Shown here: positions 1 through 64,000 of the stretch, in pieces | Layout of the letters: each line of letters begins with the position of its first letter | Position numbering within the stretch: the first letter of the stretch is position 1 | Source of the DNA: Escherichia phage p000y | Length of the DNA: 64,000 nucleotides | Sequence record: MK047718.1 | Direction: 5' to 3' (one strand) | The notes under the pieces: model-generated | The model's database searches: none | The model's input: only the letters and a program-made list of their open reading frames with translations | What the model was told of the DNA's origin: nothing | Translations under genes and position numbers: made by a program

Positions 1-432
1 AGCGTTAGAACGGACAGGACCAATTGCATAAAAACCGCCCTTAGTGCTGATATCACCGGTACGAGCGTTAATTACAACAGTTCGGTCCGCTGAACCTTGT
101 GATGACTTAAAACCAATACCATTCCACGAAACGATGTCAATATTTGCCATATCAAAAGTAGCTGCATCACCGTTACCTGGATAAACACCACACTGTTGAC
201 TACTACCTACAGTAGGAACATGTACTCCTCCATTAAATCGAACAGTTGCAGCGTAAGTACCACCATTAGCTTTAGAAACGAAATCGTTATCAGCCGCTTG
301 TGGTTTATTATATTCTGAATAAAGTTTAAACGTTTTATACAGGACGTCATCACCTGCTGGCATTAAAGGGAAATTACCTTGATGCCATATGACAGCACCG
401 CCAGTTGTACTACCAGCTTTTAAATCGGCCAT
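1..432 (-). CDS. 36: Long tail fiber proximal connector gp36 (partial, N-terminal 144 codons; continues beyond window start)
   Basis: Minus-strand ATG at 432 preceded by late promoter; translation MADLKAGSTTGGAVIWHQGNFPLMPAGDD... read by hand, no stops to position 1; position downstream of gene 35 as in T4. Confidence 0.8.
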   Translation of the reverse strand, partial: MADLKAGSTTGGAVIWHQGNFPLMPAGDDVLYKTFKLYSEYNKPQAADNDFVSKANGGTYAATVRFNGGVHVPTVGSSQQCGVYPGNGDAATFDMANIDIVSWNGIGFKSSQGSADRTVVINARTGDISTKGGFYAIGPVRSNA

Positions 433-456
433 AGTTGTCTCCTTATATGTATACCA

Positions 457-464
457 TATTTATA
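457..464 (-). promoter_or_regulatory. T4-type late promoter (TATAAATA) for gene 36
   Basis: Plus-strand tatttata 25 nt upstream of gene 36 ATG, just downstream of gene 35 terminator hairpin. Confidence 0.7.
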
Positions 465-471
465 CAAAAAT

Positions 472-489
472 GGGAGACCGAAGTCTCCC
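472..489 (-). terminator. Tetraloop hairpin GGGAGAC-UUCG-GUCUCCC after gene 35 (terminator / mRNA stabiliser)
   Basis: Perfect 7-bp inverted repeat with 4-nt loop; U-run follows on minus strand. Confidence 0.7.
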
Positions 490-494
490 TAAAT

Positions 495-1622
495 TTATTC
501 TGATGCTTCTTTAAATTCTTGTCCAAATACCTTACCAGTATCAGTTGAAGATTGAGTAGGTAATGTCATTATGTCTGGAGCACTTAAAGATTCTGAAACA
601 TAATTTACACGAATACCATTTATACCAAACTCAGCAGGTTTTGAAACGCTTCCATTACATGATACTTCAGTGAATATAACGTTTCTTAATCCGCCTTGCC
701 CGACTGGAGCTGTACGATAACAATAAATCGTGAACCCGTCAGCACCAGCAGGAATTTCTATGTAGTCTTCATATATCTTCCATTCACCTGCGCCCCCATC
801 AAAGTTTATATCCTTAAATGAAATAGGTGAAGTAGAAGGAGATTTAAAGAAACGAATAGAAAGTCGTGTCGTCCCTTGTGCTAACAAATCGGCATCGGCC
901 ATTAGTTGGAATTTCATATAAAGGAAATCTCCAGGCTTCAATTTATACCCAGCGAGAGGTGTAATAAGGGATGTTGTAGGCATCCTTTTAATTTCATTAT
1001 TAGTACCTCCAATGGCAGATAAAAATGTGTCTGACGATTCATACGTACGTCTAGGGAAGCCGGTAGCACCAATATCATCGATCGTGTCGTACACAACATC
1101 AAGTGGTGTACTATAGTCGGTTGAAGTTTTCTTATTACTATACTTAATATGTTCTAGTGCTATAGCATTCTTACCAGAAATATAAAATGCAGAATAAGAA
1201 ATGTCCACTATATTTAAAACTTGTTGAGCTAATGGAATAGCAGAACTCCCAGCTTTAGTAAACCATGCAAGAACTTCTGGTGGAAAGTTTGTTTTAGCGT
1301 TAGTAACAAGAGCAAATATAAAATTTGAAGCATATGTGTCCATGAAAGTAACAAATGCACTTGACGTGGTGTCGTTTTCAGTAGAGAAATTATATGTCTT
1401 AGATTCAACTACTGCACCTGTTGTAGGATTTATTACACGAACGTTTAATCCAACGGAAAAAACCTGGGACCCAAGTGGATTATCCTGGAACTTAATATAA
1501 GCAGGAGATGTTGATAGCGGGCAAGAGCCCGCTATGCTTAATTTAAATCGTACTGAATTGCTTTCCGATAAAAATGGCGTTTGGACGTATCCTTGTCCAA
1601 ACTTAGCCATAAATTTTTCCAT
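495..1622 (-). CDS. 35: Long tail fiber hinge protein gp35
   Basis: 375-aa ORF; size matches T4 gp35 (~372 aa); lies between gp34 and gp36 homologs. Confidence 0.85.
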   Translation of the reverse strand: MEKFMAKFGQGYVQTPFLSESNSVRFKLSIAGSCPLSTSPAYIKFQDNPLGSQVFSVGLNVRVINPTTGAVVESKTYNFSTENDTTSSAFVTFMDTYASNFIFALVTNAKTNFPPEVLAWFTKAGSSAIPLAQQVLNIVDISYSAFYISGKNAIALEHIKYSNKKTSTDYSTPLDVVYDTIDDIGATGFPRRTYESSDTFLSAIGGTNNEIKRMPTTSLITPLAGYKLKPGDFLYMKFQLMADADLLAQGTTRLSIRFFKSPSTSPISFKDINFDGGAGEWKIYEDYIEIPAGADGFTIYCYRTAPVGQGGLRNVIFTEVSCNGSVSKPAEFGINGIRVNYVSESLSAPDIMTLPTQSSTDTGKVFGQEFKEASE

Positions 1623-1630
1623 AATACCTC

Positions 1631-4600
1631 TTATTCAATCCACTCGAATTTAACAGATTTATTCACAGGGTCTGGAATAATGCGGACATTACCAATCCTT
1701 AAGAAATCCCTTATTGTCAAGTTTCCGATTGTTGCATTATCAGAAGGTAAAGCACCAATATCAGATGGCTGAGGAGGGTTACCCCCATCAAATACTTGAA
1801 CAAAACTTGACCAAGAATTTTTAGTTTTCTGCCATGTACGAGTCCAACGGGTTGTACGTGCTTCTGGGGTTGTTGGATAAGTAATCCAATCTTGGTAAAG
1901 TGAATCAAGTGTGTTACCAAACTGAGTCAGTGTACCAGGAGATTTAACTTCTTCGCCACGTTCTAAGTATGGAAGCCCAGTCACTTCATTAGTTTTTTCA
2001 ACCATTTTAAAATAACCTGGGAACTGGTTATAAGTGGCTGAATCGTTAATATCAATTGACCAGAATCCTACATTATCAGATGTTGGCGCACGGGTATATA
2101 AATCGGATGTTTTAGTACCCTGAGAACGAATTCTCGAGTTAACAGTCAAACCGCCAGAATTTATAGTAGCACCTTTGGCAATGATTAAGCTTTCACCAAT
2201 CGTAACTTGACCGGATTGATTATTAATTGATAATGGACGTAATCCATTAAATCCACCGGTCTGATCACCAGATGCAGTAAGCATAAAATATGTGCTGCCA
2301 CCATCATTGCGAATAAAGAATCCGTAATCACCACTAATTGCTCTGAAAGCATTTGCAGACTTGCTAATGAATTCGCCATTGGCTGTAACTGAACGACCAA
2401 ATGTTGCAACGCCATTCGCATTTAACATGCCGGATGCGTTAACATTTATTGGCATCACAGTACCATTGATACTAAACGTTATATTCCCGGCTTTATTACG
2501 TTGAGAATAAAAGTGATTAGATGTTTCATCGCCAACTTCAAATACAGTAGAACGTGTTGTATCTGAACCACCACCAAATTCATTTCCCCAAACTCTGATA
2601 GTCATCGTCTGTGCTGGGTTAGTTCCAGTTTGAGGTCCTTTCTCAAAAATCAGACGAGTTGCCGTTCCAGTATTAGAAATAGTTAATGTACTATTTGCCG
2701 AAACTGAACCACCAAACGTAGCAGTACTAGATGATACAAGAGGGGCACTCAGATTCGTTTGTTGGGTTAAGGTTAGTGAACCATTAACCGTCTGTGCAAT
2801 GTCCCTACGAATGAACTGAGATGAATCTAGGCCATCTAATAAATTTGCGTCAGCAGCTTTTGCTTTTAATGGCAAATAGTTAGCAAGTACACGGTTTAAT
2901 TCATATGGAGAAATAGCATAACTATTTTTTTCATATGATTCTAAAGGTTGTGTTGAACCAACTGTATCATTACCAACGAATGTAATTGAACCAGATGAAG
3001 TTTTAACAAAACCTCTTATTGCAGTAGTAGCAGCCCATGTCGGTTCATTCTGGACAATCCATTTTAAATTCTTAGGAGATACAGCAGTATTAGCAGAAGT
3101 TCCTGTTACAGTTTCAGCCTGAGTAGCAACCTTAATTACGCCTTCAGACGTTTCAGTGGACTTAGTCCCTAAAAGCTTTTTAGGAGTAATAAGAACATCA
3201 TCTAAAGTTCCTGCATTAGATTCTGCTTGGGTCGCTACACGAAGTGTACCACGTTGTGTTTCATTTGCTTTAGAAATATCAAGAGTATAATGGTTCCACA
3301 AGGTTCCTTCTTCAATAAGTCCGGAATCAGAATTAACACTGGTACGGTCAGAAGAATCAAAATGAGTTTTAATTTTCAGTGGAGTTGAGATACGAGTATC
3401 ATCAGTTCCAGTATCAAATTCAACTTGCGTAGCAAGTTCGGCTATGCCGGATAATCCTTCCGTAGCTTTCCTATCATTTAACGTCTTAGGCGTTACTGCA
3501 CGTGTATAATCAGTCCCAGCATTAGTTTCTGTTTGCGTAGCAATTTCAATTAAACCAATACGTCCATCAGTAGAAGTTTTCTTATGTAGTGTTTCAGGAG
3601 TTACTACAGCGTGAGAATAACCTGCTTGAGATTGGCCGGCAATTACTTCACTATCAACAGCTAAAATTACTGCACCTTGTTGAGCATAAGTTGCTTTATA
3701 TTGGTCAAGGGCTTTAGGAGAAATAGTTAAATTATTTACGGTTTTATTATAAACGTTAGTGCCTGCGGTACCACGAGTTTCAGCAGGAGTAGCAGAAGTA
3801 GTTGATACATATTTAACTATACCAGATAGTGTTTCAGAACCCTGACGGGCCTGTAATTTCTTAGGCGTAATAATCGTTGTGTCATCAAGACCAGCATCGG
3901 TTTCAGCCTGAGTAGCAATTTCAGCAAGACCGCGACGAGTTTCAGTTGCTGTACGCCCATTTAGTTTTTTAGGCGTAACAATAGTATCGTCCACAAATGT
4001 TGCTGTGGAATTCTGGTTAACTTGTGCTGTTGTAGCAATTTTAGCGATACCACGTCGAGCTTCAGTTGCTGTACGATTTGCCAACGTTTCAGGAGTAATA
4101 GCCACTTCTTTAGCCGGAGTATTCTCTAAATCAACATTTGCTTGCGCTTGAGTAGCAAGAGCAATAACACCTAAACGAGCTCGTGTAGCATCAGTTCCAG
4201 CATCAACACGTTCTACCGTAGGGACGTTTTGTTGAACGACCCAATAACGTGTACCAGCAACGGTGTCTTCGATATACGCTAATTCTAATACAGGAACATA
4301 TGAAGTAGTGCCATTGAATTCTAGTTCAGTAACAGAGACCCATTGAGCATCAGGTGGATATTCAGAACGTTTAGGGAACTGAAGCAATGCAACAGAAGAA
4401 GCAATTGTATCACCTTCGGCAGCTTTAATTTTTACTGTTTGGCCTTTACGCATGTAGTTCATTGAAATTTTAACAGTGTCACCACTCAAAATTCCGGAAG
4501 GCAGCGTAAGATTAATAGTTCCGGCTGTAGCGTTATTTGTGCCAAAAATAAGAACTTCTTCATTTGGACGAATATTTGAATCCGCACGGATAATACGAAG

Positions 4601-5506
4601 ACGCGATTTCTGGTCGCCTTCCCATATACGCCATAAACTATTTGCAGCATCAAAAACAAAAAACGCGTCAGAGTCATTTCTGCCTTCGGCAATATGAGTC
4701 CCGACTTCACCAATAGACGTTGTATCATCAAATGTTTTAACAATTGTATGATACAGTGGGTTTAATTTATCTAAATCAACTAGGTGGATTATATCACCGT
4801 TGTTAGCATTACGTGGAAGTGTAATGTTGATTGGTGCTGCACTAGTAAAACGACGAACGATAAAATCATTTGCTTGTGCTTGATATGGTGTCGCAGGTGT
4901 AACAGTGATTGATTCTTTACCATAATCGGTAATATACATCTGCCACAAACGATTACTAAACACAAACAATAGTTGTGAACGTGGGCGCGTCATTAAAACC
5001 GTACGAACTTGTTCACCTCTAAAGTTTAAAATACTCTGTACAGACGCGTTAATCTGTACTTTAACTGTCCCGGTTCTTCCACCAATATCAGCCAAAACAA
5101 CAGTATCACCATCAACCGGCGTATTTGGCAACGTGAAAACCATATCATTGCCGGCACCAGTGTTAACCGAAATAGATTCACCTGAAGAAAGTTGATAAGT
5201 CCCAGAAGCGACAGTTATCCATTGTGCATCAGTACGAACTGCACGCCATTGTAAAAGGTTAAATGCCCCGGAAGGAGACACGATATCATTTATTGCTTGA
5301 TATAAACGGTTGTCATAAAGAACAACAAATCCTTTGTTATATCCACGCGTAGAATCATATACTTGAACGGTGTTTTCTTGTACCAGGAAGTCAACGTTTA
5401 CGCCATCAGTACCTACTGTACGGTCGGCTAATGCTACGTTAACAATCTTGTCGCCACCGGCGTCCAGACCGTCTTCGGCTCTGAACTTACGTTTGATGTC
5501 GGCCAT
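1631..5506 (-). CDS. 34: Long tail fiber proximal subunit gp34
   Basis: 1291-aa ORF (T4 gp34 ~1289 aa); repeated GxxxIAT(Q)AE tail-fiber motifs; adjacent and divergent to rnh as in T4. Confidence 0.9.
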   Translation of the reverse strand: MADIKRKFRAEDGLDAGGDKIVNVALADRTVGTDGVNVDFLVQENTVQVYDSTRGYNKGFVVLYDNRLYQAINDIVSPSGAFNLLQWRAVRTDAQWITVASGTYQLSSGESISVNTGAGNDMVFTLPNTPVDGDTVVLADIGGRTGTVKVQINASVQSILNFRGEQVRTVLMTRPRSQLLFVFSNRLWQMYITDYGKESITVTPATPYQAQANDFIVRRFTSAAPINITLPRNANNGDIIHLVDLDKLNPLYHTIVKTFDDTTSIGEVGTHIAEGRNDSDAFFVFDAANSLWRIWEGDQKSRLRIIRADSNIRPNEEVLIFGTNNATAGTINLTLPSGILSGDTVKISMNYMRKGQTVKIKAAEGDTIASSVALLQFPKRSEYPPDAQWVSVTELEFNGTTSYVPVLELAYIEDTVAGTRYWVVQQNVPTVERVDAGTDATRARLGVIALATQAQANVDLENTPAKEVAITPETLANRTATEARRGIAKIATTAQVNQNSTATFVDDTIVTPKKLNGRTATETRRGLAEIATQAETDAGLDDTTIITPKKLQARQGSETLSGIVKYVSTTSATPAETRGTAGTNVYNKTVNNLTISPKALDQYKATYAQQGAVILAVDSEVIAGQSQAGYSHAVVTPETLHKKTSTDGRIGLIEIATQTETNAGTDYTRAVTPKTLNDRKATEGLSGIAELATQVEFDTGTDDTRISTPLKIKTHFDSSDRTSVNSDSGLIEEGTLWNHYTLDISKANETQRGTLRVATQAESNAGTLDDVLITPKKLLGTKSTETSEGVIKVATQAETVTGTSANTAVSPKNLKWIVQNEPTWAATTAIRGFVKTSSGSITFVGNDTVGSTQPLESYEKNSYAISPYELNRVLANYLPLKAKAADANLLDGLDSSQFIRRDIAQTVNGSLTLTQQTNLSAPLVSSSTATFGGSVSANSTLTISNTGTATRLIFEKGPQTGTNPAQTMTIRVWGNEFGGGSDTTRSTVFEVGDETSNHFYSQRNKAGNITFSINGTVMPINVNASGMLNANGVATFGRSVTANGEFISKSANAFRAISGDYGFFIRNDGGSTYFMLTASGDQTGGFNGLRPLSINNQSGQVTIGESLIIAKGATINSGGLTVNSRIRSQGTKTSDLYTRAPTSDNVGFWSIDINDSATYNQFPGYFKMVEKTNEVTGLPYLERGEEVKSPGTLTQFGNTLDSLYQDWITYPTTPEARTTRWTRTWQKTKNSWSSFVQVFDGGNPPQPSDIGALPSDNATIGNLTIRDFLRIGNVRIIPDPVNKSVKFEWIE

Positions 5507-5536
5507 TCGTTTTTCCTTTATTGTTTCAATAATACT

Positions 5537-5544
5537 TATTTATA
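5537..5544 (-). promoter_or_regulatory. Late promoter (TATAAATA) for gene 34
   Basis: tatttata on plus strand ~30 nt upstream of gene 34 ATG. Confidence 0.7.
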
Positions 5545-5547
5545 CCA

Positions 5548-5577
5548 GTTTACGCTTTCAAATGAGTGTGTTACTAT
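5548..5577 (+). promoter_or_regulatory. T4 early promoter (GTTTAC-N18-TACTAT) for rnh
   Basis: Match to T4 early promoter consensus; ~30 nt upstream of rnh ATG. Confidence 0.65.
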
Positions 5578-5609
5578 AGACAAGTTGACTAACTGAACAA
5601 GAGGTTCAT

Positions 5610-6527
5610 ATGGATTTAGAAATGATGTTGGATGAAGATTACAAAGAAGGTATTGCGCTTGCCGACTTTAGTAACATTGCACTGGCAGCCGCATTAAACA
5701 ACTTTGAAGACGGCGATAAAATTACAGTTCCAATGGTTCGCCATGTAATCTTGAATTCAATTCGTAAAAACGTAGTGATGTTCCGTAAGCAAGGCTATAC
5801 AAAATTTGTATTGTGTATGGATAATGCTACTTCGGGTTATTGGCGTCGAGACTTTGCTTACTATTACAAGAAAAATCGTAAAACCGATCGTGAAGCTTCA
5901 AAGTGGGATTGGGAAGGATATTTTACTGCACTCCATCAAGTTGTTGATGAGATTAAGAAATACATGCCATACGTTGTAATGGATATTGACAAGTATGAAG
6001 CGGATGACCATATCGGTGTATTAACTAAATATTTGTCATTAGCTGGACATAAAGTATGTATTGTTGCATCAGATGGTGACTTTACACAATTACACAAATA
6101 TCCTAACGTTAAACAGTGGTCGCCACCACAGAAAAAATGGGTTAAAATTAAGAATGGTTCTGCTGAAATTGATTGCATGACTAAAATTCTTAAAGGTGAC
6201 CGTAAGGATGGTGTTGCATCTGTTCGAGTTCGTGGCGACTTCTGGTTTACCAGAGTTGATGGTGAACGAACTCCGAGTATGAAAACATCGATTATTGAAG
6301 CAATTGCCAATGACCGTTCTCAAGCTGAAGTATTATTAAGTGCAGAAGAATATAAACGGTATCAAGAAAATTTGGTTCTCATTGATTTTGATTATATCCC
6401 TGATAATATTGCTTCAACCATTATAGAGTATTATAACTCGTATAAACAACAACCTAAAGGCAAGATTTATTCATACTTTGTAAAATCTGGTCTTTCTAAA
6501 TTAACAAGTGTAATTAATGAATTCTGA
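5610..6527 (+). CDS. rnh: RNase H (5'-3' exonuclease / flap endonuclease)
   Basis: 305 aa, N-terminus MDLEMMLDEDYKEGI... matches remembered T4 RNase H (305 aa); synteny. Confidence 0.93.
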   Translation: MDLEMMLDEDYKEGIALADFSNIALAAALNNFEDGDKITVPMVRHVILNSIRKNVVMFRKQGYTKFVLCMDNATSGYWRRDFAYYYKKNRKTDREASKWDWEGYFTALHQVVDEIKKYMPYVVMDIDKYEADDHIGVLTKYLSLAGHKVCIVASDGDFTQLHKYPNVKQWSPPQKKWVKIKNGSAEIDCMTKILKGDRKDGVASVRVRGDFWFTRVDGERTPSMKTSIIEAIANDRSQAEVLLSAEEYKRYQENLVLIDFDYIPDNIASTIIEYYNSYKQQPKGKIYSYFVKSGLSKLTSVINEF

Positions 6528-6534
6528 GGTAAAC

Positions 6535-6804
6535 ATGGCTAAGAAAGAAGCAGTTGAATTTAATCAAGATGTGCACGGTGAAGAACTGGCTAAACTAGTC
6601 AAGGAAGCTTCCGATAACAAACTTAAAATTTCTGGTTATAATGAACTGATTAAAGACATTCGTACTCGTGCTAAAGAAGAGCTTGGTGTTGATGGAAAAA
6701 TGTTTAATCGTTTGTTAGCTCTTTATCATAAAGACGCTCGTGACCAATTTGAAGCTGAAAACGAAGAGGTAGTCGAGCTTTATGACACAGTTTTCACTAA
6801 GTGA
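6535..6804 (+). CDS. dsbA: dsDNA-binding late transcription enhancer DsbA
   Basis: ATG at 6535 with GAGG RBS gives 89 aa MAKKEAVEF..., matching T4 DsbA length and sequence; track ORF begins upstream at 6517. Confidence 0.85.
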   Translation: MAKKEAVEFNQDVHGEELAKLVKEASDNKLKISGYNELIKDIRTRAKEELGVDGKMFNRLLALYHKDARDQFEAENEEVVELYDTVFTK

Positions 6805-7120
6805 TATTAAACCGGTTGATGAGGCCGGTTTATCTGAACAAGAATTAGCAGTAAAACACGATAAAGATGATATCGCTAAATTGCTTGACCGACAAGAAAA
6901 CGGATTCATTATCGAATCCATGGTTGAACAATTTGGTATGTCTTATTTAGAAGCAACAACTGCTTTCTTGGAAGAAAATTCTATTCCAGAAACACAATTT
7001 GCTAAATTTATTCCTACAGGAATTGTTGAAAAAATTACAAGCGAAGCAATTGACGAAAACATGCTTCGCCCATCAGTTGCTCGTGGTGAAAAAACTAATA
7101 CGTTAGATTTCTTATTATGA
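6782..7120 (+). CDS. 33: Late transcription co-activator gp33
   Basis: 112 aa, MTQFSLSDIKPVDE...TNTLDFLL matches T4 gp33 (112 aa). Confidence 0.9.
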   Translation: MTQFSLSDIKPVDEAGLSEQELAVKHDKDDIAKLLDRQENGFIIESMVEQFGMSYLEATTAFLEENSIPETQFAKFIPTGIVEKITSEAIDENMLRPSVARGEKTNTLDFLL

Positions 7121-7770
7121 TTAAAATACGCATGCCTCCTGATGGAGAACGTTATATTAACGGAAAATCGGTATACAAACTATACTTGATGTGCAAACAA
7201 CATTTTAATGGTCGGTATGACGTAATCAAATATAACTGGTGCATGCGTGTTTCGGATAATGCGTATCAAAAACGCCGAGATAAATATTTCTTTGAAAAAC
7301 TAGCAGAGAAATATAAATTGAAGGAACTCACCTTGATATTCATAAGCAACTTAGTTGCTAACCAAGACGCATGGATTGGTGAGATATCAGACGCTGATGC
7401 ATTAGTTTTCTATAGGGAATATATTGGACGTCTCAAACAAGCTAAAGAGACGTTTTCTGAAGACGTACGTAACATCTACTATTTCAGTAAGAAAGTTGAA
7501 GTTAGTGCGCTTCAAGAGATATTTGATTATAATAACAACGTTCAGTCGAGCTACATATTCAAATTGCTACAAAGCAATATAATTTCATTTGAGACTTTCT
7601 TATTGTTAGACTCGTTTTTGAATATTATAGATAAGCACGACGAACTCACTGACAATTTAGTGTGGCAAAATTATTCTACCAAATTAAAGGCATATCGAAA
7701 AATACTTCAAATCGATGGAAATGCTGCTAAGAAATTGTTCATAGAAACAATCAAATCATGTAAGTATTAA
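7117..7770 (+). CDS. 59: Helicase loader gp59
   Basis: 217 aa, same length as T4 gp59; located between 33 and 32. Confidence 0.9.
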   Translation: MIKIRMPPDGERYINGKSVYKLYLMCKQHFNGRYDVIKYNWCMRVSDNAYQKRRDKYFFEKLAEKYKLKELTLIFISNLVANQDAWIGEISDADALVFYREYIGRLKQAKETFSEDVRNIYYFSKKVEVSALQEIFDYNNNVQSSYIFKLLQSNIISFETFLLLDSFLNIIDKHDELTDNLVWQNYSTKLKAYRKILQIDGNAAKKLFIETIKSCKY

Positions 7771-7799
7771 GCTTTATTTCTTGTGTGTTAAAATTACTT

Positions 7800-7807
7800 T
7801 ATAAATA
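7800..7807 (+). promoter_or_regulatory. Late promoter (TATAAATA) upstream of gene 32
   Basis: Exact TATAAATA; T4 gene 32 is known to have a late promoter. Confidence 0.6.
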
Positions 7808-7814
7808 AATCATA

Positions 7815-7895
7815 CCAGCTACGAGGTATAAGTGTCGTAGCAACCAACTGTAAATAAATTAAATAATTTAAATAATCTAAATAAAGGTAAATATA
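7815..7895 (+). promoter_or_regulatory. Gene 32 translational operator (hairpin/pseudoknot plus AU-rich UUAAA repeats)
   Basis: Stem GCUACG...CGUAGC at 7818-7841 followed by aaataaattaaataatttaaataatctaaataaa up to the ATG, resembling the T4 gp32 autoregulatory site. Confidence 0.55.
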
Positions 7896-8798
7896 ATGTT
7901 TAAACGTAAATCTACTGCTGACCTCGCTGCTCAAATGGCTAAACTGAACGGTAACAAAGGTTTCTCTTCAGAAGATAAAGGCGAATGGAAGCTGAAGCTA
8001 GATGCATCCGGTAATGGTCAAGCGGTAATTCGTTTCTTGCCAGCAAAAACTGATGATGCACTACCATTTGCAATTCTTGTTAACCACGGTTTCAAGAAAA
8101 ATGGTAAATGGTATATTGAAAATTGCTCTTCTACACATGGTGATTACGACTCTTGTCCTGTATGTCAGTACATTAGTAAAAATGACCTGTACAATACCAA
8201 CAAAGCTGAATATTCTCAACTGAAACGTAAAACTTCTTATTGGGCTAATATTCTGGTTGTTAAAGACCCTCAAGCTCCAGATAATGAAGGTAAAGTATTT
8301 AAATATCGTTTCGGTAAAAAGATTTGGGACAAAATCAATGCAATGATTGCAGTTGATACCGAAATGGGTGAAACTCCAGTTGATGTTACTTGTCCGTTTG
8401 AAGGTGCTAACTTCGTTCTGAAAGCTAAGCAGGTTTCTGGTTTTAGCAACTATGACGAATCTAAATTCTTGGGTCAATCTGAAATTCCTCGTATTAATGA
8501 CGAAGCATTCCAGAAAGAACTATATGACCAGATGGTAGACCTTACCACTTTGACGGCTAAAGACCAGTTCAAATCCTTTGAAAAATTAAATGAATCTTTC
8601 GCTAAGGTTCTTGGTACTGCCGCTCTTGGTGGTGCAGCAGCCGCAGCAGCTTCTGTTGCAGATAAAGTTGCTTCTGACCTTGACGATTTTGATAAAGACA
8701 TGGAAGCCTTTAGTTCTGCAAAAACTGAAGATGACTTCATGAGTTCTACCTCATCCTCTGATGATGGTGACCTCGATGACCTGTTAGCTGGTCTATAA
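7896..8798 (+). CDS. 32: ssDNA-binding protein gp32
   Basis: 300 aa, [36 protein letters not shown]..., acidic C-terminus; near-identical to remembered T4 gp32. Confidence 0.95.
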
Positions 8799-8804
8799 TA
8801 AATC

Positions 8805-8822
8805 GGGAGACTTCGGTCTCCC
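8805..8822 (+). terminator. Tetraloop terminator GGGAGAC-UUCG-GUCUCCC + U-run after gene 32
   Basis: 7-bp GC-rich stem, UUCG loop, followed by TTTT. Confidence 0.8.
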
Positions 8823-8853
8823 TTTTGAGTATCTGTAAATTGCCGAAAAAGTT

Positions 8854-8883
8854 GTTTACTTCTTCCCTGGATGTATTAGTATA
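8854..8883 (+). promoter_or_regulatory. T4 early promoter upstream of ORF 8912
   Basis: GTTTAC + ~18 nt + TAGTAT; followed by conserved leader caacaacatgaggaaa. Confidence 0.6.
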
Positions 8884-8911
8884 GACATATCAACAACATG
8901 AGGAAATCAAA

Positions 8912-9316
8912 ATGGAAATCGGAAAATCTTATATCATTAACCCTTTATTTAAAGACGACTTTGTTCAAGAAGCACCACATAATAACGCTAAGATGTTAAA
9001 ACTGATTGAACTCCATGGGCCTAGTTTTGTTGTAAACGGAATGGAACCTGATTACGATAGCGATACGCCAAACGTAGTAAGTGTAACTATGGAAGATGGT
9101 ACTGTATGTTCTGCCGGTGGTGAAATTGAAACTTATTTTGAGATTTATCCTGATGAGTTCAAATACTTTATTGAGTACTTTACTGAGGTAGATTTAGTAA
9201 AGCCTCAACCTACTAACGAAGGTATAACTTTAGGTGTAACAAAAATCCATTGTATCGTAGATGAAACCAACGTCGACGAAATCATCGAACTTTTGCAAAA
9301 AACTTTTAAAAAGTAG
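8912..9316 (+). CDS. Hypothetical acidic protein (32.1/segG locus)
   Basis: 134-aa ORF with own early promoter and AGGA RBS; no recognisable motif. Confidence 0.6.
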   Translation: MEIGKSYIINPLFKDDFVQEAPHNNAKMLKLIELHGPSFVVNGMEPDYDSDTPNVVSVTMEDGTVCSAGGEIETYFEIYPDEFKYFIEYFTEVDLVKPQPTNEGITLGVTKIHCIVDETNVDEIIELLQKTFKK

Positions 9317-9345
9317 TTTACAATCAGATAGGGTTATGTTATAGT
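9316..9345 (+). promoter_or_regulatory. T4 early promoter
   Basis: GTTTAC-N18-TATAGT. Confidence 0.6.
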
Positions 9346-9379
9346 AGCCCTATCAAATAAAAGTGAAGAGGAGAATAAA

Positions 9380-9622
9380 ATGAGATTGCAACGCCAGAGC
9401 ATCAAAGATTCAGAAGTTAGAGGTAAATGGTACTTCAACATCGTTGGTAAAGATGCTGAACTCCTTGAACAAGCTGAAGAAGCTTTACGTGAAATGGGTT
9501 GGAACGAAGAATGTGATGGATGTCCACTCTACGAAGATGGTATATCATCCGGATTCTGGATTTATCACTCGGATGTCGACCAATTTAAAGCTGATTGGAA
9601 AATTGTGAAAAAGTCTGTTTGA
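9380..9622 (+). CDS. Hypothetical protein (frd.2-like position)
   Basis: 80-aa ORF with GAGGAG RBS. Confidence 0.5.
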   Translation: MRLQRQSIKDSEVRGKWYFNIVGKDAELLEQAEEALREMGWNEECDGCPLYEDGISSGFWIYHSDVDQFKADWKIVKKSV

Positions 9623-9631
9623 GGAAATACA

Positions 9632-9883
9632 ATGAAAACACTAAATTTACTTAAGGTTGGGGAAGACATAGATATTGCTGATATCTACAAAAATCTAACT
9701 TATTATGATAATTTATTTGTCGTTCAAACCTTAAATGGCGATTATTACACTGTTTCTTTAGTGCGAAATAAATTTAAAAACAAATTTTACTTTTGTATTT
9801 ATAATTATCACGGCCAACGCTCTAGCAATTATATTGAACCATCTGACATATTTTATATTGAGGAATTAAAATGCTTAAATTAG
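9632..9883 (+). CDS. Hypothetical protein (frd.1-like position)
   Basis: 83-aa ORF, tightly packed with neighbours. Confidence 0.5.
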   Translation: MKTLNLLKVGEDIDIADIYKNLTYYDNLFVVQTLNGDYYTVSLVRNKFKNKFYFCIYNYHGQRSSNYIEPSDIFYIEELKCLN

Positions 9884-10458
9884 TATTCGCATGCGCACCA
9901 TCTAAAACAGTTGATGATAAACTGGAATATGCTTTTGGATTAGGTGATGGACTTCCATGGAAGCATATCAAACAAGATATGAGTAACTTTGTTGCTCGCA
10001 CTAAAAACACTGTAATGGTTATGGGTGCTAAGACTTTTGCATCATTACCTCGTCTACTCCCAGATCGTACTCATGTAGTTGTCACCGATATGTCTAGAAA
10101 ACTGCCTAGGACTAAAAGCGACGAACTTGCACGGTTCTATATCACCCAAGCAGAATTTATTACCCTGGTGACTGGTAGTGAAATTAACTTGTTCGGCCCT
10201 TCAACAGACGTACCATTTAAACTTTCTACTGAACATGTTGATGTATCTGTTATCGGTGGCCCGGCTCTATTAAAACAAGCACTGCCTTATGCCGATGAAA
10301 TTGTGATGACTAAAATCATTAAGAAATGTCGTGTTAATTCAGACGTTCAACTTGATAAAGATTTCATCCAAGATATTATGCTTCAACGTTCTATGGTAGA
10401 ATCTCATTACTACAGAATCGATGAACTCACCGAAATTACTGAGAGCGTATATAAATGA
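9871..10458 (+). CDS. frd: Dihydrofolate reductase
   Basis: 195 aa, MLKLVFACAPSKTVDDKLEYAFGLGDGLPW... matches T4 Frd (~193 aa). Confidence 0.9.
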   Translation: MLKLVFACAPSKTVDDKLEYAFGLGDGLPWKHIKQDMSNFVARTKNTVMVMGAKTFASLPRLLPDRTHVVVTDMSRKLPRTKSDELARFYITQAEFITLVTGSEINLFGPSTDVPFKLSTEHVDVSVIGGPALLKQALPYADEIVMTKIIKKCRVNSDVQLDKDFIQDIMLQRSMVESHYYRIDELTEITESVYK

Positions 10459-11315
10459 AACAATACCAATACCTGATTAATGATATCCTAGAAAATGGCT
10501 ACGAAACAGACGACCGTACAGGCACAGGAACAATTGCCCTGTTCGGAACTAAATTACGTTGGGACCTGACTAAAGGATTCCCTGCAGTAACAACTAAGAA
10601 ATTAGCATGGAAAGCTTGTATTGCCGAGTTACTGTGGTTCATGTCTGGTTCTACCAATGTTAATGATTTACGTATTCGTACTCACGGTAGTCTTATTCAA
10701 GGTAAAACTATTTGGGACGACAACTATGAAAATCAGGCAAAAGACCTTGGATATCATAGCGGCGAACTTGGTCCTATTTATGGTAAGCAATGGCGTGATT
10801 TTGGCGGTGTAGACCAATTGGTCAAAACTATCGACCGCATTAAAGCTCTTCCTAATGATCGTCGTCAAATTGTTTCTGCCTGGAATCCGGCTGAAATAAA
10901 TCAAATGGCACTTCCTCCTTGCCATATGTTCTATCAGTTCAATGTGCGTAATGGTCATCTTGATTTACAATGGTACCAGAGAAGTGTTGATGTTTTCTTG
11001 GGCTTGCCGTTCAACATTGCCTCGTACGCTGCCTTGACTCATATTGTAGCTAAGATGTGTAATCTTATCCCGGGTGATTTAGTGTTCTCAGGCGGCAACA
11101 CGCATATCTACAGCAATCATGTCGAGCAATGCAAAGAAGTTCTTCGTCGTGAACCTAAAGAGTTATGTTCTCTTGAAATTAATTGGCCTAGTAATTTTGA
11201 GAATTGGCCTACAAAAATCCAAATGGACTGGGTTACTGGAACGATGACACATTCTGATTTCGTTCTTAAAAATTACGAATCTCATCCAGCTATCAAAGCT
11301 AAAATGGCGGTATAA
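10455..11315 (+). CDS. td: Thymidylate synthase (continuous, no intron)
   Basis: 286 aa uninterrupted ORF; MKQYQYLINDILENGYETDDRTGTGTIALFG... matches T4 Td (286 aa after splicing). Confidence 0.95.
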   Translation: MKQYQYLINDILENGYETDDRTGTGTIALFGTKLRWDLTKGFPAVTTKKLAWKACIAELLWFMSGSTNVNDLRIRTHGSLIQGKTIWDDNYENQAKDLGYHSGELGPIYGKQWRDFGGVDQLVKTIDRIKALPNDRRQIVSAWNPAEINQMALPPCHMFYQFNVRNGHLDLQWYQRSVDVFLGLPFNIASYAALTHIVAKMCNLIPGDLVFSGGNTHIYSNHVEQCKEVLRREPKELCSLEINWPSNFENWPTKIQMDWVTGTMTHSDFVLKNYESHPAIKAKMAV

Positions 11316-11316
11316 A

Positions 11317-11571
11317 ATGATTTTACGTTTTATTAATTCATATGGCACCACAATTTTTGAAATGAAAAATCCAAGTGAACTGGATATCCCTTCACCAAAT
11401 AGTGAAATCACAGTTAAAGGTGAACGATTCATTTGTTATTCACATGAACGAATTTATGAATATCGTGAATTCTGTGGTGGATTCGGTATAGAAAAAGAAC
11501 CGTTGGTTTATTTTAATATCACGGTCTTGACTCCTAAAGAATACGAAGAAATTATTGCAGAGGACATGTAA
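11317..11571 (+). CDS. Hypothetical protein
   Basis: 84-aa ORF between td and nrdA. Confidence 0.5.
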   Translation: MILRFINSYGTTIFEMKNPSELDIPSPNSEITVKGERFICYSHERIYEYREFCGGFGIEKEPLVYFNITVLTPKEYEEIIAEDM

Positions 11572-11876
11572 TGAAAATGTGCCGCGTTGTGAATAAATAT
11601 AAATCCGATTTTGATGTTAATATTCATCGTGGCACATTCTGGGGAAATTATGTAGGCAAGGATGCCTCTTCCCGAGAAGAAGCTATTGAGCTTTTCAAAA
11701 AGGATTTTATTAAGAGAATTAAGTGTGGAGAAATCACAAAAGCTCATCTAGAACCTTTACGTGGTATGCGTCTGGGATGCACATGTAAACCAAAAGCCTG
11801 TCATGGTGATATAATATCTCTAGTGGTTAATAAACTTTTTAAAGACGAATTTAATATAGAGGACATATGCAAGTAA
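11571..11876 (+). CDS. Hypothetical Cys/His-motif protein
   Basis: 101-aa ORF with motif GCTCKPKACHGD; stop overlaps nrdA start. Confidence 0.5.
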   Translation: MKMCRVVNKYKSDFDVNIHRGTFWGNYVGKDASSREEAIELFKKDFIKRIKCGEITKAHLEPLRGMRLGCTCKPKACHGDIISLVVNKLFKDEFNIEDICK

Positions 11877-14122
11877 CTAAGAGCAGTGGCGTATCCCAAA
11901 ATTTTGATGCACAGAAAATTATCCAAGTTCTGACCTGGCAATGTGAAGGAACACAAATTGACCCATATGAATTGTACGAAGAAATTAAGACCCATCTTGT
12001 CGACGGGATGAGCACCAAAGATATTCAGAAGATTTGTATTAAAGTTGCAGCTAACTCGATTTCTGTCGAAGAACCTGATTATCAGTATGTCGCCGCCAAA
12101 GGGCTAATGTTTGCACTTCGTAAAGATGTGTATGGCCAGTTTGAACCGCCTGCTTTTATCGACCATATTTCTTATTGTGTTAATGAAGGCAAATATGACC
12201 CTGAGCTGTTGTCTCAATATTCAGCAGAAGAAATCATTTATCTCGATTCACAGATTAAACATGAACGAGACTTTGACCTGACTTATGCTGGTGCTATGCA
12301 ACTTAAAGAAAAATATCTAGTTAAAGATAAAACAACTGGGAAGATTTATGAAACTCCCCAGTTTGCTATCATGGCTATTGGCATGGCCTTACACCAAGAC
12401 GAAACTCATGACCGTTTGAAACATATTATTCGTTTTTATGATGCCGTTTCTACTCATCAAGTTTCATTGCCAACCCCAATTATGGCAGGTGCTCGTACTC
12501 CGACTCGCCAGTTTTCTAGTTGTGTAGTTATTGAAGCCGGTGATTCCTTAAAATCTATTAACAAAACTTCAGCATCAATTATTGAATATATTTCTAAACG
12601 AGCTGGTATTGGTATCAACGTTGGTATGCTTCGTGCAGAAGGTTCTAAGATCGGTATGGGTGAAGTTCGACATACGGGTGTTATTCCGTTCTGGAAACAT
12701 TTCCAAACTGCAGTAAAATCTTGTTCTCAAGGCGGTATTCGTGGTGGTGCTGCTACAGCATATTATCCGATGTGGCACTTAGAAGTAGAGAACCTATTAG
12801 TTCTGAAAAATAACAAAGGCGTGGATGAAAACCGTATTCGACATATGGACTACGGAATTCAGATTAATGACCTTATGATGGAACGCCTTGGTAAAAATGA
12901 TTATATTACTTTATTTAGCCCTCACGAAATGTCAGGCGAACTATACTACTCGTTCTTTGAAGATCAAGATAAATTCCGTGAGCTTTATGAGAAAGCTGAA
13001 AAAGACCCAACAATCAGAAAGAAAAGAATCAAAGCACTAGAACTCTTTGAATTGTTCATGACTGAACGTTCTGGCACCGCTCGAATTTATCCGCAATTCG
13101 TTGATAACACGAACAACTACACTCCATTTATTCGTGAAAAAGCTCCAATTCGTCAGAGTAACTTATGTTGTGAAATCGCTATTCCAACTAATGATGTGAA
13201 TGGTCCTGATGCTGAAATTGGTTTATGCACATTATCTGCTTTTGTATTAGATAAATTTGATTGGCAAGACCAAGATAAAATTAATGAACTTGCTGAAGTA
13301 CAAGTACGTGCACTTGATAACCTGTTAGACTATCAAGATTATCCGGTTCCAGAAGCTTTAAAAGCTAAAAAGCGTCGAAACCTCGGTGTTGGTGTGACGA
13401 ACTATGCCGCATGGTTAGCTTCTAACTTTGCTTCATATGAAGACGCTAACGATTTGACTCATGAATTGTTTGAGAGATTGCAATATGGCCTTATCAAAGC
13501 ATCAATCAAACTCGCCAAAGAAAAAGGATGTTGCGAGTATTATTCAGACACTAAATGGTCTAGAGGCGAATTACCTATCGACTGGTACAATAAAAAGATT
13601 GACCAAATCGCAGCCCCGAACTACGTCTGTGACTGGGAAGAACTTCGAGCTGAACTCAAAGAACATGGAATTCGTAACTCAACGTTGTCTGCACTCATGC
13701 CTTGTGAGTCAAGCAGTCAAGTATCAAACTCTACAAACGGGATTGAGCCACCACGTGGTCCAGTAAGTATTAAAGAATCTAAAGAAGGCAACTTCCGACA
13801 GGTTGTTCCTAATATCGAACATAACATGAGTCTTTACGACTACGCGTGGAAACTTGCTAAGAAAGGTAATAAACCTTATTTGACCCAAGTTGCTATCATG
13901 TTGAAATGGGTGTGCCAATCTGCTTCTGCTAATACTTACTATGACCCTGCAGTATTTGAGAAAGGTAAAGTGCCAATGTCAGTAATGCTTGACGATCTGC
14001 TTTACTTCTGGTACTTTGGCGGAAAAAACCTCTACTATCATAACACTCGTGATGGGTCCGGTACAGACGACTATGAATTAGAAACACCTAAAGCAGAAGA
14101 TTGTTCTGCTTGTAAGCTTTAA
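11867..14122 (+). CDS. nrdA: Aerobic ribonucleotide reductase large subunit
   Basis: 751 aa (T4 NrdA ~754 aa); class I RNR motifs; synteny. Confidence 0.95.
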   Translation: MQVTKSSGVSQNFDAQKIIQVLTWQCEGTQIDPYELYEEIKTHLVDGMSTKDIQKICIKVAANSISVEEPDYQYVAAKGLMFALRKDVYGQFEPPAFIDHISYCVNEGKYDPELLSQYSAEEIIYLDSQIKHERDFDLTYAGAMQLKEKYLVKDKTTGKIYETPQFAIMAIGMALHQDETHDRLKHIIRFYDAVSTHQVSLPTPIMAGARTPTRQFSSCVVIEAGDSLKSINKTSASIIEYISKRAGIGINVGMLRAEGSKIGMGEVRHTGVIPFWKHFQTAVKSCSQGGIRGGAATAYYPMWHLEVENLLVLKNNKGVDENRIRHMDYGIQINDLMMERLGKNDYITLFSPHEMSGELYYSFFEDQDKFRELYEKAEKDPTIRKKRIKALELFELFMTERSGTARIYPQFVDNTNNYTPFIREKAPIRQSNLCCEIAIPTNDVNGPDAEIGLCTLSAFVLDKFDWQDQDKINELAEVQVRALDNLLDYQDYPVPEALKAKKRRNLGVGVTNYAAWLASNFASYEDANDLTHELFERLQYGLIKASIKLAKEKGCCEYYSDTKWSRGELPIDWYNKKIDQIAAPNYVCDWEELRAELKEHGIRNSTLSALMPCESSSQVSNSTNGIEPPRGPVSIKESKEGNFRQVVPNIEHNMSLYDYAWKLAKKGNKPYLTQVAIMLKWVCQSASANTYYDPAVFEKGKVPMSVMLDDLLYFWYFGGKNLYYHNTRDGSGTDDYELETPKAEDCSACKL

Positions 14123-14176
14123 GACTTTTTATTATAATTTACTCATGGATGAGTTAATAACTAAGTGAGAAATATA

Positions 14177-15355
14177 ATGAGTACAGTTTTTAACACACAA
14201 CAAGTCGATGTTTTGAATGAACCGATGTTCTTTGGTTCTGGTCTTGGCCTCGCACGGTATGATATTCAGCGTCATAAAGTTTTTGAAGAGCTTATCGAAA
14301 AGCAGCTCTCGTTCTTTTGGCGTCCCGAGGAAGTAAACTTGATGTTGGATTCGGCCCAGTTTAATAAGCTTCCACAGTTCCAACAGGACATCTTTACCAA
14401 CAACCTTAAGTATCAATCATTATTAGATTCTATCCAAGGTAGAGCACCATCTGCGGTACTTATGTCATTGCTTTCAGACCCTTCATTAGATACATGGGTT
14501 GCTACATGGACTTTCAGTGAAACTATTCACTCTCGTTCATATACTCATATTATGCGAAATCTTTATACAGATCCATCGAAGGTGTTTGATGAGATTGTAT
14601 TAGATGAAGCTATTATGAAGCGTGCCGAATCTATCGGACGATATTATGATGATGTTCTGGTTAAAGCTCGTTATTGGGAAAACGCTAAAGCTGATATCGA
14701 ATACCAAAAAGAAATTAATGCAGACGAAGACGTTATTGAAGATGCTATTGAGCATGAGACATATTGGAAGCGTGAGCTAATGAAATCTCTTTACCTCTGT
14801 TTGCACGTTATTAATGCCTTAGAAGCTATTCGTTTTTATGTATCTTTCGCATGCACCTTTAACTTCCACAAGAATATGGAAATCATGGAAGGTAATGCCA
14901 AGATTATGAAGTTCATTGCTCGTGATGAACAGCTCCACCTCAAGGGCACTCAATATATTATTCGCGCTTTACAAGATGGCGAAGACGGTGATGAATGGGT
15001 CAAAATTGCTCAAGAGTGTGAACAAGAAGCAGTTGATATTTTCATGGAAGTTAACGCTCAAGAAAAAGAATGGGCTGAACACTTGTTTAAAGATGGTGCT
15101 CTTCCAGGTCTAAATGTTAAAATCCTAAGTGAATTTGTGGATTATCTTACCGTGTCTCGTATGCGTAGTTGTGGTCTGCCATGTCCTCTTAAAGACGTAT
15201 CAACTCGTCATCCTATTCCATGGATTCGTGAGTATTTGAACTCTGATTTGGTTCAAGCAGCCCCACAAGAAGTTGAAATCAGTTCTTATCTTGTCGCACA
15301 AATTGATAATGATGTAGACCAAAATGTAATCAATTCATACAAAAAATATTTCTAA
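14177..15355 (+). CDS. nrdB: Aerobic ribonucleotide reductase small subunit (continuous, no intron)
   Basis: ATG at 14177 gives MSTVFNTQQ... (track ORF starts at upstream GTG 14165); ~392 aa uninterrupted. Confidence 0.93.
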   Translation: MSTVFNTQQVDVLNEPMFFGSGLGLARYDIQRHKVFEELIEKQLSFFWRPEEVNLMLDSAQFNKLPQFQQDIFTNNLKYQSLLDSIQGRAPSAVLMSLLSDPSLDTWVATWTFSETIHSRSYTHIMRNLYTDPSKVFDEIVLDEAIMKRAESIGRYYDDVLVKARYWENAKADIEYQKEINADEDVIEDAIEHETYWKRELMKSLYLCLHVINALEAIRFYVSFACTFNFHKNMEIMEGNAKIMKFIARDEQLHLKGTQYIIRALQDGEDGDEWVKIAQECEQEAVDIFMEVNAQEKEWAEHLFKDGALPGLNVKILSEFVDYLTVSRMRSCGLPCPLKDVSTRHPIPWIREYLNSDLVQAAPQEVEISSYLVAQIDNDVDQNVINSYKKYF

Positions 15356-15357
15356 GG

Positions 15358-15375
15358 ACGGGACTTCGGTCCCAC
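15358..15375 (+). terminator. UUCG-loop hairpin after nrdB
   Basis: GGGAC-UUCG-GUCCC followed by U-rich tract. Confidence 0.65.
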
Positions 15376-15381
15376 TTTATT

Positions 15382-15792
15382 ATGAAAGATATCGCCGCCG
15401 AATATTCCTTTATTAAATATACAGAATTGGAGCTATTAGAAGATGCAACAATTAAAACAGTTGATGTCCCTAATAAGAAAAATGTCATATATGCTATTGC
15501 TATAGATGACGAACTTGTGTATATTGGTAAAACCAAGAATTTAAAGAAACGCATTAACTATTATCGAACAGCCATAAATCGAAAAGACCAGACTTCAGAT
15601 TCAAGAAAATCACTTATGATTTTGGATGCCTTAATGCAAGGCAAAAAGGTTGAATTCTGGGCCCGCCAATGTTTTGACCTTTCAGTCACCAACGAACTTG
15701 GTTCAATGACCATCGCAACAATGGACCTTGAAGAACCACTTTTTATCAAAAAGTTCAACCCGCCTTGGAATATCCAACATAAGAAAAAGTAG
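15382..15792 (+). CDS. denA: Endonuclease II (GIY-YIG family)
   Basis: 136 aa, GIY-YIG-like motif IYAIAIDDELVYIGKTKNLKKRINYYR; matches T4 EndoII size and sequence. Confidence 0.85.
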   Translation: MKDIAAEYSFIKYTELELLEDATIKTVDVPNKKNVIYAIAIDDELVYIGKTKNLKKRINYYRTAINRKDQTSDSRKSLMILDALMQGKKVEFWARQCFDLSVTNELGSMTIATMDLEEPLFIKKFNPPWNIQHKKK

Positions 15793-15821
15793 TTTACATA
15801 CCACAAGGATTGTGGTACAAT
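15792..15821 (+). promoter_or_regulatory. T4 early promoter upstream of rnlA
   Basis: GTTTAC-N18-TACAAT; spacer contains palindrome CCACAAggattGTGG. Confidence 0.6.
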
Positions 15822-15838
15822 TTAAAAAAACTAACTGA

Positions 15839-16972
<1,134 letters not shown>

Positions 16973-16974
16973 CG

Positions 16975-17004
16975 GTTTACAAACACCAAGGATGGTGATA
17001 CTAT
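16975..17004 (+). promoter_or_regulatory. T4 early promoter upstream of alc
   Basis: GTTTAC-N18-TACTAT then leader tcaacaacacgaggag. Confidence 0.6.
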
Positions 17005-17033
17005 GGGTTTATCAACAACACGAGGAGAAAATT

Positions 17034-17534
17034 ATGAATATGCAATTGATTACTAACGATATGGTCGTAAACGCTTTTGGAGACACAACTGACGGAATCC
17101 GGGTCTTTAAGAAAGGACGTCCAGTTGGTTATCTTACTGACCTACGGGTTACACTGGCCAAAAATCTTAAAAAGAAAGTAAAACAAAAAGAGTATTCAAC
17201 CCGATACGCTGAAGAGAAACGCGAAGCGATGCCAGAAGCAGTTAATGCTATGGTAGAATTTCTTCAAAACAATTTGACTAAATATGACGCTAATGTGTTC
17301 ATTAATATTAGTCAACCAAACGTACATATCGCAGGTATAAAATTCTACATTATTTGCGACCCTCTTACCGACAAATTCAACCGTCTCGGAATTTCAAGTC
17401 CATATCATACAGCAGAAGAGTTGTGTGTATTGTTTGAATCGTACAAAATCCAGTGTGATGGTTTGAAAACCGTTCTTATCAATGGATTATCCCGAGATGA
17501 AATCATTGAGATTATTAAAACATGCTTAAAGTAA
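17034..17534 (+). CDS. alc: Alc-like transcription termination factor (host transcription shutoff)
   Basis: ATG at 17034 downstream of early promoter and GAGGAG RBS gives ~166 aa (T4 Alc 167 aa); assignment by position and size. Confidence 0.6.
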   Translation: MNMQLITNDMVVNAFGDTTDGIRVFKKGRPVGYLTDLRVTLAKNLKKKVKQKEYSTRYAEEKREAMPEAVNAMVEFLQNNLTKYDANVFINISQPNVHIAGIKFYIICDPLTDKFNRLGISSPYHTAEELCVLFESYKIQCDGLKTVLINGLSRDEIIEIIKTCLK

Positions 17535-17878
17535 ATCCTATTTACGCTATAGTAGCAGCTTTTGCTCTAGTTTCTACGGTAACAATAGTTGTCTTAAACA
17601 ACAAAGTTGATTCGTTGAATACTGAATTAGCTTCTGTCAAAGAGACTGCTAAAAACAATGCTAAAGTATTAGATGACTTCAAGGTTCAATATCAGTCAAT
17701 CGAAGAAATGACTTATAAGAACCGTGTTTTAGTTGACCAACTTAAGGCCGAAAATGAAAAGCTCCGTAAGGATTCGAAGAAGAAGAACGTGGTGGCAAGT
17801 AAGCCAGGATTGGTCGAAAAACAAATCAACAGGTCCTTCGATTCCTTTGCAGAAGACCTCAGGAAGCTCTCAGAATGA
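17522..17878 (+). CDS. pseT.3: i-spanin (Rz-like; T4 pseT.3 position)
   Basis: 118 aa, N-terminal transmembrane helix then coiled-coil region. Confidence 0.75.
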   Translation: MLKVNPIYAIVAAFALVSTVTIVVLNNKVDSLNTELASVKETAKNNAKVLDDFKVQYQSIEEMTYKNRVLVDQLKAENEKLRKDSKKKNVVASKPGLVEKQINRSFDSFAEDLRKLSE

Positions 17879-18165
17879 TTAAATTAACTGTGGCTGTATT
17901 ATCTATTGGTCTCCTAGTTGGATGTACTCAGGATGTGCCAGTAAGCCCTAAAGAAACTTTACATCCTTCATGGCCTACGCCTATTTCCGAATACAACCAG
18001 AAATGGCAAGTAAAGGTTATTGATGGTAATCCGTGGGTTGGAATGCCATTTGAAGACTCTCAAGAATTTCGTATCTGGTTAAACGACGTAAAAAGATATA
18101 TACATGACCAGAAGACTATGTTATGTTATTATCGTAGTGGTTTAAAAGAGGAAAAATGCCAATGA
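17875..18165 (+). CDS. pseT.2: o-spanin lipoprotein (Rz1-like; T4 pseT.2 position)
   Basis: 96 aa, signal peptide with lipobox LLVGC, Pro-rich; start overlaps i-spanin stop. Confidence 0.75.
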   Translation: MIKLTVAVLSIGLLVGCTQDVPVSPKETLHPSWPTPISEYNQKWQVKVIDGNPWVGMPFEDSQEFRIWLNDVKRYIHDQKTMLCYYRSGLKEEKCQ

Positions 18166-18380
18166 CTAAAGAACAGCATGAATACATTAAAGGGCTTATC
18201 TATGAATCTGAAATGGCGGCTATGATTTATGGACGCCAGATTCAACGATTAGAATCTTTGCCTCCGACTAATGACCGCTTGTTAGTTCAGTCTCGTGCTA
18301 ATCTGAAAAATGAATATCAGAATAAGTGGGCAGTAGCGACTAAAGCTCTTCATGAGTATATTGAATCTTTAGTAAAATAG
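18156..18380 (+). CDS. Hypothetical protein (pseT.1 position)
   Basis: 74-aa ORF. Confidence 0.5.
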   Translation: MPMTKEQHEYIKGLIYESEMAAMIYGRQIQRLESLPPTNDRLLVQSRANLKNEYQNKWAVATKALHEYIESLVK

Positions 18381-18409
18381 TTTACAAACTCTCAGGAGCA
18401 GAGTATAAT
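18380..18409 (+). promoter_or_regulatory. T4 early promoter
   Basis: GTTTAC-N18-TATAAT; -10 flanked by inverted repeat GGAGCA/TGCTCC. Confidence 0.6.
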
Positions 18410-18437
18410 GCTCCTATGGATAATTGAGGAAATCTAA

Positions 18438-18736
18438 ATGAAAACATTACTAGAGAATTACATCAAACGGTCTGATGAGTATATTGATATCTGTCGTGGA
18501 ATGTCACTTGGCAATTATGACAAAGATGCAGCAAAGGCACTAGATGAAGCAGGTAAAGCTCTTCGTAAAGCTGCTAAAGAAAAAGGGTTGGATTTGCAAC
18601 AACTCAAAAGTCATATGATTAAATTTATTTCTTCAAACGTTAGAAGTACGTCAATTAATAAAAACGTTGCTGAAATTAATAAAGACCGGCGCGAGCATAA
18701 CATTCGTATTCTTGAAATTTTCTTAGGAATAAAATA

Positions 18737-18737
<1 letters not shown>
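18438..18737 (+). CDS. Hypothetical protein
   Basis: 99-aa ORF preceded by early promoter at 18380-18409. Confidence 0.55.
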
Positions 18738-19824
<1,087 letters not shown>

Positions 19825-20016
19825 ATGAAACGATTATATGAAGTGATTGAGGCCATCGAACATCATAAAGAATATTTGTTTGTAGCCTGGCCTTTAGTAA
19901 ATGGACAGTTCGGTATTGATGTGCTGGACTATGAGCATGAAGAACGTTTGGACGGCGGTATATTTGATAACGTCGACCAGGCAATTGAATGGTTAAATGA
20001 AAACTATGTACGATAA
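19825..20016 (+). CDS. Hypothetical protein
   Basis: 63-aa ORF, ATG at 19825. Confidence 0.45.
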   Translation: MKRLYEVIEAIEHHKEYLFVAWPLVNGQFGIDVLDYEHEERLDGGIFDNVDQAIEWLNENYVR

Positions 20017-20221
20017 ACATCATGAAATAGAAGATGAAGCATACAAAATGCTTCGTAAACTAGTGGGACTTAATATGAGTCCTACATTAATCAACAAACT
20101 CGCAGGAATTCGTAATGATCTGAATACTCGTTACAAAGGTGAATATCATGTAGAGTTTGTTCCTGTAGGTGAACCAACCGAGCGATTTGTTGTTCGAGTT
20201 AAAGTAAATACTGTGCACTGA
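19997..20221 (+). CDS. Hypothetical protein
   Basis: 74-aa ORF overlapping previous ORF by 20 nt in another frame. Confidence 0.45.
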   Translation: MKTMYDKHHEIEDEAYKMLRKLVGLNMSPTLINKLAGIRNDLNTRYKGEYHVEFVPVGEPTERFVVRVKVNTVH

Positions 20222-20228
20222 GGTAATT

Positions 20229-20504
20229 ATGTTCCCAACTTATTCTGAAATTGTAAAGGTAGTCTTCAGTCAGATTATTGCTAATAATATGTTTGAAGTG
20301 CTTGATAATGCAGCCGAACTCAGAGTTCATGCTCAAGTAACTCATGTACTCAATGCTTTGCTCCCAGACCAAGTAGATTCTATTGCTATTACTCTTCTCC
20401 CTGGATCTGCACACGTCATCGTGGTATTTGATCTTGACGGCGATTTAGTTATCCAATGTGATATCAATTTCGGTACACAAAAAATTGAATGCAAAGCAAT
20501 TTGA
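20229..20504 (+). CDS. Hypothetical protein
   Basis: 91-aa ORF. Confidence 0.45.
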   Translation: MFPTYSEIVKVVFSQIIANNMFEVLDNAAELRVHAQVTHVLNALLPDQVDSIAITLLPGSAHVIVVFDLDGDLVIQCDINFGTQKIECKAI

Positions 20505-20516
20505 TGGTTTACAACA

Positions 20517-20546
20517 TGGTGGAGTTGTGATACTATAACTCTACCA
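20517..20546 (+). promoter_or_regulatory. T4 early promoter
   Basis: GTTTAC-N18-TACTAT plus leader ccaacaaatgaggaaa. Confidence 0.6.
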
Positions 20547-20564
20547 ACAAATGAGGAAATAGAA

Positions 20565-20801
20565 ATGCTAAGTGAAAACCCAATTACAGTACACGAATTT
20601 CAGATTAAAGTAAAAGAATTTGCTCAAGCACTCATCAATAAAGTGTCTGAACGTTTCCAAGATGCAACATTACGAGTTATTCAAGAATCTCCACGTTCTT
20701 TTCTCATAATCGTTAATCCTAAAGATGGTGACCAAATTACTAATCTTAAATTAGGCAGTGATGGTCTTGTTGAAGCAACTCGAGTATATGGAACACTATA
20801 A
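20565..20801 (+). CDS. Hypothetical protein
   Basis: 78-aa ORF with early promoter at 20517-20546 and GAGGA RBS. Confidence 0.5.
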   Translation: MLSENPITVHEFQIKVKEFAQALINKVSERFQDATLRVIQESPRSFLIIVNPKDGDQITNLKLGSDGLVEATRVYGTL

Positions 20802-20921
20802 TGAGAGCTATCTCATTACTATCGAGAATGGTCATAAATCTGAGCACTACCAACTTAGCCTGTCTAATCCGGTTAAAGGTATTGTTGAATCAGAATCTGT
20901 TTATATCTCCTAAGGATTGTT

Positions 20922-21914
20922 ATGTTACCTGTCGTCGGAAAACTTATTTCTCCAAAAGAACTGGCTGAGATTATTCCTTTGTCGGAAGCTTACGCATCAC
21001 AAGTGGCTTCTCATCGCGAACAAGTTAATTCGATTATGAACGGTGAAGACCCACGCAAACTTATTGTTGTAGGTCCTTGTTCAATTCATGACCCTATTGC
21101 TGCTGTTGAATACGGCAAACGTCTGGCTGAACTTCAAACTCGTCTTCCTAATGTTCTGTTAGTGATGCGCGTTTATTTTGAAAAGCCTCGAACTACCGTA
21201 GGTTGGAAAGGTCTTGTAAATGATCCATATCTTGACGGAAGTTTTGATATGAACCACGGTCTTATAGTTGCACGAACATTGTGTCGTAAACTTCTACGTA
21301 TGGGACTTCCATTAGCAACTGAAGTATTAGACCCATTCACGATTAAGTATCTTTCTGGTATTTTCTCATGGGTTGCTATTGGCGCCCGTACGACTGAAAG
21401 TCAGACACATCGTGAAATTGCTTCAGGTCTACCGATGTGCGTAGGCTTCAAGAACGCAACCAATGGTTCTATTAAAGTAGCTACAGACGCGATGTATAGC
21501 GCCGCCTGGCCTCATCGGTATATGGGTATGGACGTCGATGGTACTGTAGGCATTGTTGAAGCTGAAGGTAATCAGAATACGCATATCGTATTGCGTGGCG
21601 GGACCAACGGCCCGAACTATCATTCTTCTGATATTCAAGAAGCTTCTAACAAAGCAAGTGCAGTAGGTCTGAATCATTATGTAATGGTTGACTGTAGCCA
21701 TGCAAACGCTGCTGGGCATTATAGCAATCAAATTGGTATTGGTAAAAATTTAGCAGCTAATGATTTGGTCAAAGGAATTATGATAGAATCATTCCTACAT
21801 GAAGGAAATCAAAAAATTTCTGATAATATGTCCTATGGCGTTTCCGTTACCGATGCGTGCATCAGTTGGGAACAAACTAAAGAGCTGTTAACTTATATTA
21901 ATAAGGTTCAATAA
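20922..21914 (+). CDS. 3-deoxy-D-arabino-heptulosonate-7-phosphate (DAHP) synthase, class I (AroG/AroF/AroH-like)
   Basis: 330 aa with motifs VVGPCSIHDP, MRVYFEKPRTTVGWKGL, AIGARTTESQTHRE, VMVDCSHAN, ESFLHEGNQ, SVTDACI that align with E. coli AroG as I recall it; AGGA RBS; stop overlaps cd start. Confidence 0.88.
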   Translation: MLPVVGKLISPKELAEIIPLSEAYASQVASHREQVNSIMNGEDPRKLIVVGPCSIHDPIAAVEYGKRLAELQTRLPNVLLVMRVYFEKPRTTVGWKGLVNDPYLDGSFDMNHGLIVARTLCRKLLRMGLPLATEVLDPFTIKYLSGIFSWVAIGARTTESQTHREIASGLPMCVGFKNATNGSIKVATDAMYSAAWPHRYMGMDVDGTVGIVEAEGNQNTHIVLRGGTNGPNYHSSDIQEASNKASAVGLNHYVMVDCSHANAAGHYSNQIGIGKNLAANDLVKGIMIESFLHEGNQKISDNMSYGVSVTDACISWEQTKELLTYINKVQ

Positions 21915-22495
21915 TGAAAGCTAGCACATATCTTCAAATTGCTTATTTGATTTCTCAAGAATCAAAATGTTGTTCATGGAAAGTTGGTGCCGTCATTGAA
22001 AAAGATGGACGCATTATTTCTACAGGTTATAATGGCTCTCCTTCAGGTGGTACAAACTGTTGCGAACATGCATCCGAAAACGGTTGGTTGAAGAATAAAC
22101 CAAGCCCGGTCATCGTTGCTGGGCATAAAGAAGGCACTACAGCATTTGGACGGGTGGATAATTTTGTTTTGGCTAAAGAACATCGAGCGGCTCATAGTGC
22201 ATGGTCTGCTAATAATGAAATCCATGCTGAATTGAATGCAATTTTGTTTGCAGCTCGTAAAGGTAATTCTATTGAAGGTGCTACGTTATATACGACGCTT
22301 TCTCCGTGTCCTGATTGCACTAAAGCTATTACACAGTCAGGTATTAAAAAGGTTGTATACGCAGAATTATATGACAGATCTCCTGAAAATTGGGCAGACA
22401 TTCTAAAACAAGCCGGTATTGAAGTAATTCAGTACTCTCGTAATAATCTTCGTTCTCTGAATTGGGAACAAATCCGAAACTTTTGTGGTGAATAA
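21914..22495 (+). CDS. cd: dCMP deaminase
   Basis: 193 aa (T4 Cd 193 aa); zinc motifs HAELNAI and PCPDC. Confidence 0.95.
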   Translation: MKASTYLQIAYLISQESKCCSWKVGAVIEKDGRIISTGYNGSPSGGTNCCEHASENGWLKNKPSPVIVAGHKEGTTAFGRVDNFVLAKEHRAAHSAWSANNEIHAELNAILFAARKGNSIEGATLYTTLSPCPDCTKAITQSGIKKVVYAELYDRSPENWADILKQAGIEVIQYSRNNLRSLNWEQIRNFCGE

Positions 22496-22496
22496 T

Positions 22497-22793
22497 ATGA
22501 TTTTAACTGAACAAGAGACTATGGTTCTTCGTGAACGTATTAAAACTATTCTGTCTGTAGGCGTTCATTGTGTTGTATTTGAAAAGGCTAACGGTGAGGT
22601 ACGCACTATGTTTGCTTCGCGCGATGAACTTGAAGTCAAATATGAAAATAACAATCCGGCAACAGAAGTTCGTTCTGAACCTCGTGAATCAGTTCGAGCA
22701 TTCGATACCAAGTTAGGTCAGTGGCGTTCTTTCCGCCTTGATAAAGTAATTTCGGTTGATGGTACTCCGGTAGAACGTTTGCTTCTTATGTAA
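22497..22793 (+). CDS. Hypothetical protein (between cd and 31)
   Basis: ATG at 22497 in TAATATG overlap with cd stop (track ORF begins at GTG 22485); ~98 aa. Confidence 0.5.
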   Translation: MILTEQETMVLRERIKTILSVGVHCVVFEKANGEVRTMFASRDELEVKYENNNPATEVRSEPRESVRAFDTKLGQWRSFRLDKVISVDGTPVERLLLM

Positions 22794-22795
22794 TA

Positions 22796-22820
22796 TGCTT
22801 TACGAATAGTATGGTATTAT
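22796..22820 (+). promoter_or_regulatory. Putative MotA-dependent middle promoter for gene 31
   Basis: MotA-box-like TGCTTTA with TATTAT 12 nt downstream. Confidence 0.4.
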
Positions 22821-22850
22821 TAATCTATCGTCAAACAACAAGGAAATAAG

Positions 22851-23183
22851 ATGTCTGAAGTACAACTCCCAATTCGTGCTGTTGGTGAATATGTCATTCT
22901 GGTTTCTGAACCCGCTCAAGCAGGTGATGAAGAAGTTACCGAATCAGGACTTGTGATTGGTAAACGTGTTCAAGGTGAAGTTCCTGAACTATGTATAGTT
23001 CATTCTGTAGGTCCTGATGTTCCTGAAGGTTTTGTTGAAGTCGGTGATTTGACTCCACTACCAGTTGGACAAATTCGAAATGTTCCACATCCATTTGTGG
23101 CTTTAGGACTTAAACAACCTAAAGAAATTAAACAGAAATTCGTAACATGCCACTATAAAGCTATTCCGTGTCTTTATAAGTGA
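22851..23183 (+). CDS. 31: Co-chaperonin gp31 (GroES-like)
   Basis: 110 aa, [34 protein letters not shown]... near-identical to remembered T4 gp31. Confidence 0.95.
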
Positions 23184-23191
23184 TATAAATA
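23184..23191 (+). promoter_or_regulatory. Late promoter (TATAAATA) between gene 31 and rIII
   Basis: Exact TATAAATA directly after gene 31 stop. Confidence 0.5.
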
Positions 23192-23307
23192 ACTATATGA
23201 AGAGAACACTCTTCTAAGCGGTAGCCTACAACTGAGAGACTTGTCGAAAGAAGGTGAAATTCAGACGAACGTGGCTACTAAATATTATCTCGAATTGAGA
23301 ATTTAAA

Positions 23308-23556
23308 ATGATTAAACAATTACAACACGCTCTTGAACTGCAACGAAACGCATGGAATAACGGTCACGAAAACTACGGCGCGTCAATTGATGTTGAAGCC
23401 GAAGCACTGGAAATCCTGCATTATTTCAAACATCTGAACCCGGTACAGGCAGCTTTGGCCTCTGAACTGGAAGCAAAAGATGAACTGAAATATGCTAAGC
23501 CTTTGGCTTCTGCAGCTCGTAAAGCAGTACGTCATTTTGTTATTACCCTTAAATAA
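23308..23556 (+). CDS. rIII: Lysis inhibition accessory protein rIII
   Basis: 82 aa, same length and position as T4 rIII. Confidence 0.8.
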   Translation: MIKQLQHALELQRNAWNNGHENYGASIDVEAEALEILHYFKHLNPVQAALASELEAKDELKYAKPLASAARKAVRHFVITLK

Positions 23557-23851
23557 GTTTTAGGTGATTCGCTACCTTAAGTGCGGCTAGAAAATCGAGG
23601 AGCCGTCGAACTGTCTGATTAATGATTTGCGAATCATTATAGTTTTAAGGCCCCGGCAGTTTTACGGTGTACCTCTTGAATGTATTTTGTACTATCACGC
23701 GTCAGAAAAAGGTTATCTGTCTAAGTCGTGGTTGGTATGATGACGGGTTTATGGTTATCCTGTCGTTAAATATCCAAAACCTATGTTCCCCTTGAGGGCT
23801 TGCGCAGGCAATGTCAATAAGTCCTGCATTTTCATTTAAAGAGAATTTATA

Positions 23852-24031
23852 ATGGCAAAACAAGCTAAAGCAAAGAAAGCAGTTGAAAAGAAAGTTGATG
23901 GTACCTCTAAACGCGCTGGATACAAGCGTGGGTCGAACTCTCGTATTAATCAAACAGTTGAGAAGATCATGCGCAGAGCACGTGCAGTTCTTCGAGATGA
24001 TGCTTCTCGTTTTGGAAAGGTTGTTGCATAA
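23852..24031 (+). CDS. Small highly basic protein (59 aa), hypothetical
   Basis: ATG 23852 to TAA 24031 translated by hand: MAKQAKAKKAVEKKVDGTSKRAGYKRGSNSRINQTVEKIMRRARAVLRDDASRFGKVVA; followed directly by tetraloop terminator; below the 60-aa track cutoff. Confidence 0.45.
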   Translation: MAKQAKAKKAVEKKVDGTSKRAGYKRGSNSRINQTVEKIMRRARAVLRDDASRFGKVVA

Positions 24032-24036
24032 TTTTA

Positions 24037-24058
24037 GGGAGACTTCGGTCTCCCTTTT
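24037..24058 (+). terminator. Tetraloop terminator GGGAGAC-UUCG-GUCUCCC + UUUU
   Basis: Same hairpin as at 8805; directly follows the 59-aa ORF. Confidence 0.8.
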
Positions 24059-24091
24059 GTGCGTTTAGGGCAGAAAAAGTTTAAAAAAGAT

Positions 24092-24120
24092 GTTTACTCT
24101 CCTGTAGGATGTGTTACTAT
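24092..24120 (+). promoter_or_regulatory. T4 early promoter
   Basis: GTTTAC-N17/18-TACTAT. Confidence 0.6.
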
Positions 24121-24162
24121 AGACTTGTACCACCTAATCAATAAAACAAACCGGAGAACAAA

Positions 24163-24531
24163 ATGAAAATCAATCTGAACTCATACATCAAATGTAAAGA
24201 CCACGATGGTTATAAAGCTATCGAAATTAAAGAATTCCAGTGGATGTTATACAAAGAGCAATTTGAGTTCGTAGGTTGTATGACCCCTGAAGGTCCTTCA
24301 GATGATTTCTCTTGGAAAATTGTGTTAGCAAACTTTTTCACAGGTGACACATACGAATTAAAAACTATTATTACCGGTAAAATTCGTTCAGAAACATATG
24401 TTGACGAAGAAACTGGTTACTCTGAAGTTGTTACATGGTATCAAAATGGACGCATTACAGCAGATAACCTGATCGAAAAAATGAAAGCCAAAGGTGTTTT
24501 AAATTTAGACAATTGGATTAAAGTTGCATAA
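24163..24531 (+). CDS. Hypothetical protein (30.x block)
   Basis: 122-aa ORF after early promoter 24092-24120. Confidence 0.55.
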   Translation: MKINLNSYIKCKDHDGYKAIEIKEFQWMLYKEQFEFVGCMTPEGPSDDFSWKIVLANFFTGDTYELKTIITGKIRSETYVDEETGYSEVVTWYQNGRITADNLIEKMKAKGVLNLDNWIKVA

Positions 24532-24535
24532 AACA

Positions 24536-24565
24536 GTTTACTTTGGTACAGGTTATGTTATTATA
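24536..24565 (+). promoter_or_regulatory. T4 early promoter
   Basis: GTTTAC-N18-ATTATA; inverted repeat GGTACAGG/CCTGTACC brackets the -10. Confidence 0.55.
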
Positions 24566-24605
24566 GACCTGTACCAACAAACAACTTAAACATCTGGAGA
24601 ATAAA

Positions 24606-24971
24606 ATGAACTACATCAACTTCGAACGTAAATATGTTTCTAACGGTATCGCTGGTTCTTCTGAAGTTATTTGCCTGTGGAAACACGAAAACGGTTCAGT
24701 ATGTGAAATTGAGCAGTATATGACTCCTAATTACGTTTATATGCGATTTGAAAATGGCATCACGGTTTCAATCACGATGGAAGGTTCAAATTTTAAAATT
24801 GCATTAGATGATGATTTCCGTCAGCGTGATTTAGGTACTCATCCTTGCTGGAATGGTGTTAATCGTAAACTTCTGGTTAAAACTTGGATTCGTCATATCC
24901 TGAGTAACCGAGCTAAACCTGAACATCTCGAAGCAATCTTTGATGTAGTTCTTAACGAATTTGATATCTAA
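24606..24971 (+). CDS. Hypothetical protein (30.x block)
   Basis: 121-aa ORF after early promoter 24536-24565; GGAGA RBS. Confidence 0.55.
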   Translation: MNYINFERKYVSNGIAGSSEVICLWKHENGSVCEIEQYMTPNYVYMRFENGITVSITMEGSNFKIALDDDFRQRDLGTHPCWNGVNRKLLVKTWIRHILSNRAKPEHLEAIFDVVLNEFDI

Positions 24972-24978
24972 ATTAATT

Positions 24979-24994
24979 GGGAGCCGAAGCTCCC
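24979..24994 (+). terminator. Intercistronic tetraloop hairpin GGGAGC-CGAA-GCUCCC
   Basis: Perfect 6-bp stem; weak U-run, so may be a stabiliser rather than a full terminator. Confidence 0.5.
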
Positions 24995-25007
24995 TATTGA
25001 GGAAATT

Positions 25008-25622
25008 ATGTTTAAAGTTAATACTTTTTATAAAATGAATTTTAAAAACGGGGATATTACTCCACGCCTTAAAAACATGTTCTCATATGACCTTATCGAG
25101 CCTTTTGAAGTTTTAGAAGTTACTGATGCTGGCTCGGTTTGTGAAATTAGAACTTCTGAAGGTAAAATTTATCAGGCAGGTGTTGGTAAATTCAGTAATT
25201 GTTTTACTTTAATATTCTCGACTGATTTAGATGAGCATTTTATTGAATGTCCTAACCATAAGGTCTACGAAGTTCCATGGAAAGAAACTAAGAAAAATGG
25301 ACCGCATGAATACACGAAGGTTGAAACTCCTCACGGCGATATGTGGCGGCATAACTCTCCTTTCGGAAGTAAAGGAACATTTGCTCAACTGCCTAAACCT
25401 TATGACGATGAAAAATACATCGTCGCCTTTTTATCTGAACAGGGTACTCAAGACCGTGGATGTCAACGAAGTGGTTTACTAAGTGAACTTGAAGCTCATA
25501 ACCAAGCACGTGAATTCGTTGAGAAAAATCCTGGCTCTGAAGCTCTAGTCATGAAAGCAATTACTCAATATATCACTGCTCAACCTGTTGTTCATCCGGT
25601 AGAAATTAATTTCATTAAGTAG
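25008..25622 (+). CDS. Hypothetical protein (30.x block)
   Basis: 204-aa ORF; no motif recognised. Confidence 0.55.
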   Translation: MFKVNTFYKMNFKNGDITPRLKNMFSYDLIEPFEVLEVTDAGSVCEIRTSEGKIYQAGVGKFSNCFTLIFSTDLDEHFIECPNHKVYEVPWKETKKNGPHEYTKVETPHGDMWRHNSPFGSKGTFAQLPKPYDDEKYIVAFLSEQGTQDRGCQRSGLLSELEAHNQAREFVEKNPGSEALVMKAITQYITAQPVVHPVEINFIK

Positions 25623-25652
25623 TTTACATCCAAGGACGGATTAGAGTATAAT
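25622..25652 (+). promoter_or_regulatory. T4 early promoter
   Basis: GTTTAC-N19-TATAAT. Confidence 0.55.
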
Positions 25653-25676
25653 GATTTCTTTAGTAAGTGGAAAAAT

Positions 25677-25874
25677 ATGAAATTTTTAATAGCACAAACA
25701 GTCCAATTAAAAGGTGTTGGAATTCCTGGGGTGATTTTTAAAGTTCTCCCTGAATTTAAAACCGGCGCTGGAATTATCAATGAAGCGTATGCTGTTCAAT
25801 GGGTTGATTGGACTTCTGACATACGTATGGGTAAAGAGTTATCTCCTATTAAAGGGTTGAAACATGTTGAATAA
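25677..25874 (+). CDS. Hypothetical protein
   Basis: 65-aa ORF after early promoter 25622-25652. Confidence 0.45.
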   Translation: MKFLIAQTVQLKGVGIPGVIFKVLPEFKTGAGIINEAYAVQWVDWTSDIRMGKELSPIKGLKHVE

Positions 25875-26076
25875 ATTAATCCAGAAATTGTTAGGTACAG
25901 AAATGGTTGAAGTTACGTATCGTGTGACTGATGTAAGCCCATGGACCCGAAAAGTTGAACCATATACTAAAACAATTAAAATGCTGAAATATGACAGTGG
26001 ATTATCTATCAAAGACCGTCTACCGGCTTATGGTCATTGGGCTGATGTTGAAATTATAAGTGTTAAAGATGTCTGA
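25864..26076 (+). CDS. Hypothetical protein
   Basis: 70-aa ORF. Confidence 0.45.
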   Translation: MLNKLIQKLLGTEMVEVTYRVTDVSPWTRKVEPYTKTIKMLKYDSGLSIKDRLPAYGHWADVEIISVKDV

Positions 26077-26527
26077 GTTAGAGATAAGAAGTAATTTCAA
26101 GTGGCCGTCATGTGCATTAAGTAATTTTGCTCAATGGCCTTTTGTTATGGATGGTATTCAATTCGGAGGTCTTGAAGGATTTCTCCAAGGATGTAAGGTG
26201 AAAAATGTTGAACAACAAAGACGTATATTTGGGTTGTCTGGATTGGCTGCACAGCAAGCTGGAAGGTCTTATGCAAGAGCTCAGGACCGTGGGACTCTCT
26301 TCTGGTTAGGAGTTCCGTTTTCAAGATACTCCGAAGCGTGGAAAGAATTATACACAAATGCATATTTTGAAGCCGCGATCCAAAATAAGGGGTTTCGTGA
26401 TGCCTTACAAGCCTCTAAAGGAAAAATTTTGAAGCACAGCATGGCTAGCCACCTAACAAAAGATGATACAATACTAACCGAAGCTGAATTTATTGATGTG
26501 TTAAACCTATTAAGAGACTCTTTATGA
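26060..26527 (+). CDS. NADAR/YbiA-like (DUF1768) domain protein, putative N-glycosidase / ADP-ribose processing enzyme
   Basis: 155 aa; N-terminal segment LSNFAQWPFVMDGIQFGGLEGFLQGCK resembles remembered YbiA/NADAR core (FSNF..WP..DG....EH.FQA.K). Confidence 0.5.
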   Translation: MLKMSELEIRSNFKWPSCALSNFAQWPFVMDGIQFGGLEGFLQGCKVKNVEQQRRIFGLSGLAAQQAGRSYARAQDRGTLFWLGVPFSRYSEAWKELYTNAYFEAAIQNKGFRDALQASKGKILKHSMASHLTKDDTILTEAEFIDVLNLLRDSL

Positions 26528-27339
26528 AGCCTACTATTTTGACTGATATTGATGGTGTATGTTTAAGCTGGCAATCTGGACTTCCTTATTTTGCCCAAAA
26601 ATATAACCTTCCATTAGAACATATTTTAAAAATGATTCAGGACGAAAAATTTATTTCTCCTGGTAAACTGTTCAATACCGACGATAACCTTGGTAAACAA
26701 TTAATAGAAAAATATAATAGCTCTGATTTTATTCGTTACTTAGCGCCTTATTCTGATGCTCTTCGAGTTATCAATAAACTAAAAGAAGACTATAATTTTG
26801 TAGCCGTGACGGCGCTAGGTGATTCAATTGATGCTCGATTGAATAGACAATTTAATTTGAATGCTTTGTTCCCAGGCGCTTTCTCTGAAGTAATGATGTG
26901 TGGTCATGATTCTTCAAAGGAACAATTATTCGAACTAGCTAAAACAAAATATAACGTAATTTGTTACGTTGACGATTTAGCTCATCATTGCGACCATGCG
27001 GCAGAAATTCTTAATGTACCGATTTATTGGTTGGCTCGTGGTGAACGTGATGATATTCCTCGCACTGCACAACGTGTACACACGTGGGATGATATTGAAT
27101 CTCGTTTGGTTCCACCTGAGCATAATTCAGATTCAGATCGTGAAGACCTTTTAAAACGATTGGCGGATTTGCTTAAAGAATCAGGTGCAACAAGCCCAGG
27201 TGCATGGCCTAATCAAATTGGCGCTCCGTCGAATCCGTATACTTGGCGAACTCCAGGACCAACCGATATGCAGCCATGGTGGACGATTCAAAACTTTCCT
27301 TTAGATTCGTCCAAATGGACTTGGTCTATAAATTGTTAA
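26524..27339 (+). CDS. HAD-superfamily hydrolase (putative phosphatase/nucleotidase)
   Basis: 271 aa; N-terminal HAD motif I LTDIDGV; possible motif IV YVDDL. Confidence 0.55.
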   Translation: MKPTILTDIDGVCLSWQSGLPYFAQKYNLPLEHILKMIQDEKFISPGKLFNTDDNLGKQLIEKYNSSDFIRYLAPYSDALRVINKLKEDYNFVAVTALGDSIDARLNRQFNLNALFPGAFSEVMMCGHDSSKEQLFELAKTKYNVICYVDDLAHHCDHAAEILNVPIYWLARGERDDIPRTAQRVHTWDDIESRLVPPEHNSDSDREDLLKRLADLLKESGATSPGAWPNQIGAPSNPYTWRTPGPTDMQPWWTIQNFPLDSSKWTWSINC

Positions 27340-27348
27340 GGGCTAATT

Positions 27349-27618
27349 ATGTTTGTAGTTCATGATATTACAGATGGCAAAAACACCACACGTGACTACG
27401 GTCATGTTAACATGTTCTTTCGAGACTGGCCGGTGTTTCGTTCAGTAAAAGACGCAGAAATATTTAAAGAGTGTGTTGAACAAGGGTTCATCTACATTTC
27501 AGAATATTATGTTGAAGGACTCGGTAAATGGATTACCACTTATCAGAAAACGCTGAAATCGCTTCTAGATGAAGTGGCTTATAATAGAACCGTAACCAAA
27601 ATCGAGGACATCAAATGA
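27349..27618 (+). CDS. Hypothetical protein (30.1 position)
   Basis: 89-aa ORF immediately upstream of DNA ligase. Confidence 0.5.
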   Translation: MFVVHDITDGKNTTRDYGHVNMFFRDWPVFRSVKDAEIFKECVEQGFIYISEYYVEGLGKWITTYQKTLKSLLDEVAYNRTVTKIEDIK

Positions 27619-29108
27619 TTTTAGATATTTTAAACCAAATAGCTGCGATCGGTTCTACTAAAACAAAACAAGAAATCCTTAAGAAAAATAAGGACAACAA
27701 ATTACTTGAACGTGTGTATCGTTTAACATATGCACGTGGTATCCAGTATTATATTAAGAAATGGCCAGGACCAGGTGAAAGGTCTCAAGCGTATGGTCTT
27801 CTTGAATTAGATGACATGTTGGATTTTATTGAGTTCACATTAGCCACTCGTAAACTCACTGGTAATGCTGCAATTAAAGAGCTCATGGGTTATATCGCTG
27901 ACGGTAAACCTGATGATGTAGAAGTCCTTCGTCGTGTAATGATGCGAGACCTTGAAGTAGGTGCTTCAGTGTCTATCGCGAATAAGGTGTGGCCTGGACT
28001 TATTCAATTGCAGCCACAGATGTTAGCATCTGCATATGATGAGAAATTGATTACTAAAAATATTAAATGGCCTGCATTTGCCCAATTAAAGGCAGATGGT
28101 GCTCGTTGTTTCGCTGAAGTTCGCGATGATGGCGTTCAATTCTTTTCTCGTGCCGGTAACGAATACCATGGTCTTACTCTATTAGCAGATGAACTAATGG
28201 AAATGACTAAAGAAGCTCGTGAAAGACACCCTAATGGGGTTTTAATCGACGGTGAATTAGTTTATCATTCATTTGATATTAAAAAGGCTGTGAGCTCAGG
28301 AAATGACCTGTCGTTCTTATTTGGCGATAATGAAGAATCCGAAGAAGTACAAGTTGCAGACCGTAGCACTTCAAATGGTTTAGCAAATAAATCTCTTCAA
28401 GGGACTATTTCTCCTAAAGAAGCTGAAGGTATGGTTCTTCAAGCCTGGGACTATGTTCCTTTAGATGAAGTCTATTCTGACGGCAAAATTAAAGGTCAGA
28501 AATACGATGTTCGTTTTGCTGCTCTTGAAAATATGGCTGAAGGCTTTAAACGAATTGAGCCAATTGAAAATCAGTTAGTTCATAATCTTGATGAAGCTAA
28601 AGTGGTTTATAAAAAATATGTTGACCAAGGTCTTGAAGGTATTATCCTTAAAAATCGTGATTCATATTGGGAAAACAAACGCTCTAAGAACCTAATTAAA
28701 TTTAAAGAAGTTATTGATATCGCTTTAGAAGTTGTAGGATACTATGAACACTCTAAAGACCCTAACAAATTAGGTGGTGTCGAACTCGTATCACGTTGTC
28801 GTCGTATTACAACCGATTGTGGTTCGGGTTTTAAAGATACAACTCATAAAACAGTTGATGATGTAAAGGTTCTTATTCCTTTAGATGAGCGTCATGATTT
28901 AGACCGTGAACGATTAATGGCTGAAGCTCGTGAAGGTAAATTAATTGGACGTATCGCTGATTGTGAATGTAATGGTTGGGTTCATTCTAAAGGCCGTGAA
29001 GGTACTGTAGGTATTTTCCTTCCAATTATTAAAGGGTTCCGTTTTGATAAAACAGAAGCGGATTCATTTGAAGACGTATTTGGACCGTGGTCCCAGACAG
29101 GTTTATAA
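27615..29108 (+). CDS. 30: ATP-dependent DNA ligase gp30
   Basis: 497 aa; MILDILNQIAAIGSTKTKQEILKKNKDNKLLERVYRLTY... and KADGARCF adenylation motif; matches T4 DNA ligase. Confidence 0.95.
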   Translation: MILDILNQIAAIGSTKTKQEILKKNKDNKLLERVYRLTYARGIQYYIKKWPGPGERSQAYGLLELDDMLDFIEFTLATRKLTGNAAIKELMGYIADGKPDDVEVLRRVMMRDLEVGASVSIANKVWPGLIQLQPQMLASAYDEKLITKNIKWPAFAQLKADGARCFAEVRDDGVQFFSRAGNEYHGLTLLADELMEMTKEARERHPNGVLIDGELVYHSFDIKKAVSSGNDLSFLFGDNEESEEVQVADRSTSNGLANKSLQGTISPKEAEGMVLQAWDYVPLDEVYSDGKIKGQKYDVRFAALENMAEGFKRIEPIENQLVHNLDEAKVVYKKYVDQGLEGIILKNRDSYWENKRSKNLIKFKEVIDIALEVVGYYEHSKDPNKLGGVELVSRCRRITTDCGSGFKDTTHKTVDDVKVLIPLDERHDLDRERLMAEAREGKLIGRIADCECNGWVHSKGREGTVGIFLPIIKGFRFDKTEADSFEDVFGPWSQTGL

Positions 29109-29296
29109 TGAAAGCTTATTTAGAAACAGTTATTGTAGCTAAGAAGGATGGTGGAGATGTTTCCACCTCTTGCTCTCAGATTATATTAGATTTTCCTAAT
29201 AACGATTCCTATCATATTTTTATGGACAATTTTGATAAGTACGAAAAAGGCCCTAATTTTGAAGTTTATCGTACTTTGCTCCCGATTGTGGATTAA
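29108..29296 (+). CDS. Hypothetical protein
   Basis: ATG at 29108 in TAATG overlap with ligase stop (track ORF from 29087 uses alternative start); ~62 aa; followed by UUCG-loop terminator. Confidence 0.45.
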   Translation: MKAYLETVIVAKKDGGDVSTSCSQIILDFPNNDSYHIFMDNFDKYEKGPNFEVYRTLLPIVD

Positions 29297-29315
29297 GAGC
29301 CTTCGGGCTCTTTTT
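29296..29315 (+). terminator. UUCG-loop terminator AGAGCC-UUCG-GGCUCU + UUUU
   Basis: Hairpin plus T-run after ORF 29108-29296, before alt. Confidence 0.75.
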
Positions 29316-29351
29316 GGCATAAATATAAATTATTACTAAAAGGAAAACACT

Positions 29352-31439
29352 ATGTCTGAACAATTAAATGAAGTGTTTGAATCTGAAGGCAGTCTTCCTG
29401 TCGTCAATTTGAACCCTAAAGCTAAAGTTCCACAAGTCTGGAAAATTGGTGATATCGATACAAATATTGTAGTTCGTTTATTCTCTTACCTTTCCGAAGG
29501 CGACGCTGTAAAACAAGTTAAACTTGGCGACAAATACGCTCATGTTGTTATTATGAGTCTGTCTGAAAAGGGTAATCTCGCTGAATTGAAAAATGGTCTT
29601 GGTCCTGCTCCTATTGATGCAATCAACACCATTTTCAATACAGTGTATGAACAGGTTAAAGCTCTTCGTATGGATGCAGTTTTGTTCCGATTCCCTACTA
29701 AGAAATTGAAAGGACGTGGACAACAACTTCAAACTCTTCTTGCTCGTTTAGTTTCTACTAAAACTGGTGGTCGTTTTAAAGTATTGTCTGCAATGTATCA
29801 ATTCACAGGTAAACACACATATGTGATGATGGTTCGTAAAAATGCCAACATTGAAGATATTAAAGGCATCCCTAACATTAACACAGAGTTGTACACGAAA
29901 GTAGATTCTGATGTTGGTGAAGTTTATGTGAGTAAAAAGACTGGCGAAAAGGTCACCAAAGAAACGGCTATCGCTGGTTCTATTGCTGCTGTAGAAGAAA
30001 AACGTAAAGATAAGCCTGTTATTGCTCGTACTAAAATTTCTCGTCGCGCCATTGCAGCAAGTCAATCTTTAGAAGCTGACCGCCAAGAAGGTGAGCTATT
30101 CCAGAAATACGAAAATTCTGCTAAAGAAGTTAGTGGCCCAGCTACAGCTGAATTACTTCCTGAAGCATATGAAATCGTACTAGCCCAAGCATCGTCCACA
30201 GCAAAAGGCACTTTAGTTGCTGATATCGAAAATAAGATTTATAATCGTATTGATGAATCCTTTAGATTTGCTGATGAAGTTTCTTATGGCAGTGTTATTA
30301 AGCCAACTTTAGAAAAGTTTGCTAAGAAAATTAAAACTGAAAAAACAACATCTGTTAAAGCATTAGCTGCTTTTGTTGAAGCTGCAAATGAAATTGCAGA
30401 CTCTATTAAAGACGAATGGTTTGAAGATTTTAGACGAGATAATTTCCAACTGGCTGACGACGTTTTAGCTGAAGTATCTGAAAAAACTTGGAAACAACGT
30501 AAATCAGCGTTCTTGTCTAATGTGATGTATACTTATGCACGAGAATCGGCTAGAGGCACCTTTAATATAACAATGAATCGGGACCCTAAACAATACTCTG
30601 TTGCTGAAAAACGAGCTATTCGTGAATATGCCTCTTCTGCGTATACCGATATCAATAATATGTTGTTAGGCCGTTATAAACCGGATTTTTATGATGTTGC
30701 AGATGAAGATGAAGTTAAACGCGCTATTGATGGTCTTGATTCGGCGTTTTTAAATGGAGACCGTTTACCTGAAGGACTAACGTTGTATAGAGCCCAGTCT
30801 ATCAGAATGCCTATTTATGAAGCAATGGTTAAAAATAAGGTATTCTACTTCAGAAACTATGTTTCCACTTCACTAGCTCCTATTATTTTCGGTGGGTTTA
30901 AAGAGAACGTTGCCCTTGGACTTGCTCCTGAAGAAGTTCGCAAAGAGCTTAACATTGACAATAATGACGAAGGTGTTACTATTTCTCCTAGTCAAGTAAG
31001 AACAGCTATGCATGCACCAGAACAAATCCGTGTTAACGTTGGATGGGCTATTGATGGCGCTCATAAAGTTAACGTGATTTATCCAGGACAGTTGAGTAAT
31101 CACCCTAATGAGCAAGAAATTATTTTGCCTAGAGGCATTCTCTTGCAGATAAATAAAATTACAGATGCGTCATCTGACACTGGTGCAGGTTTAGAATCCA
31201 ACCTTAAATTTATTCAAGCTGAAGTCATGTCCTCAGACCAGTTGGACGAAGCTGTCATTTACGATGGTGATGTTCTCATGGAAACAGGCGAGGTGGTTGC
31301 TATGACGGGTGAAATCGAATCGGATGAGCCGGTATCGTTCTCCTCATTTGTAGAAAAAACTAGTGCTCCTAAAGGATTGAAACTGTTAGCATCTTTAATG
31401 GATTTGGAATCGGTTCCGTTTAAATTTGTTCAAGGATAG
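29352..31439 (+). CDS. alt: Alt-like ADP-ribosyltransferase (head-packaged)
   Basis: 695 aa (T4 Alt ~682 aa); position between 30 and 54; C-terminal region has ART-like segment YASSAYTDINNMLLGR. Confidence 0.8.
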   Translation: MSEQLNEVFESEGSLPVVNLNPKAKVPQVWKIGDIDTNIVVRLFSYLSEGDAVKQVKLGDKYAHVVIMSLSEKGNLAELKNGLGPAPIDAINTIFNTVYEQVKALRMDAVLFRFPTKKLKGRGQQLQTLLARLVSTKTGGRFKVLSAMYQFTGKHTYVMMVRKNANIEDIKGIPNINTELYTKVDSDVGEVYVSKKTGEKVTKETAIAGSIAAVEEKRKDKPVIARTKISRRAIAASQSLEADRQEGELFQKYENSAKEVSGPATAELLPEAYEIVLAQASSTAKGTLVADIENKIYNRIDESFRFADEVSYGSVIKPTLEKFAKKIKTEKTTSVKALAAFVEAANEIADSIKDEWFEDFRRDNFQLADDVLAEVSEKTWKQRKSAFLSNVMYTYARESARGTFNITMNRDPKQYSVAEKRAIREYASSAYTDINNMLLGRYKPDFYDVADEDEVKRAIDGLDSAFLNGDRLPEGLTLYRAQSIRMPIYEAMVKNKVFYFRNYVSTSLAPIIFGGFKENVALGLAPEEVRKELNIDNNDEGVTISPSQVRTAMHAPEQIRVNVGWAIDGAHKVNVIYPGQLSNHPNEQEIILPRGILLQINKITDASSDTGAGLESNLKFIQAEVMSSDQLDEAVIYDGDVLMETGEVVAMTGEIESDEPVSFSSFVEKTSAPKGLKLLASLMDLESVPFKFVQG

Positions 31440-31468
31440 TTTACAAGCACATGGATGTGTGATACTAT
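31439..31468 (+). promoter_or_regulatory. T4 early promoter
   Basis: GTTTAC-N18-TACTAT then leader tcaacaacatgaggaaa. Confidence 0.6.
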
Positions 31469-31497
31469 CATCCTATCAACAACATGAGGAAAACGTT

Positions 31498-31791
31498 ATG
31501 AAATCTATGCTTCGCTTTAATGGTCAAGAACTAGTAGTTGAAGATGCTATCCCAGCGGATGATGTTTTTAACGAAGCTGTGATTGACGAATTGAATCGAG
31601 TATTCCCAGGTGCATTCCATATTGCTATGGAACCTCTTAAAAACTTTCGTGACCCTGAACACACTGATCAAATTTTTATCGGTGTACTGACAGGTCATTT
31701 AGAAACAGAGGTACCAATGGTCGTATTAGTTAAATACTCTAAAGATGATACTCCATTCCGAGCACCAGCATTCCTTTCATTCCGTAAATAA
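31498..31791 (+). CDS. Hypothetical protein
   Basis: ATG at 31498 after early promoter 31439-31468 and GAGGA RBS (track ORF begins at TTG 31426 inside the promoter); ~97 aa. Confidence 0.5.
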   Translation: MKSMLRFNGQELVVEDAIPADDVFNEAVIDELNRVFPGAFHIAMEPLKNFRDPEHTDQIFIGVLTGHLETEVPMVVLVKYSKDDTPFRAPAFLSFRK

Positions 31792-31797
31792 ACCCCT

Positions 31798-31822
31798 AAA
31801 GGGAGACGTTGTCTCCCTTTTT
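31798..31822. terminator. Bidirectional hairpin terminator between convergent ORF 31498 and gene 54
   Basis: AAAGGGAGAC-GUU-GUCUCCCUUU with A-run and T-run flanks. Confidence 0.75.
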
Positions 31823-31823
31823 C

Positions 31824-32786
31824 TTATAGACCTAAAACTCTTGATGCAGAATTCACCACACCTGTCAAGGTGTTTATATTAGACACACCTCCGGCAGTCC
31901 CACCTAATCTAGAAAGTCTTGATACTGCACTTCCTAGCCCAGAATCATTTTGATTATTCCCAAACATTCCTGAAACGCTACTAATAAGTCCTGATTCCAG
32001 CCATTCTAAAGCAGCCTGTCTATTTACAGCACCTGATTGCATAACGCGATAAGCAAATGTTACGTCAAAAACTGTTATCTGATTATCACCATCATACGTT
32101 AACTCAGGAGAAGAGACACTAACAGGAATACATCCAGTGAACATGACGGCGGTATGTGGTAAACCATTTCGTGCATGTAAATTAACCTGAATATCTGCTT
32201 CGACGTCTTGTGGTAAAGCACGAAGACCTGTTACAGGGTCTTGGACTGAGTTTACCCAGTCTTGCATTGCTCTAAAGTTAGATGCTTCGGAATCCATTCT
32301 AAAGCTTATTACTAACGGGTCCATTTCACGTCCGGTAATTCGGATGTTCGGGGAGTTATAGTTGAAATCTGTTTCATACGATAATCGGTTCTCAGGCATT
32401 TTTACAGAATAAATCATTAAACCTGTATTATTATATGCCATATTGAAGAAGTCTATCAGATAAGCTCCTACCGTGAACTCACCTAACAAGCTTTGTACCG
32501 TACGTTGGCTCATTGCTCCAATCAGATATTTACTTATACCCGATTTTCGAATTAATTTCTGTGTTCCTGCTGTAATCAGGGTTGTTACGCCCTGATTGAT
32601 ATCACCTTGAGACAATCCTAACCAATCAGAATCCAACCCTAAGTTATTATAAGCAAAACTACCAATTGACGAAATTAGTGAAGATGATTTGGTCGATGGC
32701 GTAGTAGCAAATACACAACTAAACATATTGTTTCGTTGGAAATCTGCGTTTATAGCTTGGTTATTAAATTCTTCTAAAGAGTACAT
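31824..32786 (-). CDS. 54: Baseplate tail-tube initiator gp54
   Basis: 320 aa, same as T4 gp54; synteny. Confidence 0.9.
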   Translation of the reverse strand: MYSLEEFNNQAINADFQRNNMFSCVFATTPSTKSSSLISSIGSFAYNNLGLDSDWLGLSQGDINQGVTTLITAGTQKLIRKSGISKYLIGAMSQRTVQSLLGEFTVGAYLIDFFNMAYNNTGLMIYSVKMPENRLSYETDFNYNSPNIRITGREMDPLVISFRMDSEASNFRAMQDWVNSVQDPVTGLRALPQDVEADIQVNLHARNGLPHTAVMFTGCIPVSVSSPELTYDGDNQITVFDVTFAYRVMQSGAVNRQAALEWLESGLISSVSGMFGNNQNDSGLGSAVSRLSRLGGTAGGVSNINTLTGVVNSASRVLGL

Positions 32787-33895
32787 TAGAAAGTCCCCGC
32801 ATAAAGTGAAGAACGGTTTAATGTAATAATTTCTCGCATTGTTATCTCTAACGTAAATGTTGACGGTAAGTTAGGAGCAACAGCGAGACCATTAAATTGT
32901 CCATTTGGAGTTTTATCAAAACGTACGCTTTGAATTTGGCATGGACCAAATACGTCAGTTAACCCGTCAAATTTAGATGTATAACCAAAGTTTTTAACCA
33001 TCCAAATTGTAGGGTTGCTTACAACTAATACGTTTGTTAATGACGCAGTAATCTTTTCAAACAATGTCTTATTTTTTACTGCATCATCTGGCGTCATAGG
33101 CTCAATAAACGTTGAACGGTACCATTCGTCTAAATAACTTTTAATCTCTTGGGCGTACTGTGATTTACCGGTCTCACCATATGAGAAATAGTTAAAATAC
33201 TGGTAAATGTTTATAATAGCCATAAGGTCTTCAGTCGAACGTGGAGTTAAATCCCATGTAAAGACTTTAGTACGGTTCTCAGCACCGCCATACATACTAC
33301 GAGAAGTCGTATAAATCTGTTCGTTATTATCAGCCATAAGCCCTTGAGTAATAGAATCTAATGCACCAAAGACTGCAGTAGAAGCAATGTTACTTAAAAC
33401 ACCCGTAGCAGTACCTCCACCTTTAGTAATAAGGCTATCACCGATATCATTAAAACGATGCGAAGTTGTATCAACGTCAGATTTGGAACGTGGCAAAAGT
33501 ATATTAGCAACAGGAGTTTTATTTATAGTAGACTTATTAGCTCCGGCAGGAAGCAATCCATTTGAGAATTTAGTCACTGCATCTTTCACGTTATCAGTTA
33601 AATCTGATATGATACCATTAGATGAAGTCCCGGCGTATGCCGGACGTAAATTCCTGAGGGATCCTGAATCGCGTGCAGACATATTGTACGCGGTAAATAA
33701 TAATCCATTCTTATAAAGGTCTGTTACCTGGAAGTCTCCTGTGGAGTCATTTCCGGCTGCTCTTCCTGTAGGAAATTGAGCAACATAAGTTTTAGTAGTT
33801 GTTTCGGTTTTAGTGCTTTGCCCAGCACTTTCTGAGACTGGGATTGCTTTATTTAAATCCTTTGCATCTACTACTATTTCTTTTACACTAATCAT
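32786..33895 (-). CDS. 48: Baseplate tail-tube junction protein gp48
   Basis: 369 aa (T4 gp48 ~364 aa); synteny. Confidence 0.9.
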   Translation of the reverse strand: MISVKEIVVDAKDLNKAIPVSESAGQSTKTETTTKTYVAQFPTGRAAGNDSTGDFQVTDLYKNGLLFTAYNMSARDSGSLRNLRPAYAGTSSNGIISDLTDNVKDAVTKFSNGLLPAGANKSTINKTPVANILLPRSKSDVDTTSHRFNDIGDSLITKGGGTATGVLSNIASTAVFGALDSITQGLMADNNEQIYTTSRSMYGGAENRTKVFTWDLTPRSTEDLMAIINIYQYFNYFSYGETGKSQYAQEIKSYLDEWYRSTFIEPMTPDDAVKNKTLFEKITASLTNVLVVSNPTIWMVKNFGYTSKFDGLTDVFGPCQIQSVRFDKTPNGQFNGLAVAPNLPSTFTLEITMREIITLNRSSLYAGTF

Positions 33896-33903
33896 AATAA
33901 TCC

Positions 33904-35676
33904 TTAATTAACACCGGTGGCATGGAAAATTCCAGGAGCCGTTGTACTTGTTACAGGGGTCATATTCTGGACTACGGTATTCTTTTTGACGACATTATTT
34001 GTGTTACTAATCGCCGCTACCGGTTGCTGTTGTTTAGATTCAGAAGCACGTCCTTTCTCTATTGACTGAACTTGTTTTGCTTCCGGAGATTTAGTCGAAG
34101 ATTCAGGCTTAACTGTTGTCTGAGCCTTTTTGGCTTCAGCCATTTTATTATTTAGCTTTTCAAATCTAGCATCTATTTCCTTTTTAACAACAGGAGTTTT
34201 ATTAAGTTCAGGGTCTTTAATAAGTTTACTTAAATCAGCATAAGACTTCTCGACGTTTTTAGCATTTTCCGGATTAGTCATATCGATTTTATCGATATAA
34301 TCCTCAAATCTAACCAGTGCAGCACGAGTTTCATTCGCTTTTATGTACGCCTCTTTACGTTCCTCTTCAGGTAACTCTTTTAATTTTGCTGATTCCGCAG
34401 CGCGCTCATCACTTGTACTAAACTCTTCTTTATTGTCATTACCACGAACCCAGTTAGTAACGAATGTTTTGCCGCGTTGTAACATATCAAGACCTTTAGA
34501 AACGGTTCCTAATTCCCCATCGTCACGCTTCATTTGATATTTAGCGACTTTCTCTTGGTCTTCTTTCTTTAATTTGTTCCCAGTAGTTTCTTGGAATCCT
34601 TCTAAAGCACGTCCTTCTATTTCGTCTGCGGTATCACCAAAACCTATAGCACGCAATATAGACGCGGAGAGTTTAGCCATTCCTAATTGAATTAGTTCAC
34701 CTAAGTTCATTAATGCTGTTCCTACACCTTTGACAATAGCAACAGTTAAACCACCCCAGTCTCCAGCTTCCCACAATTGTTTTATCGAGTCAATAGAAGT
34801 GAATATATCACTTAAGAATTTACCCCACTCTTTAGCTTCATCGGAGAATTTAGTAAAGTTTTCATCAAATAAATCCCAGGCAGAAGTGAACTTGTCTGTC
34901 CAATATTTGAAATGGACTATCAATAAATCAATACCGATAACAATGCCAAGAATAAGTGCGGCCATTTTTGCTGCTTCAATAGCAGCCGTTATAGTGTATT
35001 TGAAAAGCATTCCAGCAATTCTGTCTGAAATTGATATTGATTTATTAAACCCGGTTTGAACTGTTTTGGTGAGCATTGCAATTTTATCGCTCAATTTAAA
35101 GTTAATTCCGCCTTTAGAATCGGAAGTAGAATTAGCACTTTCTTGAACCGGGACCGGGAAGAAATCTTCGTCTGGCTTATTATCAATCTTTTCAGGTGTA
35201 GGTAATGCTTTAAACAACTCATCAGAAGTTTCGTTCTCAACCACTTTAACAGGTATCGCGTTCTCAATTACTTCAAGAGAGGTGCCTCCTGTATTTTGAA
35301 TAGCGGTAGATGTTTGTAATTTTTGCTCTAATAATGTAGCTAATCGGTCCAACTTAGAGCTTATTGCACTAGAAACTTCGTTTATACTTTTAGTGACTTC
35401 AGTTTGTTTTTCAATAACTTCTGCGATAAGCTCTGTGCCTTCAGCAGTATTATCTGTAGAATTCTTTAAGTCTCCAATTGATTCAATAATTCCATTGCCT
35501 TTATCTTCTACACTTTGCGATGTGAGTTCAGACGCGGCTTGGACATCGTCTAGTTTTGATGAAATATCATTCAATGCTTCTAATGAATCGGTAGCTGCTG
35601 TTGCAGCTACTTTTTGTGGTTTATTATCGGCAATGACCTTATTTCTACGCATGGATTTCATTTCTTCAGGTTTCAT
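33904..35676 (-). CDS. 29: Tail length tape measure / baseplate hub protein gp29
   Basis: 590 aa, same as T4 gp29; synteny. Confidence 0.9.
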   Translation of the reverse strand: MKPEEMKSMRRNKVIADNKPQKVAATAATDSLEALNDISSKLDDVQAASELTSQSVEDKGNGIIESIGDLKNSTDNTAEGTELIAEVIEKQTEVTKSINEVSSAISSKLDRLATLLEQKLQTSTAIQNTGGTSLEVIENAIPVKVVENETSDELFKALPTPEKIDNKPDEDFFPVPVQESANSTSDSKGGINFKLSDKIAMLTKTVQTGFNKSISISDRIAGMLFKYTITAAIEAAKMAALILGIVIGIDLLIVHFKYWTDKFTSAWDLFDENFTKFSDEAKEWGKFLSDIFTSIDSIKQLWEAGDWGGLTVAIVKGVGTALMNLGELIQLGMAKLSASILRAIGFGDTADEIEGRALEGFQETTGNKLKKEDQEKVAKYQMKRDDGELGTVSKGLDMLQRGKTFVTNWVRGNDNKEEFSTSDERAAESAKLKELPEEERKEAYIKANETRAALVRFEDYIDKIDMTNPENAKNVEKSYADLSKLIKDPELNKTPVVKKEIDARFEKLNNKMAEAKKAQTTVKPESSTKSPEAKQVQSIEKGRASESKQQQPVAAISNTNNVVKKNTVVQNMTPVTSTTAPGIFHATGVN

Positions 35677-36206
35677 TCAAGCAATCCAATAATTTCTGCT
35701 ATACCCTTAATAGGACCATTAGGGCCTGGAATAGCAATAGTTGTCGAAAGGTCTTCTGCCCATTTGATTACAAAAGCAGGCATCTCAAGGAAAGAAATTT
35801 CTTTCTCTTCGTCATTAACTTTTATTAAGCAATTTGATAGCATTTCACTGATTGTAGCGAATTGTTCAAATTTGCCTGGAGGTCTAAAATAAAAAGTATT
35901 GCCTTGGAATTGGAATTCTGTTCGTTGGCATACATAGACGTCATCTAGTTTATATGTGAATCCGTCTTTTTCAACTTCAGACTTAAGTTTGTTATTAAAT
36001 TCCAATATATGTAGACATGCAAAATCAAAATCAGCAGGACTCATATTTTTACAAATAGAATCAGCTAAGATTTTCATGTTTTCATCAGGACCTTTAACGT
36101 CCTTTAAAAGATTATAATGTTTGAGCCCTAATTTGGGAATCATTACCTTTTTATTAGACTGTGGTAGAATTATTTTCTTTAGAGGTAGAATCAGATTTAA
36201 GTTCAT
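35673..36206 (-). CDS. 28: Baseplate hub distal subunit gp28
   Basis: 177 aa as in T4 gp28; overlaps gp27 3' end by 53 nt so true start may be a downstream ATG. Confidence 0.75.
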
Positions 36207-37326
36207 TTTTAACCTTAACTGGGTTAACAGGTTCTAACACCATTGAGTTGGTAAACATGTACAGATGAGTTTGTGAGTTGTTATTTGATAACTCATGAAT
36301 AACTTCATCCACGTAAAATTCGGATTTGAATTGGTTCTTTTGGTCAACGAATATAATTTTAGTAGCAGGCGTTATGTTAAAATTACCTGTAGTAGTGCAT
36401 TTAGCATAACCGTCGTATTGAGCCATTGTCTGAAGACGACTTGCTTCTTCAAATCCATTACGGTAGGTCATTTCGGAATATCCGCCGGATCTTGACACAA
36501 GAATAGCATTATCGCCATCGCCAGTAACAATAACCGGAATAGATGTATCTAAAAATGAATGAGCGAATATCGTGGCGTTTTTAATAGGGTCTCTTGTAAA
36601 TTGGTTAGCTTTAGTCATCCAGGTGAAATCCCATACTAATGGATACTCAAGCTCTTGAATATACTGACCTACAGTATTTGGCTCGCCTACAATCATCTTA
36701 ATGCCTTCCTGACCAATAAGAGTATCATAGTCAATCATGTTTACGCCTAAAATATCTTGCCATACGAATACGAACTTATCACTCGCTGTAGCAAGTCCTA
36801 ATTCTCTGACATATGCCAAATAATCATCAAATGTGCTTGTCCAAGGAATATCAGGAACATAAGCATTAATAGTGTTTATTGGCGGAGTAATTAACGTACG
36901 GTCTTTGTATATGACACCTAGCATTTCACGTATAGATTCGCCTGCGTCTGGGAAGAATGGTCGCCCAAATTTAAGGTTCTCTATAGAATGTATTGTTCCA
37001 AGCTCAATTGCAATAATATTGTCACCTTTTGAGTCCACAGACACAGAATAATGTCTACATCCGTAAATTCGAGTTCTAACTTGGAGAGGTGTGTTTGAAT
37101 TTGAAACAGAGATTTGGACTATCTGTCTACCATCCATTTTAGTGTGGATGTTTTTAGTGTCATAAAATTGAAGAATCCCTTCATTTCTTCCATATAGTGA
37201 ATCTCGCATGGTTAAAGTTGTTATTGTTGCCGCGAGTTCAACGTATCTATTTTCTTGCCAAGCCGAATAATCTTGATATAATTTAACGCTTAAGTTAGGA
37301 TATCCTGGACGTTGGAATACTGTCAT
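36154..37326 (-). CDS. 27: Baseplate hub subunit gp27
   Basis: 390 aa (T4 gp27 391 aa); synteny. Confidence 0.9.
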
Positions 37327-38075
37327 TTTTTATGGTCCTTTTCTACTAATGTTAAAGCAATACCACGTTCAACAGGAATCATTTGCATAATAGAATCCAA
37401 TGTGTATTGACTCTTTACTAGTGAATGGTTTATCTGATAGAATGTAAAAATCTCATCAGGGTTAACTAACAATTTAAAAACCTCTAAGATATCAGTATAT
37501 GTTTTAACATGGCGTTCACAACAACCTAATCCAAGGGTCAAATTAATAGGGTTCATAGAAGCAATAACCTTCTCGAGAGAGTCAATGTCTATTGCTTCTA
37601 TTACTTGGATTTGGTTCTCTTCAGTCAAATCATTCCATGGGTACCATTCATCATTATAATATATTTCTTTTATGTTTTCACTTATCATTAATGCTTTATT
37701 GTCATAAAACTTTTCAGGGAAAGAAAAACGTATTTTTATACCAGCAACATCAAGTTCAGGTTCGACTAGTTCTTTTTGATATATCTCAAATGGTGCAGTT
37801 TTTTCTTTAGAGCATTTAGGGCAAGTGAAAATAACGGGAACTTTTGTTTTGCCTATAGATCCTGCAAAAACTTGCAGGAATATAAATGGTTGCCATGTTT
37901 TAGGGTACTCGCCAAAATAATCATCAATCAGATCGGCAATTATTTCTTTTTGTTCTTGCGGCGAACGATGTTCGATATCATTTCTAACTAGTAAAAAGTC
38001 TCTATAATCCGCCACAGTGAACGGCTTAAAACGATGAACACCATCCGGTAATTTACAACGAATTATATTAGCCAT
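37323..38075 (-). CDS. 51: Baseplate hub assembly catalyst gp51
   Basis: 250 aa (T4 gp51 249 aa); late promoter immediately upstream. Confidence 0.88.
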
Positions 38076-38092
38076 AATTACTCCTTTTCTAT

Positions 38093-38104
38093 TATTTATA
38101 AATA
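38093..38104. promoter_or_regulatory. Overlapping divergent late promoters (palindrome TATTTATAAATA) for genes 51 and 26
   Basis: TATAAATA readable on both strands, upstream of both divergent ATGs. Confidence 0.65.
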
Positions 38105-38122
38105 CACAATAAAGGAGTTAAC

Positions 38123-38749
38123 ATGTACAAATATACGTTTACCGTACGTTTAGGTGATAAAGAAGTGAATTGTAGGGCCTTTACTTTAAAAGAATATTTA
38201 GGGCTCATAGGTGCTCGGGCTACTGGTACTATTGAATCAGCAGTGAACAATATTATCACTAATTGCTCTAATGCTAAAAACTTGACTAAACAAGAAGCCG
38301 AGCTATTGTTGGTAAATCTGTGGGCACATTCATTAGGTGAAGTGAATCAAGAACACACCTGGAATTGTTCCTGTGGGCATTCATTTCAAGTCTATATGAA
38401 TTTATTGCACACTCAATTAGATGAACAGGCCGATCCCTGGTATTCGTTCAGCGGTATTAAAATTAAGTTCCGTCAACCTAAATTATTTGATGATAAAAAT
38501 ATCGCATTAATGATTGCTTCATGTATTGAGGCTGTTTTTGTCAATGGAGAGTCCATCCCTGTTGAAGATTTAACTGAAGCAGAAATAAACGACCTTTACG
38601 GCCTTATAACAGAAGATGACATGATCAATATTAAAAATCTTTTGGTGTCGCCATCAATTTATCTGGCAACCCCTATTAAATGTCCCAAATGTGGGGCGTC
38701 ACACGTTCACACAATACGAGGCCTCAAAGAATTCTTTGAGTTACTATAA
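38123..38749 (+). CDS. 26: Baseplate hub subunit gp26
   Basis: 208 aa (T4 gp26 208 aa); divergent from gene 51. Confidence 0.88.
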   Translation: MYKYTFTVRLGDKEVNCRAFTLKEYLGLIGARATGTIESAVNNIITNCSNAKNLTKQEAELLLVNLWAHSLGEVNQEHTWNCSCGHSFQVYMNLLHTQLDEQADPWYSFSGIKIKFRQPKLFDDKNIALMIASCIEAVFVNGESIPVEDLTEAEINDLYGLITEDDMINIKNLLVSPSIYLATPIKCPKCGASHVHTIRGLKEFFELL

Positions 38750-39147
38750 TGTCTAATATCAATAAACTTTATTCAGATATCGACCCAGAAATGCGTATGG
38801 ATTGGAACAAGGACGTTGCTCGTTCTGTAGGACTTCGTTCTATTAAAAATAGTCTTCTTGGCATAGTGACAACTAGAAAAGGCTCACGCCCCTTCGACCC
38901 TGAATTTGGATGCGATTTGGTTGACGAACTTTTCGAGAACATGACACCACTTACAGCCGATACGATTGAGCGTAATATCCAGGCAGCTGTTCGTAACTAT
39001 GAGCCACGCATCGACAAACTTTCTGTAAGTGTAACGCCAGTATATGATGACTATACAGTTATAGTAGAGATTAGATTTTCAGTCGTAGACAACCCTGATG
39101 ATATCGAACAAATCAAACTTCAGTTAGCATCAAGCAATAGAGTGTAA
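38749..39147 (+). CDS. 25: Baseplate wedge subunit gp25
   Basis: 132 aa, MSNINKLYSDIDPEMRMDWNKDVARS... near-identical to remembered T4 gp25. Confidence 0.95.
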   Translation: MSNINKLYSDIDPEMRMDWNKDVARSVGLRSIKNSLLGIVTTRKGSRPFDPEFGCDLVDELFENMTPLTADTIERNIQAAVRNYEPRIDKLSVSVTPVYDDYTVIVEIRFSVVDNPDDIEQIKLQLASSNRV

Positions 39148-39227
39148 TGCTTCAAGGCAACCTATGTATAATGGTTTTAGGTCCTTCCGATACAGCCGGG
39201 AGATTATTAGTTAAAAGAGAGAACATT

Positions 39228-39641
39228 ATGAAGCTGGAAGATTTACAGGAAGAGTTAGACGCAGACTTAGCTATTGATACGACAAAGTTGCAATATGAGA
39301 CGGCGAATAATGTTAAGTTATACAGCAAATGGCTACGTAAGCACTCATTTATTCGTAAAGAAATGTTGCGTATAGAGACTCAGAAGAAAACTGCTCTAAA
39401 AGCAAGATTAGACTACTACTCGGGACGAGGTGACGGTGATGAATTCAGTATGGACCGATATGAGAAATCTGAAATGAAAACTGTCCTGGCCGCAGATAAA
39501 GATGTGCTTAAAATAGAGACTACTTTACAATACTGGGGAATTTTACTTGAGTTCTGTAGTGGTGCACTTGACGCAGTTAAGTCTCGTAGTTTTGCACTTA
39601 AACATATCCAGGATATGCGAGAATTTGAAGCGGGGCAATAA
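39228..39641 (+). CDS. uvsY: Recombination mediator UvsY
   Basis: ATG at 39228 gives 137 aa MKLEDLQEELDADL..., matching T4 UvsY length; track ORF extends upstream to 39147. Confidence 0.9.
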   Translation: MKLEDLQEELDADLAIDTTKLQYETANNVKLYSKWLRKHSFIRKEMLRIETQKKTALKARLDYYSGRGDGDEFSMDRYEKSEMKTVLAADKDVLKIETTLQYWGILLEFCSGALDAVKSRSFALKHIQDMREFEAGQ

Positions 39642-39865
39642 TGCGTTATTCAATTGAAGATGCCTTTAATAATGATGAAGAATTTGAAACAGAAATTAAA
39701 TTCTTAATGGAAAAGTACCGTCTACGACGTCAGGATATTCGTATCCTGGCAGACCACCCTTGTGGTGAAGACGTCCTTTATATTAAAGGGAAGTTTGCTG
39801 GGTACATCGACGAGTATTTTTATACAAAAGATATGGGTATAGATATGTGCACGCGAGTGGTATAA
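39641..39865 (+). CDS. uvsY.-1: UvsY.-1-like hypothetical protein
   Basis: 74-aa ORF, TAATG overlap with uvsY. Confidence 0.6.
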   Translation: MRYSIEDAFNNDEEFETEIKFLMEKYRLRRQDIRILADHPCGEDVLYIKGKFAGYIDEYFYTKDMGIDMCTRVV

Positions 39866-39868
39866 ATA
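39861..39868 (+). promoter_or_regulatory. Late promoter (TATAAATA) for the 55-aa ORF
   Basis: Exact TATAAATA 30 nt upstream of ATG 39898. Confidence 0.55.
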
Positions 39869-39897
39869 GATATGTAATTTCAACTTAGGAGGCAATC

Positions 39898-40065
39898 ATG
39901 TCAGATAAGATTTGTGTTGTCTGTAAAACTCCAATCGATTCTGCATTGGTTGTTGAAACAGACAAAGGTCCAGCACATCCTGGTCCTTGTTATAATTATG
40001 TACAACAATTGCCGGTTTCAGAAAGTTCAGAAGAGCAATTGAACGAAACCCAACTTTTACTATAG
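39898..40065 (+). CDS. Small Cys-containing protein (uvsY.-2 position), 55 aa
   Basis: Hand translation MSDKICVVCKTPIDSALVVETDKGPAHPGPCYNYVQQLPVSESSEEQLNETQLLL; AGGAGG RBS; late promoter TATAAATA at 39861; followed by hairpin plus T7 terminator. Confidence 0.55.
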   Translation: MSDKICVVCKTPIDSALVVETDKGPAHPGPCYNYVQQLPVSESSEEQLNETQLLL

Positions 40066-40091
40066 TGTTACCTTTTTTGCCTATGGTTTTT

Positions 40092-40121
40092 GGCCCTTCC
40101 AAAAAGGTCGGGCCTTTTTTT
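40092..40121 (+). terminator. Hairpin + T7 terminator between convergent uvsY block and uvsW.1
   Basis: GGCCC...GGGCC stem followed by ttttttt. Confidence 0.6.
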
Positions 40122-40123
40122 AA

Positions 40124-40357
40124 TTAGAAGTCTTCTTCCTCATCCTCATCATCGTCGCCTTCAAGTTCGGCACGCTTACCTGCTAAGGCATCCCTGACAG
40201 AAATATCGTCTGTATCTTTTAATTCCGTTTCTTTTATACGTTTCTTATAATAAGCTTCCAATTCTTCAAGCCCTTCTAAGGTATGACAACTAGCAATTTT
40301 ACCCATGAATTCGTCAATAGATGCTTCGTATAAAAATTGTTTAAATTCAAGTACCAT
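40124..40357 (-). CDS. uvsW.1: UvsW.1-like small acidic protein
   Basis: 77 aa with acidic C-terminal tail, immediately downstream of uvsW. Confidence 0.7.
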   Translation of the reverse strand: MVLEFKQFLYEASIDEFMGKIASCHTLEGLEELEAYYKKRIKETELKDTDDISVRDALAGKRAELEGDDDEDEEEDF

Positions 40358-40368
40358 TTTTATCTCCT

Positions 40369-40384
40369 AAGGGCCGAAGCCCTT
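40369..40384 (-). terminator. UUCG-loop hairpin between uvsW and uvsW.1
   Basis: AAGGGC-CGAA-GCCCUU perfect stem (UUCG on minus strand). Confidence 0.55.
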
Positions 40385-41897
40385 ATAAATTAATTGTTTT
40401 CATTACATAGTTAAATTTCTCATCAGCGTAACGTTGGATACGATCAATACCGTGTTTTAACAAGTAATTAAGATGAGTATACTTCTTTTTAGTATTTAAT
40501 GATTTAGGTTTTACACCTGCATCGTCGATGAGATCCCAAACTGTAGCAACAGCTTTAGAACCATGCTTGCGAAGCACACGACCTACGGTTTGAAGTACGA
40601 TAATTTTTGATTTAACACCATGAGCAAAAATAACATGATGAAGATTCTTTACTGAAATACCAGTAGAGAATACTCCATATGATGCGACAATAATAATGCC
40701 TTTACCATTTTCTGCCATGACTTTAAGCGCGTTACGTGTTTCAGTATCAACTTCACCTGATACGTAATAAACTTTTTCGTATCCAAGCTCTTTAATAGCT
40801 TCAAATATTTCTTTACCGTGTGTAACGTGTTTAAACATTACAAAGGCGTTCTCGTCTTTCTTGGCCAATTTGACTGAAAGTTGGGCAATCCACTTTGTAC
40901 GTCGTTTTAGTCCGGTAATAATTTTAACTTCTTCTTGGTATGTTTTACCTTTTAATTTAGTGGCGAATTCGTCCGGATAACGAAGGAAAATACTATTAAT
41001 CTTAAGCTCAGTTACCTGTCCGTCTTCCATTAATTTAGACGTGCTAACAGGACGGAAGATTTCGCCGAACATACCTACGTACTGCATTACATTGGCTTTT
41101 CCGTCTCTTAATGAGCCGGATAAACCGAATTTAAACATGCAATTATTTAATCCTGAGATGATTGAAGAAATACTTTTGCCTGTTGCTAAGTGGCATTCAT
41201 CGTTCATCATCATACCGAACTGAGAGAACCATTCTTTAGGCTGCTTAACTACCGTTTGCCATGTGCCAACAATAATTGGAGCGTCGTTTTTAGATTTGTC
41301 TGCTTTATCAGCACCACCGCCAATTTTCTTAATCATCGAATGACTAAACAAGCGATAATCAACAAAATCATTAGCCATCTGGGTTGTCAATGCTGTTGTA
41401 GGGACGATAATGAGAATTTTACCTTCATAGTTCTCTAGATAATATCGAGCTAAAAGTGCTTGGATTAGTGATTTACCTGCTGATGTCGGAAGGTTTAAAA
41501 TTCGACGACGATTAACTAGTCCTTCATATACTGCATCTTTTTGATACCAATGTGGTTCGATTTTGGAGTTGCCTGAATAAATTTCTTGTTTAGAAAGCCA
41601 TGCGTCAAAATCTTCTCTGGTAAGGTCTTCGGTCTCAAAGATTTTAGGGTCAATCCATACAGAATAACTCATATTGCTACAGAACTTTTTTATTTGTCCT
41701 ACAAGGCCATATGGTAACAAACGGTTGTAATCTAAAAGACGAATTCTACCATCCCAGTTCCCATATTTGTAACGCGGGTTGAATTTGTACCCATCGGCTT
41801 CAAAGCTAAAAAAGTCGCGTAATTCATAGAACACGCTTTCGTCGCATTCAATTCTTACATGGCTAAAATCATGAAAATGTACTTTAATATCTGTCAT
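40383..41897 (-). CDS. uvsW: RNA-DNA/DNA-DNA helicase UvsW
   Basis: 504 aa; SF2 helicase motifs (PTSAGKS, DECH); matches T4 UvsW. Confidence 0.93.
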   Translation of the reverse strand: MTDIKVHFHDFSHVRIECDESVFYELRDFFSFEADGYKFNPRYKYGNWDGRIRLLDYNRLLPYGLVGQIKKFCSNMSYSVWIDPKIFETEDLTREDFDAWLSKQEIYSGNSKIEPHWYQKDAVYEGLVNRRRILNLPTSAGKSLIQALLARYYLENYEGKILIIVPTTALTTQMANDFVDYRLFSHSMIKKIGGGADKADKSKNDAPIIVGTWQTVVKQPKEWFSQFGMMMNDECHLATGKSISSIISGLNNCMFKFGLSGSLRDGKANVMQYVGMFGEIFRPVSTSKLMEDGQVTELKINSIFLRYPDEFATKLKGKTYQEEVKIITGLKRRTKWIAQLSVKLAKKDENAFVMFKHVTHGKEIFEAIKELGYEKVYYVSGEVDTETRNALKVMAENGKGIIIVASYGVFSTGISVKNLHHVIFAHGVKSKIIVLQTVGRVLRKHGSKAVATVWDLIDDAGVKPKSLNTKKKYTHLNYLLKHGIDRIQRYADEKFNYVMKTINL

Positions 41898-41902
41898 AAT
41901 AA

Positions 41903-42646
41903 TTACCTTAAACGGCCTTTAACATATCCATCTGGGATGGATAACGGATTTACTAATTTATTTATAGCCCCGTTATTTACCCATATTCTGCCGGTGGTCG
42001 TAGGTTTTACTTCACAACCCTTTCTAGATTTTCTATTAAGTTGGACCATTCCTTTTACAAATCCTTCAGGCATCGGGTCCTCGGCTGATATAAATCTGTT
42101 TTCTTTACCGTTGTTAACACAAATTTTATTTAGAGTTGTAGGATTTTTAGGACCTTTAATTTTATCAATCTTTGGCTTTCCTGTACCATACCGCCCGTGG
42201 CATGTTGGGTCTTCAGAGTATCGACGTTTATTTGTTTCAGATAGTTTTCTTTTTGTTTCTTCCGATCTGTGTTTTCCTAAAAGATTATGACCAAGCCTCT
42301 TTATTCGTTCTTTAGCACTATTAGACATTTTAATCTTATCAGCTTCGGTGTACTTATACCTTCCACCTTCACCGCCTTGGCGCATATTATAATACTCGTT
42401 AGATTTGACCAAATCCTCTGTTACTAACTGAGCTTCGTATTCTAAAGCTTCAGCGGAAGTTTCAAATTGTTTAATTATTGAACGTTTAAATGATTCTTCT
42501 CCGTATTTTTTGATAGCGCGATTTAAGGCAACACCTGACCCTAGATACGAATCATTTAAATTTTCTGTAGAATGTTTGCCAATGTACTTTTTACCATTGA
42601 TTAAATTTACGGTCTCATAAACAAAGTGATACATACTCTTTTCCAT
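41903..42646 (-). CDS. GIY-YIG homing endonuclease (Seg-like, at the T4 segE locus next to uvsW)
   Basis: Motif YHFVYETVNLINGKKYIGKH (GIY-YIG) near N-terminus; late promoter TATAAATA at 42670-42663 favours ATG 42646 (or 42634) over track start 42685. Confidence 0.75.
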   Translation of the reverse strand: MEKSMYHFVYETVNLINGKKYIGKHSTENLNDSYLGSGVALNRAIKKYGEESFKRSIIKQFETSAEALEYEAQLVTEDLVKSNEYYNMRQGGEGGRYKYTEADKIKMSNSAKERIKRLGHNLLGKHRSEETKRKLSETNKRRYSEDPTCHGRYGTGKPKIDKIKGPKNPTTLNKICVNNGKENRFISAEDPMPEGFVKGMVQLNRKSRKGCEVKPTTTGRIWVNNGAINKLVNPLSIPDGYVKGRLR

Positions 42647-42662
42647 GTAATAAATATAGTTA

Positions 42663-42670
42663 TATTTATA
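42663..42670 (-). promoter_or_regulatory. Late promoter (TATAAATA) for Seg-like endonuclease
   Basis: tatttata within cassette atagttatatttata shared with gene 19/20 promoters. Confidence 0.55.
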
Positions 42671-42683
42671 ATGAGGAAATATC

Positions 42684-43352
42684 ATGATCGATAAAGACTA
42701 TATTGAAGAGTTACGTGCTCTTTCTGATAAAAAGGAAGCCAAAGCTAAACTGTTCGAATATGCGAAACAATTTGGCATTAGTGTTAAGAAAACAAAATCA
42801 TTCGATAATATTGTTATTGATATCGAAGAAGCTCTTAACGCACTGGCTGATGAACCATTACCTGAAACCGATGGATTATCTATCACCGATTTAATTACTG
42901 CCGCAGATGATGTGGACGGTGTTAATTTCACCAACGAAGAAGTTAAAGAAGAAGCTATTCTGTTGTTTGATTCTCCAACAGAACAAGTTGAAGTATTAGA
43001 AGTTGTCGAACAAGAAAAAGAATTCGACCATGATAAATTCGAAGAAGCAATTACTCAGGTTGTTGAATCCGAAAAAGAGTCTGAGACAGAGGTAAATAAA
43101 GAAGTAAAATTTGTTCTGCCTGAAAATTTTAGTCCTACACTCATTAAATTAGGCAAAGCCCCAGGATATGTTACTGTTCCTTGGTGGATTTATCAATGGA
43201 TAGCCGAAACCCCAGATTGGAAATCTCGTCCAACCAGTTTTGTGCACGCTTCTGCTCACCAAACATTATTTAGCTTAATTTATTATATTAATCGCGATGG
43301 ATCAGTTCTAATTCGTGAAACTCGTAATTCTTCTTTCGTAACATTAAAATAA
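42684..43352 (+). CDS. inh: Inh-like protein (inhibitor of prohead protease), assigned by synteny
   Basis: 222-aa acidic ORF directly upstream of hoc, at the T4 inh position; GAGGA RBS. Confidence 0.55.
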   Translation: MIDKDYIEELRALSDKKEAKAKLFEYAKQFGISVKKTKSFDNIVIDIEEALNALADEPLPETDGLSITDLITAADDVDGVNFTNEEVKEEAILLFDSPTEQVEVLEVVEQEKEFDHDKFEEAITQVVESEKESETEVNKEVKFVLPENFSPTLIKLGKAPGYVTVPWWIYQWIAETPDWKSRPTSFVHASAHQTLFSLIYYINRDGSVLIRETRNSSFVTLK

Positions 43353-43361
43353 GGATAACTT

Positions 43362-44492
43362 ATGGCTTTTACAGTTGATATAACTCCTAAAACACCTACT
43401 GGAGTTATAGATGAGACTAAGCAGTTTACTGCTGCACCCAGTGGTCAAACTGAAGGTGGAACTATTACCTATGCGTGGAGTGTAGACGATGCTCCTCAAG
43501 TAGGATCGGCAGAAACTTTTGATTACGTGTTAAAAGGACCTGCTGGAACAAAAACAATTAAAGTTGTTGCAACAAATACTATTCCTGATACTGACGCTGA
43601 AACAGCAGAAATTACTACGACTATCACGGTTAAAAATAAAACTCAGTCAACTACGTTGGCAGTAACTCCCAATAGTCCTTCAGCTGGAGTAATTGGAACT
43701 CCAGTTCAATTTACTGCTGCCTTAGCTTCTCAACCGGCTGGAGCGTCTGCTACGTATCAGTGGTATGTAGATGATTCACAGGTTGGCGGAGAAACTAACT
43801 CTACATTTAGCTATACTCCAACTACAAGTGGAGTAAAAAGAATTAAATGTGTAGCCCAAGTAACTGCGACAGATTATGATGCAAAGGAAGTTACTTCGAA
43901 TGAAGTATCATTAACGGTTAATAAGAAGACAATGAATCCACAGGTTACATTGACTCCTCCTTCTATTAGCGTTCAGCAAGATGCTTCGGCTACATTTACG
44001 GCTAATGTTACGGATGCTCCAGAAGAAGCGCAAATTGCGTATTCATGGAAGAAAGATTCTTCTCCTGTAGAAGGGACAACTAATGTATATACCGTTGATA
44101 CCTCGTCTATTGGAAGTCAAACTATTGAAGTTACTGCAACTATTACTGCAACTGATTACGATAGCAAAACTATTACAGCAGAAGGTCAAGTTCAAGTAAC
44201 CGATAAAGTTGCTCCAGAACCAGAAGGTGAATTACCTTATGTCCATCCTCTTCCACATCGTACTTCAGCTTACATCTGGTGCGGTTGGTGGGTTATGGAT
44301 GAAATCCAAAAAATGACTGAAGAAGGTAAAGATTGGAAAACTGAAGATCCAGATAGTAAATACTACCTGCATCGTTACACTCTTCAGAAGATGATGAAAG
44401 ACTATCCGGAAGTTGATGTTCAAGAATCACGTAATGGATACATCATCCATAAAACTGCTTTGGAAACTGGTATCATCTATACATATCCATAA
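43362..44492 (+). CDS. hoc: Highly immunogenic outer capsid protein Hoc
   Basis: 376 aa, MAFTVDITPKTPTGVIDETKQFTAAPSGQT... with Ig-like repeats; matches T4 Hoc closely. Confidence 0.95.
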   Translation: MAFTVDITPKTPTGVIDETKQFTAAPSGQTEGGTITYAWSVDDAPQVGSAETFDYVLKGPAGTKTIKVVATNTIPDTDAETAEITTTITVKNKTQSTTLAVTPNSPSAGVIGTPVQFTAALASQPAGASATYQWYVDDSQVGGETNSTFSYTPTTSGVKRIKCVAQVTATDYDAKEVTSNEVSLTVNKKTMNPQVTLTPPSISVQQDASATFTANVTDAPEEAQIAYSWKKDSSPVEGTTNVYTVDTSSIGSQTIEVTATITATDYDSKTITAEGQVQVTDKVAPEPEGELPYVHPLPHRTSAYIWCGWWVMDEIQKMTEEGKDWKTEDPDSKYYLHRYTLQKMMKDYPEVDVQESRNGYIIHKTALETGIIYTYP

Positions 44493-44496
44493 TCGT

Positions 44497-44514
44497 AAGG
44501 GGCTTCGGCCCCTT
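44497..44514 (+). terminator. UUCG-loop terminator after hoc
   Basis: AAGGGGC-UUCG-GCCCCUU then U-rich. Confidence 0.75.
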
Positions 44515-44587
44515 TCTTCGTTTTTAAAGCATACAAAACACAACTTGAGATTGATGTATATAATGGCACAAACCAAATAATACGGGA

Positions 44588-44788
44588 TTGATTATGAGAG
44601 CTGAAGTTGAAGTTTATACATTACATGAGGCGGGATTTTCATTCGTAGAAATTGCTCAAAAAATTGGTTTACAACCTAAAGAAGTTGGATTACTATGGAC
44701 TAAAGCCGAGACAGCTCGGTCAAAGTTTAAAGCAAAAGAAAAAGTTGTATACCGTAAACGTTTGATTAACAAAAAGGTGAAGAAATGA
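44588..44788 (+). CDS. Hypothetical small protein with possible helix-turn-helix
   Basis: 66 aa; segment FSFVEIAQKIGLQPKEVG looks HTH-like; basic C-terminus. Confidence 0.45.
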   Translation: MIMRAEVEVYTLHEAGFSFVEIAQKIGLQPKEVGLLWTKAETARSKFKAKEKVVYRKRLINKKVKK

Positions 44789-45036
44789 GTTTTGCACAGG
44801 AATTAAGAGAAAGGGCACTGGCCACTAAAGCTAATTTGTTGAGTGATTTTATTACTAACTTCTCTGTGATGGCAGAGAAAGCCGCTGACAAAGGCCAGAC
44901 ACAATTCACGTACTACCCGTCAAAGAACGATTTAACTATAACTGAACAAGTCGGTCAATGGCTTCGTGATAACGGCTTTCAGTACAAAATTAATCACGAC
45001 CAGCGTGATGGTCATTGGATAGAAATCAAGTTCTAA
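44785..45036 (+). CDS. Hypothetical protein (24.2/24.3 position)
   Basis: 83-aa ORF. Confidence 0.45.
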   Translation: MSFAQELRERALATKANLLSDFITNFSVMAEKAADKGQTQFTYYPSKNDLTITEQVGQWLRDNGFQYKINHDQRDGHWIEIKF

Positions 45037-45064
45037 TATGCTTTACATTTTTTGATGGTATAAT
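45037..45064 (+). promoter_or_regulatory. Putative MotA-dependent middle promoter upstream of rnlB
   Basis: MotA-box-like aTGCTTTAc with TATAAT 13 nt downstream. Confidence 0.45.
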
Positions 45065-45155
45065 GAATCTAGGTTCTATCCATTCAAATTAAACATCTGG
45101 TCAGAGACAGAGTCTCTGCTAATTATTTTGATATTATTATTTATAATGGTGATTT

Positions 45156-46154
45156 ATGTTTAAGAAATACAGCAGTCTTGAAAACCACTACAACTCTAAG
45201 TTTATTGAAAAACTCTACACTAATGGTTTGACTACTGGTGTTTGGGTAGCACGTGAGAAAATCCACGGGACTAACTTCTCGTTAATAATTGAACGTGACA
45301 ACGTCACATGCGCCAAGCGCACAGGCCCTATTCTTCCAGCAGAAGATTTTTATGGTTATGAAATTGTACTCAAGAAGTATGATAAAGCTATTAAAGCCGT
45401 TCAGGAATTCATGTACACAGCTCGAGCCGTATCATATCAAGTATTCGGTGAATTCGCTGGTGGTGGAATCCAGAAAGGTGTTGACTACGGTGAAAAAGAT
45501 TTTTATGTGTTCGATATCCTTATCAATACAGAAAGTGGTGATAATACGTATTTGACCGATTACGAAATGCAAGATTTCTGTAATGAATTCGGTTTTAAAA
45601 TGGCACCAATGCTTGGTCGTGGCACATTTGATGCTCTTATCATGATTCCAAACGACCTTGATTCCGTCTTAGCCGCTTATAATGCTACTGCGTCAGAAGA
45701 CCTTGTAGAAGCAAATAATTGTGTATTTGATGCTAATGTTATTGGAGATAATACGGCAGAAGGTTATGTTCTGAAGCCTTGTTTCCCTAAATGGCTGCCA
45801 AACGGTACTCGTGTAGCTATTAAGTGCAAGAACTCTAAATTCAGTGAAAAGAAAAAGTCTGATAAGCCTATTAAAACTCAGGTTCCATTAACCGAAATTG
45901 ACAAAAACTTGCTTGATGTTCTAGCTTGTTATGTTACATTAAATCGTGTTAATAATGTGATTTCTAAGATTGGGACTGTAACGCCAAAAGATTTTGGCAA
46001 AGTGATGGGATTGACTGTTCAAGATATTCTGGAAGAAACTTCTCGTGAAGGTATTGTATTAACATCATCCGATAATCCGAATCTTGTTAAGAAAGAATTA
46101 GTCCGAATGGTGCAAGATGTTCTGCGTCCTGCATGGATTGAATTAGTATCATAA
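45156..46154 (+). CDS. rnlB: RNA ligase 2
   Basis: 332 aa, [65 protein letters not shown] matches T4 Rnl2. Confidence 0.95.
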
Positions 46155-46158
46155 CGAA

Positions 46159-46187
46159 AAAGGGACCGTAAGGTCCCTTTTTTTTTC
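46159..46187. terminator. Bidirectional terminator between convergent rnlB and gene 24
   Basis: AAAGGGACC-GUAA-GGUCCCUUU flanked by A5 and T9. Confidence 0.8.
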
Positions 46188-46189
46188 AT

Positions 46190-47473
46190 TTATTCATCTA
46201 TAATAATTTTAGGCAATTTAACACCGAGTAAAACAGACAAGTCTGAACGTCCCGCCATTTTATCCATGTCCCCGCCATCAATTACTCTCGCTTCTTTTTC
46301 ATCTTTTGCTACTGTGTAAGGATTTGCTGATAAAGCATATCTAACCAATAATCCAATAGACGGTTGCAAGCTTTCCGGATCAACTACAACTTTAAATGCA
46401 CCAACATGTTCCGGGTCATCTAAATCTACTCCTTCAGTGTATGGAGCATAAAAGATGGACCCTACAATTTCTTTTTCGCCGATATTTTCTACAACACCCA
46501 CAATAACATAATCTAATGGACTGTTGGTATCGCAGTAAAGAGGTAATCCATTTGCCAAGAATCCATAAGCATTTTGTGAAAGATACTTGTCATCTTCTGG
46601 CTTATGTTTTAACCAACCAGAAGCAGCAAGAATAGCAGCTGCACGAGCTGAGGCTACACAAAACGTTGCAGTATAAGTTGTCTCTTTTTGAATGTGTGAT
46701 ACCATTTCACACACCATTCGATATAATGAACGACCTGCTTCTGGAGCGGATGCATAGCTCAAGTCAATAAATCCGGTGTCAGTAATTCCAGTAACTTTAT
46801 AACGTTTCGATACAGTAATTAAAGACTGAAGAATATCTTTATTAATTTCATCAGCCATTTCAGTAGCAAGCAAATCTTCTAAGAAGTTAGGGGCATCAAA
46901 TCCATTCGCTTCCAAATCTTGCGCTAATTCAACCGTGAGGCCAGTTTTAAGTTTACGAGATTTGACTGAAGTTTGCCATTTATTAATCTGGAATCTTGCA
47001 TCAGAAATTTCGCTATCAGAGCTTTCAAATTTGCTTGTTACCGCTGCATCTGAAAATAACCGTACCTTTAAATGAACGACTGCAATCTGAAGAGCTAATT
47101 CTAGATCACTTTCTTGAATATCTGCAAATGGTGTATCTTCTAACACTTTATAGACGATATTATTATATTTGAAAAAATCACCTTTATTTAGTGTGACTTT
47201 TGATTCTTCTGTGAGCTCAGTAATTTTTTCTCGGTCTACATATCCAACTTCGCCAGCATAAGTAGCACCGGTTTTAAATGTGAATTCGTTATCTGGGTTA
47301 AGATATTTGATACCATAAAAAGCAGCAACAGGTTGATTAGTTCTTTGTGTTGCTACAATGTCAGAATATACTAATTTAGTCGTAGCGCGAGTCAAAGCAA
47401 CGAGATTTGGGCGACCAATTGAGTTGCTAGTAGACGTTGTAGATTCACGCAATAATTTTTGGATTTTACTCAT
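46190..47473 (-). CDS. 24: Capsid vertex protein gp24
   Basis: 427 aa, same as T4 gp24; late promoter upstream. Confidence 0.93.
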   Translation of the reverse strand: MSKIQKLLRESTTSTSNSIGRPNLVALTRATTKLVYSDIVATQRTNQPVAAFYGIKYLNPDNEFTFKTGATYAGEVGYVDREKITELTEESKVTLNKGDFFKYNNIVYKVLEDTPFADIQESDLELALQIAVVHLKVRLFSDAAVTSKFESSDSEISDARFQINKWQTSVKSRKLKTGLTVELAQDLEANGFDAPNFLEDLLATEMADEINKDILQSLITVSKRYKVTGITDTGFIDLSYASAPEAGRSLYRMVCEMVSHIQKETTYTATFCVASARAAAILAASGWLKHKPEDDKYLSQNAYGFLANGLPLYCDTNSPLDYVIVGVVENIGEKEIVGSIFYAPYTEGVDLDDPEHVGAFKVVVDPESLQPSIGLLVRYALSANPYTVAKDEKEARVIDGGDMDKMAGRSDLSVLLGVKLPKIIIDE

Positions 47474-47500
47474 TGCATTTTTTCCTTATGTGATATAGAT

Positions 47501-47508
47501 TATTTATA
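47501..47508 (-). promoter_or_regulatory. Late promoter (TATAAATA) for gene 24
   Basis: tatttata 28 nt upstream of gene 24 ATG. Confidence 0.65.
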
Positions 47509-47514
47509 AAGATT

Positions 47515-47544
47515 GTTTACAACGTATTTGGTATGTGATACTAT
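47515..47544 (+). promoter_or_regulatory. T4 early promoter for orphan ORF 47575
   Basis: GTTTAC-N18-TACTAT, leader tcaactacagaggag. Confidence 0.6.
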
Positions 47545-47574
47545 AGACTTATCAACTACAGAGGAGTAAACAAA

Positions 47575-47844
47575 ATGACTAAAGCACGTTTCTTACGAGA
47601 TACTTTAAAAGTTCTGGAAGCTGAAGCAGTTAAGTTAGTAGAAAAATATGGTGCAAAAGTTAATGGTAATGCCTTCAACAAAGTATGGATGAAAGTTGAT
47701 TCTGAAGCTCGAGCTAAAGGTTATTGGGCCACTGATAAACTTGCATCATTCAAAAACAAAGATGGTTCTCCGGCATATGTCCAAGAAGGTATGCCTAATT
47801 GGCAAAATATTTTGAAAACTTACATCGAAATTGCACAGAAATAA
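47575..47844 (+). CDS. Hypothetical orphan early protein between genes 24 and 23
   Basis: 89-aa ORF on the strand opposite the flanking late genes; own early promoter (47515-47544), GAGGAG RBS, tetraloop terminator. Confidence 0.6.
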   Translation: MTKARFLRDTLKVLEAEAVKLVEKYGAKVNGNAFNKVWMKVDSEARAKGYWATDKLASFKNKDGSPAYVQEGMPNWQNILKTYIEIAQK

Positions 47845-47854
47845 AACCAAAAAT

Positions 47855-47872
47855 GGGAGACCGAAGTCTCCC
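47855..47872. terminator. Tetraloop hairpin GGGAGAC-CGAA-GUCUCCC (gene 23 terminator on minus strand; also ends orphan ORF on plus strand)
   Basis: Same element as 472-489; A/U-rich flanks both sides. Confidence 0.75.
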
Positions 47873-47896
47873 AAAATAAGATTTAATCAATTAAGA

Positions 47897-49465
47897 TTAG
47901 ATGCCTTTTACATATACACGGCGGAAGTAAGCGTTCTTACCAAGGCTGTTCAGGATAGATGGCATACCGGACTGGATGCGAGCACCTGGAGCCTGCAGGG
48001 AACTTTCAGCAAACGGGTTAACACCGATACCGTAACGAGTTTTAAAGCCCATTACCGGTTGGAAGTTCTTAGGATCGGAACCACGCAGTGGGGTAAGTGC
48101 AACGTAAGGAGCATAGTAAATACCTGCATCCATTTCGTTAGCGCCTTTGTAACCAACGGTGAAGTAATCCTGTTTAGCATACTGGTCGATGTATACGCGG
48201 TATTTACCACCAAGTACACCGGCAAATACAGATTTAGTAGTGTCGGTATTAAAACCAGAAGCCAGGCCCTGTGCAGCGTAAGAAATACCAGTATCAACTG
48301 AAGCCAGTACGTTAACTACGTTACGGGAAGCGATAATGAAGTTACCTTCACCACGTCCGGTTTGACGAGCAATTTCAACTGCTTCTTTATCAATCTGGAA
48401 CAACAGAGATTTAAAGCTTTCACCGGCCCAACGAGCACCACGGATATCAATCGGGTCCTGGAAGTCAAATACACCGGCTTTAGAACCCGGAGTCAGGGTC
48501 ATACCAGATTTACCAACCTGTGCAGAGTAGTTAATCCAATCAACAACTTCACGGTTGATTTCTAGCATAATTTCCGTAGCCAGAATACCGCTCAGTTCAG
48601 CATCAGCATCCATACCGTGTACTGCACGGAGGTCTTGTGCTAATTCGATAGAGTAAGCAGCTTTCAGCTGGCGAGATTTAGCTTCGATAACTTGTTTATC
48701 GATACGGAAGCCCATTTCATTCCATGGGTTATCGGTAGAACCGTTGAAACCTTCCTGGAGTTCAGCGATAGAAGTAGCCATACCTTCAGCGATTTCTACC
48801 AGTGCACCAGCTTCCATTTGTTTCTTAACTTCTGCATCTAATTTAGCTGCATCAGTTGCACCAGAATCAAGTGTTACGACAGCAGAAGCTTGCAGATATA
48901 CAGTACCAGTTTCTTGGAAGAAGTGAGTATAGATATCACCTACAACAGTAGTAGTGTCAGCAGCCAGAGCTGGGAATTTCTTAGCAGCACCCTGACCAGA
49001 GAACATCGCGTCTGGGGCATACATCGGATGGAAAGCTTCTTTAGCGCCAGCAGCGATAGGGTCTTTACCATATACTGCACGGAGAGCAAATACCTGACCG
49101 GTAGGGCTGTTCATAGGCTGAACACCACAAATATCAAAAGCGATCAGATTAGGAATAGCACGACGAACCATACCCATAACTGCCGGCCCAATTTGGGTTA
49201 CTGCACCAGAGGTTTGACCTGCTGCGATGTTCTGAGCATTATAACCGTGGTCACCACCAATTTCAGCTTCGGTCAAGAAAGAACCAAATGCCTGAGCGAT
49301 TTTCTCGTCTTTATATTCAGGGGATACTTCGAAATCTTTTTCCTGGTTTTCGAAGATTTTAGCGATAATAGCCTGCTTGCTATTAGCGATTTCCGGCAGG
49401 CCTTCACCTTCCAGCAGTTCTTTCCATTTGTCTACGAGCTGAGCTTTAGTTTTGATAGTAGTCAT
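47897..49465 (-). CDS. 23: Major capsid protein gp23
   Basis: 522 aa, MTTIKTKAQLVDKWKELLEGEGLPEIANSKQ... matches T4 gp23. Confidence 0.97.
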   Translation of the reverse strand: MTTIKTKAQLVDKWKELLEGEGLPEIANSKQAIIAKIFENQEKDFEVSPEYKDEKIAQAFGSFLTEAEIGGDHGYNAQNIAAGQTSGAVTQIGPAVMGMVRRAIPNLIAFDICGVQPMNSPTGQVFALRAVYGKDPIAAGAKEAFHPMYAPDAMFSGQGAAKKFPALAADTTTVVGDIYTHFFQETGTVYLQASAVVTLDSGATDAAKLDAEVKKQMEAGALVEIAEGMATSIAELQEGFNGSTDNPWNEMGFRIDKQVIEAKSRQLKAAYSIELAQDLRAVHGMDADAELSGILATEIMLEINREVVDWINYSAQVGKSGMTLTPGSKAGVFDFQDPIDIRGARWAGESFKSLLFQIDKEAVEIARQTGRGEGNFIIASRNVVNVLASVDTGISYAAQGLASGFNTDTTKSVFAGVLGGKYRVYIDQYAKQDYFTVGYKGANEMDAGIYYAPYVALTPLRGSDPKNFQPVMGFKTRYGIGVNPFAESSLQAPGARIQSGMPSILNSLGKNAYFRRVYVKGI

Positions 49466-49482
49466 TTGTGTTAACCTTTAAA

Positions 49483-50295
49483 TTAGAAACGAGATGCGAC
49501 TTTCGCATATAAACTTACATTAGAATTCTGTTCTACCTGAGTTGTGGTAGTGTCAACTGCTTCGGCAACAAAATTAAGACCGGCAGCGTCATTGTCAACT
49601 GTATTTATACTTTCGGTAATAGCGGCTTCTTCTTTAGTAGAACCTTTAACCATTTCTACAATAGCAGTTAACTTAGTACCAAATGCGTCAGAATAATCCA
49701 TACCTTCAACCAGGCCAATAACTTTTTCTTTCTGAGATTCAGTCAGGTCTTTTACGCTTTCATTAATAGCGGTTTCACGCTGAACGTAATTGATATATGC
49801 ATCACGTTTGGTAACTTCTTCGAACAAACGAGCGGTTTCTTCTTTATGTTCGGCCAGCTCTTCTTCCATTTCTGCTACAACATCTACAGATTCTTCTGGA
49901 ACAACAACGTTATGTTCAACAAACAGTTCTTTCAGACCACCAAGCATGGATTCGAACAAATCAGCTTTAATGCCTTTATCAACTGCGATTTGGTTTTCTG
50001 CGAGCCATTCTTTTGCAAGATGGTCTAGGAATTTAGAAGCTTGTTCAGCCAATTTTTTATCAGCTTTCTCTTCAGCATCTTCTTTAGCCTTTTCAACTTC
50101 TTCTTCGGCCTTTTCGGCGATGGCTTTGATATGAGATTCAGCCAGTTTGACTGCTTCCTGCTTAACGGTGGCTTCGAATACAGTGCTGAAATTAGCTTTA
50201 ACGTCCGGAGACAGTTCTACTGATTCGAAAACACTATTAAGAGCAACTGAAGTCTCGATGTTCTGAGCTTCTTTCAAAAGTTGTTCTTTGATCAT
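49483..50295 (-). CDS. 22: Prohead core scaffold protein gp22
   Basis: 270 aa, acidic coiled-coil; T4 gp22 269 aa. Confidence 0.92.
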   Translation of the reverse strand: MIKEQLLKEAQNIETSVALNSVFESVELSPDVKANFSTVFEATVKQEAVKLAESHIKAIAEKAEEEVEKAKEDAEEKADKKLAEQASKFLDHLAKEWLAENQIAVDKGIKADLFESMLGGLKELFVEHNVVVPEESVDVVAEMEEELAEHKEETARLFEEVTKRDAYINYVQRETAINESVKDLTESQKEKVIGLVEGMDYSDAFGTKLTAIVEMVKGSTKEEAAITESINTVDNDAAGLNFVAEAVDTTTTQVEQNSNVSLYAKVASRF

Positions 50296-50325
50296 TTTAG
50301 TGTCCTGTGGTTTAGATTACATTAT

Positions 50326-50333
50326 TATTTATA
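50326..50333 (-). promoter_or_regulatory. Late promoter (TATAAATA) for gene 22
   Basis: tatttata ~30 nt upstream of gene 22 ATG, inside gene 21 3' end. Confidence 0.6.
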
Positions 50334-50970
50334 ATGCTTTTAAACTCTCTGCGAGAGCTTTAAATGCTTCATCAGCACTGTTTTTGGTGGTTTCCACCGA
50401 ATTTTCTGATTCTGATATTTGTTTAGGAGTAACCCAAGCATCTGGAGCAGAAGGTCCCCATACGGCATCTACGCCGACGGTTAATTTAAATCCTTCGTTC
50501 ACGATACGGTACCCTTTATTGGTGTCGGTTAAAGAACCAAGACCACGAGAGGAAACACCTGGAATCCAACCAGCTCGTATATTAGCAGCTAATTTATCAC
50601 CGGGACCATGGTCGCCTTCAATAATTCTAGCACGTCCATATACATCGTTTCCTTTCCACCACATATCTTCAATAATGATAGCGGCTTGCATAGGGTCAAC
50701 ATTTGCACGAGGTGGATGGTTTAATTCTCCAAGGGCTTGTTTGGTTGCGACTTGTTCTTTAATATAGTCACTTACTGCTTTTTCCAAAACGCGTTTAGGA
50801 TATAAACGTTTATTTCGGTTAACAACCTCTGCCTGAAGAAAAATACCTTCTATATAAAGCCCTGGTTTTAAGCCAGAATCTTTTCCATCATGAGATTCCA
50901 ACATTGGAACGCCATCAATAATCTCACCGGGTTGACCCCAAGTTTCAATAAGTAACTCGGGTTTATTCAT
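50329..50970 (-). CDS. 21: Prohead core protease gp21
   Basis: 213 aa (T4 gp21 212 aa); synteny. Confidence 0.92.
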   Translation of the reverse strand: MNKPELLIETWGQPGEIIDGVPMLESHDGKDSGLKPGLYIEGIFLQAEVVNRNKRLYPKRVLEKAVSDYIKEQVATKQALGELNHPPRANVDPMQAAIIIEDMWWKGNDVYGRARIIEGDHGPGDKLAANIRAGWIPGVSSRGLGSLTDTNKGYRIVNEGFKLTVGVDAVWGPSAPDAWVTPKQISESENSVETTKNSADEAFKALAESLKAL

Positions 50971-51395
50971 TAGCTTAATCCTAATGCTTTACGACGTTTA
51001 AGAGCCTTTTTACGCTTACGCAAGCCTTTAACTTGGCCTGAAGGGTTAGCTTTTTTAGCTTTAACGACCTTACGAGCGATTTGTCTACGTTTTGCTTTAG
51101 AAAGACCAGTGGTTTGGAACGCGTTACGTTCACGAGTTTTACGGTCTTTAGTGCGGGTGACTTCACCACGAGAAGAAACATGTTTAACGATAAACTCATT
51201 TAACTGTTCTTCATTAATAATGGAAGCCATTGCAACAGCTAAATCCGTTTCAGTTTCAAGCATGTTCTCGATAATAGTATTTATATCGTCAATATCGAGA
51301 GCAGAAGACAATGCATCGATTCGGCCCTGTGCTTCAGGAATAAGTGCTTCGACATTTTCGAGTACCAATTCATAAGATTCAGGGATAAGATACAT
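50970..51395 (-). CDS. 68: Prohead core protein gp68
   Basis: 141 aa as in T4 gp68. Confidence 0.85.
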
Positions 51396-51631
51396 TATTC
51401 GTCGTCCTCATCATCTTCGTCTTCGTCGTCATCGCCTTCATCAGCGTCGTCTTCCGAAGCTTTAGCTTTCTTTTCTTCTTCAGGTTCTTCGCCTTCAATC
51501 AAAAATTGAGAAGCGATTTCTGCTTTGCGTGCTTCAATCAAACGAACCGCTTTTTCTGCCATTGCACTTTCAAAAAACTTTCGAGTAGCAACGAGGTCGT
51601 TTGATTTAATAGCTTGAATTAAATCGTCCAT
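51395..51631 (-). CDS. 67: Prohead core protein gp67
   Basis: 78 aa with poly-acidic C-terminus (T4 gp67 ~80 aa). Confidence 0.85.
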
Positions 51632-53202
51632 TAAAAATCCTCTTGTTCTTGGTCGGGGTCTTGGAAACGAGCCTCTTTCGACTCTTCTTCAATTTGCTTA
51701 GCCTCTTGTTCAATTTCCTCGTCAGACATCTGAAGAATATCTTTCATAGCTGTTCTGTGAGAAATATATTTACCAATAAATGGTTCGGCCATCTGAAGCA
51801 TATTAATGCGACGCTCCAGAATCTCAGCATCCTTTAATTCCGAGAAATAACTATCCCGATGAAATTTTATCTTAATATTATTTATTTCATCATTCCACTC
51901 ATCTTCTGTAATAATTCCTTTAAGAATTAAATTAGTTTTAAGCGGGTCTAGGAATATCTCTTCAAATTTATGTTGCAGCTCACGAATAAATTTACCAAAT
52001 GACAATTCATCTCGTGTAATAGAAGTACCAGCATCAAACTGTATACCACCTTGGTCACTTGGAATACGGGTAATAGGAATACGTAAAGCCATATAAAGCG
52101 CATTACGGAACCAACGTACATCTTCCATGTTTCCAGTATTATCTGCACCTGGTAATGTGTCAACTTCTGTTACTGCTTTACCGTCACGTCGTTGTAACCA
52201 ATAATCTTCGGTCATCGACATAATATGCTGCTGGTTTTTAATCTTGCCTGTAGTAGCATCATATGCAATACGGTTTTTCATCGTATTCATAACATGCTGC
52301 ATATGTTCTGCTGCTTTTCTTGAAGGCATATTACCTGTATCAACGTACCATACACGACGATCTGGAGCACGAGTAATACGATAAATTACAACGGCATCTT
52401 CAAGAAGTTTTAATTGGTTCGCTGGCTTAATAGCCCGATGCAAATAACCGATGATATTTTTACCACAACAATCAACTAAACCAGAATGGGCATAAACAAT
52501 CGCGGCTTTAGGGATTTTTATTTTTGTGCCAGCTTCATATATGCGGCCATCACAAGCATAAGATTCGTGTGATGTGTCATAAATGAAATATTCTTTATAA
52601 CCCTTGACTATTTTAACACCGGCTTCAGTGGTTGTAATAACTTCACGGACATATTGAACTTGACGTGGGTCTAAACGACGAAGCTCTTTAATACCTTCTT
52701 TAGGGCGTTTAGGGTCAATAATTTTATGGAAGAAAATTCGAGAATCTACATACCAACGTCTAAAATGGTCTGAACCTTTACGTTGGAAAGATAAATGATT
52801 CAACACTTCGTTAAATTCATCCAACATCATTGATTTTATATTTGGACTAAATTTTGTGTTGTCTAAATTTATAGAAACGACTTCTGTATCATCTTCATAT
52901 ACGATAGCATCAGAAACTATTTCAGAGACTGCATTATCCACTTCATAGTTCGTCATCAAATTTCGATACGTATCAATTAATTCACGGGTTGATTTGAGCC
53001 CTGGTTCTTGACTACCGAACATTCTCTGAAACATAGCATTATATGTTTGCTGTGCTTCATTTTCAGATACTTCGTATTCTTTAGCGCCGTCGTCTAATTT
53101 TGGTGTGGTGATAGATTCTAAATTTTCTTTTTCTTGGTCTTTGTAATCACGTTCGTCCATTTTTGCCCATGGAGCAAACAAACTTAAGATATTAAATTTC
53201 AT
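51631..53202 (-). CDS. 20: Portal vertex protein gp20
   Basis: 523 aa (T4 gp20 524 aa); synteny. Confidence 0.95.
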
Positions 53203-53230
53203 TGTATTCTCCGAATGGGAATTATAGTTA

Positions 53231-53238
53231 TATTTATA
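53231..53238 (-). promoter_or_regulatory. Late promoter (TATAAATA) for gene 20
   Basis: tatttata in cassette atagttatatttatatgg; preceded on minus strand by hairpin 53265-53280 (UGGGGA-GAAA-UCCCCA). Confidence 0.65.
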
Positions 53239-53286
53239 TGGACTTCTCCGTCATCACGGGAAGCTGGGGATTTCTCCCCAACCAGA

Positions 53287-53778
53287 TTATTCCCACCAAT
53301 CAAGAGCAAGAGTTACTTCGAACGTTTCAATCTCGTTATTCGAATCCCAATCAAGAGATACTTCACCGACGTTAGTAGGCCACAAGCCAACAATTTCAAC
53401 TTCTTTAGTGACCGTTTTAGCATCACGAGCAAATTGACGAACGATAGCGGTCTTTTTATATTCAGCAGGTTTACCACCGGTAATTTCATTACCTTGTCCA
53501 GCCGCAATACCTTGCCAATCAACAAATTTCTGACGAATGCTATGAGCATCATCGTTCATTACTGTAATAGTCCAATCATCGAATGTACGATCACCGGCCA
53601 CGTTAATTTTACGGTTCATATAAGAAACAGGAACCTTTTCAACGATCGCAGCAGGAAGAGCCGTAGCACGACACTGGAAGCTAAAGTTTTGCCCAAGATA
53701 AGAGATTTCTACTTCGAACAGGTTAGGGCGAGCGAAATCACCTGATTCGAAGGCACGAGTTACGTCATCTACAAACAT
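53287..53778 (-). CDS. 19: Tail tube protein gp19
   Basis: 163 aa as in T4 gp19. Confidence 0.95.
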   Translation of the reverse strand: MFVDDVTRAFESGDFARPNLFEVEISYLGQNFSFQCRATALPAAIVEKVPVSYMNRKINVAGDRTFDDWTITVMNDDAHSIRQKFVDWQGIAAGQGNEITGGKPAEYKKTAIVRQFARDAKTVTKEVEIVGLWPTNVGEVSLDWDSNNEIETFEVTLALDWWE

Positions 53779-53851
53779 ATTAGCCTCTGTAGTAATATGG
53801 GCTTAGGATTAACCAGATGCCCATAGAATTAATTTTTAAACGATATAGTTA

Positions 53852-53859
53852 TATTTATA
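53852..53859 (-). promoter_or_regulatory. Late promoter (TATAAATA) for gene 19
   Basis: Same cassette atagttatatttatatgg as at 53231; preceded by hairpin 53861-53878. Confidence 0.65.
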
Positions 53860-53891
53860 TGGGCTACCGAAATAGCCCATCAGGCGTCTTA

Positions 53892-55874
53892 TTAACCACC
53901 TACAGCACCAATTAGTTCGTCGAAATCGGCACCCGTTGCTGTTGCTACAAAGTTCAACGTAATATAATTTATCGATCTCGCAGGTTGTAAGTAGAAAGTA
54001 GCTACAAATTCATTACGGTCGATAACTGCTGGGGTGTTATTGGTAGTATCACAAACAACTTTAAAGTTATATACACCACCAAGAGCTTTAATACCCTGTA
54101 GATATTGAGAAGTCTCTGTACGGAAAGAAGAACGGGTAAATGCGTTGTTCAATTCAAACAGGCGATATTTAGATGCTGAACCAATGTTCGTTTTAACCAT
54201 ATTGAACAAACGACGAACGTTAATACGGTCAAATGGTGAAGGAACGGAAGTAGCAGTTTTATCACCATACAGAACATACCCATCACCACCGGTACCAGTA
54301 ACAGGGTTAATAGCTTCTTGATACAAACGATCACGCTGTGGTTGGCGAGTTTCAATTGCAAGCTTAATAACGTTAAGAATTTGTCCACGGTTATAACCGG
54401 CAGGAGACATCCAAGGCTGAGAAATATTGTCTGTGCGAGCACAAAGACCAGCAATATCAGCAGCTAATGGAACCCAACGATTCACATCATTGTATTTGTC
54501 GTATTGATATTTATAGTTACCGTCAATAGCCGCGTAAGTAGAACTTACATTAAAGTTATTATCAGTGTAAGTTCCTGACGCAGTACGCCAATCAACAAGA
54601 TTATCAACTGCACGATTAACAGGAATACCGACTATAGTTGCACGTGGAGGTGAGCAAAGAACCAAGCAATCTTGGCGAGAATCACCAATTGCTACAACAT
54701 GTTTCTGAACTGTAGAAGCAACTTCTAAAGATTCACCTGCACAAGAACCGGCAATAAACAACTGCGCATTAACAGATTCGCGGTCAGCAAACAAATCCCA
54801 AGCTTCCATTAAATCACCAGCGTCAACCGTTTCATTGGACGATAAGCCACCACCCAGTTTGATTACGCCAGAGAAACCTTTTGGCCAACCTTGTGCAGTA
54901 GCGAAAATATAATTGCTTGCGCCTTTAGCAAAGAAATCATCAATAAAGATATTACTACCATAAATATCGCGTTCACCGCGTTTAGTAGAAAGAATTACGC
55001 TCTGAACTACTGCATCGTTACGACGAACGATAATTGCATATTGGTCATCAGTTTGTGGGCCATACCCAAAGATTGCTTTAGCCGTAGATGCACGAGTACC
55101 ACCATCAGGATAAATTTTTAACTGGGCTGAAGCACCTTTGTCATAGTCTGCTTTAGATACGATTTCAATTTCGAGCTGGTCGCCAAGTTCACCAGGATAA
55201 AGAGCAACTACGCCTGGTACACCATATTTTTTAATAGATTCTTGGAAAGTTAGAGAAGTAATAGCTTCTTCAGAAGTTTCAACTTCAGTTAACAGAATAC
55301 CAGAATCGGTTACGATAGAACCAATTGTAATAACGCCAGAGAGCCCAGAAGAAGAACTGGCTACTTCGGCGGTCCAGTTAGAACCCAATGCAGGATATTC
55401 ATTAATTTCTTTTGCACGAGCAATAATTTTACCAGTTGGGATATAAACGTTAAGAATTTTACCATCGACATCAACTGAAGTGACATAACCATCTGCTTCA
55501 ACAGTTTCGGTCAAATACTTAACGATAATTTTATCACCAACAGCATAGTTACTACCAGCAGCGGAGATTGTGAATTCAATATTGCCTGCTACAGGAGATG
55601 AGTTCTTAGCAGTATCACGATCAACTGCGCGTACAACACGAAGGTCATTACCATATTGAAGGAAGTTCATAGCAGACATGAAATAATCTGCTGTATCTGT
55701 ATTAGGAGTACCAAACATATCAACCAATGCAACTTCATCAGTGATTTGTTTAATCTGGAATGCAGGTCCCCATTGGAATTTTCCAGCCAGGGCAGCAGTA
55801 CCAGTGGAGTTATTAACTACAGTACTCTGTACGGTAGTTTCTTTGAGCTCAACGCCCGGAGAGAGAAGTGACAT
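53892..55874 (-). CDS. 18: Tail sheath protein gp18
   Basis: 660 aa (T4 gp18 659 aa). Confidence 0.95.
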   Translation of the reverse strand: MSLLSPGVELKETTVQSTVVNNSTGTAALAGKFQWGPAFQIKQITDEVALVDMFGTPNTDTADYFMSAMNFLQYGNDLRVVRAVDRDTAKNSSPVAGNIEFTISAAGSNYAVGDKIIVKYLTETVEADGYVTSVDVDGKILNVYIPTGKIIARAKEINEYPALGSNWTAEVASSSSGLSGVITIGSIVTDSGILLTEVETSEEAITSLTFQESIKKYGVPGVVALYPGELGDQLEIEIVSKADYDKGASAQLKIYPDGGTRASTAKAIFGYGPQTDDQYAIIVRRNDAVVQSVILSTKRGERDIYGSNIFIDDFFAKGASNYIFATAQGWPKGFSGVIKLGGGLSSNETVDAGDLMEAWDLFADRESVNAQLFIAGSCAGESLEVASTVQKHVVAIGDSRQDCLVLCSPPRATIVGIPVNRAVDNLVDWRTASGTYTDNNFNVSSTYAAIDGNYKYQYDKYNDVNRWVPLAADIAGLCARTDNISQPWMSPAGYNRGQILNVIKLAIETRQPQRDRLYQEAINPVTGTGGDGYVLYGDKTATSVPSPFDRINVRRLFNMVKTNIGSASKYRLFELNNAFTRSSFRTETSQYLQGIKALGGVYNFKVVCDTTNNTPAVIDRNEFVATFYLQPARSINYITLNFVATATGADFDELIGAVGG

Positions 55875-55901
55875 TTTAATTCCTCTTAATTTGCTTTATT
55901 T

Positions 55902-58218
<2,317 letters not shown>

Positions 58219-58227
58219 ATTTACCTC

Positions 58228-59052
58228 TTATTGTTTTCTAGGACCAGGAGGGGTTGGTGGAGTCGGGATTGGAATATCATGAGTATAAGTTTGTTCAACT
58301 TCGCCATTCCAATCTTGTGCTTCAACGTCTCTCGGTTTAATTTCTGTATCAACTGATTCAAAAACACTGGCGGCTGTTTGAAGGTCTCGTTCATTAGCAT
58401 GAAAATCAAGATAAGTCGTTTTAATAAGGCCTTCAGCTGCGCCTACCGGAGGATACATCCATCCATTTACTTCAAATGTTAATGACCACTCTAAACGTCG
58501 ACGAGATAAATTATCGCCGTCTATTTGTTCATCCATTGCTGCTGCCATCCATACGACTTTAATATCCCTTTCAAATGGAATATCCTGCCCATATTGCTCA
58601 ATCATAGTCGTATTAAAATGCGGCTGAAAATATGGAATAATTTGCTCAACGATTTGGAACATATCATCTTCATAACGAGTAAAGATGCTCAGTTCAAAAA
58701 TCATTTTAATTGGTGATGGGTTGTATTGGTCTACAATATCCTTAGTCGATTTACTCAAAAGAGAGTTATTCAATATATTCGTTTTAAACGTTGGGTTATA
58801 AACGAAATCCACCATTTGGAGATTTATACGTGGTAGAATAGTTTCGACTTTAGCCACATCTTCTTGTGAGTTTATAGAGGTCCATTTATTAAGTTTCATC
58901 ATAAAGTGCTCTTTAGATGCGTACGTAATAGGAACTCTAATTAATTTATTGCCTGTAGACAATTGACGGTTAACTTGGATATTTGAAAACAAATCGCCCA
59001 TCATTGTGATATATCGCCTGAACGACGAGTTGTAAAAATAACCAAACATCAT
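58228..59052 (-). CDS. 15: Tail sheath stabiliser / tail terminator gp15
   Basis: 274 aa (T4 gp15 272 aa); tandem ATG codons at start. Confidence 0.9.
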   Translation of the reverse strand: MMFGYFYNSSFRRYITMMGDLFSNIQVNRQLSTGNKLIRVPITYASKEHFMMKLNKWTSINSQEDVAKVETILPRINLQMVDFVYNPTFKTNILNNSLLSKSTKDIVDQYNPSPIKMIFELSIFTRYEDDMFQIVEQIIPYFQPHFNTTMIEQYGQDIPFERDIKVVWMAAAMDEQIDGDNLSRRRLEWSLTFEVNGWMYPPVGAAEGLIKTTYLDFHANERDLQTAASVFESVDTEIKPRDVEAQDWNGEVEQTYTHDIPIPTPPTPPGPRKQ

Positions 59053-59101
59053 TTCTCCTAACCGGCCTTTCGACCGGTGTTTGCTTTATCTTATCTATTT
59101 A

Positions 59102-59866
59102 TTAATTCATAAACCCATCATCAAATGGTGAATTTTGTCTACCACGGTTGTTAACTACTACATACGGCTCAACGTATTCACTTGCCTCTGAATTGATTTG
59201 CTCAACTTCAGAATATTCATCGATATTAATGTCATGGATACCGTCAAGATTTCTAACAGGGTTAAGTTCCAAGTCACTAAATTCAGGTATATTGATACCT
59301 TCATTTTTCTGAAGCACCGGATTGATTTCTTCGCCAGAGTAAATAAACTTGCCTGCAGTAATTTTACGAATCGCATTTTTACCTACTTGATAGAATGGGT
59401 CATATGGTTCAACCCAGTTAATCTCAAACAAACTGTTGTCCATTGGGAAGTATATTAAATCACCTTCCTTGGGCTCCTGATTGTTGACCTGGTGTTTGAA
59501 AAGACCTGGGTTAATAGATAATGTAACTTCGTCTTGAACTTGCATTCCGAAGTTGCTGAAGAACGATTTCGCTCCTTCATAACCTTCAAAAGAGTTCAGA
59601 TATGCAGCAAATTTCCATGCTTTAGTAAATTTATTTTTAAGGTCCTCACCAAAGATAAGGTCCACGGCAACATATTCACGTGGAACATAAAAACATTCAA
59701 TACCGCGCATCTGTATGCTTTCTGCCACTAGAACATCGGCTAATGTCTGACTATTCTCATAATTATTAAAATTGACAAATGGATTGAGGATTTCGGTCTC
59801 ATTTGTCTGAGAATACCCACCACGATTTTCTAGTTTGGCGAAAAGATTTTTATCATAAGTTGCCAT
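59102..59866 (-). CDS. 14: Neck protein gp14
   Basis: 254 aa (T4 gp14 256 aa). Confidence 0.9.
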
Positions 59867-59867
59867 A

Positions 59868-60794
59868 TTAACCTACCAAAATACCTGCAGGAGGGTCCAG
59901 TAAATATAACTCTTCTCGTAAAGCTTCTTTCTCTAAACGAGCTTCTTCAATTAATCGAACACCATCAACAGTGACGCCACCCGGTAACATCATACCTTGA
60001 TGTTTAGCAAGAATTTGTCCATTAAGCTCTTTAGCTAATGCAGTTGCATAATCTTTAACCCAGCGGTTGTTATATGCGCCTTGTTTAGTTGCAGGATCTT
60101 CACCAACTCGTCGTCCGACCAAATTATGGTCCGGATTATCATAACGTTCAGAAATAGACCATGAATCACGAGGACCTACCTGACCGTACCCTACTGTATT
60201 TCCTACCATCTTATGGGTCTCGATATAAGAGCGAACGTACGATTCAACGATAATGACATCTTTCTGTCTAAAGTTACCCATTACTTTTAATTGCTCGTTT
60301 GCAGAGTTAAACCAAAAATCCGGAATAGGAGCAATCATATCTTGAAGCATACCCATATAAGATACTAATTGAGAATAATACCCGAGGTCAGCGCCAAAAG
60401 CGTTCGGTCCGTAGAATTTACCACAATTACTACCCATACCACCTGAAACACCTGCCATTCCTAAAAGGAAATCAGTGAACCATGGATAAGTTGCATTACC
60501 ATCCATTGAAGTAATAGAGCCAACATTTGTTCTTATAATTCTTGTTACAGCAAATACATTAGAACCACGCATATCAAATACGCCGTGACGGTATTTTTCT
60601 TCGTCATCAACAAAAAATACATGGAACCCTTTATTCAACCCGTCAAAATGGTATTCGCCATAAAGTTCTAACGCTCGTGAAATACAATCATAAATTTGGT
60701 CTGTAGTTAATTCAACATTTACAATAGGAGCGCCTAAACGACGTAATATCACGTCCTTTAATTCTTTAGGGTTTTGTGCATTATAACCTGACAT
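59868..60794 (-). CDS. 13: Neck protein gp13
   Basis: 308 aa (T4 gp13 309 aa). Confidence 0.9.
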
Positions 60795-60806
60795 ATAAAT
60801 CCTTTA

Positions 60807-60820
60807 GGGCCCGAAGGCCC
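60807..60820 (-). terminator. Intercistronic UUCG-loop hairpin between wac and gene 13
   Basis: GGGCC-CGAA-GGCCC perfect stem (UUCG on minus strand). Confidence 0.55.
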
Positions 60821-60826
60821 TTTTCA

Positions 60827-62275
60827 TTAAGCTGTAGGAAGTTCAACCCATGCACCATCTTTGCGAACATAGAATTTACCGTCTGAAGGAGCATCTTCAA
60901 TATATCCAGCGTCCTTAAGAGTTTGGATTTCAGCTTCTGCAGCGGCCAAATCAGTTTCAAGAGTAGCAATTCTAGAAGTTAAACCATTAATTGTCATATC
61001 ATGACTTTTAACTGTAGGCAATATACCGCGTTCTTCAACAGTCGAACCATTTGGGTTGGTGCCATTTATAAGAGTATTTAATGTGTTTACAGAACCCTTA
61101 ATTCCTGTGCTATTAGTCCCAACATCAGTTTGAATGTTCTGAATGTCATTACTCATCCCACTGATAGTTCCTTCAAGCTCTCGAGTACGATAAAGCAAAG
61201 AGCCGTCTGGTTCCGGTTTCCCACCTGAAGCGTCAACACCAACTACGTTATTTAACCATGACACATTAAAACGCAGTCCTGACGAAGAATCAGAGCCGAC
61301 AACAGTGTTCAATGCTCCGATAGCATCAGTATTGAGTTTAATACGTCCTTGGATTGTAGTAGGCAAATCATCAGCGCCAATGGCAGTTTCTACCGTAGTC
61401 AAACGAGGTTTAATACCACCTGATTGATTGAGCTCAAGATTAATGTCGTTTATTGCTGAACTATTCGCATTAGTTGTAGTAATAATAGAAGTCGTATTAG
61501 GATACCCAATAGACTGTTTAATGCCATCCAAGTCAGCATTTTGACGCGACAAAGTTAAATCAATACTGGAAAGACGACTAAACACCGGGGTAGTGAAAGA
61601 AGTACGAGGCCCCATTTCTTCGCGCAAGTGTTCGACTTCAATAGTTAAAGAGCCGACGTCAGAATCAGCAAATTTAGTTTCTAAATCAGTTAATCGAACA
61701 CCGTGGTCAACAATTACGGAGCTATTAGTCATAATACGGCGTTTCATACCAGTGCTATCATTTCCTGGAGTAGGAACCCCATTAATATCTTGACCAGTAT
61801 ATTGTCCTAATTCATTTTTAATCCAAAGCAGGTCGTTACGAACCGTTCTATAAACTGAATCTGTTTCCTGATTATAAACACCAATATCATCAGTATTCGC
61901 ATCAATATGTTCATTCAAATCATTCAATTCACTGGCATGGGTTTGAACTGTGACTTTAATGATATCGATATCTTGGGTGTTCTGGCCTATCTGTGCAAGA
62001 GCATCAACATCCCCAGAAACATCTAAAATACCTTGAATAACTTTGATATCTTCATTGGCCGTGTTCAATGAAGATGCTATAGTTTTAATATTAACATCTA
62101 ACGCTTCTACGTTACGTTGAACTTCAACAATAGGACGGTTCATTACACCTTCAGAACCGTATTTTGTGTCGGCACCTGTTATTTCTTCATCGTTTTTAAT
62201 CCATTCAATACGACTCTGACCCGCGTCTGGCGGGCCGTCAACATATGGTAAATCTACCAGAGTTATATCAGCCAT
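60827..62275 (-). CDS. wac: Fibritin (whisker antigen control)
   Basis: 482 aa coiled-coil protein (T4 Wac 487 aa); between 13 and 12. Confidence 0.9.
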   Translation of the reverse strand: MADITLVDLPYVDGPPDAGQSRIEWIKNDEEITGADTKYGSEGVMNRPIVEVQRNVEALDVNIKTIASSLNTANEDIKVIQGILDVSGDVDALAQIGQNTQDIDIIKVTVQTHASELNDLNEHIDANTDDIGVYNQETDSVYRTVRNDLLWIKNELGQYTGQDINGVPTPGNDSTGMKRRIMTNSSVIVDHGVRLTDLETKFADSDVGSLTIEVEHLREEMGPRTSFTTPVFSRLSSIDLTLSRQNADLDGIKQSIGYPNTTSIITTTNANSSAINDINLELNQSGGIKPRLTTVETAIGADDLPTTIQGRIKLNTDAIGALNTVVGSDSSSGLRFNVSWLNNVVGVDASGGKPEPDGSLLYRTRELEGTISGMSNDIQNIQTDVGTNSTGIKGSVNTLNTLINGTNPNGSTVEERGILPTVKSHDMTINGLTSRIATLETDLAAAEAEIQTLKDAGYIEDAPSDGKFYVRKDGAWVELPTA

Positions 62276-63858
62276 TATTTTACCTTAATAATATAGTTTA
62301 AAGAAATATTCCATGGACGAGTTTCATTTCCAATTAATTCAGGACGATTTAATGTATATTTGGAATTTCGTTGTGATGCCGGGTCAATTTCATATCCGTC
62401 ATTGGTGAAGTATGAACGGTTATCCCAGTCAAGTCCTTTACGTGTACCAACAAAATTTGATCTACGGGTATTACCGAATGCTCCAGAATCATCATGCTCA
62501 CCAAATCCGCCAGCGTGTTTATGATAAGACATCTGTTGTTTCTGTACTTCACCAACATATCCACCAGTACAACCTACACCTAATCTAGGCTTACCAAATT
62601 GGTCATTACCATTAACATTTGGATTTGTTAAGTGAGAGCCACGACCTGAGCCACGAACAAATAATCCACGCATATCAGGCAAGCCTGGGTTAGAAGAACT
62701 ACCACCATATCGTGTCCCAATTCTGGAAGCATATACCGGACATTCTGAAGCAGAAACGGTCCCACCGTGACAGAAGCGCCAGTCAGAACTCGGTAAACTA
62801 TCTGCAGCCCACATTGTAATAGCGCCAACTGGAAGAATTCGGTCTAATTCATTTTGAGTCACAATACGATTGCCTTGAATATAACCACCGGTCATATTGA
62901 CATTACCCGTTATATTAGCACCACCAGAACCAACCGTCAACGTATTATTAATGCGAAGCGTGCCATTAATAGTTTGTCCGCCTCGTTGGTGGATAACATC
63001 AGCGTTCCAAGCAAGGGCAGAAGAACCATCACCGCCTGATTGGTTACCCGCTTGTGTAGTTAAACGAACAACCCCGCGTAAAGAAGTTGTAGCACCACGT
63101 CCGTTTAATGTTGCGCCGGTCACTACAACTGAAGAGTTGTTACTATTTACTTCAGTCTGTGTCCCTAGTTTAACGACACCTTTATTAGTTTCTGATGCTA
63201 CTGAATTCATAAAGGTATAAGGTGAAATTGCATAGCCTTCACGCAGGGTGCCTTGTTGTGCTTGAGCAACTGTAGCCAAACGAACAACACCGGTAATAGA
63301 TTCGGTGGCGTCACTATTATTTGGAGCAATTTGCGAAATAAGTTTAATTGCTAATTGTTGCGTTTTTAACGGAGTCATTGCCGTCGTATCATCAGAACCG
63401 GCTAATGCCGCAGCAGAAGTTGAAATTTTAATTACACCATTTGTTGCTTCTGTTGACACTTTTGTCTGAAATACATCGTCTATTTTTTGATTCAATTTAA
63501 GCGGAGTAATTGATGCATCGTCAATAGTTCCTGTTACTGCTTCATCTTCGGTAGCATAACGAGTTAAGCCATATTGAGTTTCGGTTGCATTAGGATATTG
63601 TAGACGAGCATTCAGTGATGCCGGAGTAACAGCTTTACTATTATCTAATCCATCAATAACTTCTTGTGGAGTAGCTATTTGAATAATTCCTGGTGTAGTA
63701 GTTGTTGCTTCCGGTACACCATTAACACCTGAAGGAGAAATAGCAGCTAATGCGGCTTGGACATTAGTGACTGTATCTGGAAAATTCGACCCCGTAGGGT
63801 CGAATTCAACGTAAATAGATTCATTTGAAACGTGTTGGTATGTATTGTTATTACTCAT
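62275..63858 (-). CDS. 12: Short tail fiber gp12
   Basis: 527 aa as in T4 gp12; repeats of tail-fiber motif ([15 protein letters not shown] etc.). Confidence 0.93.
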
Positions 63859-64000
63859 GAGGCTCTCACAAAGTGGTAGAAAACGGTAGGAGTATCATGG
63901 TTATCAAGAGTAACCGTTTGGGCACCCAATAAATTCCATGTTCCGTATCCGGATTTTGCTTCAGACAAAATTTCTTGCGAAATTGTTACACCAAACGAAG
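63855..64000 (-). CDS. 11: Baseplate wedge protein gp11 (partial, C-terminal 48 codons; starts beyond window end)
   Basis: Hand translation of minus strand from 64000: ...[42 protein letters not shown]; stop overlaps gene 12 ATG (ATGA). Confidence 0.7.

Follow-up and report, generated by a model that had tools for sequence, protein, structure and literature searches.

The early promoters of phage T4 have been described as "über" promoters that combine an UP element, a −35 element, a TGn motif, and a −10 element with extra consensus positions (Hinton 2010, PMC2988021). A prediction for RB69 yielded 57 early promoters, with GTTTAC located at −36 to −31 and C preferred at −3 to −1 (Nolan et al. 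2006, PMC1524935). The published early-promoter logos, the legend of which sets nucleotide 0 at the start site, appear not to cover the transcribed leader (PMC1524935). Repeated elements referred to as PeSLs (promoter-early stem-loops), with a proposed and in part demonstrated function in modular shuffling, have been published for three phage pairs, i.e., RB49/phi1, T4/PST, and KVP40/nt-1 (Arbiol 2010, PMC2839356; Comeau 2014, PMC4122927). PeSLs have an AT-rich upstream tract and stem-loops between or over the promoter boxes (Arbiol 2010, PMC2839356; Comeau 2014, PMC4122927), and in PST/T4, they contain a TTTACW-N17-TAYWAT promoter with a Shine-Dalgarno sequence (SD) plus ATG at the 3′ end (Comeau 2014, PMC4122927). 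In RB49/phi1, mini-circles experimentally demonstrated crossovers between the −10 element and the ATG, and the same literature cites patches of ~50 bp for the T4 recombination system (PMC2839356; PMC4122927). Finally, as far as the work is relayed in later papers, repeated early-promoter-based elements 5′ of small variable genes, with a proposed role in shuffling, have been described for the IP loci of T-even phages (Repoila et al. 1994, via PMC2839356, PMC4122927).

Here, we analyzed a stretch of 64,000 nucleotides from Escherichia phage p000y (MK047718.1), referred to as the window. Megablast searches with positions 7,000-19,000 and 5,000-29,999 returned ~1,000 T4-like phage records, of which the best matches, with 95-98% identity over at least 97% of the query, were all classified as Mosigvirus and include F31, EP32a, WFL6982, JS09, and phage 55. 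Approximately 150 complete Mosigvirus and Tequatrovirus genomes span at least 80% of this region. Based on these matches, the window is assigned to Mosigvirus, i.e., an RB69/JS09-like T-even phage, and is reverse-complemented relative to the T4 map. Using gene identities taken from the JS09/F31 annotation, the gene order is that of T4 (gp34-rnh...alt) on the opposite strand. Thus, gp34 (1631-5506) is on the − strand; rnh, dsbA, 33, 59, 32, frd.2, frd.1, frd, td, nrdA, nrdB, denA, and rnlA, and then alc, pseT, cd, 31, rIII, 30.9-30.1, 30, alt, and alt.-3, follow on the + strand; and the late baseplate and head genes after alt.-3 are again on the − strand.

An earlier note on this DNA had reported a repeated early promoter followed by a conserved leader in front of at least seven genes. 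Using a scan combined with alignment, we identified 12 intergenic T4-type early promoters in the 64-kb window. All are on the + strand, which is the early-gene strand, each cassette ends at an annotated ATG, and they have the form GTTTAC-N17-19-TAnnAT; most also have TGn and, further upstream, an A-tract. The genes 3′ of the cassettes include the early genes rnh, frd.2, frd.1, rnlA, alc, cd.2, 30.8, 30.7, 30.5, and alt.-3. In the frd.2 cassette (8854..8914), the −35 element GTTTAC is at 8854-8859, the −10 element TAGTAT at 8877-8882, the predicted +1 is A 8889, and the leader TATCAACAACATGAGGAAA (8888-8906) precedes the ATG at 8912; the spacing and −10 element are N17-TAGTAT rather than N18-TACTAT as first reported. 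GTTTAC-N18-TACTAT is found in the cassettes of alc (16975..17036; leader TATCAACAACACGAGGAGA; ATG 17034), alt.-3 (31439..31500; leader TATCAACAACATGAGGAAA, 19/19 identical to that of P8854; ATG 31498), and orf89 (47515..47577; leader TATCAACTACAGAGGAGTAAA; ATG 47575). The cassette of cd.2 (20507..20567; leader TACCAACAAATGAGGAAA; ATG 20565), previously placed at 20517, starts at 20507. The frd.1 cassette (9316..9382) has GTTTAC-N18-TATAGT, a leader beginning CTATCAA, the SD GGAGAATAAAA, which is a strong RegB-site consensus, and the ATG at 9380. In the cassettes of 30.8 (24092..24165) and 30.7 (24536..24608), the promoters are GTTTAC-N17-TACTAT and GTTTAC-N17-TATTAT, respectively; the former has a leader beginning agacTTGTACCA, the SD GGAGAACAAAA, and the ATG at 24163, and the latter the SD GGAGAATAAAA and the ATG at 24606. 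The remaining four cassettes precede rnh (5548..5612; GTTTAC-N18-TACTAT, with a leader of a different type), rnlA (15792..15850; GTTTAC-N18-TACAAT, with an A-rich leader), ORF231c (18380..18440; GTTTAC-N18-TATAAT; ATG 18438), and 30.5 (25622..25679; GTTTAC-N19-TATAAT, with a short leader). We note that one further exact match to GTTTAC-N18-TACTAT on the + strand (44667..44696) is doubtful and was dropped from the set, given its position within an ORF (44595-44788) and the lack of an SD/ATG leader.

The repeat is real and occurs far above chance. GTTTAC is invariant in 13 of 13 aligned copies, 12 of which end in SD-N5-8-ATG. The published PST/T4 PeSL consensus TTTACW-N17-TAYWAT has seven exact matches, all on the + strand, versus 0.23 expected. 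The composite pattern GTTTAC-N17-19-TANWAT-N5-7-TAYCAA has six exact matches in the window (8854, 16975, 20507, 24536, 31439, and 47515) versus 0.00 expected, and P9316, in which TATAGT is followed by CTATCAA, is a seventh, near copy. Thus, the proposed module in front of at least seven genes stands for the promoter plus the TAYCAA start box but not for the full leader: the complete 19-nt leader is present in three copies with zero to two mismatches, and five copies match it loosely, i.e., with an indel or several changes. Allowing up to three mismatches, TATCAACAACATGAGGAAA has three matches in the window versus 0.02 expected; it is exact at 8888 and 31474 and has two mismatches at 17010. Pairs of cassettes are exactly identical over stretches of typically 11-15 bp and of 19 bp at most.

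The aligned consensus reads AnAAAA..TT..AAAAAnTA-GTTTAC-AA.C....AGG.TTGTG.-TACTAT-AG.C.TATCAA.AA.A.GAGGAAAACAAAATG. The A-rich UP-like consensus AnAAAAnnTTnnAAAAAnTA precedes GTTTAC and is weaker at P16975, P20507, and P31439. In agreement with the Pe consensus, the −35 element GTTTAC(A) is at approximately −36 to −31 and the −10 element TAnnAT is 17 ± 1 nt from TTTACA; an extended TG was flagged in seven copies. The cassettes share with the T4 Pe and RB69 early promoters GTTTAC, a GT-rich stretch or TGn before the −10 element, TAnnAT, the A-tract, C at −3 to −1, and the same early genes behind, and nothing essential differs; compared to these promoters, the TAYCAACAACATGAGGAAA class of 5′ untranslated region (5′UTR) is a detail of this phage group. 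Positional orthologues of the cassettes are present in T4 at rnh, frd.1, cd.2, and 30.7. T4 record AF158101 names the cd.2 promoter, i.e., the orthologue of P20507, Pe133295, with coordinate 133295 falling on the A located seven nt downstream of the −10 element. Based on this coordinate, transcripts in the window are predicted to start at the A of tAtcaac/tAccaac, e.g., at 8889, 17011, 20543, and 31475, and the conserved leader would therefore constitute the entire 5′UTR of 25-27 nt. Together, the Mosigvirus identity, the position of the cassettes 5′ of early genes, and the orthology of P20507 to Pe133295 bear out the earlier designation of the repeat as an early promoter, and orthology together with the consensus suggests early timing of the transcripts.

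The leaders also account for two apparent N-terminal extensions containing YQQHEE, which had been suggested to be artifacts of translating through the cassette. ORF 16992.. reads MVILWVYQQHEEKIM, which is derived from the cassette in front of alc, and ORF 31426.. reads VILSSYQQHEENVM, with SSYQQHEENVM derived from the cassette in front of alt.-3. These extensions are artifactual, and the publicly annotated LF82-3, KAW3E185, and AV111 genomes also carry over-long alc and alt.-3 starts.

We consider it highly probable that the repeats serve an RB69/JS09-type T-even phage as cassettes for early-gene expression and are occasionally used as crossover points. In this model, each cassette would be a very strong host σ70 promoter of the T4 Pe type, with an A-rich UP-like tract, the −35 element GTTTACA, a 17-nt spacer usually ending in TGn, and the −10 element TACTAT/TATAAT, and would provide for immediate, phage-protein-independent expression of the gene behind it. 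The leader would be an efficient, short 5′UTR with a strong SD (GAGGAAA or GGAGAAYAAAA) and probably a role in translation. The copies would resemble each other through shared functional constraints and, in part, common ancestry, and short identical boxes, i.e., the TAYCAA/TGTACCA start box and the SD-ATG region, would occasionally serve as crossover points at which small accessory genes are deleted, inserted, or re-promoted.

To examine whether cassettes are used as crossover points, we compared the window with T4 and 12 Mosigvirus genomes by alignment and recorded all gaps in the resulting collinear chains. In AV116, gene 30.8 is absent and a single chimeric cassette consists of the 5′ half of P24092, as the left parent, and the 3′ half of P24536, as the right parent. 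The AV116 cassette follows P24092 up to TACTATAGACTTGTACCA and then P24536 from TGTACCAACAAAC to the 30.7 ATG; this switch places the crossover within the 7-nt TGTACCA at the start site. The single-cassette form was found as one uninterrupted match in at least eight independent records from several laboratories, while most other records keep both cassettes ~705 bp apart. A second case involves frd.2b, a paralogue of frd.2 with its own leader, acaaatgag(a)ggaaatca.aATG, which lies before frd.2a in phage 55 and after frd.2a in LF82-3. frd.2b and its leader are joined to a P8854-type core in phage 55 and to a P9316-type core in LF82-3, and both switch at CCTATCAAA; phage 55 also has a promoter-less leader remnant, caaatgaggaaatcaaaATG, before frd.2a. 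The P9316 cassette of the window itself is not a clean chimera of the two LF82-3 cassettes, as its middle segment matches neither parent. In ESCO47, the P18380 cassette is fused directly to pseT, and ORF231c and ORF230c are missing; T4 lacks the cassette as well as the two ORFs. P25622 is present only in genomes with the 30.6A allele, while the alternative 30.6 allele has no promoter at this position. The loss of similarity to T4-group genomes at the start of gp24, just before P47515, was discarded as evidence for cassette involvement because it is uninformative and simply represents the end of a conserved late gene.

Other gains and losses are unconnected to the cassettes. Homing endonuclease or intron events were found at 7116, 11002, 13201, 14115, and 14855 together with a homing endonuclease gene (HEG) variant at 11564-11888, and three additional genomes added only events of this type. 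In this small sample of ~10 independent non-HEG indels in 12 relatives, approximately half have no cassette at either end; cassette-less events include the ORF replacement/deletion at 9629-9861, nrdA.1 (11564-11865), a 135-bp segment after rIII, and the 30.4/30.3 deletion in ESCO47. Two of the cassette-less indels are flanked by short repeats of ribosome binding sites (RBSs), i.e., TTGAGGAAWTA and AGAGGACAT.

These observations have to be weighed against the possibility that the copies are alike purely by functional convergence and that recombination at cassettes is no more common than at any other gene boundary, since whole-gene indels necessarily end in intergenic regions. Consistent with this possibility, the spacers and upstream regions differ between copies, T4 and Mosigvirus keep orthologous cassettes at the same sites, no exact repeat exceeds 19 bp, and cassette-less indels are flanked by the other short RBS repeats. 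Also, 6 of 11 cassette-bearing junctions had a breakpoint versus 9 of 35 others (odds ratio of 3.5; one-sided Fisher P = 0.08), so that the enrichment of breakpoints at cassette junctions is not significant and only suggestive. Against it, in three events the two ends occupy equivalent positions in two different cassettes, i.e., in the AV116 chimera, joined in TGTACCA, and in the joining of frd.2b to two cores at CCTATCAAA, and cassettes make up only ~3% of the early region; moreover, the AV116 form recurs, and crossovers between the −10 element and the ATG were shown experimentally using the RB49/phi1 mini-circles. We therefore regard pure convergence as a possible but considerably less probable explanation than cassettes that are occasionally used as crossover points.

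The comparison with relatives is in agreement with the earlier suggestion that breakpoints of gene gain and loss fall inside cassettes, in that some of them do so and in register. The suggestion that the repeats are substrates for recombination is thereby supported, with a caveat as to their length. No two copies are exactly identical over more than 19 bp, which is less than the patches of ~50 bp cited for T4 recombination and short for classical homologous recombination; thus, these crossovers rest on short homology and not on efficient homologous recombination. We conclude that crossovers within cassettes are real and in register. They constitute one short-homology route among several, next to RBS repeats and homing endonucleases.

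The second alternative concerns the leader, which, instead of being generic, could be a specific RNA operator to which a regulator (a translational repressor, RegB/S1, or a small RNA) binds. In support of this notion, two unlinked loci, P8854 and P31439, have leaders with 19/19 identity. The cassettes have a strong SD that ends the leader 5-8 nt before the AUG and that falls into the classes GAGGAAA (8854, 18380, 20507, and 31439) and GGAGAAYAAAA (9316, 24092, and 24536). The strong RegB/S1 cleavage-site consensus is GG*AGRAYARAA, and GGAGRAYARAA has only three matches in the 64 kb versus 0.32 expected, each of which is a cassette SD (9316, 24092, and 24536). By contrast, the leader class TATCAACAAC...GAGGAAA does not match the RegB consensus, having GAGGAAA and not GGAG. 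When we folded the segments from promoter to start codon, the full-leader cassettes 8854, 16975, and 31439 had no significant structure, and the CA-rich stretch of the 5′UTR, AUCAACAACAU, has no predicted structure. A search of the whole window using the gathering thresholds returned no Rfam family and hence none in the leaders or the 135-bp indel. The internal ATG of the leader was rejected as an upstream ORF: it is not in frame, lacks an SD, and is not conserved, being ACG in the leader in front of alc. Finally, the motif decays gradually among copies as expected for a consensus. A dedicated RNA operator is thus an improbable explanation for the leader. The leaders of rnh, rnlA, and 30.5 are unrelated to the full leader, and the "one cassette" is best read as a promoter consensus that is combined with one of two or three classes of leader; the two SD classes may differ in post-transcriptional shut-off.

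We also considered that the start-site box (TAYCAA/TGTACCA, −1 to +6) is a preferred crossover point and more than a shared consensus, in that promoter-proximal R-loops formed by strong early promoters or extrusion of the −10 hairpins might seed T4-type join-copy recombination. This idea is speculative and rather unlikely; if true, transcription initiation itself would target gene shuffling to the first nucleotides of the 5′UTR.

To compare stem-loops, we folded the span from the −35 element to just past the start site and compared it with 200 shuffles. In P9316, P18380, P20507, and P24536, the −10 hexamer is part of the loop or stem of a strong hairpin (−12 to −18 kcal/mol; z −2.5 to −5.3; equaled by 0-5 of the 200 shuffles), i.e., ATAGGGTT/AGCCCTAT (z −5.3), AGGAGC/GCTCCT (z −2.5), GGTGGAGTT/AACTCTACC (z −4.9), and TTGGTACAGGT/ACCTGTACCAA (z −4.7), respectively, and P15792 has a hairpin in the spacer, CCACAAggaTTGTGG (z −2.0). 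No hairpin exceeded the shuffles in cassettes 5548, 16975, 25622, 31439, and 47515. The arms of the −10 hairpins differ by promoter at the same position (ATAGGG/CCCTAT, AGGAGC/GCTCCT, GGTGGAGTT/AACTCTACC, and GGTACAGG/CCTGTACC), and T4 retains the cd.2, frd.1, and 30.7 hairpins. A search for compensatory changes between the T4 and Mosigvirus orthologues yielded nothing beyond wobble changes, one-sided changes, and shifts in register around a conserved AGGG/CCCT core; accordingly, we make no claim of covariation within orthologues, and the argument for the hairpins rests on the different arms at the same position across promoters. The −10 hairpins are not followed by a U-tract, and a function as intrinsic terminators is unsupported; they are conserved from T4 to Mosigvirus at cd.2, frd.1, and 30.7 and may have a regulatory role of their own. 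Among the stem-loops, a resemblance to intrinsic terminators is limited to the two upstream GGGAGAC...GTCTCCC-TTTT hairpins. The gene 32 terminator hairpin, GGGAGACTTCGGTCTCCC followed by a T-run (8805..8822, + strand), is 32 nt upstream of P8854 and is taken to be the stem-loop part of a PeSL-type unit, while a second exact copy (24037..24054, + strand) is 38 nt upstream of P24092; this 18-mer has four exact copies in the window. Altogether, ~7 of 12 cassettes have a convincing stem-loop around the −10 element, in the spacer, or as an upstream terminator.

Similar to the cassettes, PeSLs combine an AT-rich tract, a σ70-type promoter, an SD plus ATG, and, as in part of the cassettes, a stem-loop (between the boxes, over the −10 element, or upstream), are repeated among small accessory genes, and undergo crossovers between the −10 element and the ATG that delete or insert the flanked gene. 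In contrast to the published PeSLs, only the ~7 of 12 cassettes have a stem-loop here, and the stems are short and of mixed AT/GC composition rather than polyG/polyC. The elements of the IP loci, as relayed from Repoila et al. 1994, resemble the cassettes in make-up; the IP loci themselves are outside this window. Mosigvirus is outside the three published PeSL phage pairs. The cassettes and their crossover role match the published T4/RB69 early promoters and PeSLs and are, as such, already known, and the Mosigvirus junctions are further examples of PeSLs and not a new kind of element.

The cassette in front of orf89 brings to mind a different type of accessory unit. In lambdoid phages, morons are single accessory genes with their own promoter and terminator. 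P47515 precedes an 89-amino-acid ORF on the early strand that is inserted between the late genes 24 and 23, and orf89, with P47515 and a terminator at 47855-47872, is moron-like. Unlike in morons, the regulatory repeat itself is the crossover site among the cassettes.

We consider it very unlikely that the cassettes are actively mobile, i.e., that a dedicated recombinase or a site-specific mechanism recognizes the stem-loop or the TATCAA box. The PeSL mini-circles of RB49/phi1, for which the authors speculated about a helper protein, and the clustering of junctions at one box would fit such a mechanism. However, no recombinase gene is associated with the cassettes, cassette loci are orthologous in T4 and Mosigvirus, the 7-9 bp of shared sequence explain the junctions, and other indels use unrelated microhomologies. 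Finally, although the genome is AT-rich and the bare promoter pattern with two mismatches has 18 matches versus 8.8 expected, chance likeness or low-complexity AT-rich sequence has next to no probability and is refuted by the counts for the exact composite patterns (6-7 matches versus 0.00-0.23 expected), all of which map to the early strand and lead up to a start codon.

The cassettes open no new question; their recognition is of practical value for annotation. Gene callers extend starts into the promoter, and alc and alt.-3 are too long in several public Mosigvirus records; once the cassettes are recognized, the true starts can be set and immediate-early genes identified, among them unnamed ORFs such as orf89. 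The chimeric cassettes, in turn, add Mosigvirus cases to the PeSL model, in which short regulatory repeats allow small accessory genes of T4-like phages to be gained, lost, and re-promoted without disturbing their neighbors.

The nrdA.1 presence/absence indel and the replacement or deletion of the ORF at 9632-9883 both occur without a promoter cassette. The former is flanked by short direct repeats of AGAGGACAT at 11561-11569 and 11859-11867, the latter by short direct repeats of TTGAGGAAWTA at 9619-9629 and 9858-9868, and both repeats are situated in ribosome-binding sites. Translation-initiation regions in general seem to function as microhomology junctions. Gene content also varies next to frd.2, where some relatives encode a 120-aa Frd.2 paralogue with ~59% identity. 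The gene for this protein lies 5' of frd.2a in phage 55 (region 8627-9419 in that record) and 3' of frd.2a in LF82-3 (region 7924-8734), and no paralogue is present in the corresponding region of the window (8912-9316). Downstream of rIII, the window carries a 135-bp segment (23557-23691) that is replaced by 3 bp in four relatives. This segment contains a degenerate promoter-like sequence, TTTTAC-N17-TATTTT, followed by gTACTATCA; in JS09 the site holds an intact TTTTAC-N18-TACTAT. A search of Rfam gave no match for the segment.

The window contains four mismatch-free copies of an 18-nt terminator hairpin, GGGAGACTTCGGTCTCCC, at 8805-8822 and 24037-24054 on the plus strand and at 472-489 and 47855-47872 on the minus strand. 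Two of the four copies are located 32-38 nt upstream of early cassettes. This hairpin is a further dispersed regulatory repeat and a possible recombination substrate.

Between genes 24 and 23, both late, at the site that segD occupies in T4, we identified an 89-aa ORF on the early strand that is accompanied by an early promoter of its own and by an opposite-strand terminator (region 47515-47896). Similarity to T4-group genomes ends exactly at the start of gp24. The ORF looks like a moron-like insertion. In addition, an exact match to GTTTAC-N18-TACTAT at 44667-44696, without an SD/ATG leader, lies within an ORF for a small HTH-like protein at the position of gene 24.3 (44595-44788); this match is either an internal promoter of the next gene (ATG at 44785) or a chance match. 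We note that a gene for a 330-aa DAHP synthase (phospho-2-dehydro-3-deoxyheptonate aldolase; 20922-21914), an auxiliary metabolic gene common to JS09-like relatives, lies between cd.2 and cd and takes the position of T4 cd.1.

In public records, the alc start codon is called within or upstream of the promoter in LF82-3 (16960-17523), KAW3E185 (25683-26246), and AV111 (25518-26060), as is that of alt.-3 in AV111 (39994-40326). These calls repeat the artefactual YQQHEE N-terminal extension.

In four promoters, the -10 hexamer is enclosed by a hairpin (9327-9355, 18394-18415, 20517-20546 in the cd.2 promoter, and 24543-24577), the arms of which differ in sequence from promoter to promoter. In T4, the orthologous cd.2 hairpin has a loop that coincides exactly with a 14-nt stretch of the record (133300-133313) bearing the annotation 'inverted complement of previously reported sequence; corrects the early promoter Pe133295'.

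The strong RegB/S1 cleavage-site consensus GGAGRAYARAA has three exact matches in the 64-kb window against 0.32 expected, and these are located in the Shine-Dalgarno regions of the frd.1 (9370-9380), 30.8 (24153-24163), and 30.7 (24596-24606) early cassettes, whereas TATCAACAAC-type leaders have GAGGAAA instead. This difference between leaders suggests that early mRNAs may comprise two classes that differ in shut-off.

Follow-up and report, generated by a model that had tools for sequence, protein, structure and literature searches.

An AroF-type DAHP synthase of T4-like phages with a rebuilt inhibitor site and predicted feedback insensitivity

Introduction

The host DAHP synthase (DAHPS) isozymes are feedback-inhibited and repressed by TyrR/TrpR, and host transcription is shut off during infection. 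Auxiliary metabolic genes are best known from nucleotide and photosynthesis genes. Four elements build the inhibitor pocket of DAHPS: the N-terminal extension, segments 146-156 and 175-180, and the beta6a/6b hairpin. The Phe site is formed by the N-terminal extension together with a beta-hairpin, and participation of the extension has been described (PMC4735112).

Feedback-resistant variants are known for several of these enzymes. P150L, S180F, F209A and F209S confer feedback resistance on AroG, in which Q151 has also been implicated and S180 contacts the inhibitor. AroF was made Tyr-insensitive by replacing P148 or Q152 or by deleting Ile11, and Q166K of yeast ARO4 is in use as a feedback-resistant allele. 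In Corynebacterium glutamicum AroF, inhibition was not relieved by N156I, T220V or D222A; it was relieved by Q159A and S188F at a cost in activity or stability, and D163A failed to express. The effects of single substitutions in the pocket are context-dependent.

A natural extra isozyme is known in PhzC/PaeDAH7PS PA1901, a type IIB enzyme of the phenazine cluster that lacks functional aromatic allosteric sites. Among phages, Mosigvirus phiC120 encodes a DAHP synthetase-domain protein of the same family as the enzyme studied here (99.4% identical), and the DAHPS of Klebsiella Kanagawavirus KLB31 has been flagged as an auxiliary metabolic gene. The two papers named the domain or hypothesised an auxiliary metabolic role and did not cover the allosteric site, the N-terminus, the clade or selection. 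In the literature searched, neither biochemical work nor genetic or expression data were found for any phage DAHPS. The gene itself is not new, as it is annotated in many phage genomes and mentioned in passing by these two papers; what is added here to the database record is the analysis of its regulatory site.

Results

The DAHPS locus and its expression signals

The window analysed is a stretch of 64,000 nucleotides from Escherichia phage p000y (MK047718.1). The DAHPS locus sits in a Mosigvirus-type genome, between a cd.2 homolog and cd, with the following features:

18925-19824: pseT, upstream of DAHPS in the pseT-cd interval
20508..20536, + strand: predicted promoter of the sigma-70/T4-early type, TTTACA-17-TGATACTAT, between the cd.3 and cd.2 homologs (consensus scan)
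20565..20801, + strand: cd.2 homolog (DUF7320; Pfam PF24005, E=1.5e-35), whose equivalent is called cd.2 in RB69 and PEi26
20788..20913, + strand: small ORF of 41 codons between cd.2 and DAHPS, inside the segment missing from RB69
20798..20814, + strand: upstream copy of a junction repeat, ATAATGAGAGCTATCTC, with the cd.2 stop and a vestigial cd-like start
20911..20915, + strand: Shine-Dalgarno AAGGA, 6 nt 5' of the DAHPS ATG (direct read)
20922..21914, + strand: DAHPS CDS including the stop codon, class I-alpha DAHP synthase (ORF listing, ATG start)
21911..21927, + strand: downstream copy of the junction repeat, ATAATGAAAGCTAGCAC, with the DAHPS stop and the true cd start
21914..22495, + strand: cd, dCMP deaminase (Pfam dCMP_cyt_deam_1, E=1.7e-26)

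A sequence-only reading of this DNA had proposed a DAHPS ORF of 330 aa at these coordinates, upstream of cd in the hypervariable pseT-cd region, and had stated that T4 has no shikimate-pathway gene. The ORF listing returned the same start, end and length, and the gene does lie in the variable interval, immediately before cd. The pseT-cd interval of T4 contains only cd.1-cd.5, with no tblastn match to DAHPS in T4.

The predicted promoter is homologous to the annotated T4 early promoter between cd.3 and cd.2, and is probably where transcription of cd.2, the small ORF, DAHPS and cd starts. The generic promoter/terminator scan did no better than chance (16 sites vs 21 expected), and this homolog of the T4 early promoter is the only one of its promoter sites that was retained. 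No terminator-like site was found by the scan on the + strand from this promoter to DAHPS, and upstream of DAHPS there is neither a T4 late promoter (TATAAATA) nor a MotA-box middle promoter. The cd.2 homolog is the upstream neighbour of DAHPS in the same predicted transcription unit. The Shine-Dalgarno of DAHPS shares bases with the stop codon of the small ORF before it; SHSML-52-1 and vB_EcoM_G53 have an annotated CDS in the position corresponding to this ORF. At the other end, the cd ATG overlaps the DAHPS stop (TAATG), so the two genes are probably co-transcribed and translationally coupled. No gene for a later step of the shikimate pathway was seen beside DAHPS.

The two copies of the junction repeat are identical at 14 of 17 positions. 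The alignment with RB69 breaks at the upstream copy, and RB69 has a single copy of the repeat and no DAHPS.

The phage protein is an AroF-type class I-alpha DAHP synthase

By identity and fold the phage protein is a class I-alpha DAHP synthase, as the sequence-only reading had proposed for class I. It matches Pfam PF00793 (DAHP_synth_1) with E=7.4e-75 and 251.8 bits (cutoff 25.5), TIGR00034 aroFGH with 427 bits (curated equivalog cutoff 173.2) and PRK12755 with 454.8 bits (cutoff 343). Its best match among solved structures is E. coli AroF (6agm, E=1.5e-104). The AF2 model (pLDDT 93.9) is predicted to be a (beta/alpha)8 barrel with the N-terminal extension and a beta6a/6b hairpin (strands 198-203 and 209-214), and Foldseek places it at TM 0.96 and rmsd 1.4 A to AroG 8e0u and to the Neisseria meningitidis enzyme 4hso.

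All motifs named in the sequence-only reading are present: GPCSIHD at residue 51, KPRTTVGWKGL at 88, GARTTESQ at 154, EGNQ at 215 and 294, DCSHAN at 257 and TDACI at 310. The Cys, His, Glu and Asp metal ligands that it had expected are C53, H260, E289 and D311 (AroG C61/H268/E302/D326), and all 25 phage-clade and all 98 bacterial sequences have the four of them. The PEP/E4P residues R92, K97, G163, A164, R165, K186 and R234 (AroG numbering) and the KPRT motif are identical in the phage protein and the same in all 25 clade members; counted together, 12/12 metal, PEP and KPRT positions are kept in every one of the 25. The enzyme is thus predicted to be catalytically competent (PEP + erythrose-4-phosphate to DAHP + Pi).

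A shift in substrate or product, such as a KDO8P-synthase-like or other sugar-phosphate condensation feeding envelope or DNA-sugar modification, is highly improbable. Mosigviruses reportedly put unusual sugars on their own DNA, which counts in favour of such a shift. The phiC120 paper also loosely ties the domain to lipopolysaccharide as well as to aromatic biosynthesis. Against this stand the KPRT(T)VGWKG motif, the invariance of all PEP, E4P and metal ligands, and a score above the TIGR00034 aroFGH equivalog cutoff.

The label "AroG-like" given by the sequence-only reading does not hold, and the protein is of the AroF type instead. It shares 51% identity with E. coli AroF vs 47% with AroG, and carries the AroF-type determinants P138 (AroG 147 = AroF P148) and G202 (AroG 211 = AroF G212 = Aro4 G226); at AroG position 211 the Phe-sensitive AroG type needs Ser. 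The score for the AroG equivalog NF006723 is 364 bits, below its cutoff of 568, and that for the Trp-sensitive AroH (NF009396) is 384.8 bits, below its cutoff of 463. The phage enzyme has the fold, the metal/PEP/E4P ligands and pocket residues P148 and G212 in common with Tyr-sensitive E. coli AroF (6AGM). Within the AroF-type Tyr-inhibition set, P138 and G202 are present, while Q152 is replaced by K, S181 by P and P151 by I, and the N-terminus is short. These residues point to AroF-type ancestry, and Tyr sensitivity is unlikely.

The inhibitor pocket is rebuilt

The positions that set the phage enzyme apart are these:

20922..20951, + strand: short N-terminus, MLPVVGKLIS (clade alignment)
21321..21371, + strand: remodelled allosteric segment E134-W150, EVLDPFTIKYLSGIFSW (alignments)
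21432..21434, + strand: codon of P171 (AroG S180), Pro in 25/25 phage-clade and Ser in 95/98 bacterial sequences
21519..21521, + strand: codon of Y200 (AroG F209), Tyr in 25/25 phage-clade and Phe in 95/98 bacterial sequences

Residue states were compared between 25 phage-clade and 98 bacterial sequences. An unbiased scan found only nine alignment columns that are conserved within the phage clade and within bacteria yet differ between the two. Six of the nine (AroG P150>I, Q151>K, D155>G, M/L175>I, S180>P and F209>Y) fall in the inhibitor site, taken as the 14 positions that the literature places in that site or links to feedback resistance (hypergeometric p=1.6e-7). None of the nine is among the 12 catalytic/substrate-ligand positions checked, which also speaks against a shifted substrate.

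The canonical residues P, Q, D, S and F at AroG 150/151/155/180/209, found in 89-96 of the 98 bacterial enzymes, are replaced by I, K, G, P and Y in 24-25 of the 25 clade members; the corresponding residues of E. coli AroF are P151, Q152, D156, S181 and F210. In the remodelled segment, I141 is equivalent to AroG P150, K142 to Q151, G146 to D155 and I147 to L156. The sequence-only reading had noticed that AroG MITPQ (147-151) reads PFTIK in the phage protein (from residue 138), and the alignment agrees. The full set of pocket changes is P150I, Q151K, D155G, L156I, M175I, S180P, F209Y and T223A, plus the loss of 9-11 N-terminal residues. D137, P138, L170, G202, V212 and the beta6a/6b hairpin are the parts of the pocket that are kept.

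The N-terminal truncation had likewise been claimed, and alignment with AroF/AroG/AroH puts it at 9-11 residues across the phage clade, with the equivalents of AroG 1-9 missing. The number of residues before the AroG P18 column is 7-11 in the phage clade; in the 98 bacteria it is never below 15, with a median of 18.5. A longer N-terminus is ruled out by an in-frame TGA at 20886. AroG D6/D7 and AroF N8 are among the lost residues, so the N-terminal extension is truncated.

Engineered or selected feedback-resistant variants include AroG P150L, S180F, D146N and F209A and ARO4 Q166K; among the positions so implicated, AroG P150 matches phage I141, Aro4 Q166 matches K142, AroG S180 matches P171 and AroG F209 matches Y200. 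In the alignment, Aro4 Q166 corresponds to AroG Q151, AroF Q152 and phage K142. Mutations at these altered positions give feedback-resistant enzymes in E. coli and yeast, and the phage K142 is exactly the Q166K change, so Phe, Tyr and Trp most likely leave the phage enzyme uninhibited. The proposal of feedback resistance made in the sequence-only reading gains strength, since the changes are clade-wide, concentrated in the allosteric site and at known feedback-resistant positions; the residue states argue strongly for insensitivity. C. glutamicum AroF P155I was considered as a parallel to phage I141 and rejected: P155 aligns to AroG M147, where the phage enzyme keeps Pro.

The laboratory alleles are single mutations that often cost activity or stability; the phage set is natural, multi-site, apparently co-adapted and strictly conserved, comes with an N-terminal truncation, and would have a comparable effect on feedback.

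The enzyme might instead remain subject to inhibition by an aromatic amino acid through a variant pocket, with Tyr the likeliest inhibitor, and be an ordinary regulated extra isozyme that raises capacity; this is distinctly unlikely. The AroF-type P138 and G202 are kept along with D137, L170 and V212, the hairpin is present in the structural model, and certain engineered pocket substitutions leave inhibition intact. However, five inhibitor/feedback residues that are near-invariant in 98 bacteria are altered jointly, the Q>K change is a known feedback-resistant allele, and the site lacks the N-terminal residues that would complete it.

The rebuilt pocket is highly conserved

Within the phage clade, the remodelled segment (AroG 143-160) is near-invariant, with a mean entropy of 0.18 vs 0.87 in bacteria, and AroG positions 148, 149 and 154, variable in bacteria, are fixed. 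Conservation at the former inhibitor-site positions exceeds that of the phage protein's background (entropy ratio 0.44, p=0.008; 0.73 in bacteria). As the rebuilt site is better conserved than the rest of the protein, it is therefore not decaying. Such conservation is not expected if ligand binding was simply lost, and the pocket may still bind something.

The pocket could have been re-purposed to bind a different effector (e.g., a nucleotide or a pathway intermediate) or to dock a phage or host protein, which we consider unlikely. The low entropies, the three newly fixed positions and the hairpin retained in the model are all consistent with it. The neighbouring Cd is annotated as being under hm-dCTP/dCTP allosteric control, which shows that phage-specific effectors exist in the neighbourhood of the DAHPS gene. 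An equally improbable extension is that the T4-like clade forms a new regulatory class, with the ancestral Tyr pocket rebuilt, not just destroyed, into a strictly conserved site that senses an effector relevant to the phage or docks a partner protein; shikimate entry would then be coupled to the phage metabolic programme, in the same predicted early unit as an allosteric dCMP deaminase. However, no candidate ligand or partner was found, and packing constraints could explain the conservation equally well: single changes at these positions destabilise canonical enzymes, so a co-adapted set would be frozen.

A T4-like phage clade under purifying selection

A total of 212 records of phage homologs were retrieved, many of them annotated as DAHP synthase or aroF. 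Identity thresholds failed to split phage from bacterial groups cleanly, and a bootstrapped NJ tree was used instead. In this tree the DAHPS of T4-like phages is monophyletic (95.5% bootstrap), forming a clade separate from E. coli AroF and sharing at most 55% identity with any bacterial enzyme. The Kanagawavirus proteins belong to this clade. The G+C content of the gene is 41%, phage-like, vs 52% in E. coli aroF/aroG. Recent capture from the E. coli host was rejected on the basis of this identity ceiling and the phage-like GC.

The sequence-only reading had asked how common the gene is among T4-like phages; at least seven genera carry it as an intact ORF at this locus. The order pseT..DAHPS..cd is found throughout in Mosigvirus, Marfavirus, Bragavirus, Winklervirus, Kagamiyamavirus and Kanagawavirus, as well as on metagenomic T4-like contigs. 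At an identity of 95% or more there are 142 Mosigvirus-type records, and 139 of them cover at least 80% of the query 18900-23200. The between-genus dN/dS is 0.14-0.24, with dS near saturation except for Entb_45 vs PEi26 (dS 0.62, ratio 0.16); these pairs were substituted for within-Mosigvirus comparisons, which are uninformative at 8-9 substitutions per pair.

Two natural nulls were found: DAHPS is deleted from RB69 and frameshifted by a 55-bp duplication in vB_EcoM_G53. The gene is accordingly dispensable, at least in the laboratory. These two losses would fit a passenger gene in decay, or an artefact of annotation, that does nothing for the phage, yet such an account is scarcely credible given the intact ORFs at one locus in at least seven genera, the low dN/dS with invariant catalytic residues, the coverage across Mosigvirus-type records and a GC content fully ameliorated to phage values. 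On its sequence record, DAHPS is an accessory gene that is otherwise under purifying selection. It has the hallmarks of an auxiliary metabolic gene, being a host-type enzyme carried by a lytic phage, conserved under selection and outside the core replication/structural set.

A search of IMG/VR recovered the rebuilt site in 10/10 T4-like loci and in 0/58 other viral-contig homologs. Among the latter, 48 have the canonical P-Q-D-S-F at all five positions (AroG 150/151/155/180/209), and the N-termini of the 58 are longer throughout, with at least 12 residues. The DAHPS of giant-virus MAGs and other IMG/VR contigs is type I-alpha with intact catalytic residues, but without the I-K-G-P-Y set, and the giant-virus homologs retain a canonical site. 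The rebuilt site is thus peculiar to the T4-like clade rather than common to viruses at large, and the idea that viruses in general carry deregulated DAHPS was rejected. Matches labelled 'Acinetobacter phage MD-2021a' proved to be bacterial chromosome (clpS/clpA context) and were discarded. A fecal 'Bacteriophage sp.' contig carries a different DAHPS subfamily and is of uncertain origin, hence uninformative.

Discussion

We propose that these phages probably encode an always-on, feedback-insensitive DAHPS, derived from AroF with its catalysis untouched, that feeds the shikimate pathway. The gene would belong to an old clade, specific to T4-like phages, that arose from an AroF-type (tyrosine-type) ancestor. 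The conserved T4-type early promoter ahead of cd.2 would drive its early expression, in one unit with cd. With the catalytic centre unchanged and the aromatic amino-acid pocket rewritten, Phe, Tyr and Trp would not inhibit the enzyme. Flux would then enter the shikimate pathway unregulated, and host AroB to AroC would carry it to chorismate and on to the aromatic amino acids; folate or quinone precursors may be further products.

In providing unregulated shikimate entry for a dedicated purpose, the predicted phage enzyme would resemble PhzC by analogy. PhzC differs in being bacterial and type II, and in having lost its sites by omitting helices and adopting a new quaternary structure rather than through point remodelling.

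If the phage enzyme is indeed feedback-insensitive, it would clearly exemplify how a lytic coliphage can override the end-product control of its host at the entry to an amino-acid and cofactor pathway. It would also offer a naturally evolved, stable, multi-site alternative to the costly single feedback-resistant mutations of aroG, aroF and ARO4. Mosigvirus carriers, set against RB69 with its deletion and vB_EcoM_G53 with its frameshift, would form a ready system for the benefit of shikimate flux. The idea of auxiliary metabolic genes would thereby reach aromatic biosynthesis in enteric T4-like phages.

Identity of the phage DAHP synthase

Profile scores, the best structural match and superposition of a predicted model identify the phage protein as a type I-alpha DAHP synthase (DAHPS) of the AroF type. 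It scores 251.8 bits against Pfam DAHP_synth_1 (cutoff 25.5), the search that the sequence-only reading had proposed, 427 bits against the NCBIfam aroFGH equivalog (cutoff 173) and 455 bits against PRK12755 (cutoff 343), and falls below the AroG (364 vs. 568) and AroH (385 vs. 463) cutoffs. Among solved structures, E. coli AroF matches best (6agm; E=1.5e-104), with N. meningitidis DAH7PS and AroG next. The AlphaFold2 model is of high confidence (pLDDT 93.9, pTM 0.92); its superposition on both AroG and the N. meningitidis enzyme gives a TM of 0.96 and an rmsd of 1.4 Å. The DAHP synthase class named in the sequence-only reading therefore holds, but its label "AroG-like" is rejected, given the AroG score and AroF as the nearest solved relative. 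All motifs it quoted are present (residues 51, 88, 154, 257, 215/294 and 310), as is the PFTIK segment (residue 138). The four metal ligands, which it expected to be intact, the seven PEP ligands and the KPRT motif are the same in all aligned phage and bacterial sequences. Alongside this invariance, an altered substrate seems highly improbable.

Genomic context and expression

The following features were located in the pseT-cd region.

18925-19824: pseT
20508-20536, + strand: putative promoter TTTACA-17-TGATACTAT, homologous in sequence to the early promoter that the T4 annotation places between cd.3 and cd.2
20788-20913, + strand: 41-codon ORF MEHYNESYLITIENGHKSEHYQLSLSNPVKGIVESESVYIS between cd.2 and DAHPS, within the segment missing from RB69
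20798-20814 and 21911-21927: imperfect direct repeat, 17 nt long, of the junction "stop + cd start", bounding the RB69 indel
6 nt 5' of the DAHPS ATG, + strand: Shine-Dalgarno AAGGA, read from sequence
20922-21914, + strand: DAHPS ORF, 330 aa, ATG start

The DAHPS ORF and its place directly upstream of cd agree with the earlier description. Its stop codon overlaps the cd ATG (TAATG), and an in-frame TGA at 20886, upstream of its own ATG, makes a longer N-terminus impossible. The small ORFs between pseT and DAHPS are homologs of T4/RB69 cd.4, cd.3 (DUF7355) and cd.2 (DUF7320). The stop of the 41-codon ORF overlaps the DAHPS Shine-Dalgarno, and the records of SHSML-52-1 and vB_EcoM_G53 list this ORF as a CDS. 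No terminator-like site was found on the + strand between the putative promoter and DAHPS, and the scan found no late or MotA-type promoter for DAHPS. We infer early co-expression of DAHPS with cd.

Some relatives carry homing or intron endonuclease genes in the pseT-cd interval (vB_EcoM_WFbE185; Proteus phage PM2, locus L005, 1606-2322), underlining it as a hotspot of gene gain and loss. Automated annotation is unreliable for this region, since the O157 typing-phage records KP869101, KP869104 and KP869111 name pseT "zeta toxin" and cd "ribD riboflavin biosynthesis protein". The RB69 cd is annotated with 169 aa (locus L013, 6743-7252) vs. 193 aa in the window (21914-22495) and T4. The RB69 and window cd genes align at the DNA level without a large gap; the shorter RB69 product could reflect a premature stop or a C-terminal annotation difference.

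Distribution and putative natural losses

The earlier question of how common the gene is was addressed by tblastn, which found a DAHPS homolog in 212 of 50,697 phage records. Of these, 139 (≥95% identity) come from Mosigviruses of E. coli and Shigella, and the remainder (45–77% identity) belong to T4-like phages of Enterobacter, Edwardsiella, Erwinia, Serratia, Klebsiella, Proteus and Providencia. The arrangement pseT .. DAHPS .. cd - gp31 - rIII is common to Marfavirus, Bragavirus, Winklervirus, Kagamiyamavirus and Kanagawavirus and also occurs in two metagenomic T4-like contigs. Homologs deposited as "Acinetobacter phage MD-2021a" (CAKLQH020000043.1 and CAKLQH020000056.1) were rejected as bacterial DNA, with clpS, clpA, bioH and fadH around aroF; these chromosomal contigs inflate phage-DAHPS counts.

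The phage clade is monophyletic (NJ tree, 95.5% of 200 bootstraps) and shares at most 55% identity with any bacterial protein. The DAHPS gene has a G+C content of 41.4% (GC3 29.6%), which resembles that of the neighbouring phage genes and differs from the 52% of E. coli aroF and aroG. Between-genus dN/dS is 0.14–0.24 (0.16 for the least saturated pair); that DAHPS is a passenger gene is barely credible.

T4 lacks the gene, as the sequence-only reading had stated. The 1.1-kb DAHPS segment (window 20817-21910) is also absent from the founding Mosigvirus, RB69, whose flanks are 96–97% identical to the window. The bounding repeats fit a deletion or insertion via short-repeat recombination; the upstream copy resembles a vestigial duplicated cd start (MRAIS.. 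vs. MKAST..). In the genome closest overall, that of vB_EcoM_G53, DAHPS is frameshifted after residue ~248 (equivalent to window ~21615) by a 55-bp tandem duplication; GenBank lists the gene as a misc_feature, and the change reflects either a natural null allele or an error of assembly. Among records ≥95% identical over 18900-23200, 139 of 142 cover at least 80% of the query. Together with RB69 and vB_EcoM_G53, this indicates that DAHPS is nearly fixed in Mosigvirus, yet dispensable, at least in the laboratory.

A remodelled allosteric site

Alignment columns were scanned without bias for those ≥90% conserved in the 25 phage proteins and ≥80% in 98 bacterial relatives, with a different residue in each. 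Only nine had switched: A73G, P150I, Q151K, D155G, L156I, M175I, S180P, F209Y and T223A (AroG numbering). Six of the nine fall on a list of 14 inhibitor-site and feedback-resistance positions from a 2022 study (PMC9529685; hypergeometric p=1.6e-7), bearing out the proposal of altered inhibitor-site residues, and positions 156 and 223 adjoin listed ones. The basal member P0022 has K151, G155, P180 and Y209, yet retains P150.

The proposed N-terminal truncation was likewise confirmed. Only 7–11 residues precede the AroG P18 column in the phage clade (bacterial median 18.5, minimum 15), so the stretch bearing AroG D6/D7 and AroF N8 is missing. In type I-alpha enzymes, the N-terminal extension, together with a beta-hairpin, builds the dimer interface as well as the Phe site (PMC4735112).

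On a set of 16 phage and 60 bacterial sequences freed of redundancy, entropy at 17 inhibitor-site positions relative to background is 0.44 in the phage clade (permutation p=0.008) and 0.73 in bacteria. Mean entropy of the segment AroG 143-160 (EVLDPFTIKYLSGIFSW) is 0.18 in phages vs. 0.87 in bacteria. This low entropy argues for a co-adapted, constrained site that is remodelled and not decaying. Such conservation also leaves room for another ligand or contact, although a re-purposed pocket is considered unlikely.

Other viral homologs served as controls. An IMG/VR scan yielded 68 DAHPS loci, 10 T4-like and 58 others (mostly giant-virus MAGs). Each of the 10 T4-like loci has P-I-K-G-P-Y-G (one with S first) and an N-terminal stub of 9–10 residues. 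The phage-type residue set is absent from the 58 others, all of which have N-termini of at least 12 residues; 48 are fully canonical (P-Q-D-S-F at AroG 150/151/155/180/209), and the other 10 deviate at one or more of these positions, e.g., His at 151, Glu at 155 or Ala at 150. Dozens of contigs binned as giant-virus MAGs encode a putatively viral type I-alpha DAHPS with a canonical or near-canonical allosteric site, and two viral genomes of 1.8–2.0 Mb (pandoravirus-like size) have A-P-D-G-F (variant A150, P151, G180). Aeromonas phage HJ05 (79 kb) encodes an independent, unannotated 387-aa homolog (3899-5062; 38% identity) with intact catalytic residues, a divergent pocket of its own (A150, H151, P155, P180, V209) and an N-terminal extension rich in His and Lys.

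Comparison with feedback-resistant alleles

AroG P150L and D146N give full feedback resistance; resistance is also reported for S180F, L175D, L179A, F209A/S and V221A, with Q151 implicated (PMC9529685). AroF becomes Tyr-insensitive after replacement of P148 or Q152 or deletion of Ile11 (PMC5791370). Yeast ARO4 Q166K is a standard feedback-resistant allele. Alignment with chain 1hfb_A equates Aro4 Q166 with AroG Q151, AroF Q152 and phage K142, and Aro4 P165, S195, F224 and G226 with phage I141, P171, Y200 and G202. The phage clade therefore bears the exact Q-to-K change, changes at two more single-hit resistance positions, and the N-terminal truncation.

As a caveat, in C. glutamicum AroF, Q159A (=Q151) and S188F (=S180) relieve inhibition at 50 µM Tyr with loss of stability or activity, and at 5 mM Tyr only about 20% of Q159A activity remains. 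D163A (D155-equivalent) failed to express, and several other pocket mutations had no effect. P155I of this enzyme was rejected as a parallel because P155 corresponds in the alignment to AroG M147, a position at which Pro is retained in the phage. That the phage enzyme retains Tyr sensitivity is judged quite improbable. On the best-supported reading, it is probably a DAHP synthase with early expression and normal catalysis, in which the feedback site for aromatic amino acids is disabled.

Possible role during infection

Many GenBank records already name the gene DAHP synthase, aroF or AroG, and it is mentioned in passing for phiC120 and, as a hypothetical AMG, for Klebsiella phage KLB31. In the literature, no study of the biochemistry or regulation of any phage DAHPS was found. 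The new result is that, across the clade, the allosteric site has been rewritten in a statistically focused and conserved manner.

T4 shuts off host transcription, and alc is annotated in the T4 record. The host isozymes are subject to both allosteric inhibition and transcriptional repression (PMC5791370). PhzC sets a precedent for a natural unregulated DAH7PS isozyme serving a special demand, and the phage DAHPS is predicted to be similarly unregulated. The phage enzyme would provide unregulated entry into the shikimate pathway in the infected cell, and the benefit may lie in aromatic amino acids, folate, or another chorismate product.

Follow-up and report, generated by a model that had tools for sequence, protein, structure and literature searches.

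The DNA analysed here (the window) is a stretch of 64,000 nt from Escherichia phage p000y (MK047718.1), a member of the Mosigvirus (RB69-like) group. The region of interest is a spacer of 295 nt (23557–23851) that is flanked by two genes of the plus strand. The upstream gene, rIII (23308–23556), encodes an accessory protein of lysis inhibition and was identified both through phrog_1457 (E = 7.6e-43) and through the name it bears in the annotation of relatives. The spacer ends at a conserved ATG-started ORF of 59 aa (23852–24031), which rIII precedes in a shared transcription unit. An earlier note on this DNA had drawn attention to an ORF-free tract after rIII, and the spacer was indeed found to contain zero plus-strand ORFs of 60 aa or more and to be the longest in the 64-kb window, with the runner-up measuring 125 nt (an antisense 83-aa ORF at 23702–23953 was deemed spurious and ignored in this ranking).

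The 59-aa ORF is gene 30.9 of phage T4 (synonym 31.-2). It carries this name in ATK47 and T4, and its product matches the profile of phrog_1427 over residues 1–57 (E = 2.4e-31, 108.8 bits) and shares 96% identity with T4 gp30.9 across 56 residues, the final three residues differing (KVVA against KQKA). As in the window, the T4 gene lies between an upstream rIII and a downstream 30.8 and is followed by the same terminator. The synteny of gene 31, rIII, 30.9 and 30.8 was confirmed by mapping the window and about 70 loci with tblastn as well as by the annotation of T4, T6, ATK47 and VR26. The earlier note had singled out a short basic ORF, which is correct, with Lys/Arg making up 18 of the 59 residues (30.5%). 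Its loss or frame disruption in relatives would have spoken against it, and it is instead intact in hundreds of them. It is thus a real conserved gene, the part that the note did not recognise being its identity as an already named one.

Homologues of gp30.9 form 125 clusters, and comparison of 12 close and 36 distant homologues showed a core, SKRAGYKRxSNxR followed by R-A-R, that is invariant or nearly so. Sequence searches found no relatives in Pfam, NCBIfam or the PDB, and PHROGs gave the unnamed phrog_1427 only. An AlphaFold2 model (mean pLDDT 67.6) predicts a helix at residues 30–52 and a basic N-terminal tail of low confidence (pLDDT 52–62) and nothing else. The nucleic-acid- or ribosome-binding role that the earlier note suggested for the protein is speculative. 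In some records 30.9 is extended N-terminally to 97 aa and 72 aa, and UniProt once held T4 30.9 at 97 aa, reaching into the tract; such extensions are impossible in the window because an in-frame stop codon precedes the gene. With regard to published data on T4, CRISPRi-ART rated knock-down of 30.9 as "Not Fit" (PMC11879866, supplementary file 15), so that a laboratory host shows no effect of it, the rIII and 30.9 RNAs are both of the early class (PMC9697503, supplementary file 4), and PMC9409239 cites a paper of 2003 in Biologija about the expression of rIII and 30.9.

After 30.9 there is an intrinsic terminator (24036–24061, plus strand; −14.1 kcal/mol, z = −3.46), which agrees with the tetraloop terminator placed there by the earlier note. 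It reads AGGGAGAC-UUCG-GUCUCCCU followed by UUUGUG, giving a UUCG loop and a U tract; it is annotated in two GenBank relatives (ATK47 and G53) and its position is kept in T4 as well as near the distant homologues. Within 23557–23851, a simple scan, which also missed the 24036–24061 terminator, identified no sigma-70-like promoter and no terminator, and by eye nothing in the tract fits a MotA box or the late-promoter sequence TATAAATA. A short way downstream of the tract, two PeSL-like (promoter-early stem-loop) pairs of promoter and hairpin were observed at about 24085–24135 and 24535–24580.

From 5′ to 3′, the spacer is made up of units termed M1, MB, MC, M2, M4a and M4b and of a weak hairpin that includes the Shine-Dalgarno sequence of 30.9. 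Folding energy is lower for the plus strand (−72.4 kcal/mol) than for the minus strand (−58.3 kcal/mol). When the whole tract was folded as a single sequence and compared with shuffled versions, that of the window was not better than these (z = −0.55) whereas that of T4 was (z = −2.59), and owing to the former value the case for structure rests on the comparison of relatives and not on folding energy. Near the 5′ end of the tract is a Shine-Dalgarno-like AGGUGAU (23562–23568, plus strand; read from the sequence), which has the rIII stop 5 nt before it and no conserved start codon behind it, and a GGUGAU or GGAGAU in front of M1 is preserved in most lineages.

M1 (23568–23586, plus strand) is a hairpin of 4 bp (UCGC/GCGG) with the conserved loop UACCUUAAGU. 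On comparison of pair counts with those of shuffled alignments, 90.9% of its cells were paired (79% when shuffled) and its covariation score was 0.48 (0.21 when shuffled), a value equalled by none of 500 shuffles. Two-sided changes occur in two of the four pairs, as seen in the forms CGC/GCG, CAC/GUG, UGC/GCA and AGC/GCU. MB (23595–23679, plus strand) is a hairpin of 85 nt with three tiers, the outer being GAGG/CCUC, the middle GCCGU/ACGGU and the inner GAACUGUC/GGCAGUUU. It is predicted by single-sequence folding (−25.4 kcal/mol, z = −2.59) and by RNAalifold, where the consensus of 16 variants has 25 pairs with compensatory changes in five. Three G.U/U.G pairs of MB are compatible with the plus strand only; two of these never vary, and the other one is U.G in 11 of the 16 sequences. 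Such pairs, together with the compensatory changes, indicate that the tract acts as RNA on the plus strand.

The "perfect hairpin" that was noticed earlier (TAATGAT at 23620–23626, TTGCGA at 23627–23632 and ATCATTA at 23633–23639) is present and forms the tip of MB (23619–23639, plus strand), folding into a stem of 8 bp that closes a loop of 4 nt. Taken alone its folding is not significant (−4.7 kcal/mol, z = −1.74); its significance lies in the relatives L059 and L067, in which AAUGAU/AUCAUU is replaced by AUCGAU/AUCGAU (UAUCGAU/AUCGAUA in full) with two compensatory pairs. MB is missing from many T4-like genera, and both M1 and MB are wholly missing from the natural Mosigvirus variants L010, L018 and L044.

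MC (23690–23737, plus strand; single-sequence fold −12.3 kcal/mol) is a hairpin with the character of a cassette. It is not found in T4, and other relatives carry at its position a structured unit of ~140 nt, M3, for which 45 pairs are predicted, 23 of them with compensatory changes, along with a covarying kissing loop recognised by eye; M3 occurs in roughly 407 phage records, and its core gave 0 matches in a scan of GTDB genomes. Within MC, the inner helix changes from CAGA/UCUG to CAGC/GCUG in L010 and L039, and the outer helix has been swapped wholesale in L039, L071 and Yersinia phage TG1. MC contains the first and M2 the second copy of GGTTATC, and these direct repeats, also pointed out in the earlier note, are present at 23711 and 23753. 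The pair of 7-mers is weak evidence on its own because the window holds seven copies on the plus and three on the minus strand. The match can be extended to 11 of 12 nt (GGTTATCTGTC and GGTTATCCTGTC), which reflects the likeness of two hairpin units, MC and M2. Reading the units as dispersed repeats was rejected, as the cores of three of them were each found only once in the 64 kb.

The unit of most general occurrence is M2 (23738–23789, plus strand), a predicted H-type pseudoknot that is present before 30.9 in nearly every T4-like locus examined. Its stem P1 pairs 23742–23747 with 23759–23764, and in P2 the loop pairs with a tail located 3′ of the conserved linker CGUUAAAUAUCCAAAAC, the best register in the window being UAUGG (23750–23754) with CUAUG (23781–23785). 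Paired cells amounted to 85.9% (69.4% when shuffled), and the covariation score of 0.465 (0.182 when shuffled) was equalled by 0 of 500 shuffles and by no slid register, all of which scored 0.18 or less. Two-sided changes were identified in three of five pairs of P1 and in four of five pairs of P2; among members of the clade to which the window belongs, P2 is weak and covariation is absent from it. A covariance model built for M2 (R1) matched the 64-kb window once (E = 1.5e-7, 46 bits) and did so once in each T4-like locus searched, always 5′ of 30.9, with only the divergent L061 and the 5′-truncated L026 being missed. The same model did not find M2 in the distant homologues of 30.9. M2 and the AUG of 30.9 are separated by a stretch that varies between about 60 and about 290 nt and contains other folded units.

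Two small candidate hairpins follow M2 on the plus strand. M4a (23785–23802) is a CCC-loop-GGG hairpin within a conserved GUWCCC..GGGCUUG; pairing in relatives tests it weakly, as the stem is almost invariant, with a GCC/GGC version seen by eye in L075, and its loop varies in length and sequence. M4b (23802–23827) consists of GCAGG/CCUGC and a conserved 14-nt loop, CAAUGUCAAUAAGU, with 100% of cells paired and one covarying pair (A-U to U-A), and different hairpins occupy its position in other genera. For this region RNAalifold prefers a pairing of GGGCUUG with CAAUAAGUCC, which has no covariation and is broken in two of ten sequences; in the two-hairpin alternative, 98.6% of cells are paired but a single pair covaries. 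The last unit is the weak hairpin UUUUC-AUUUAAA-GAGAA (23829–23845, plus strand), the 3′ arm of which is the Shine-Dalgarno sequence of 30.9. Its stability is low (−2 to −5 kcal/mol), and in every lineage a small hairpin, of differing sequence (UCUCCA/UGGAAGA, CCUC/GAGG or UUCU/AGAG in others), has the Shine-Dalgarno sequence as part of its 3′ arm.

The covariation sought among related phages was therefore found, as compensatory changes in M1, MB and M2, and comparative analysis supports these predicted folds, above all M2. The suggestion that the tract could be a long structured 5′ UTR is borne out to the extent that a selected plus-strand RNA lies upstream of the ORF. The earlier note had also proposed an Rfam search; none of the Rfam 15 families matched at the gathering threshold in the whole window, the tract included, and at a permissive threshold (E ≤10) only chance-level matches were returned for 23150–24250 and nothing relevant for eight related loci. 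ARAGORN identified 0 tRNA or tmRNA genes in the window at 22500–25000 and in the T4-like loci.

Over its entire length the spacer has matches in 775 phage records, including that of T4 (AF158101, 130541–130778), and a structured rIII–30.9 spacer of 120–416 nt on the gene strand was present in every T4-like locus examined. This bears on the idea that the tract is a relic or a site acting at the level of DNA (decayed ORFs, the scar of a mobile element or a replication-origin repeat) or that it contains real small ORFs, the remnant of a deleted element having been one of the earlier suggestions. Small ORFs of 37 aa and 42 aa have been called in it in the GenBank records of G53 and NicPhage, respectively, the record of ATK47 has an "ori type 2 repeat", assigned by pattern, 10 nt upstream of 30.9, and the former 97-aa T4 30.9 of UniProt ran into it. 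However, the 37-aa and 42-aa ORFs are not conserved, being shortened to 20 aa or altered at the C-terminus in T4, and in the window an N-terminally extended 30.9 would leave the reading frame and run into a stop. One-nt indels are frequent among close relatives (e.g., 294 and 295 nt, 244 and 245 nt), and no ORF in the tract is conserved in frame and length among relatives. The compensatory changes and the G.U pairs that fit only the plus strand indicate RNA, not DNA or protein. Conservation of this type in 775 records contradicts the remnant of a deleted element, and an origin of the tract as relic, DNA site or coding sequence appears highly improbable.

The order of the units differs between genera, and one of them, the ML hairpin, occurs in the rIII leader in the window and in the 30.9 leader in Klebsiella-type phages. 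A T4-type tract was also identified within a tRNA array in at least 17 genomes of phi92-like phages, which are not T4-like and lack 30.9. By eye these copies are 97–99% identical to T4-type copies, and a single recent insertion, which may be neutral, would account for them. The start of the tRNA-Gln region of phi92 and the T4 sequence after rIII have 13 nt in common (TTTATTGGAGATT). The possibility that M1 is the 5′ half of a tRNA was rejected, as the insertion-free site in phage alia already has the 13 nt; given this, and an estimate that chance matches of 13 nt are plentiful between genomes of 150–170 kb, the identity was read as recombination microhomology. In Yersinia phage TG1 the leader is kept and the core of 30.9 is replaced after codon 17. 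Distant 30.9 homologues stand alone, each with a separate promoter, a 5′ UTR that forms a hairpin, a strong Shine-Dalgarno sequence and a terminator, which indicates that a structured leader travels with the 30.9 family.

Such mobility could mean that the units are excised from the rIII–30.9 transcript as stable non-coding RNAs acting in trans, either by assembling with gp30.9 into a ribonucleoprotein or by serving as ligand binders or decoys directed against a host factor or defence system, in which case 30.9 would be a neighbour or partner and not the regulated target. This agrees with the autonomy of the units, which have been shuffled among genera and between two spacers, with the occurrence of the tract in phi92-like genomes and of the TG1 leader without the 30.9 core, and with the variable spacing of M2 and the ribosome-binding site. 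The strong conservation of unpaired nucleotides (the M2 linker and the loops of M1 and M4b) is also consistent with it, and M3 resembles an aptamer or ribozyme more than a simple leader. However, no unit is bracketed by a promoter or terminator, there is no Rfam, tRNA or tmRNA signal, the phi92 insertion is single, recent and perhaps neutral, some Mosigvirus genomes that hardly differ otherwise have lost M1 and MB, and no report of stable T4 RNAs from the rIII–30.9 locus was found in the searchable literature. For the small RNA that the earlier note put forward as an option, the evidence points both ways: the tract has neither promoter nor terminator of its own and no Rfam match, and its units behave autonomously, with a copy in the tRNA operon of phi92-like phages. 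We consider action in trans to be possible, if unlikely. The broader proposition, that the spacer is a locus, overlooked so far, of non-coding RNAs of modular type (M2, M1, MB and ML, with M3 in other genera) which are swapped as cassettes among phages, function independently and can move to unrelated phages such as phi92, is doubtful to a like degree.

A further alternative is a passive structured spacer, in which interchangeable hairpins with no specific ligand would serve mRNA housekeeping by blocking 3′ exonucleases, providing RNase III or RNase E sites or counteracting Rho-dependent polarity. In keeping with this, the neighbouring gene 31–rIII spacer is built alike in every lineage, with a late promoter, hairpins that vary and a further one that holds the Shine-Dalgarno sequence, and cassette-like swaps are seen at two sites, one of which has MC, M3 or neither while that of M4b has several different hairpins. 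A helix of ~25 bp satisfies the size requirement of RNase III, and MB, as a quasi-continuous helix of roughly 25 bp, would be of acceptable size. Housekeeping hairpins have no need of conserved loops or linkers, but different genera share the linker of M2 and the loops of M1 and M4b; in addition, a pseudoknot with a covarying P2 is more specific than a barrier requires, and the near-ubiquity of M2 argues for a specific role. A purely passive spacer seems somewhat less probable still than RNAs acting in trans.

The explanation that we tentatively prefer is that the tract is a cis-acting leader of the rIII–30.9 mRNA which limits translation of 30.9 and shields the untranslated spacer, M2 perhaps being an operator. 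We infer that transcripts from promoters upstream of rIII and gene 31 would read across the tract and end at the terminator after 30.9. On these read-through transcripts, partial masking of the ribosome-binding site by the last hairpin would allow few initiations, and the stable units would hold the long untranslated stretch in a folded state, protecting it from Rho loading and ribonucleases. The strong conservation of single-stranded nucleotides in M2 and its presence in nearly all T4-like relatives suggest that it may be an operator on which some factor acts in trans. The simplest candidate would be the very basic gp30.9, which would then repress its own synthesis in the manner of T4 gp32 and a number of ribosomal proteins.

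In favour of a cis-acting leader are the early class of both the rIII and 30.9 RNAs of T4, the tract's lack of internal signals and the strong terminator after 30.9. The covariation in M2, MB and M1, the invariable location of M2 upstream of 30.9 and the recurrent geometry of the ribosome-binding-site hairpin also point in this direction, as do the conservation of the spacer in 775 records, its structured form in every T4-like locus examined, the preference of the G.U pairs and of the folding energy for the plus strand, the structured leaders of the distant homologues and the composition of gp30.9 (30% Lys/Arg), with a low-confidence basic tail and one helix in the model. Counting against it are the shuffled order of units, the phi92 tract without 30.9 and the TG1 leader without the 30.9 core, as are the Mosigvirus variants devoid of M1 and MB, the weakness of the ribosome-binding-site hairpin and of P2 in the window's clade, and the distant homologues devoid of M2. 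The variable distance between M2 and the AUG is likewise awkward for an operator acting on the ribosome-binding site.

Gene 30.9 was already known, and the RNA motifs appear to be undescribed, with no description of the tract found in the searchable literature. Although few genomes are annotated as thoroughly as that of T4, in its record the corresponding stretch of 240–300 nt has no annotation. M2 in the window and M3 in relatives are candidates for new RNA families absent from Rfam, which would aid the annotation of hundreds of therapeutic-phage genomes, where gene callers at present put doubtful small ORFs into this part. If the units do act in trans, they would represent a new class of phage-encoded functional RNAs, and if they merely tune 30.9 they would be another case of leader control in T4.

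Among known systems, T4 gene 32 has an autoregulatory pseudoknot leader, and pseudoknot operators occur in ribosomal-protein mRNAs such as those of S15 and S4. As in these, M2 is a predicted H-type pseudoknot in the leader of a long-lived phage mRNA, upstream of a cistron for a small protein resembling nucleic-acid-binding ones. The pseudoknot in the leader of a cistron is thus shared with the gene 32 type, whereas the fixed linkage of operator and ribosome-binding site is not, as M2 is located 60–290 nt from that site across folded units and not across an unstructured A/U tract. There is also no sequence similarity to the gene 32-type operator and no Rfam match for M2, and gp30.9 is only a candidate for binding it. 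In shape, M2 is similar to the preQ1-I riboswitch (RF00522) and to further small aptamers of the H-type pseudoknot class, where a short stem is followed by pairing of the 3′ part of the loop with a tail across an A-rich linker, which would run in the groove of the stem. The linker of M2 is however much longer (about 17 nt), no genes for queuosine or other metabolites are found near it, its variable distance from the ribosome-binding site leaves no obvious expression platform, and the models RF00522, RF01054 and RF02680 had no match at E ≤10 in 23150–24250.

The early mRNA of T7 has intercistronic hairpins processed by RNase III, and MB is likewise a long imperfect hairpin (about 25 bp with internal loops) between cistrons of a polycistronic phage mRNA; unlike these, it is missing from many T4-like genera and some Mosigvirus genomes. 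PeSL cassettes, which Arbiol et al. reportedly described in 2010 as driving modular shuffling in T4-type genomes, are comparable to the units of the window in being short conserved non-coding cassettes of varying order that have apparently recombined between T4-like genomes. The units of the window differ from them in being without an early promoter in 23557–23851 and in forming RNA folds with covariation.

The region matched Mosigvirus (RB69-like T4-type) phages at 99–100% identity, and every element listed in the earlier note was located at the positions given there. Gene 31 (22851–23183), rIII (23308–23556), the tract (23557–23851), the 59-aa ORF (23852–24031), a terminator (about 24036–24061) and gene 30.8 (24163–24531) all lie on the plus strand. 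The tract was singled out as an unusual non-coding stretch, and indeed no other ORF-free spacer in the window is as large when an antisense 83-aa ORF overlapping 30.9 (23702–23953, minus strand), which is almost certainly spurious, is set aside. The terminator is as strong as described (−14.1 kcal/mol, z = −3.46). Also present are the "perfect hairpin" (23620–23639) and the GGTTATC repeats at 23711 and 23753; chance statistics alone make neither of them remarkable, and it is comparison with relatives that gives them meaning. T4 early-promoter-like sequences (GTTTAC, a spacer, then TACTAT or TATTAT) were also seen on the plus strand at about 24085–24135 and 24535–24580, 5′ of 30.8 and 30.7, overlapped by GTACC/GGTAC inverted repeats. 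These sites look like the promoter-early stem-loop cassettes described for the shuffling of T4-type genomes.

The 59-aa ORF is T4 gene 30.9, a previously known gene of unassigned function. It carries that annotation in ATK47 and T4; the product shares 96% identity with T4 gp30.9 and matches phrog_1427 (E = 2.4e-31). The old 97-aa form of T4 30.9 is impossible in the window owing to an in-frame stop codon just upstream. In T4-like phages infecting a wide range of enterobacterial hosts, homologues of gp30.9 make up 125 clusters, with more distant relatives in addition, and the core SKRAGYKRxSNxR varies little or not at all; no family match was obtained in Pfam, NCBIfam or PDB. AlphaFold2 (mean pLDDT 67.6) predicted one long helix (residues 30–52) and a low-confidence lysine-rich N-terminus (pLDDT 52–62). 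Knock-down of T4 30.9 had no fitness effect on a laboratory host (PMC11879866, supplementary file 15), and its RNA is classed as early, with the protein class unassigned (PMC9697503, supplementary file 4). Several public records misname gp30.9 "1,4-alpha-glucan branching enzyme."

As sole blastn query, the tract matched 775 phage records, with identities of about 90% for T2 and T6 and 77% for T4, where the match falls exactly on the unannotated rIII–30.9 spacer (AF158101, 130541–130778). Among about 70 loci gathered from viral and metagenome collections through the gp30.9 protein, this spacer measures 120–416 nt in all T4-like loci having both genes. Set side by side, the spacers consist of a few recurring units in varying order, the core of each occurring once in the 64-kb window. 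The window order is M1–MB–MC–M2–M4a–M4b, followed by a hairpin holding the Shine-Dalgarno sequence; T4 is without the cassette hairpin MC. Klebsiella-type phages have hairpin–M2–M1–M3–M4a–ML–Shine-Dalgarno hairpin, and in other spacers M4a comes first, right behind the rIII stop. In three Mosigvirus-like contigs near-identical to the window (L010, L018, L044), M1 and MB are cleanly missing and MC directly follows the rIII stop in a spacer of 162 nt, so both units are dispensable in nature.

We hold firmly that the tract is a structured RNA segment of the rIII–30.9 transcript, on the sense strand and under selection. Its plus strand folds better than its minus strand, and M2 (23738–23789, plus strand) forms an H-type pseudoknot of two helices, P1 and P2. 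When 32 distinct versions were aligned in one fixed register, pairing was seen in 85.9% of M2 cells versus 69.4% after column shuffling. Covariation scored 0.465 (0.182 in shuffles; none of 500 reached the observed value), and all slid registers scored 0.18 or less; the alignment was our own, with the inner two P1 pairs chosen among three positions. Both sides had changed in three of five P1 pairs and four of five P2 pairs; P2 variants include GUGAG/CUCAC, AGUAG/CUACU, GAUGG/CCAUC, GUUGG/CCAAC and CAAGG/UCUUG. Within the window's own clade no P2 covariation was found: P2 is only GG/CC in the alignment register, and a one-nucleotide shift makes it UAUGG/CUAUG, including two G.U pairs. For MB (23595–23679, plus strand), RNAalifold gave 25 pairs with compensatory changes in five, two of them in the "perfect hairpin" and others in both enclosing helices. 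Three of its G.U or U.G pairs, two invariant and the third U.G in 11 of 16 sequences, would become A.C mismatches on the opposite strand. M1 (23568–23586, plus strand), a hairpin of 4 bp, has two covarying pairs, a result matched by 0 of 500 shuffles. M4a and M4b are only candidate hairpins, with which the sequences are compatible. The last 17 nt before the 30.9 start codon form a weak hairpin with the Shine-Dalgarno sequence as its 3′ arm, a geometry kept in other lineages with different sequences. That the tract is instead a relic, a small ORF or a DNA-level site is very improbable.

No Rfam family, tRNA or tmRNA matched the tract and no promoter-like site was found inside it. Some public records call ORFs of 37, 42 or 35 aa in these spacers. 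Small real ORFs were rejected, as those annotated are not conserved and close relatives differ by one-nucleotide indels. A covariance model of M2 matched the window once (46 bits, E = 1.5e-7) and each T4-like locus searched once, in every case 5′ of 30.9, missing only divergent L061 and 5′-truncated L026; it matched neither the distant gp30.9 homologues nor the insertion-free phi92-type site.

The gene 31–rIII spacer (23184–23307 and 17 other loci) has a conserved build: a late promoter, TATAAATA, then a hairpin at the predicted late-transcript 5′ end, and finally a variable second hairpin and one holding the rIII Shine-Dalgarno (CUC-GAAUU-GAG in the window, CCUC-AUUU-GAGG in most genera). Here lies ML (23218–23279, plus strand), a long hairpin reading GCGGUAGCC UACAAC UGAGA..UUCAG ACGAACGU GGCUACU, present as a single copy per genome in 887 phage records; its internal loop, in which UACAAC faces GAAGAACGU, is conserved. 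T4-likes of the Klebsiella and Enterobacter types have its homologue, with compensatory changes, directly 5′ of the 30.9 Shine-Dalgarno, so one RNA unit serves different leaders across genera. M3, an RNA of ~140 nt, lies exactly at the MC site in JS98-, VR26- and T4-related phages (about 720–870 in L007, 1245–1385 in L023) and occurs once per record in 407 T4-like records; the window, whose corresponding site is 23681–23737, lacks it. RNAalifold gave it 45 pairs, 23 with compensatory changes; covarying loop-loop pairing was seen by eye (GAUGG/CCAUC, UAUGG/CCAUA, AAUGA/UCAUU). Its long invariant unpaired runs include GCUAACGGUGUGCAACAGAU. M3 gave no match in Rfam or GTDB genomes, and it has the look of a complex RNA family not yet described. 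Distant gp30.9 homologues on metagenome contigs (L076–L083; about 45–50% identity) lie outside T4 gene order, for example beside Shufflon_N-domain and HMG-CoA reductase genes, as stand-alone units with their own sigma-70-type promoter, hairpin 5′ UTR, strong Shine-Dalgarno (GGAG) and terminator. Their loop motif CAAGAACAC recalls GAAGAACGU of ML.

We tentatively favor a cis-acting leader, at slightly below an even chance. The 30.9 ribosome-binding site would be partly occluded, the long untranslated gap would stay folded, and the M2 pseudoknot may serve as an operator, with gp30.9 as a possible ligand, by analogy with T4 gene 32 and the ribosomal-protein operons. That the tract is nothing but a passive structural spacer is improbable. 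Several observations weigh against a cis leader and in favor of a trans-acting or processed RNA, itself unlikely: M2 lies at variable distances from the ribosome-binding site, the units are shuffled, ML stands in the rIII leader of the window, and two natural cases depart from the usual arrangement. In phi92 (NC_023693, L006, 1487–1831) and in 16 or more further Justusliebigvirus genomes, none of them T4-like, a 332-bp insert lies between tRNA-Gly and tRNA-Gln. It is circularly permuted T4-type DNA comprising a T4-type tract (M1–MB–M2–M4), after which the first four bases of 30.9 (ATGG) are fused to the last 26 codons of rIII, a chimeric mini-ORF annotated "rIII"; a tRNA operon thus holds the tract but not 30.9. 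The insert is bounded by copies of TTTATTGGAGATT, a 13-nt direct repeat, and insert-free relatives carry a single TTTATTGGAGATT copy (phage alia, L017, 344–359). The permuted order points to a small circle or tandem duplication in the donor, then recombination at microhomology. The insertion happened once, recently, and it may be neutral. In the other case, Yersinia phage TG1 (NC_028820, L084, 842–1625) retains M4a–M2–M1, a hairpin and the Shine-Dalgarno hairpin, and its 30.9 frame runs on after codon 17 into an unrelated 208-aa protein, with loss of the SKRAGYKR core.

The RNA units are absent from Rfam 15 and no description of them was found in the searchable literature. It is doubtful that the tract is something more unusual than a structured phage mRNA leader. 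The units are best filed among such leaders.

Follow-up and report, generated by a model that had tools for sequence, protein, structure and literature searches.

An open reading frame of 204 codons, placed in the 30.x block of a T4-like phage between a hairpin and an early-type promoter, raises the question of what gene it is, how it came to occupy this position, and what its product may do for the phage. We examined it within the window, i.e., the whole 64,000-nucleotide stretch of Escherichia phage p000y DNA (MK047718.1) that was analyzed. The ORF, which had been reported by a sequence-only reading of this DNA, is indeed present on the forward strand, and its quoted sequence was confirmed. 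The best explanation that we can offer is that the ORF is a real patchwork allele, named 30.6A, that is transcribed by read-through from upstream, and that its product would bind a host factor; as a whole, we give this explanation a probability of about one in two. We are far more certain of its first part, namely that the ORF is the accessory gene 30.6A, that it is an alternative allele to 30.6, and that it is a patchwork of two modules, which we hold jointly with high confidence. The features on which the following paragraphs draw are collected in Table 1.

Table 1. Features of the 30.6A locus, in coordinates of the window.
Feature	Position	Strand	Description
Early-type promoter-like site, TTTACT-16-TATTAT	24537..24564	+	TG before the -10; upstream of 30.7; match annotated in TuIa
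Gene 30.7	24606..24971	+	121 aa; Pfam Phage_T4_Gp30_7, E = 3e-52; conserved left neighbor, anchor of the swap site
Intercistronic hairpin, GGGAGC-CGAA-GCUCCC	24979..24994	+	Perfect 6-bp stem, four-base loop; 13 bases upstream of the 30.6A start
Shine-Dalgarno sequence, GAGGAAA	24999..25005	+	Common to the T4 30.6 allele; RBS annotated in TuIa; last conserved sequence before the alleles diverge
Gene 30.6A	25008..25622	+	ATG start; 204 aa, 23.4 kDa, pI 5.8; soluble
N-terminal beta-rich module	25008..25271	+	Residues 1 to about 88; MFKVN..Y...PFxVxEV..G
Middle motif	25284..25391	+	Residues 93-128; NGxHxYT...W[RK]HNSP[FW]G..GT[FY]; predicted four-strand beta-meander (both models)
C-terminal strand-loop-helix-strand unit	25392..25619	+	Residues 129-204; conserved loop ExGTxxRxCxRSxL
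Early-type promoter, GTTTACA-N18-TATAAT	25622..25652	+	First base overlaps the 30.6A stop codon; part of the swapped segment
Gene 30.5	25677..25874	+	65 aa; right neighbor; T4 homology resumes at its ATG

The translated ORF matched PHROG 17531 over its full length (E = 7.5e-145, with residues 1-204 aligned to positions 1-204 of the profile), and was 94.6% identical to gp30.6A of phage TuIa (AJ621579.1, CAF21717.1), which is also 204 amino acids long. The window comes from a Mosigvirus, a T-even phage of the RB69 group, and its nearest relative is Escherichia phage TH12 (Mosigvirus utam), in which the region as a whole is 98.9% identical and the 30.6A copy itself 99.5% identical. The TuIa gene, like that of the window, sits between 30.7 and 30.5 with a hairpin, a ribosome-binding site and a downstream promoter, and its depositors annotated the stem-loop, the ribosome-binding site and two promoter hexamers as in the window, giving the function of gp30.6A as ‘unknown’. 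Apart from the hairpin loop, which is CGAA in the window and UUCG in TuIa, there is no substantial difference between the two loci. It is to be noted that TuIa is filed under Tequatrovirus, whereas the annotated 30.6A genome records that were examined all belong to Mosigvirus (7/7). The gene is therefore not new, since the TuIa record contains it under its present name and PHROGs has it as a cluster, and our additions to it are modest: its chimeric make-up, its link to a superfamily, and the two-allele structure of the population. Among the papers that could be searched, none mentioned gene 30.6A or gave a function for the 30.6-30.9 genes; as it stands, 30.6A is one of several hundred uncharacterized accessory ORFs of the T-even phages.

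The gene order in this part of the window is dCMP deaminase, 31.1 (WYL_2), gp31 (Cpn10), rIII, 30.9, 30.8, 30.7, 30.6A, 30.5, 30.4, 30.3, 30.2, 30.1 and DNA ligase, where the names of 31.1, gp31, 30.8, 30.7 and 30.3 come from Pfam matches, and the others from position and T4 gene order. By this map, 30.6A lies directly downstream of 30.7 and upstream of 30.5. It had been described as the largest unassigned ORF of the block, which it is not: the 271-amino acid homologue of 30.2 (26524-27339, forward strand) is larger and has no Pfam match either. This homologue begins MKPTILTDIDGVCLSW, with a DxDG motif resembling the one in HAD-type phosphatases. The 30.3 homologue (26060-26527, forward strand; Pfam Phage_30_3, E = 2e-69), the start of which overlaps the end of 30.4, belongs to a family for which a link to NADAR-type ADP-ribose-removing domains has been proposed.

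In the same position, T4 carries gene 30.6, and the identity of the two genes was ruled out on two grounds: the proteins show no similarity (BLASTP E = 1.6 over 12 residues), and gp30.6 matches PHROG 2153 while 30.6A does not. The gp30.6 of T4 and RB69 resembles 30.6A in its slot, upstream hairpin, Shine-Dalgarno sequence, probable transcription unit and unknown function, but gp30.6 proteins are only 93-106 amino acids long, those of T4 and RB69 having 93-95, as against 204. Moreover, the stop codon of T4 30.6 overlaps the start of 30.5 with no promoter between, whereas a promoter follows 30.6A in the window. The earlier treatment of the ORF as a T4 30.x gene thus calls for amendment, since T4 lacks 30.6A and the allele is found mainly in Mosigvirus. 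Alignment of the T4, TuIa and window DNA showed that all three agree in the end of 30.7, in the hairpin and in the Shine-Dalgarno sequence, that they split at the start codon, and that homology returns at the ATG of 30.5. Since the divergence runs from the one start codon to the other, the swapped segment consists of the ORF together with the promoter that T4 does not have, and the hairpin and promoter flanks mark the boundaries of a swap site.

The same alternation was seen on a larger scale when presence and absence of the gene were scored across a phage collection, in which 728 records share the flanks, 614 of them encoding 30.6 and about 113-120 encoding 30.6A; the two alleles thus cover essentially all flank-sharing records. 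The choice of allele differs even within a genus, as RB69, also a Mosigvirus, carries 30.6 and not 30.6A. In RB69 (L035, 6674-7175), 30.6 is followed directly by 30.4, without 30.5, so that the gene to the right of the slot varies as well. The slot was also seen in further states, namely a truncated 30.6, a 146-amino acid relative of the N-terminal part of 30.6A, and 30.6 accompanied by an extra ORF. The extra ORF, of 96-98 amino acids (PHROG 28157), lies between 30.6 and 30.5 in L011 (3704-4000) and L020 (3701-3991); its homology to the N-module of 30.6A was considered, and was unsupported by BLASTP or jackhmmer. The occurrence of 30.6 and 30.6A in near-identical context, even within one genus, offers a clean natural experiment on the host-specific function of the slot.

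Such mutual replacement could mean that 30.6A is a functional analogue of gp30.6, doing the same job or acting on the same host target in a different way. The fact that both genes occupy exactly one position behind a common hairpin and Shine-Dalgarno sequence, and that the pair accounts for nearly all records with these flanks, would agree with this view. Nonetheless, gp30.6 occurs in SP18 together with a short C-module ‘30.6A’, and in L011 and L020 the slot contains another gene besides 30.6, so that it behaves as an insertion hot spot and not as a one-function locus. Functional analogy of the two alleles therefore appears unlikely to us.

As to the internal make-up of 30.6A, phmmer, run exhaustively against 1.84 billion protein representatives, returned six relatives only: a truncated copy, P0007 (146 amino acids), which matches residues 1-83, and four proteins of 116-152 amino acids that match about residues 91-195. 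Beyond the truncated copy, the relatives thus split into those that match the N-module only and those that match the middle and C-terminal parts only. Local iterative searches revealed the N-module also in CkP1_0221 and in genes for 156 and 164 amino acids on two metagenomic T4-like contigs, and all N-module genes found, which belong to other T-even lineages, have 30.7 immediately before them. The relatives of the middle and C-terminal parts, namely the short ‘gp30.6A’ of SP18, CkP1_0226, P0003 and P0004, all lie in another slot, between 30.9 and 30.8. They have the C-terminal unit in common with 30.6A (46-70% identity over residues 93/130-190) and, except for SP18, the middle motif as well; they differ from it in their length of 116-152 amino acids, in lacking the N-module, and in having a complete stem-loop and promoter element downstream. 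Stand-alone C-module genes were located in SP18, CkP1, L024 and L026. In L024, a 173-kb T4-like metagenomic contig, a gene for a 182-amino acid RyR-domain protein (PF02026; 3382-3930) lies between 30.9 and the C-module gene.

In 30.6A, therefore, a module of the post-30.7 type and a module of the pre-30.8 type are joined in one frame, and the GC content differs between the N-terminal part (31.9%) and the rest (40.7%). From this distribution and composition, we infer that 30.6A is a chimera that arose by recombination within the block. No paralogue of either module was detected elsewhere in the 64-kb window, and scans of IMG/VR with the module alignments yielded one contig only. A word-indexed search of 5.8 billion proteins, performed with the single sequence and two profiles, returned only its own cluster and relatives from the 30.x block, all ‘hypothetical’. 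30.6A is confined to T4-like phages.

Within these phages, the kinship extends further. Every N-module protein ends in a similar strand-helix-strand unit, and comparison by hhalign with other 140-180-amino acid genes of the 30.x block, from CkP1 and the two contigs, gave a probability of 89% (E = 2e-6, 119 columns). Direct matches of 30.6A to PHROGs 622, 3710, 5804 and 8920 were weak (E = 1e-6 to 8e-3), and the superfamily alignment was coherent. With moderate confidence, these sequence comparisons place 30.6A in a wider, fast-diverging, two-part family of 140-200-amino acid proteins in the 30.x block of T4-like phages. Such membership would explain the weak PHROG matches, as well as the tail of BFVD hits, which consisted of uncharacterized 140-190-amino acid proteins of Yersinia, Serratia, Klebsiella, Edwardsiella and Aeromonas T4-like phages. 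Beyond one helix alanine, no residue is conserved throughout the superfamily alignment. The narrow C-module family, on the other hand, conserves the aromatic motif and the ExGTxxRxCxRSxL loop, neither of which is conserved in the wider superfamily. The aromatic middle motif and the loop are our candidates for a binding surface.

For the flanking elements, a tetraloop hairpin upstream and an early promoter downstream had been noted, and both were found as described, but the proposal built on them, that the ORF is an independently regulated unit, was not supported. In a 66-nucleotide context the hairpin has a folding energy of -15.1 kcal/mol (z = -2.4 against shuffles); it is not followed by a U-run, the scan of the forward strand did not call a terminator here, and an Rfam search over 23000-28000 returned nothing relevant. 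A hairpin after the 30.7 stop codon was present in almost every T4-like locus examined, with any downstream gene and with compensatory changes in the stem, which may be GGGAGC, GGGGC/GCCCC, GGAGGC/GCCUCC or GGGCC/GGCCC; the loops elsewhere are mostly UUCG or GAAA, and also UUCA. Being kept whatever gene follows, the hairpin is a conserved element of the 30.7 flank. No promoter was found between it and 30.6A, and the nearest upstream promoter-like site is the one that precedes 30.7. Considering the lack of both a U-run and a promoter after the hairpin, 30.6A is most probably co-transcribed with 30.7; that is, it would have no promoter of its own and is most likely read through the hairpin from the site upstream of 30.7. 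The -10 hexamer of that site (24559-24564) is held in the loop of a perfect 9-bp inverted repeat, GGTACAGGT/ACCTGTACC (24545-24575, forward strand), which might be a regulatory or recombination feature.

The promoter at the 3' end of the gene, by its orientation, points away from 30.6A and is predicted to serve 30.5. It matches 11 of the 12 sigma-70 consensus positions and ranks first among the sites of the 4.2 kb that were scanned; of the exact motif GTTTAC...TATAAT, the 64 kb contain two copies against an expectation of 0.12. Judging from these promoter-like sequences, 30.6A is probably expressed early.

A stem-loop, a variable gene and an early promoter in succession recall the PeSL elements of T4-type phages, which comprise a stem-loop, an AT-rich region, -35 and -10 hexamers, a Shine-Dalgarno sequence and an ATG, flank variable ORFs, and bring about the shuffling of these ORFs (PMC2839356). 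The 30.6A locus has in common with PeSL (PMC2839356; PMC4122927) a G-rich/C-rich stem-loop, here the hairpin described above, and a TTTACW...TAYWAT-type promoter, between which lies a variable ORF of a hyperplastic region; the swap boundaries, too, fall in the stem-loop and promoter elements. The promoter (TTTACA-N18-TATAAT, 25623-25652) is of the PST/T4 early type, the consensus of which is TTTACW-N17-TAYWAT (PMC4122927), with a spacer longer by one base. The locus differs from PeSL in that the two halves are split, the stem-loop lying upstream and the promoter downstream of the ORF in place of one contiguous intergenic element, and in that the stem-loop, having no U-run, is not terminator-like. 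By analogy, then, the layout resembles a split PeSL; neither a mini-circle nor a recombination event was seen at this locus.

A complete PeSL-type element occurs nearby in the window, at about 24037-24160 on the forward strand, where the stem-loop GGGAGAC-TTCG-GTCTCCC with its T-run is followed by GTTTACT...TACTAT. The place of this element, at the 30.9/30.8 junction, is exactly that of the stand-alone C-module gene in SP18, CkP1, L024 and L026. In each of these, the gene in turn follows a stem-loop with no promoter between, and has a complete stem-loop and promoter element downstream. With a stem-loop before and an early promoter after at both loci, it appears that in both slots the variable gene sits between these elements. 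It was further found that the -35 region of the promoter after 30.6A, GTTTACATCC, is a 10-mer identical to that after the stand-alone C-module genes; this hints that the promoter travelled with the C-module, although one shared 10-mer is too little to claim it. Overall, the two modules of 30.6A, taken together with the stem-loop, gene and promoter layout, provide a worked example of gene assembly and movement in the hyperplastic regions of T4-like phages.

As for what the protein may do, the earlier statement that it has no known function was borne out. Sequence searches of Pfam, NCBIfam, PADLOC and PDB gave nothing significant, whether the query was the protein itself or the profile of one module; no PADLOC-DB family matched 30.6A or three of its relatives at E <= 1, and Pfam, NCBIfam and PDB, which include several anti-defense families, had no match for 30.6A. 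That statement would have been overturned by a T4 30.x homologue whose function is established; one was looked for and none was found. Structure prediction was carried out in two AlphaFold2 runs, based on alignments of 7 and 14 sequences. The models were poor overall (mean pLDDT 50 and 58, pTM 0.3), and a Foldseek search of the PDB returned nothing; no function emerged from the fold searches. Both models agreed on an all-beta N-terminal part, four strands in residues 94-125, a strand at 137-142, a helix at 160-173 and a strand at 178-183, the best-modelled stretch being the C-terminal unit, with a pLDDT of 80-82 for residues 160-180.

Early, non-essential genes in the hyperplastic regions of T-even phages often act on host functions or host defenses. 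It is on this ground that stoichiometric binding of a host factor was judged the most likely role of 30.6A. IpI and IpII are an example of T-even genes with such action (10.1101/2023.04.06.535777). In the mechanism that we envisage, 30.6A would be a soluble, non-enzymatic binding protein that is made early in infection and acts stoichiometrically on a host factor, in the service of host takeover or as a specificity factor of counter-defense. The loop, GTQDRGCQRSG in this copy, and the aromatic beta-meander may together form the binding surface, and the N-module could be a scaffold or targeting domain. As a default reading drawn from the class, position and timing of the gene, this role is tentative. 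A binder is favored over an enzyme in that 30.6A matches no enzyme family and no solved structure, that the superfamily has no invariant residue other than the helix alanine, and that the protein is small, acidic and soluble. No hydrophobic segment is present in it. Against the non-enzymatic reading, H, E, T, R, C, R and S, all of them polar, are kept in the narrow C-module family and could form an active or ligand-binding site, and the poor quality of the AlphaFold2 models leaves room for an enzyme fold.

A more specific version of host-factor binding is that the fusion links N-module genes of the post-30.7 type and C-module genes of the pre-30.8 type on one host target, and that the 30.6/30.6A swap is a determinant of host range or counter-defense among strains of E. 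coli and Shigella, working by means of a fold and a binding loop unseen in characterized anti-defense proteins. Stated in such detail, the proposal is speculative and, on balance, improbable. Should 30.6A prove to be a counter-defense factor, it would be the first of a new family, given that it matches none of the known folds or families.

Two other roles were weighed, both of which we consider quite improbable. In the first, 30.6A would be a ‘sponge’ for a small-molecule or nucleotide signal of host immunity, with the Arg/Cys/Gln-rich loop and the aromatic beta-meander as a putative pocket. The conservation of H, Y, W, R, C, R and S in the narrow C-module family would fit such a pocket, as would a small, soluble and probably early protein, but neither sequence nor fold resembles a solved sponge protein or any other PDB entry, and the motif is missing from the wider superfamily. 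In the second, an SH3/Tudor-like N-module and the alpha/beta unit would act as a nucleic-acid-binding regulator on phage or host RNA or DNA. Here, the N-module is predicted to be all-beta, its best PDB sequence match is a Tudor domain (E = 0.17), and the neighboring gene 31.1 has an Sm-like SH3 barrel; the matches, however, are not significant, no known nucleic-acid-binding motif was found, and the protein is acidic (pI 5.8), with a basic character confined to the 36 residues of the middle segment. Less probable still is a ClpS-like adaptor or mimic that would redirect or block host Clp-dependent proteolysis. The match of 30.6A to the ClpS adaptor fold was equally good for many generic alpha/beta sandwiches. 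No Pfam ClpS match was found, and an hhalign probability of 0.06% led us to reject the relationship at the sequence level.

That 30.6A is a real gene was seen from its aligned copies. Among nine copies of 30.6A, the mean pairwise dN/dS was 0.19 (35 pairs with dS > 0.03), with synonymous divergence of up to 0.23; by region, the ratio was 0.28 for the N-terminal, 0.16 for the middle and 0.17 for the C-terminal part. The amino acid replacements cluster at residues 84-94 and 128-133, which correspond to the two inferred linkers. 30.6A is thus a genuine gene that evolves under purifying selection, and more than a chance ORF. In one copy, that of phage vB_EcoM_G2469 (L028, 301-913), the frame is shifted by +1 near codon 111, and the annotated product has 115 amino acids; this copy is a pseudogene unless the shift is a sequencing error, and, if the frameshift is real, 30.6A is dispensable. 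That the ORF is a decaying remnant or a chance frame carried along in a hyperplastic region, to which this frameshifted copy and the absence of the gene from most relatives might point, is scarcely credible beside the low mean dN/dS, the retained Shine-Dalgarno sequence, and an ORF that about 113 records retain in intact form at a synonymous divergence of up to 23%. Inside 30.6A, an ORF of 83 amino acids runs in an alternative frame (25231-25482, forward strand) and was also seen in L007; in view of the purifying selection on the main frame, we take it as a by-product.
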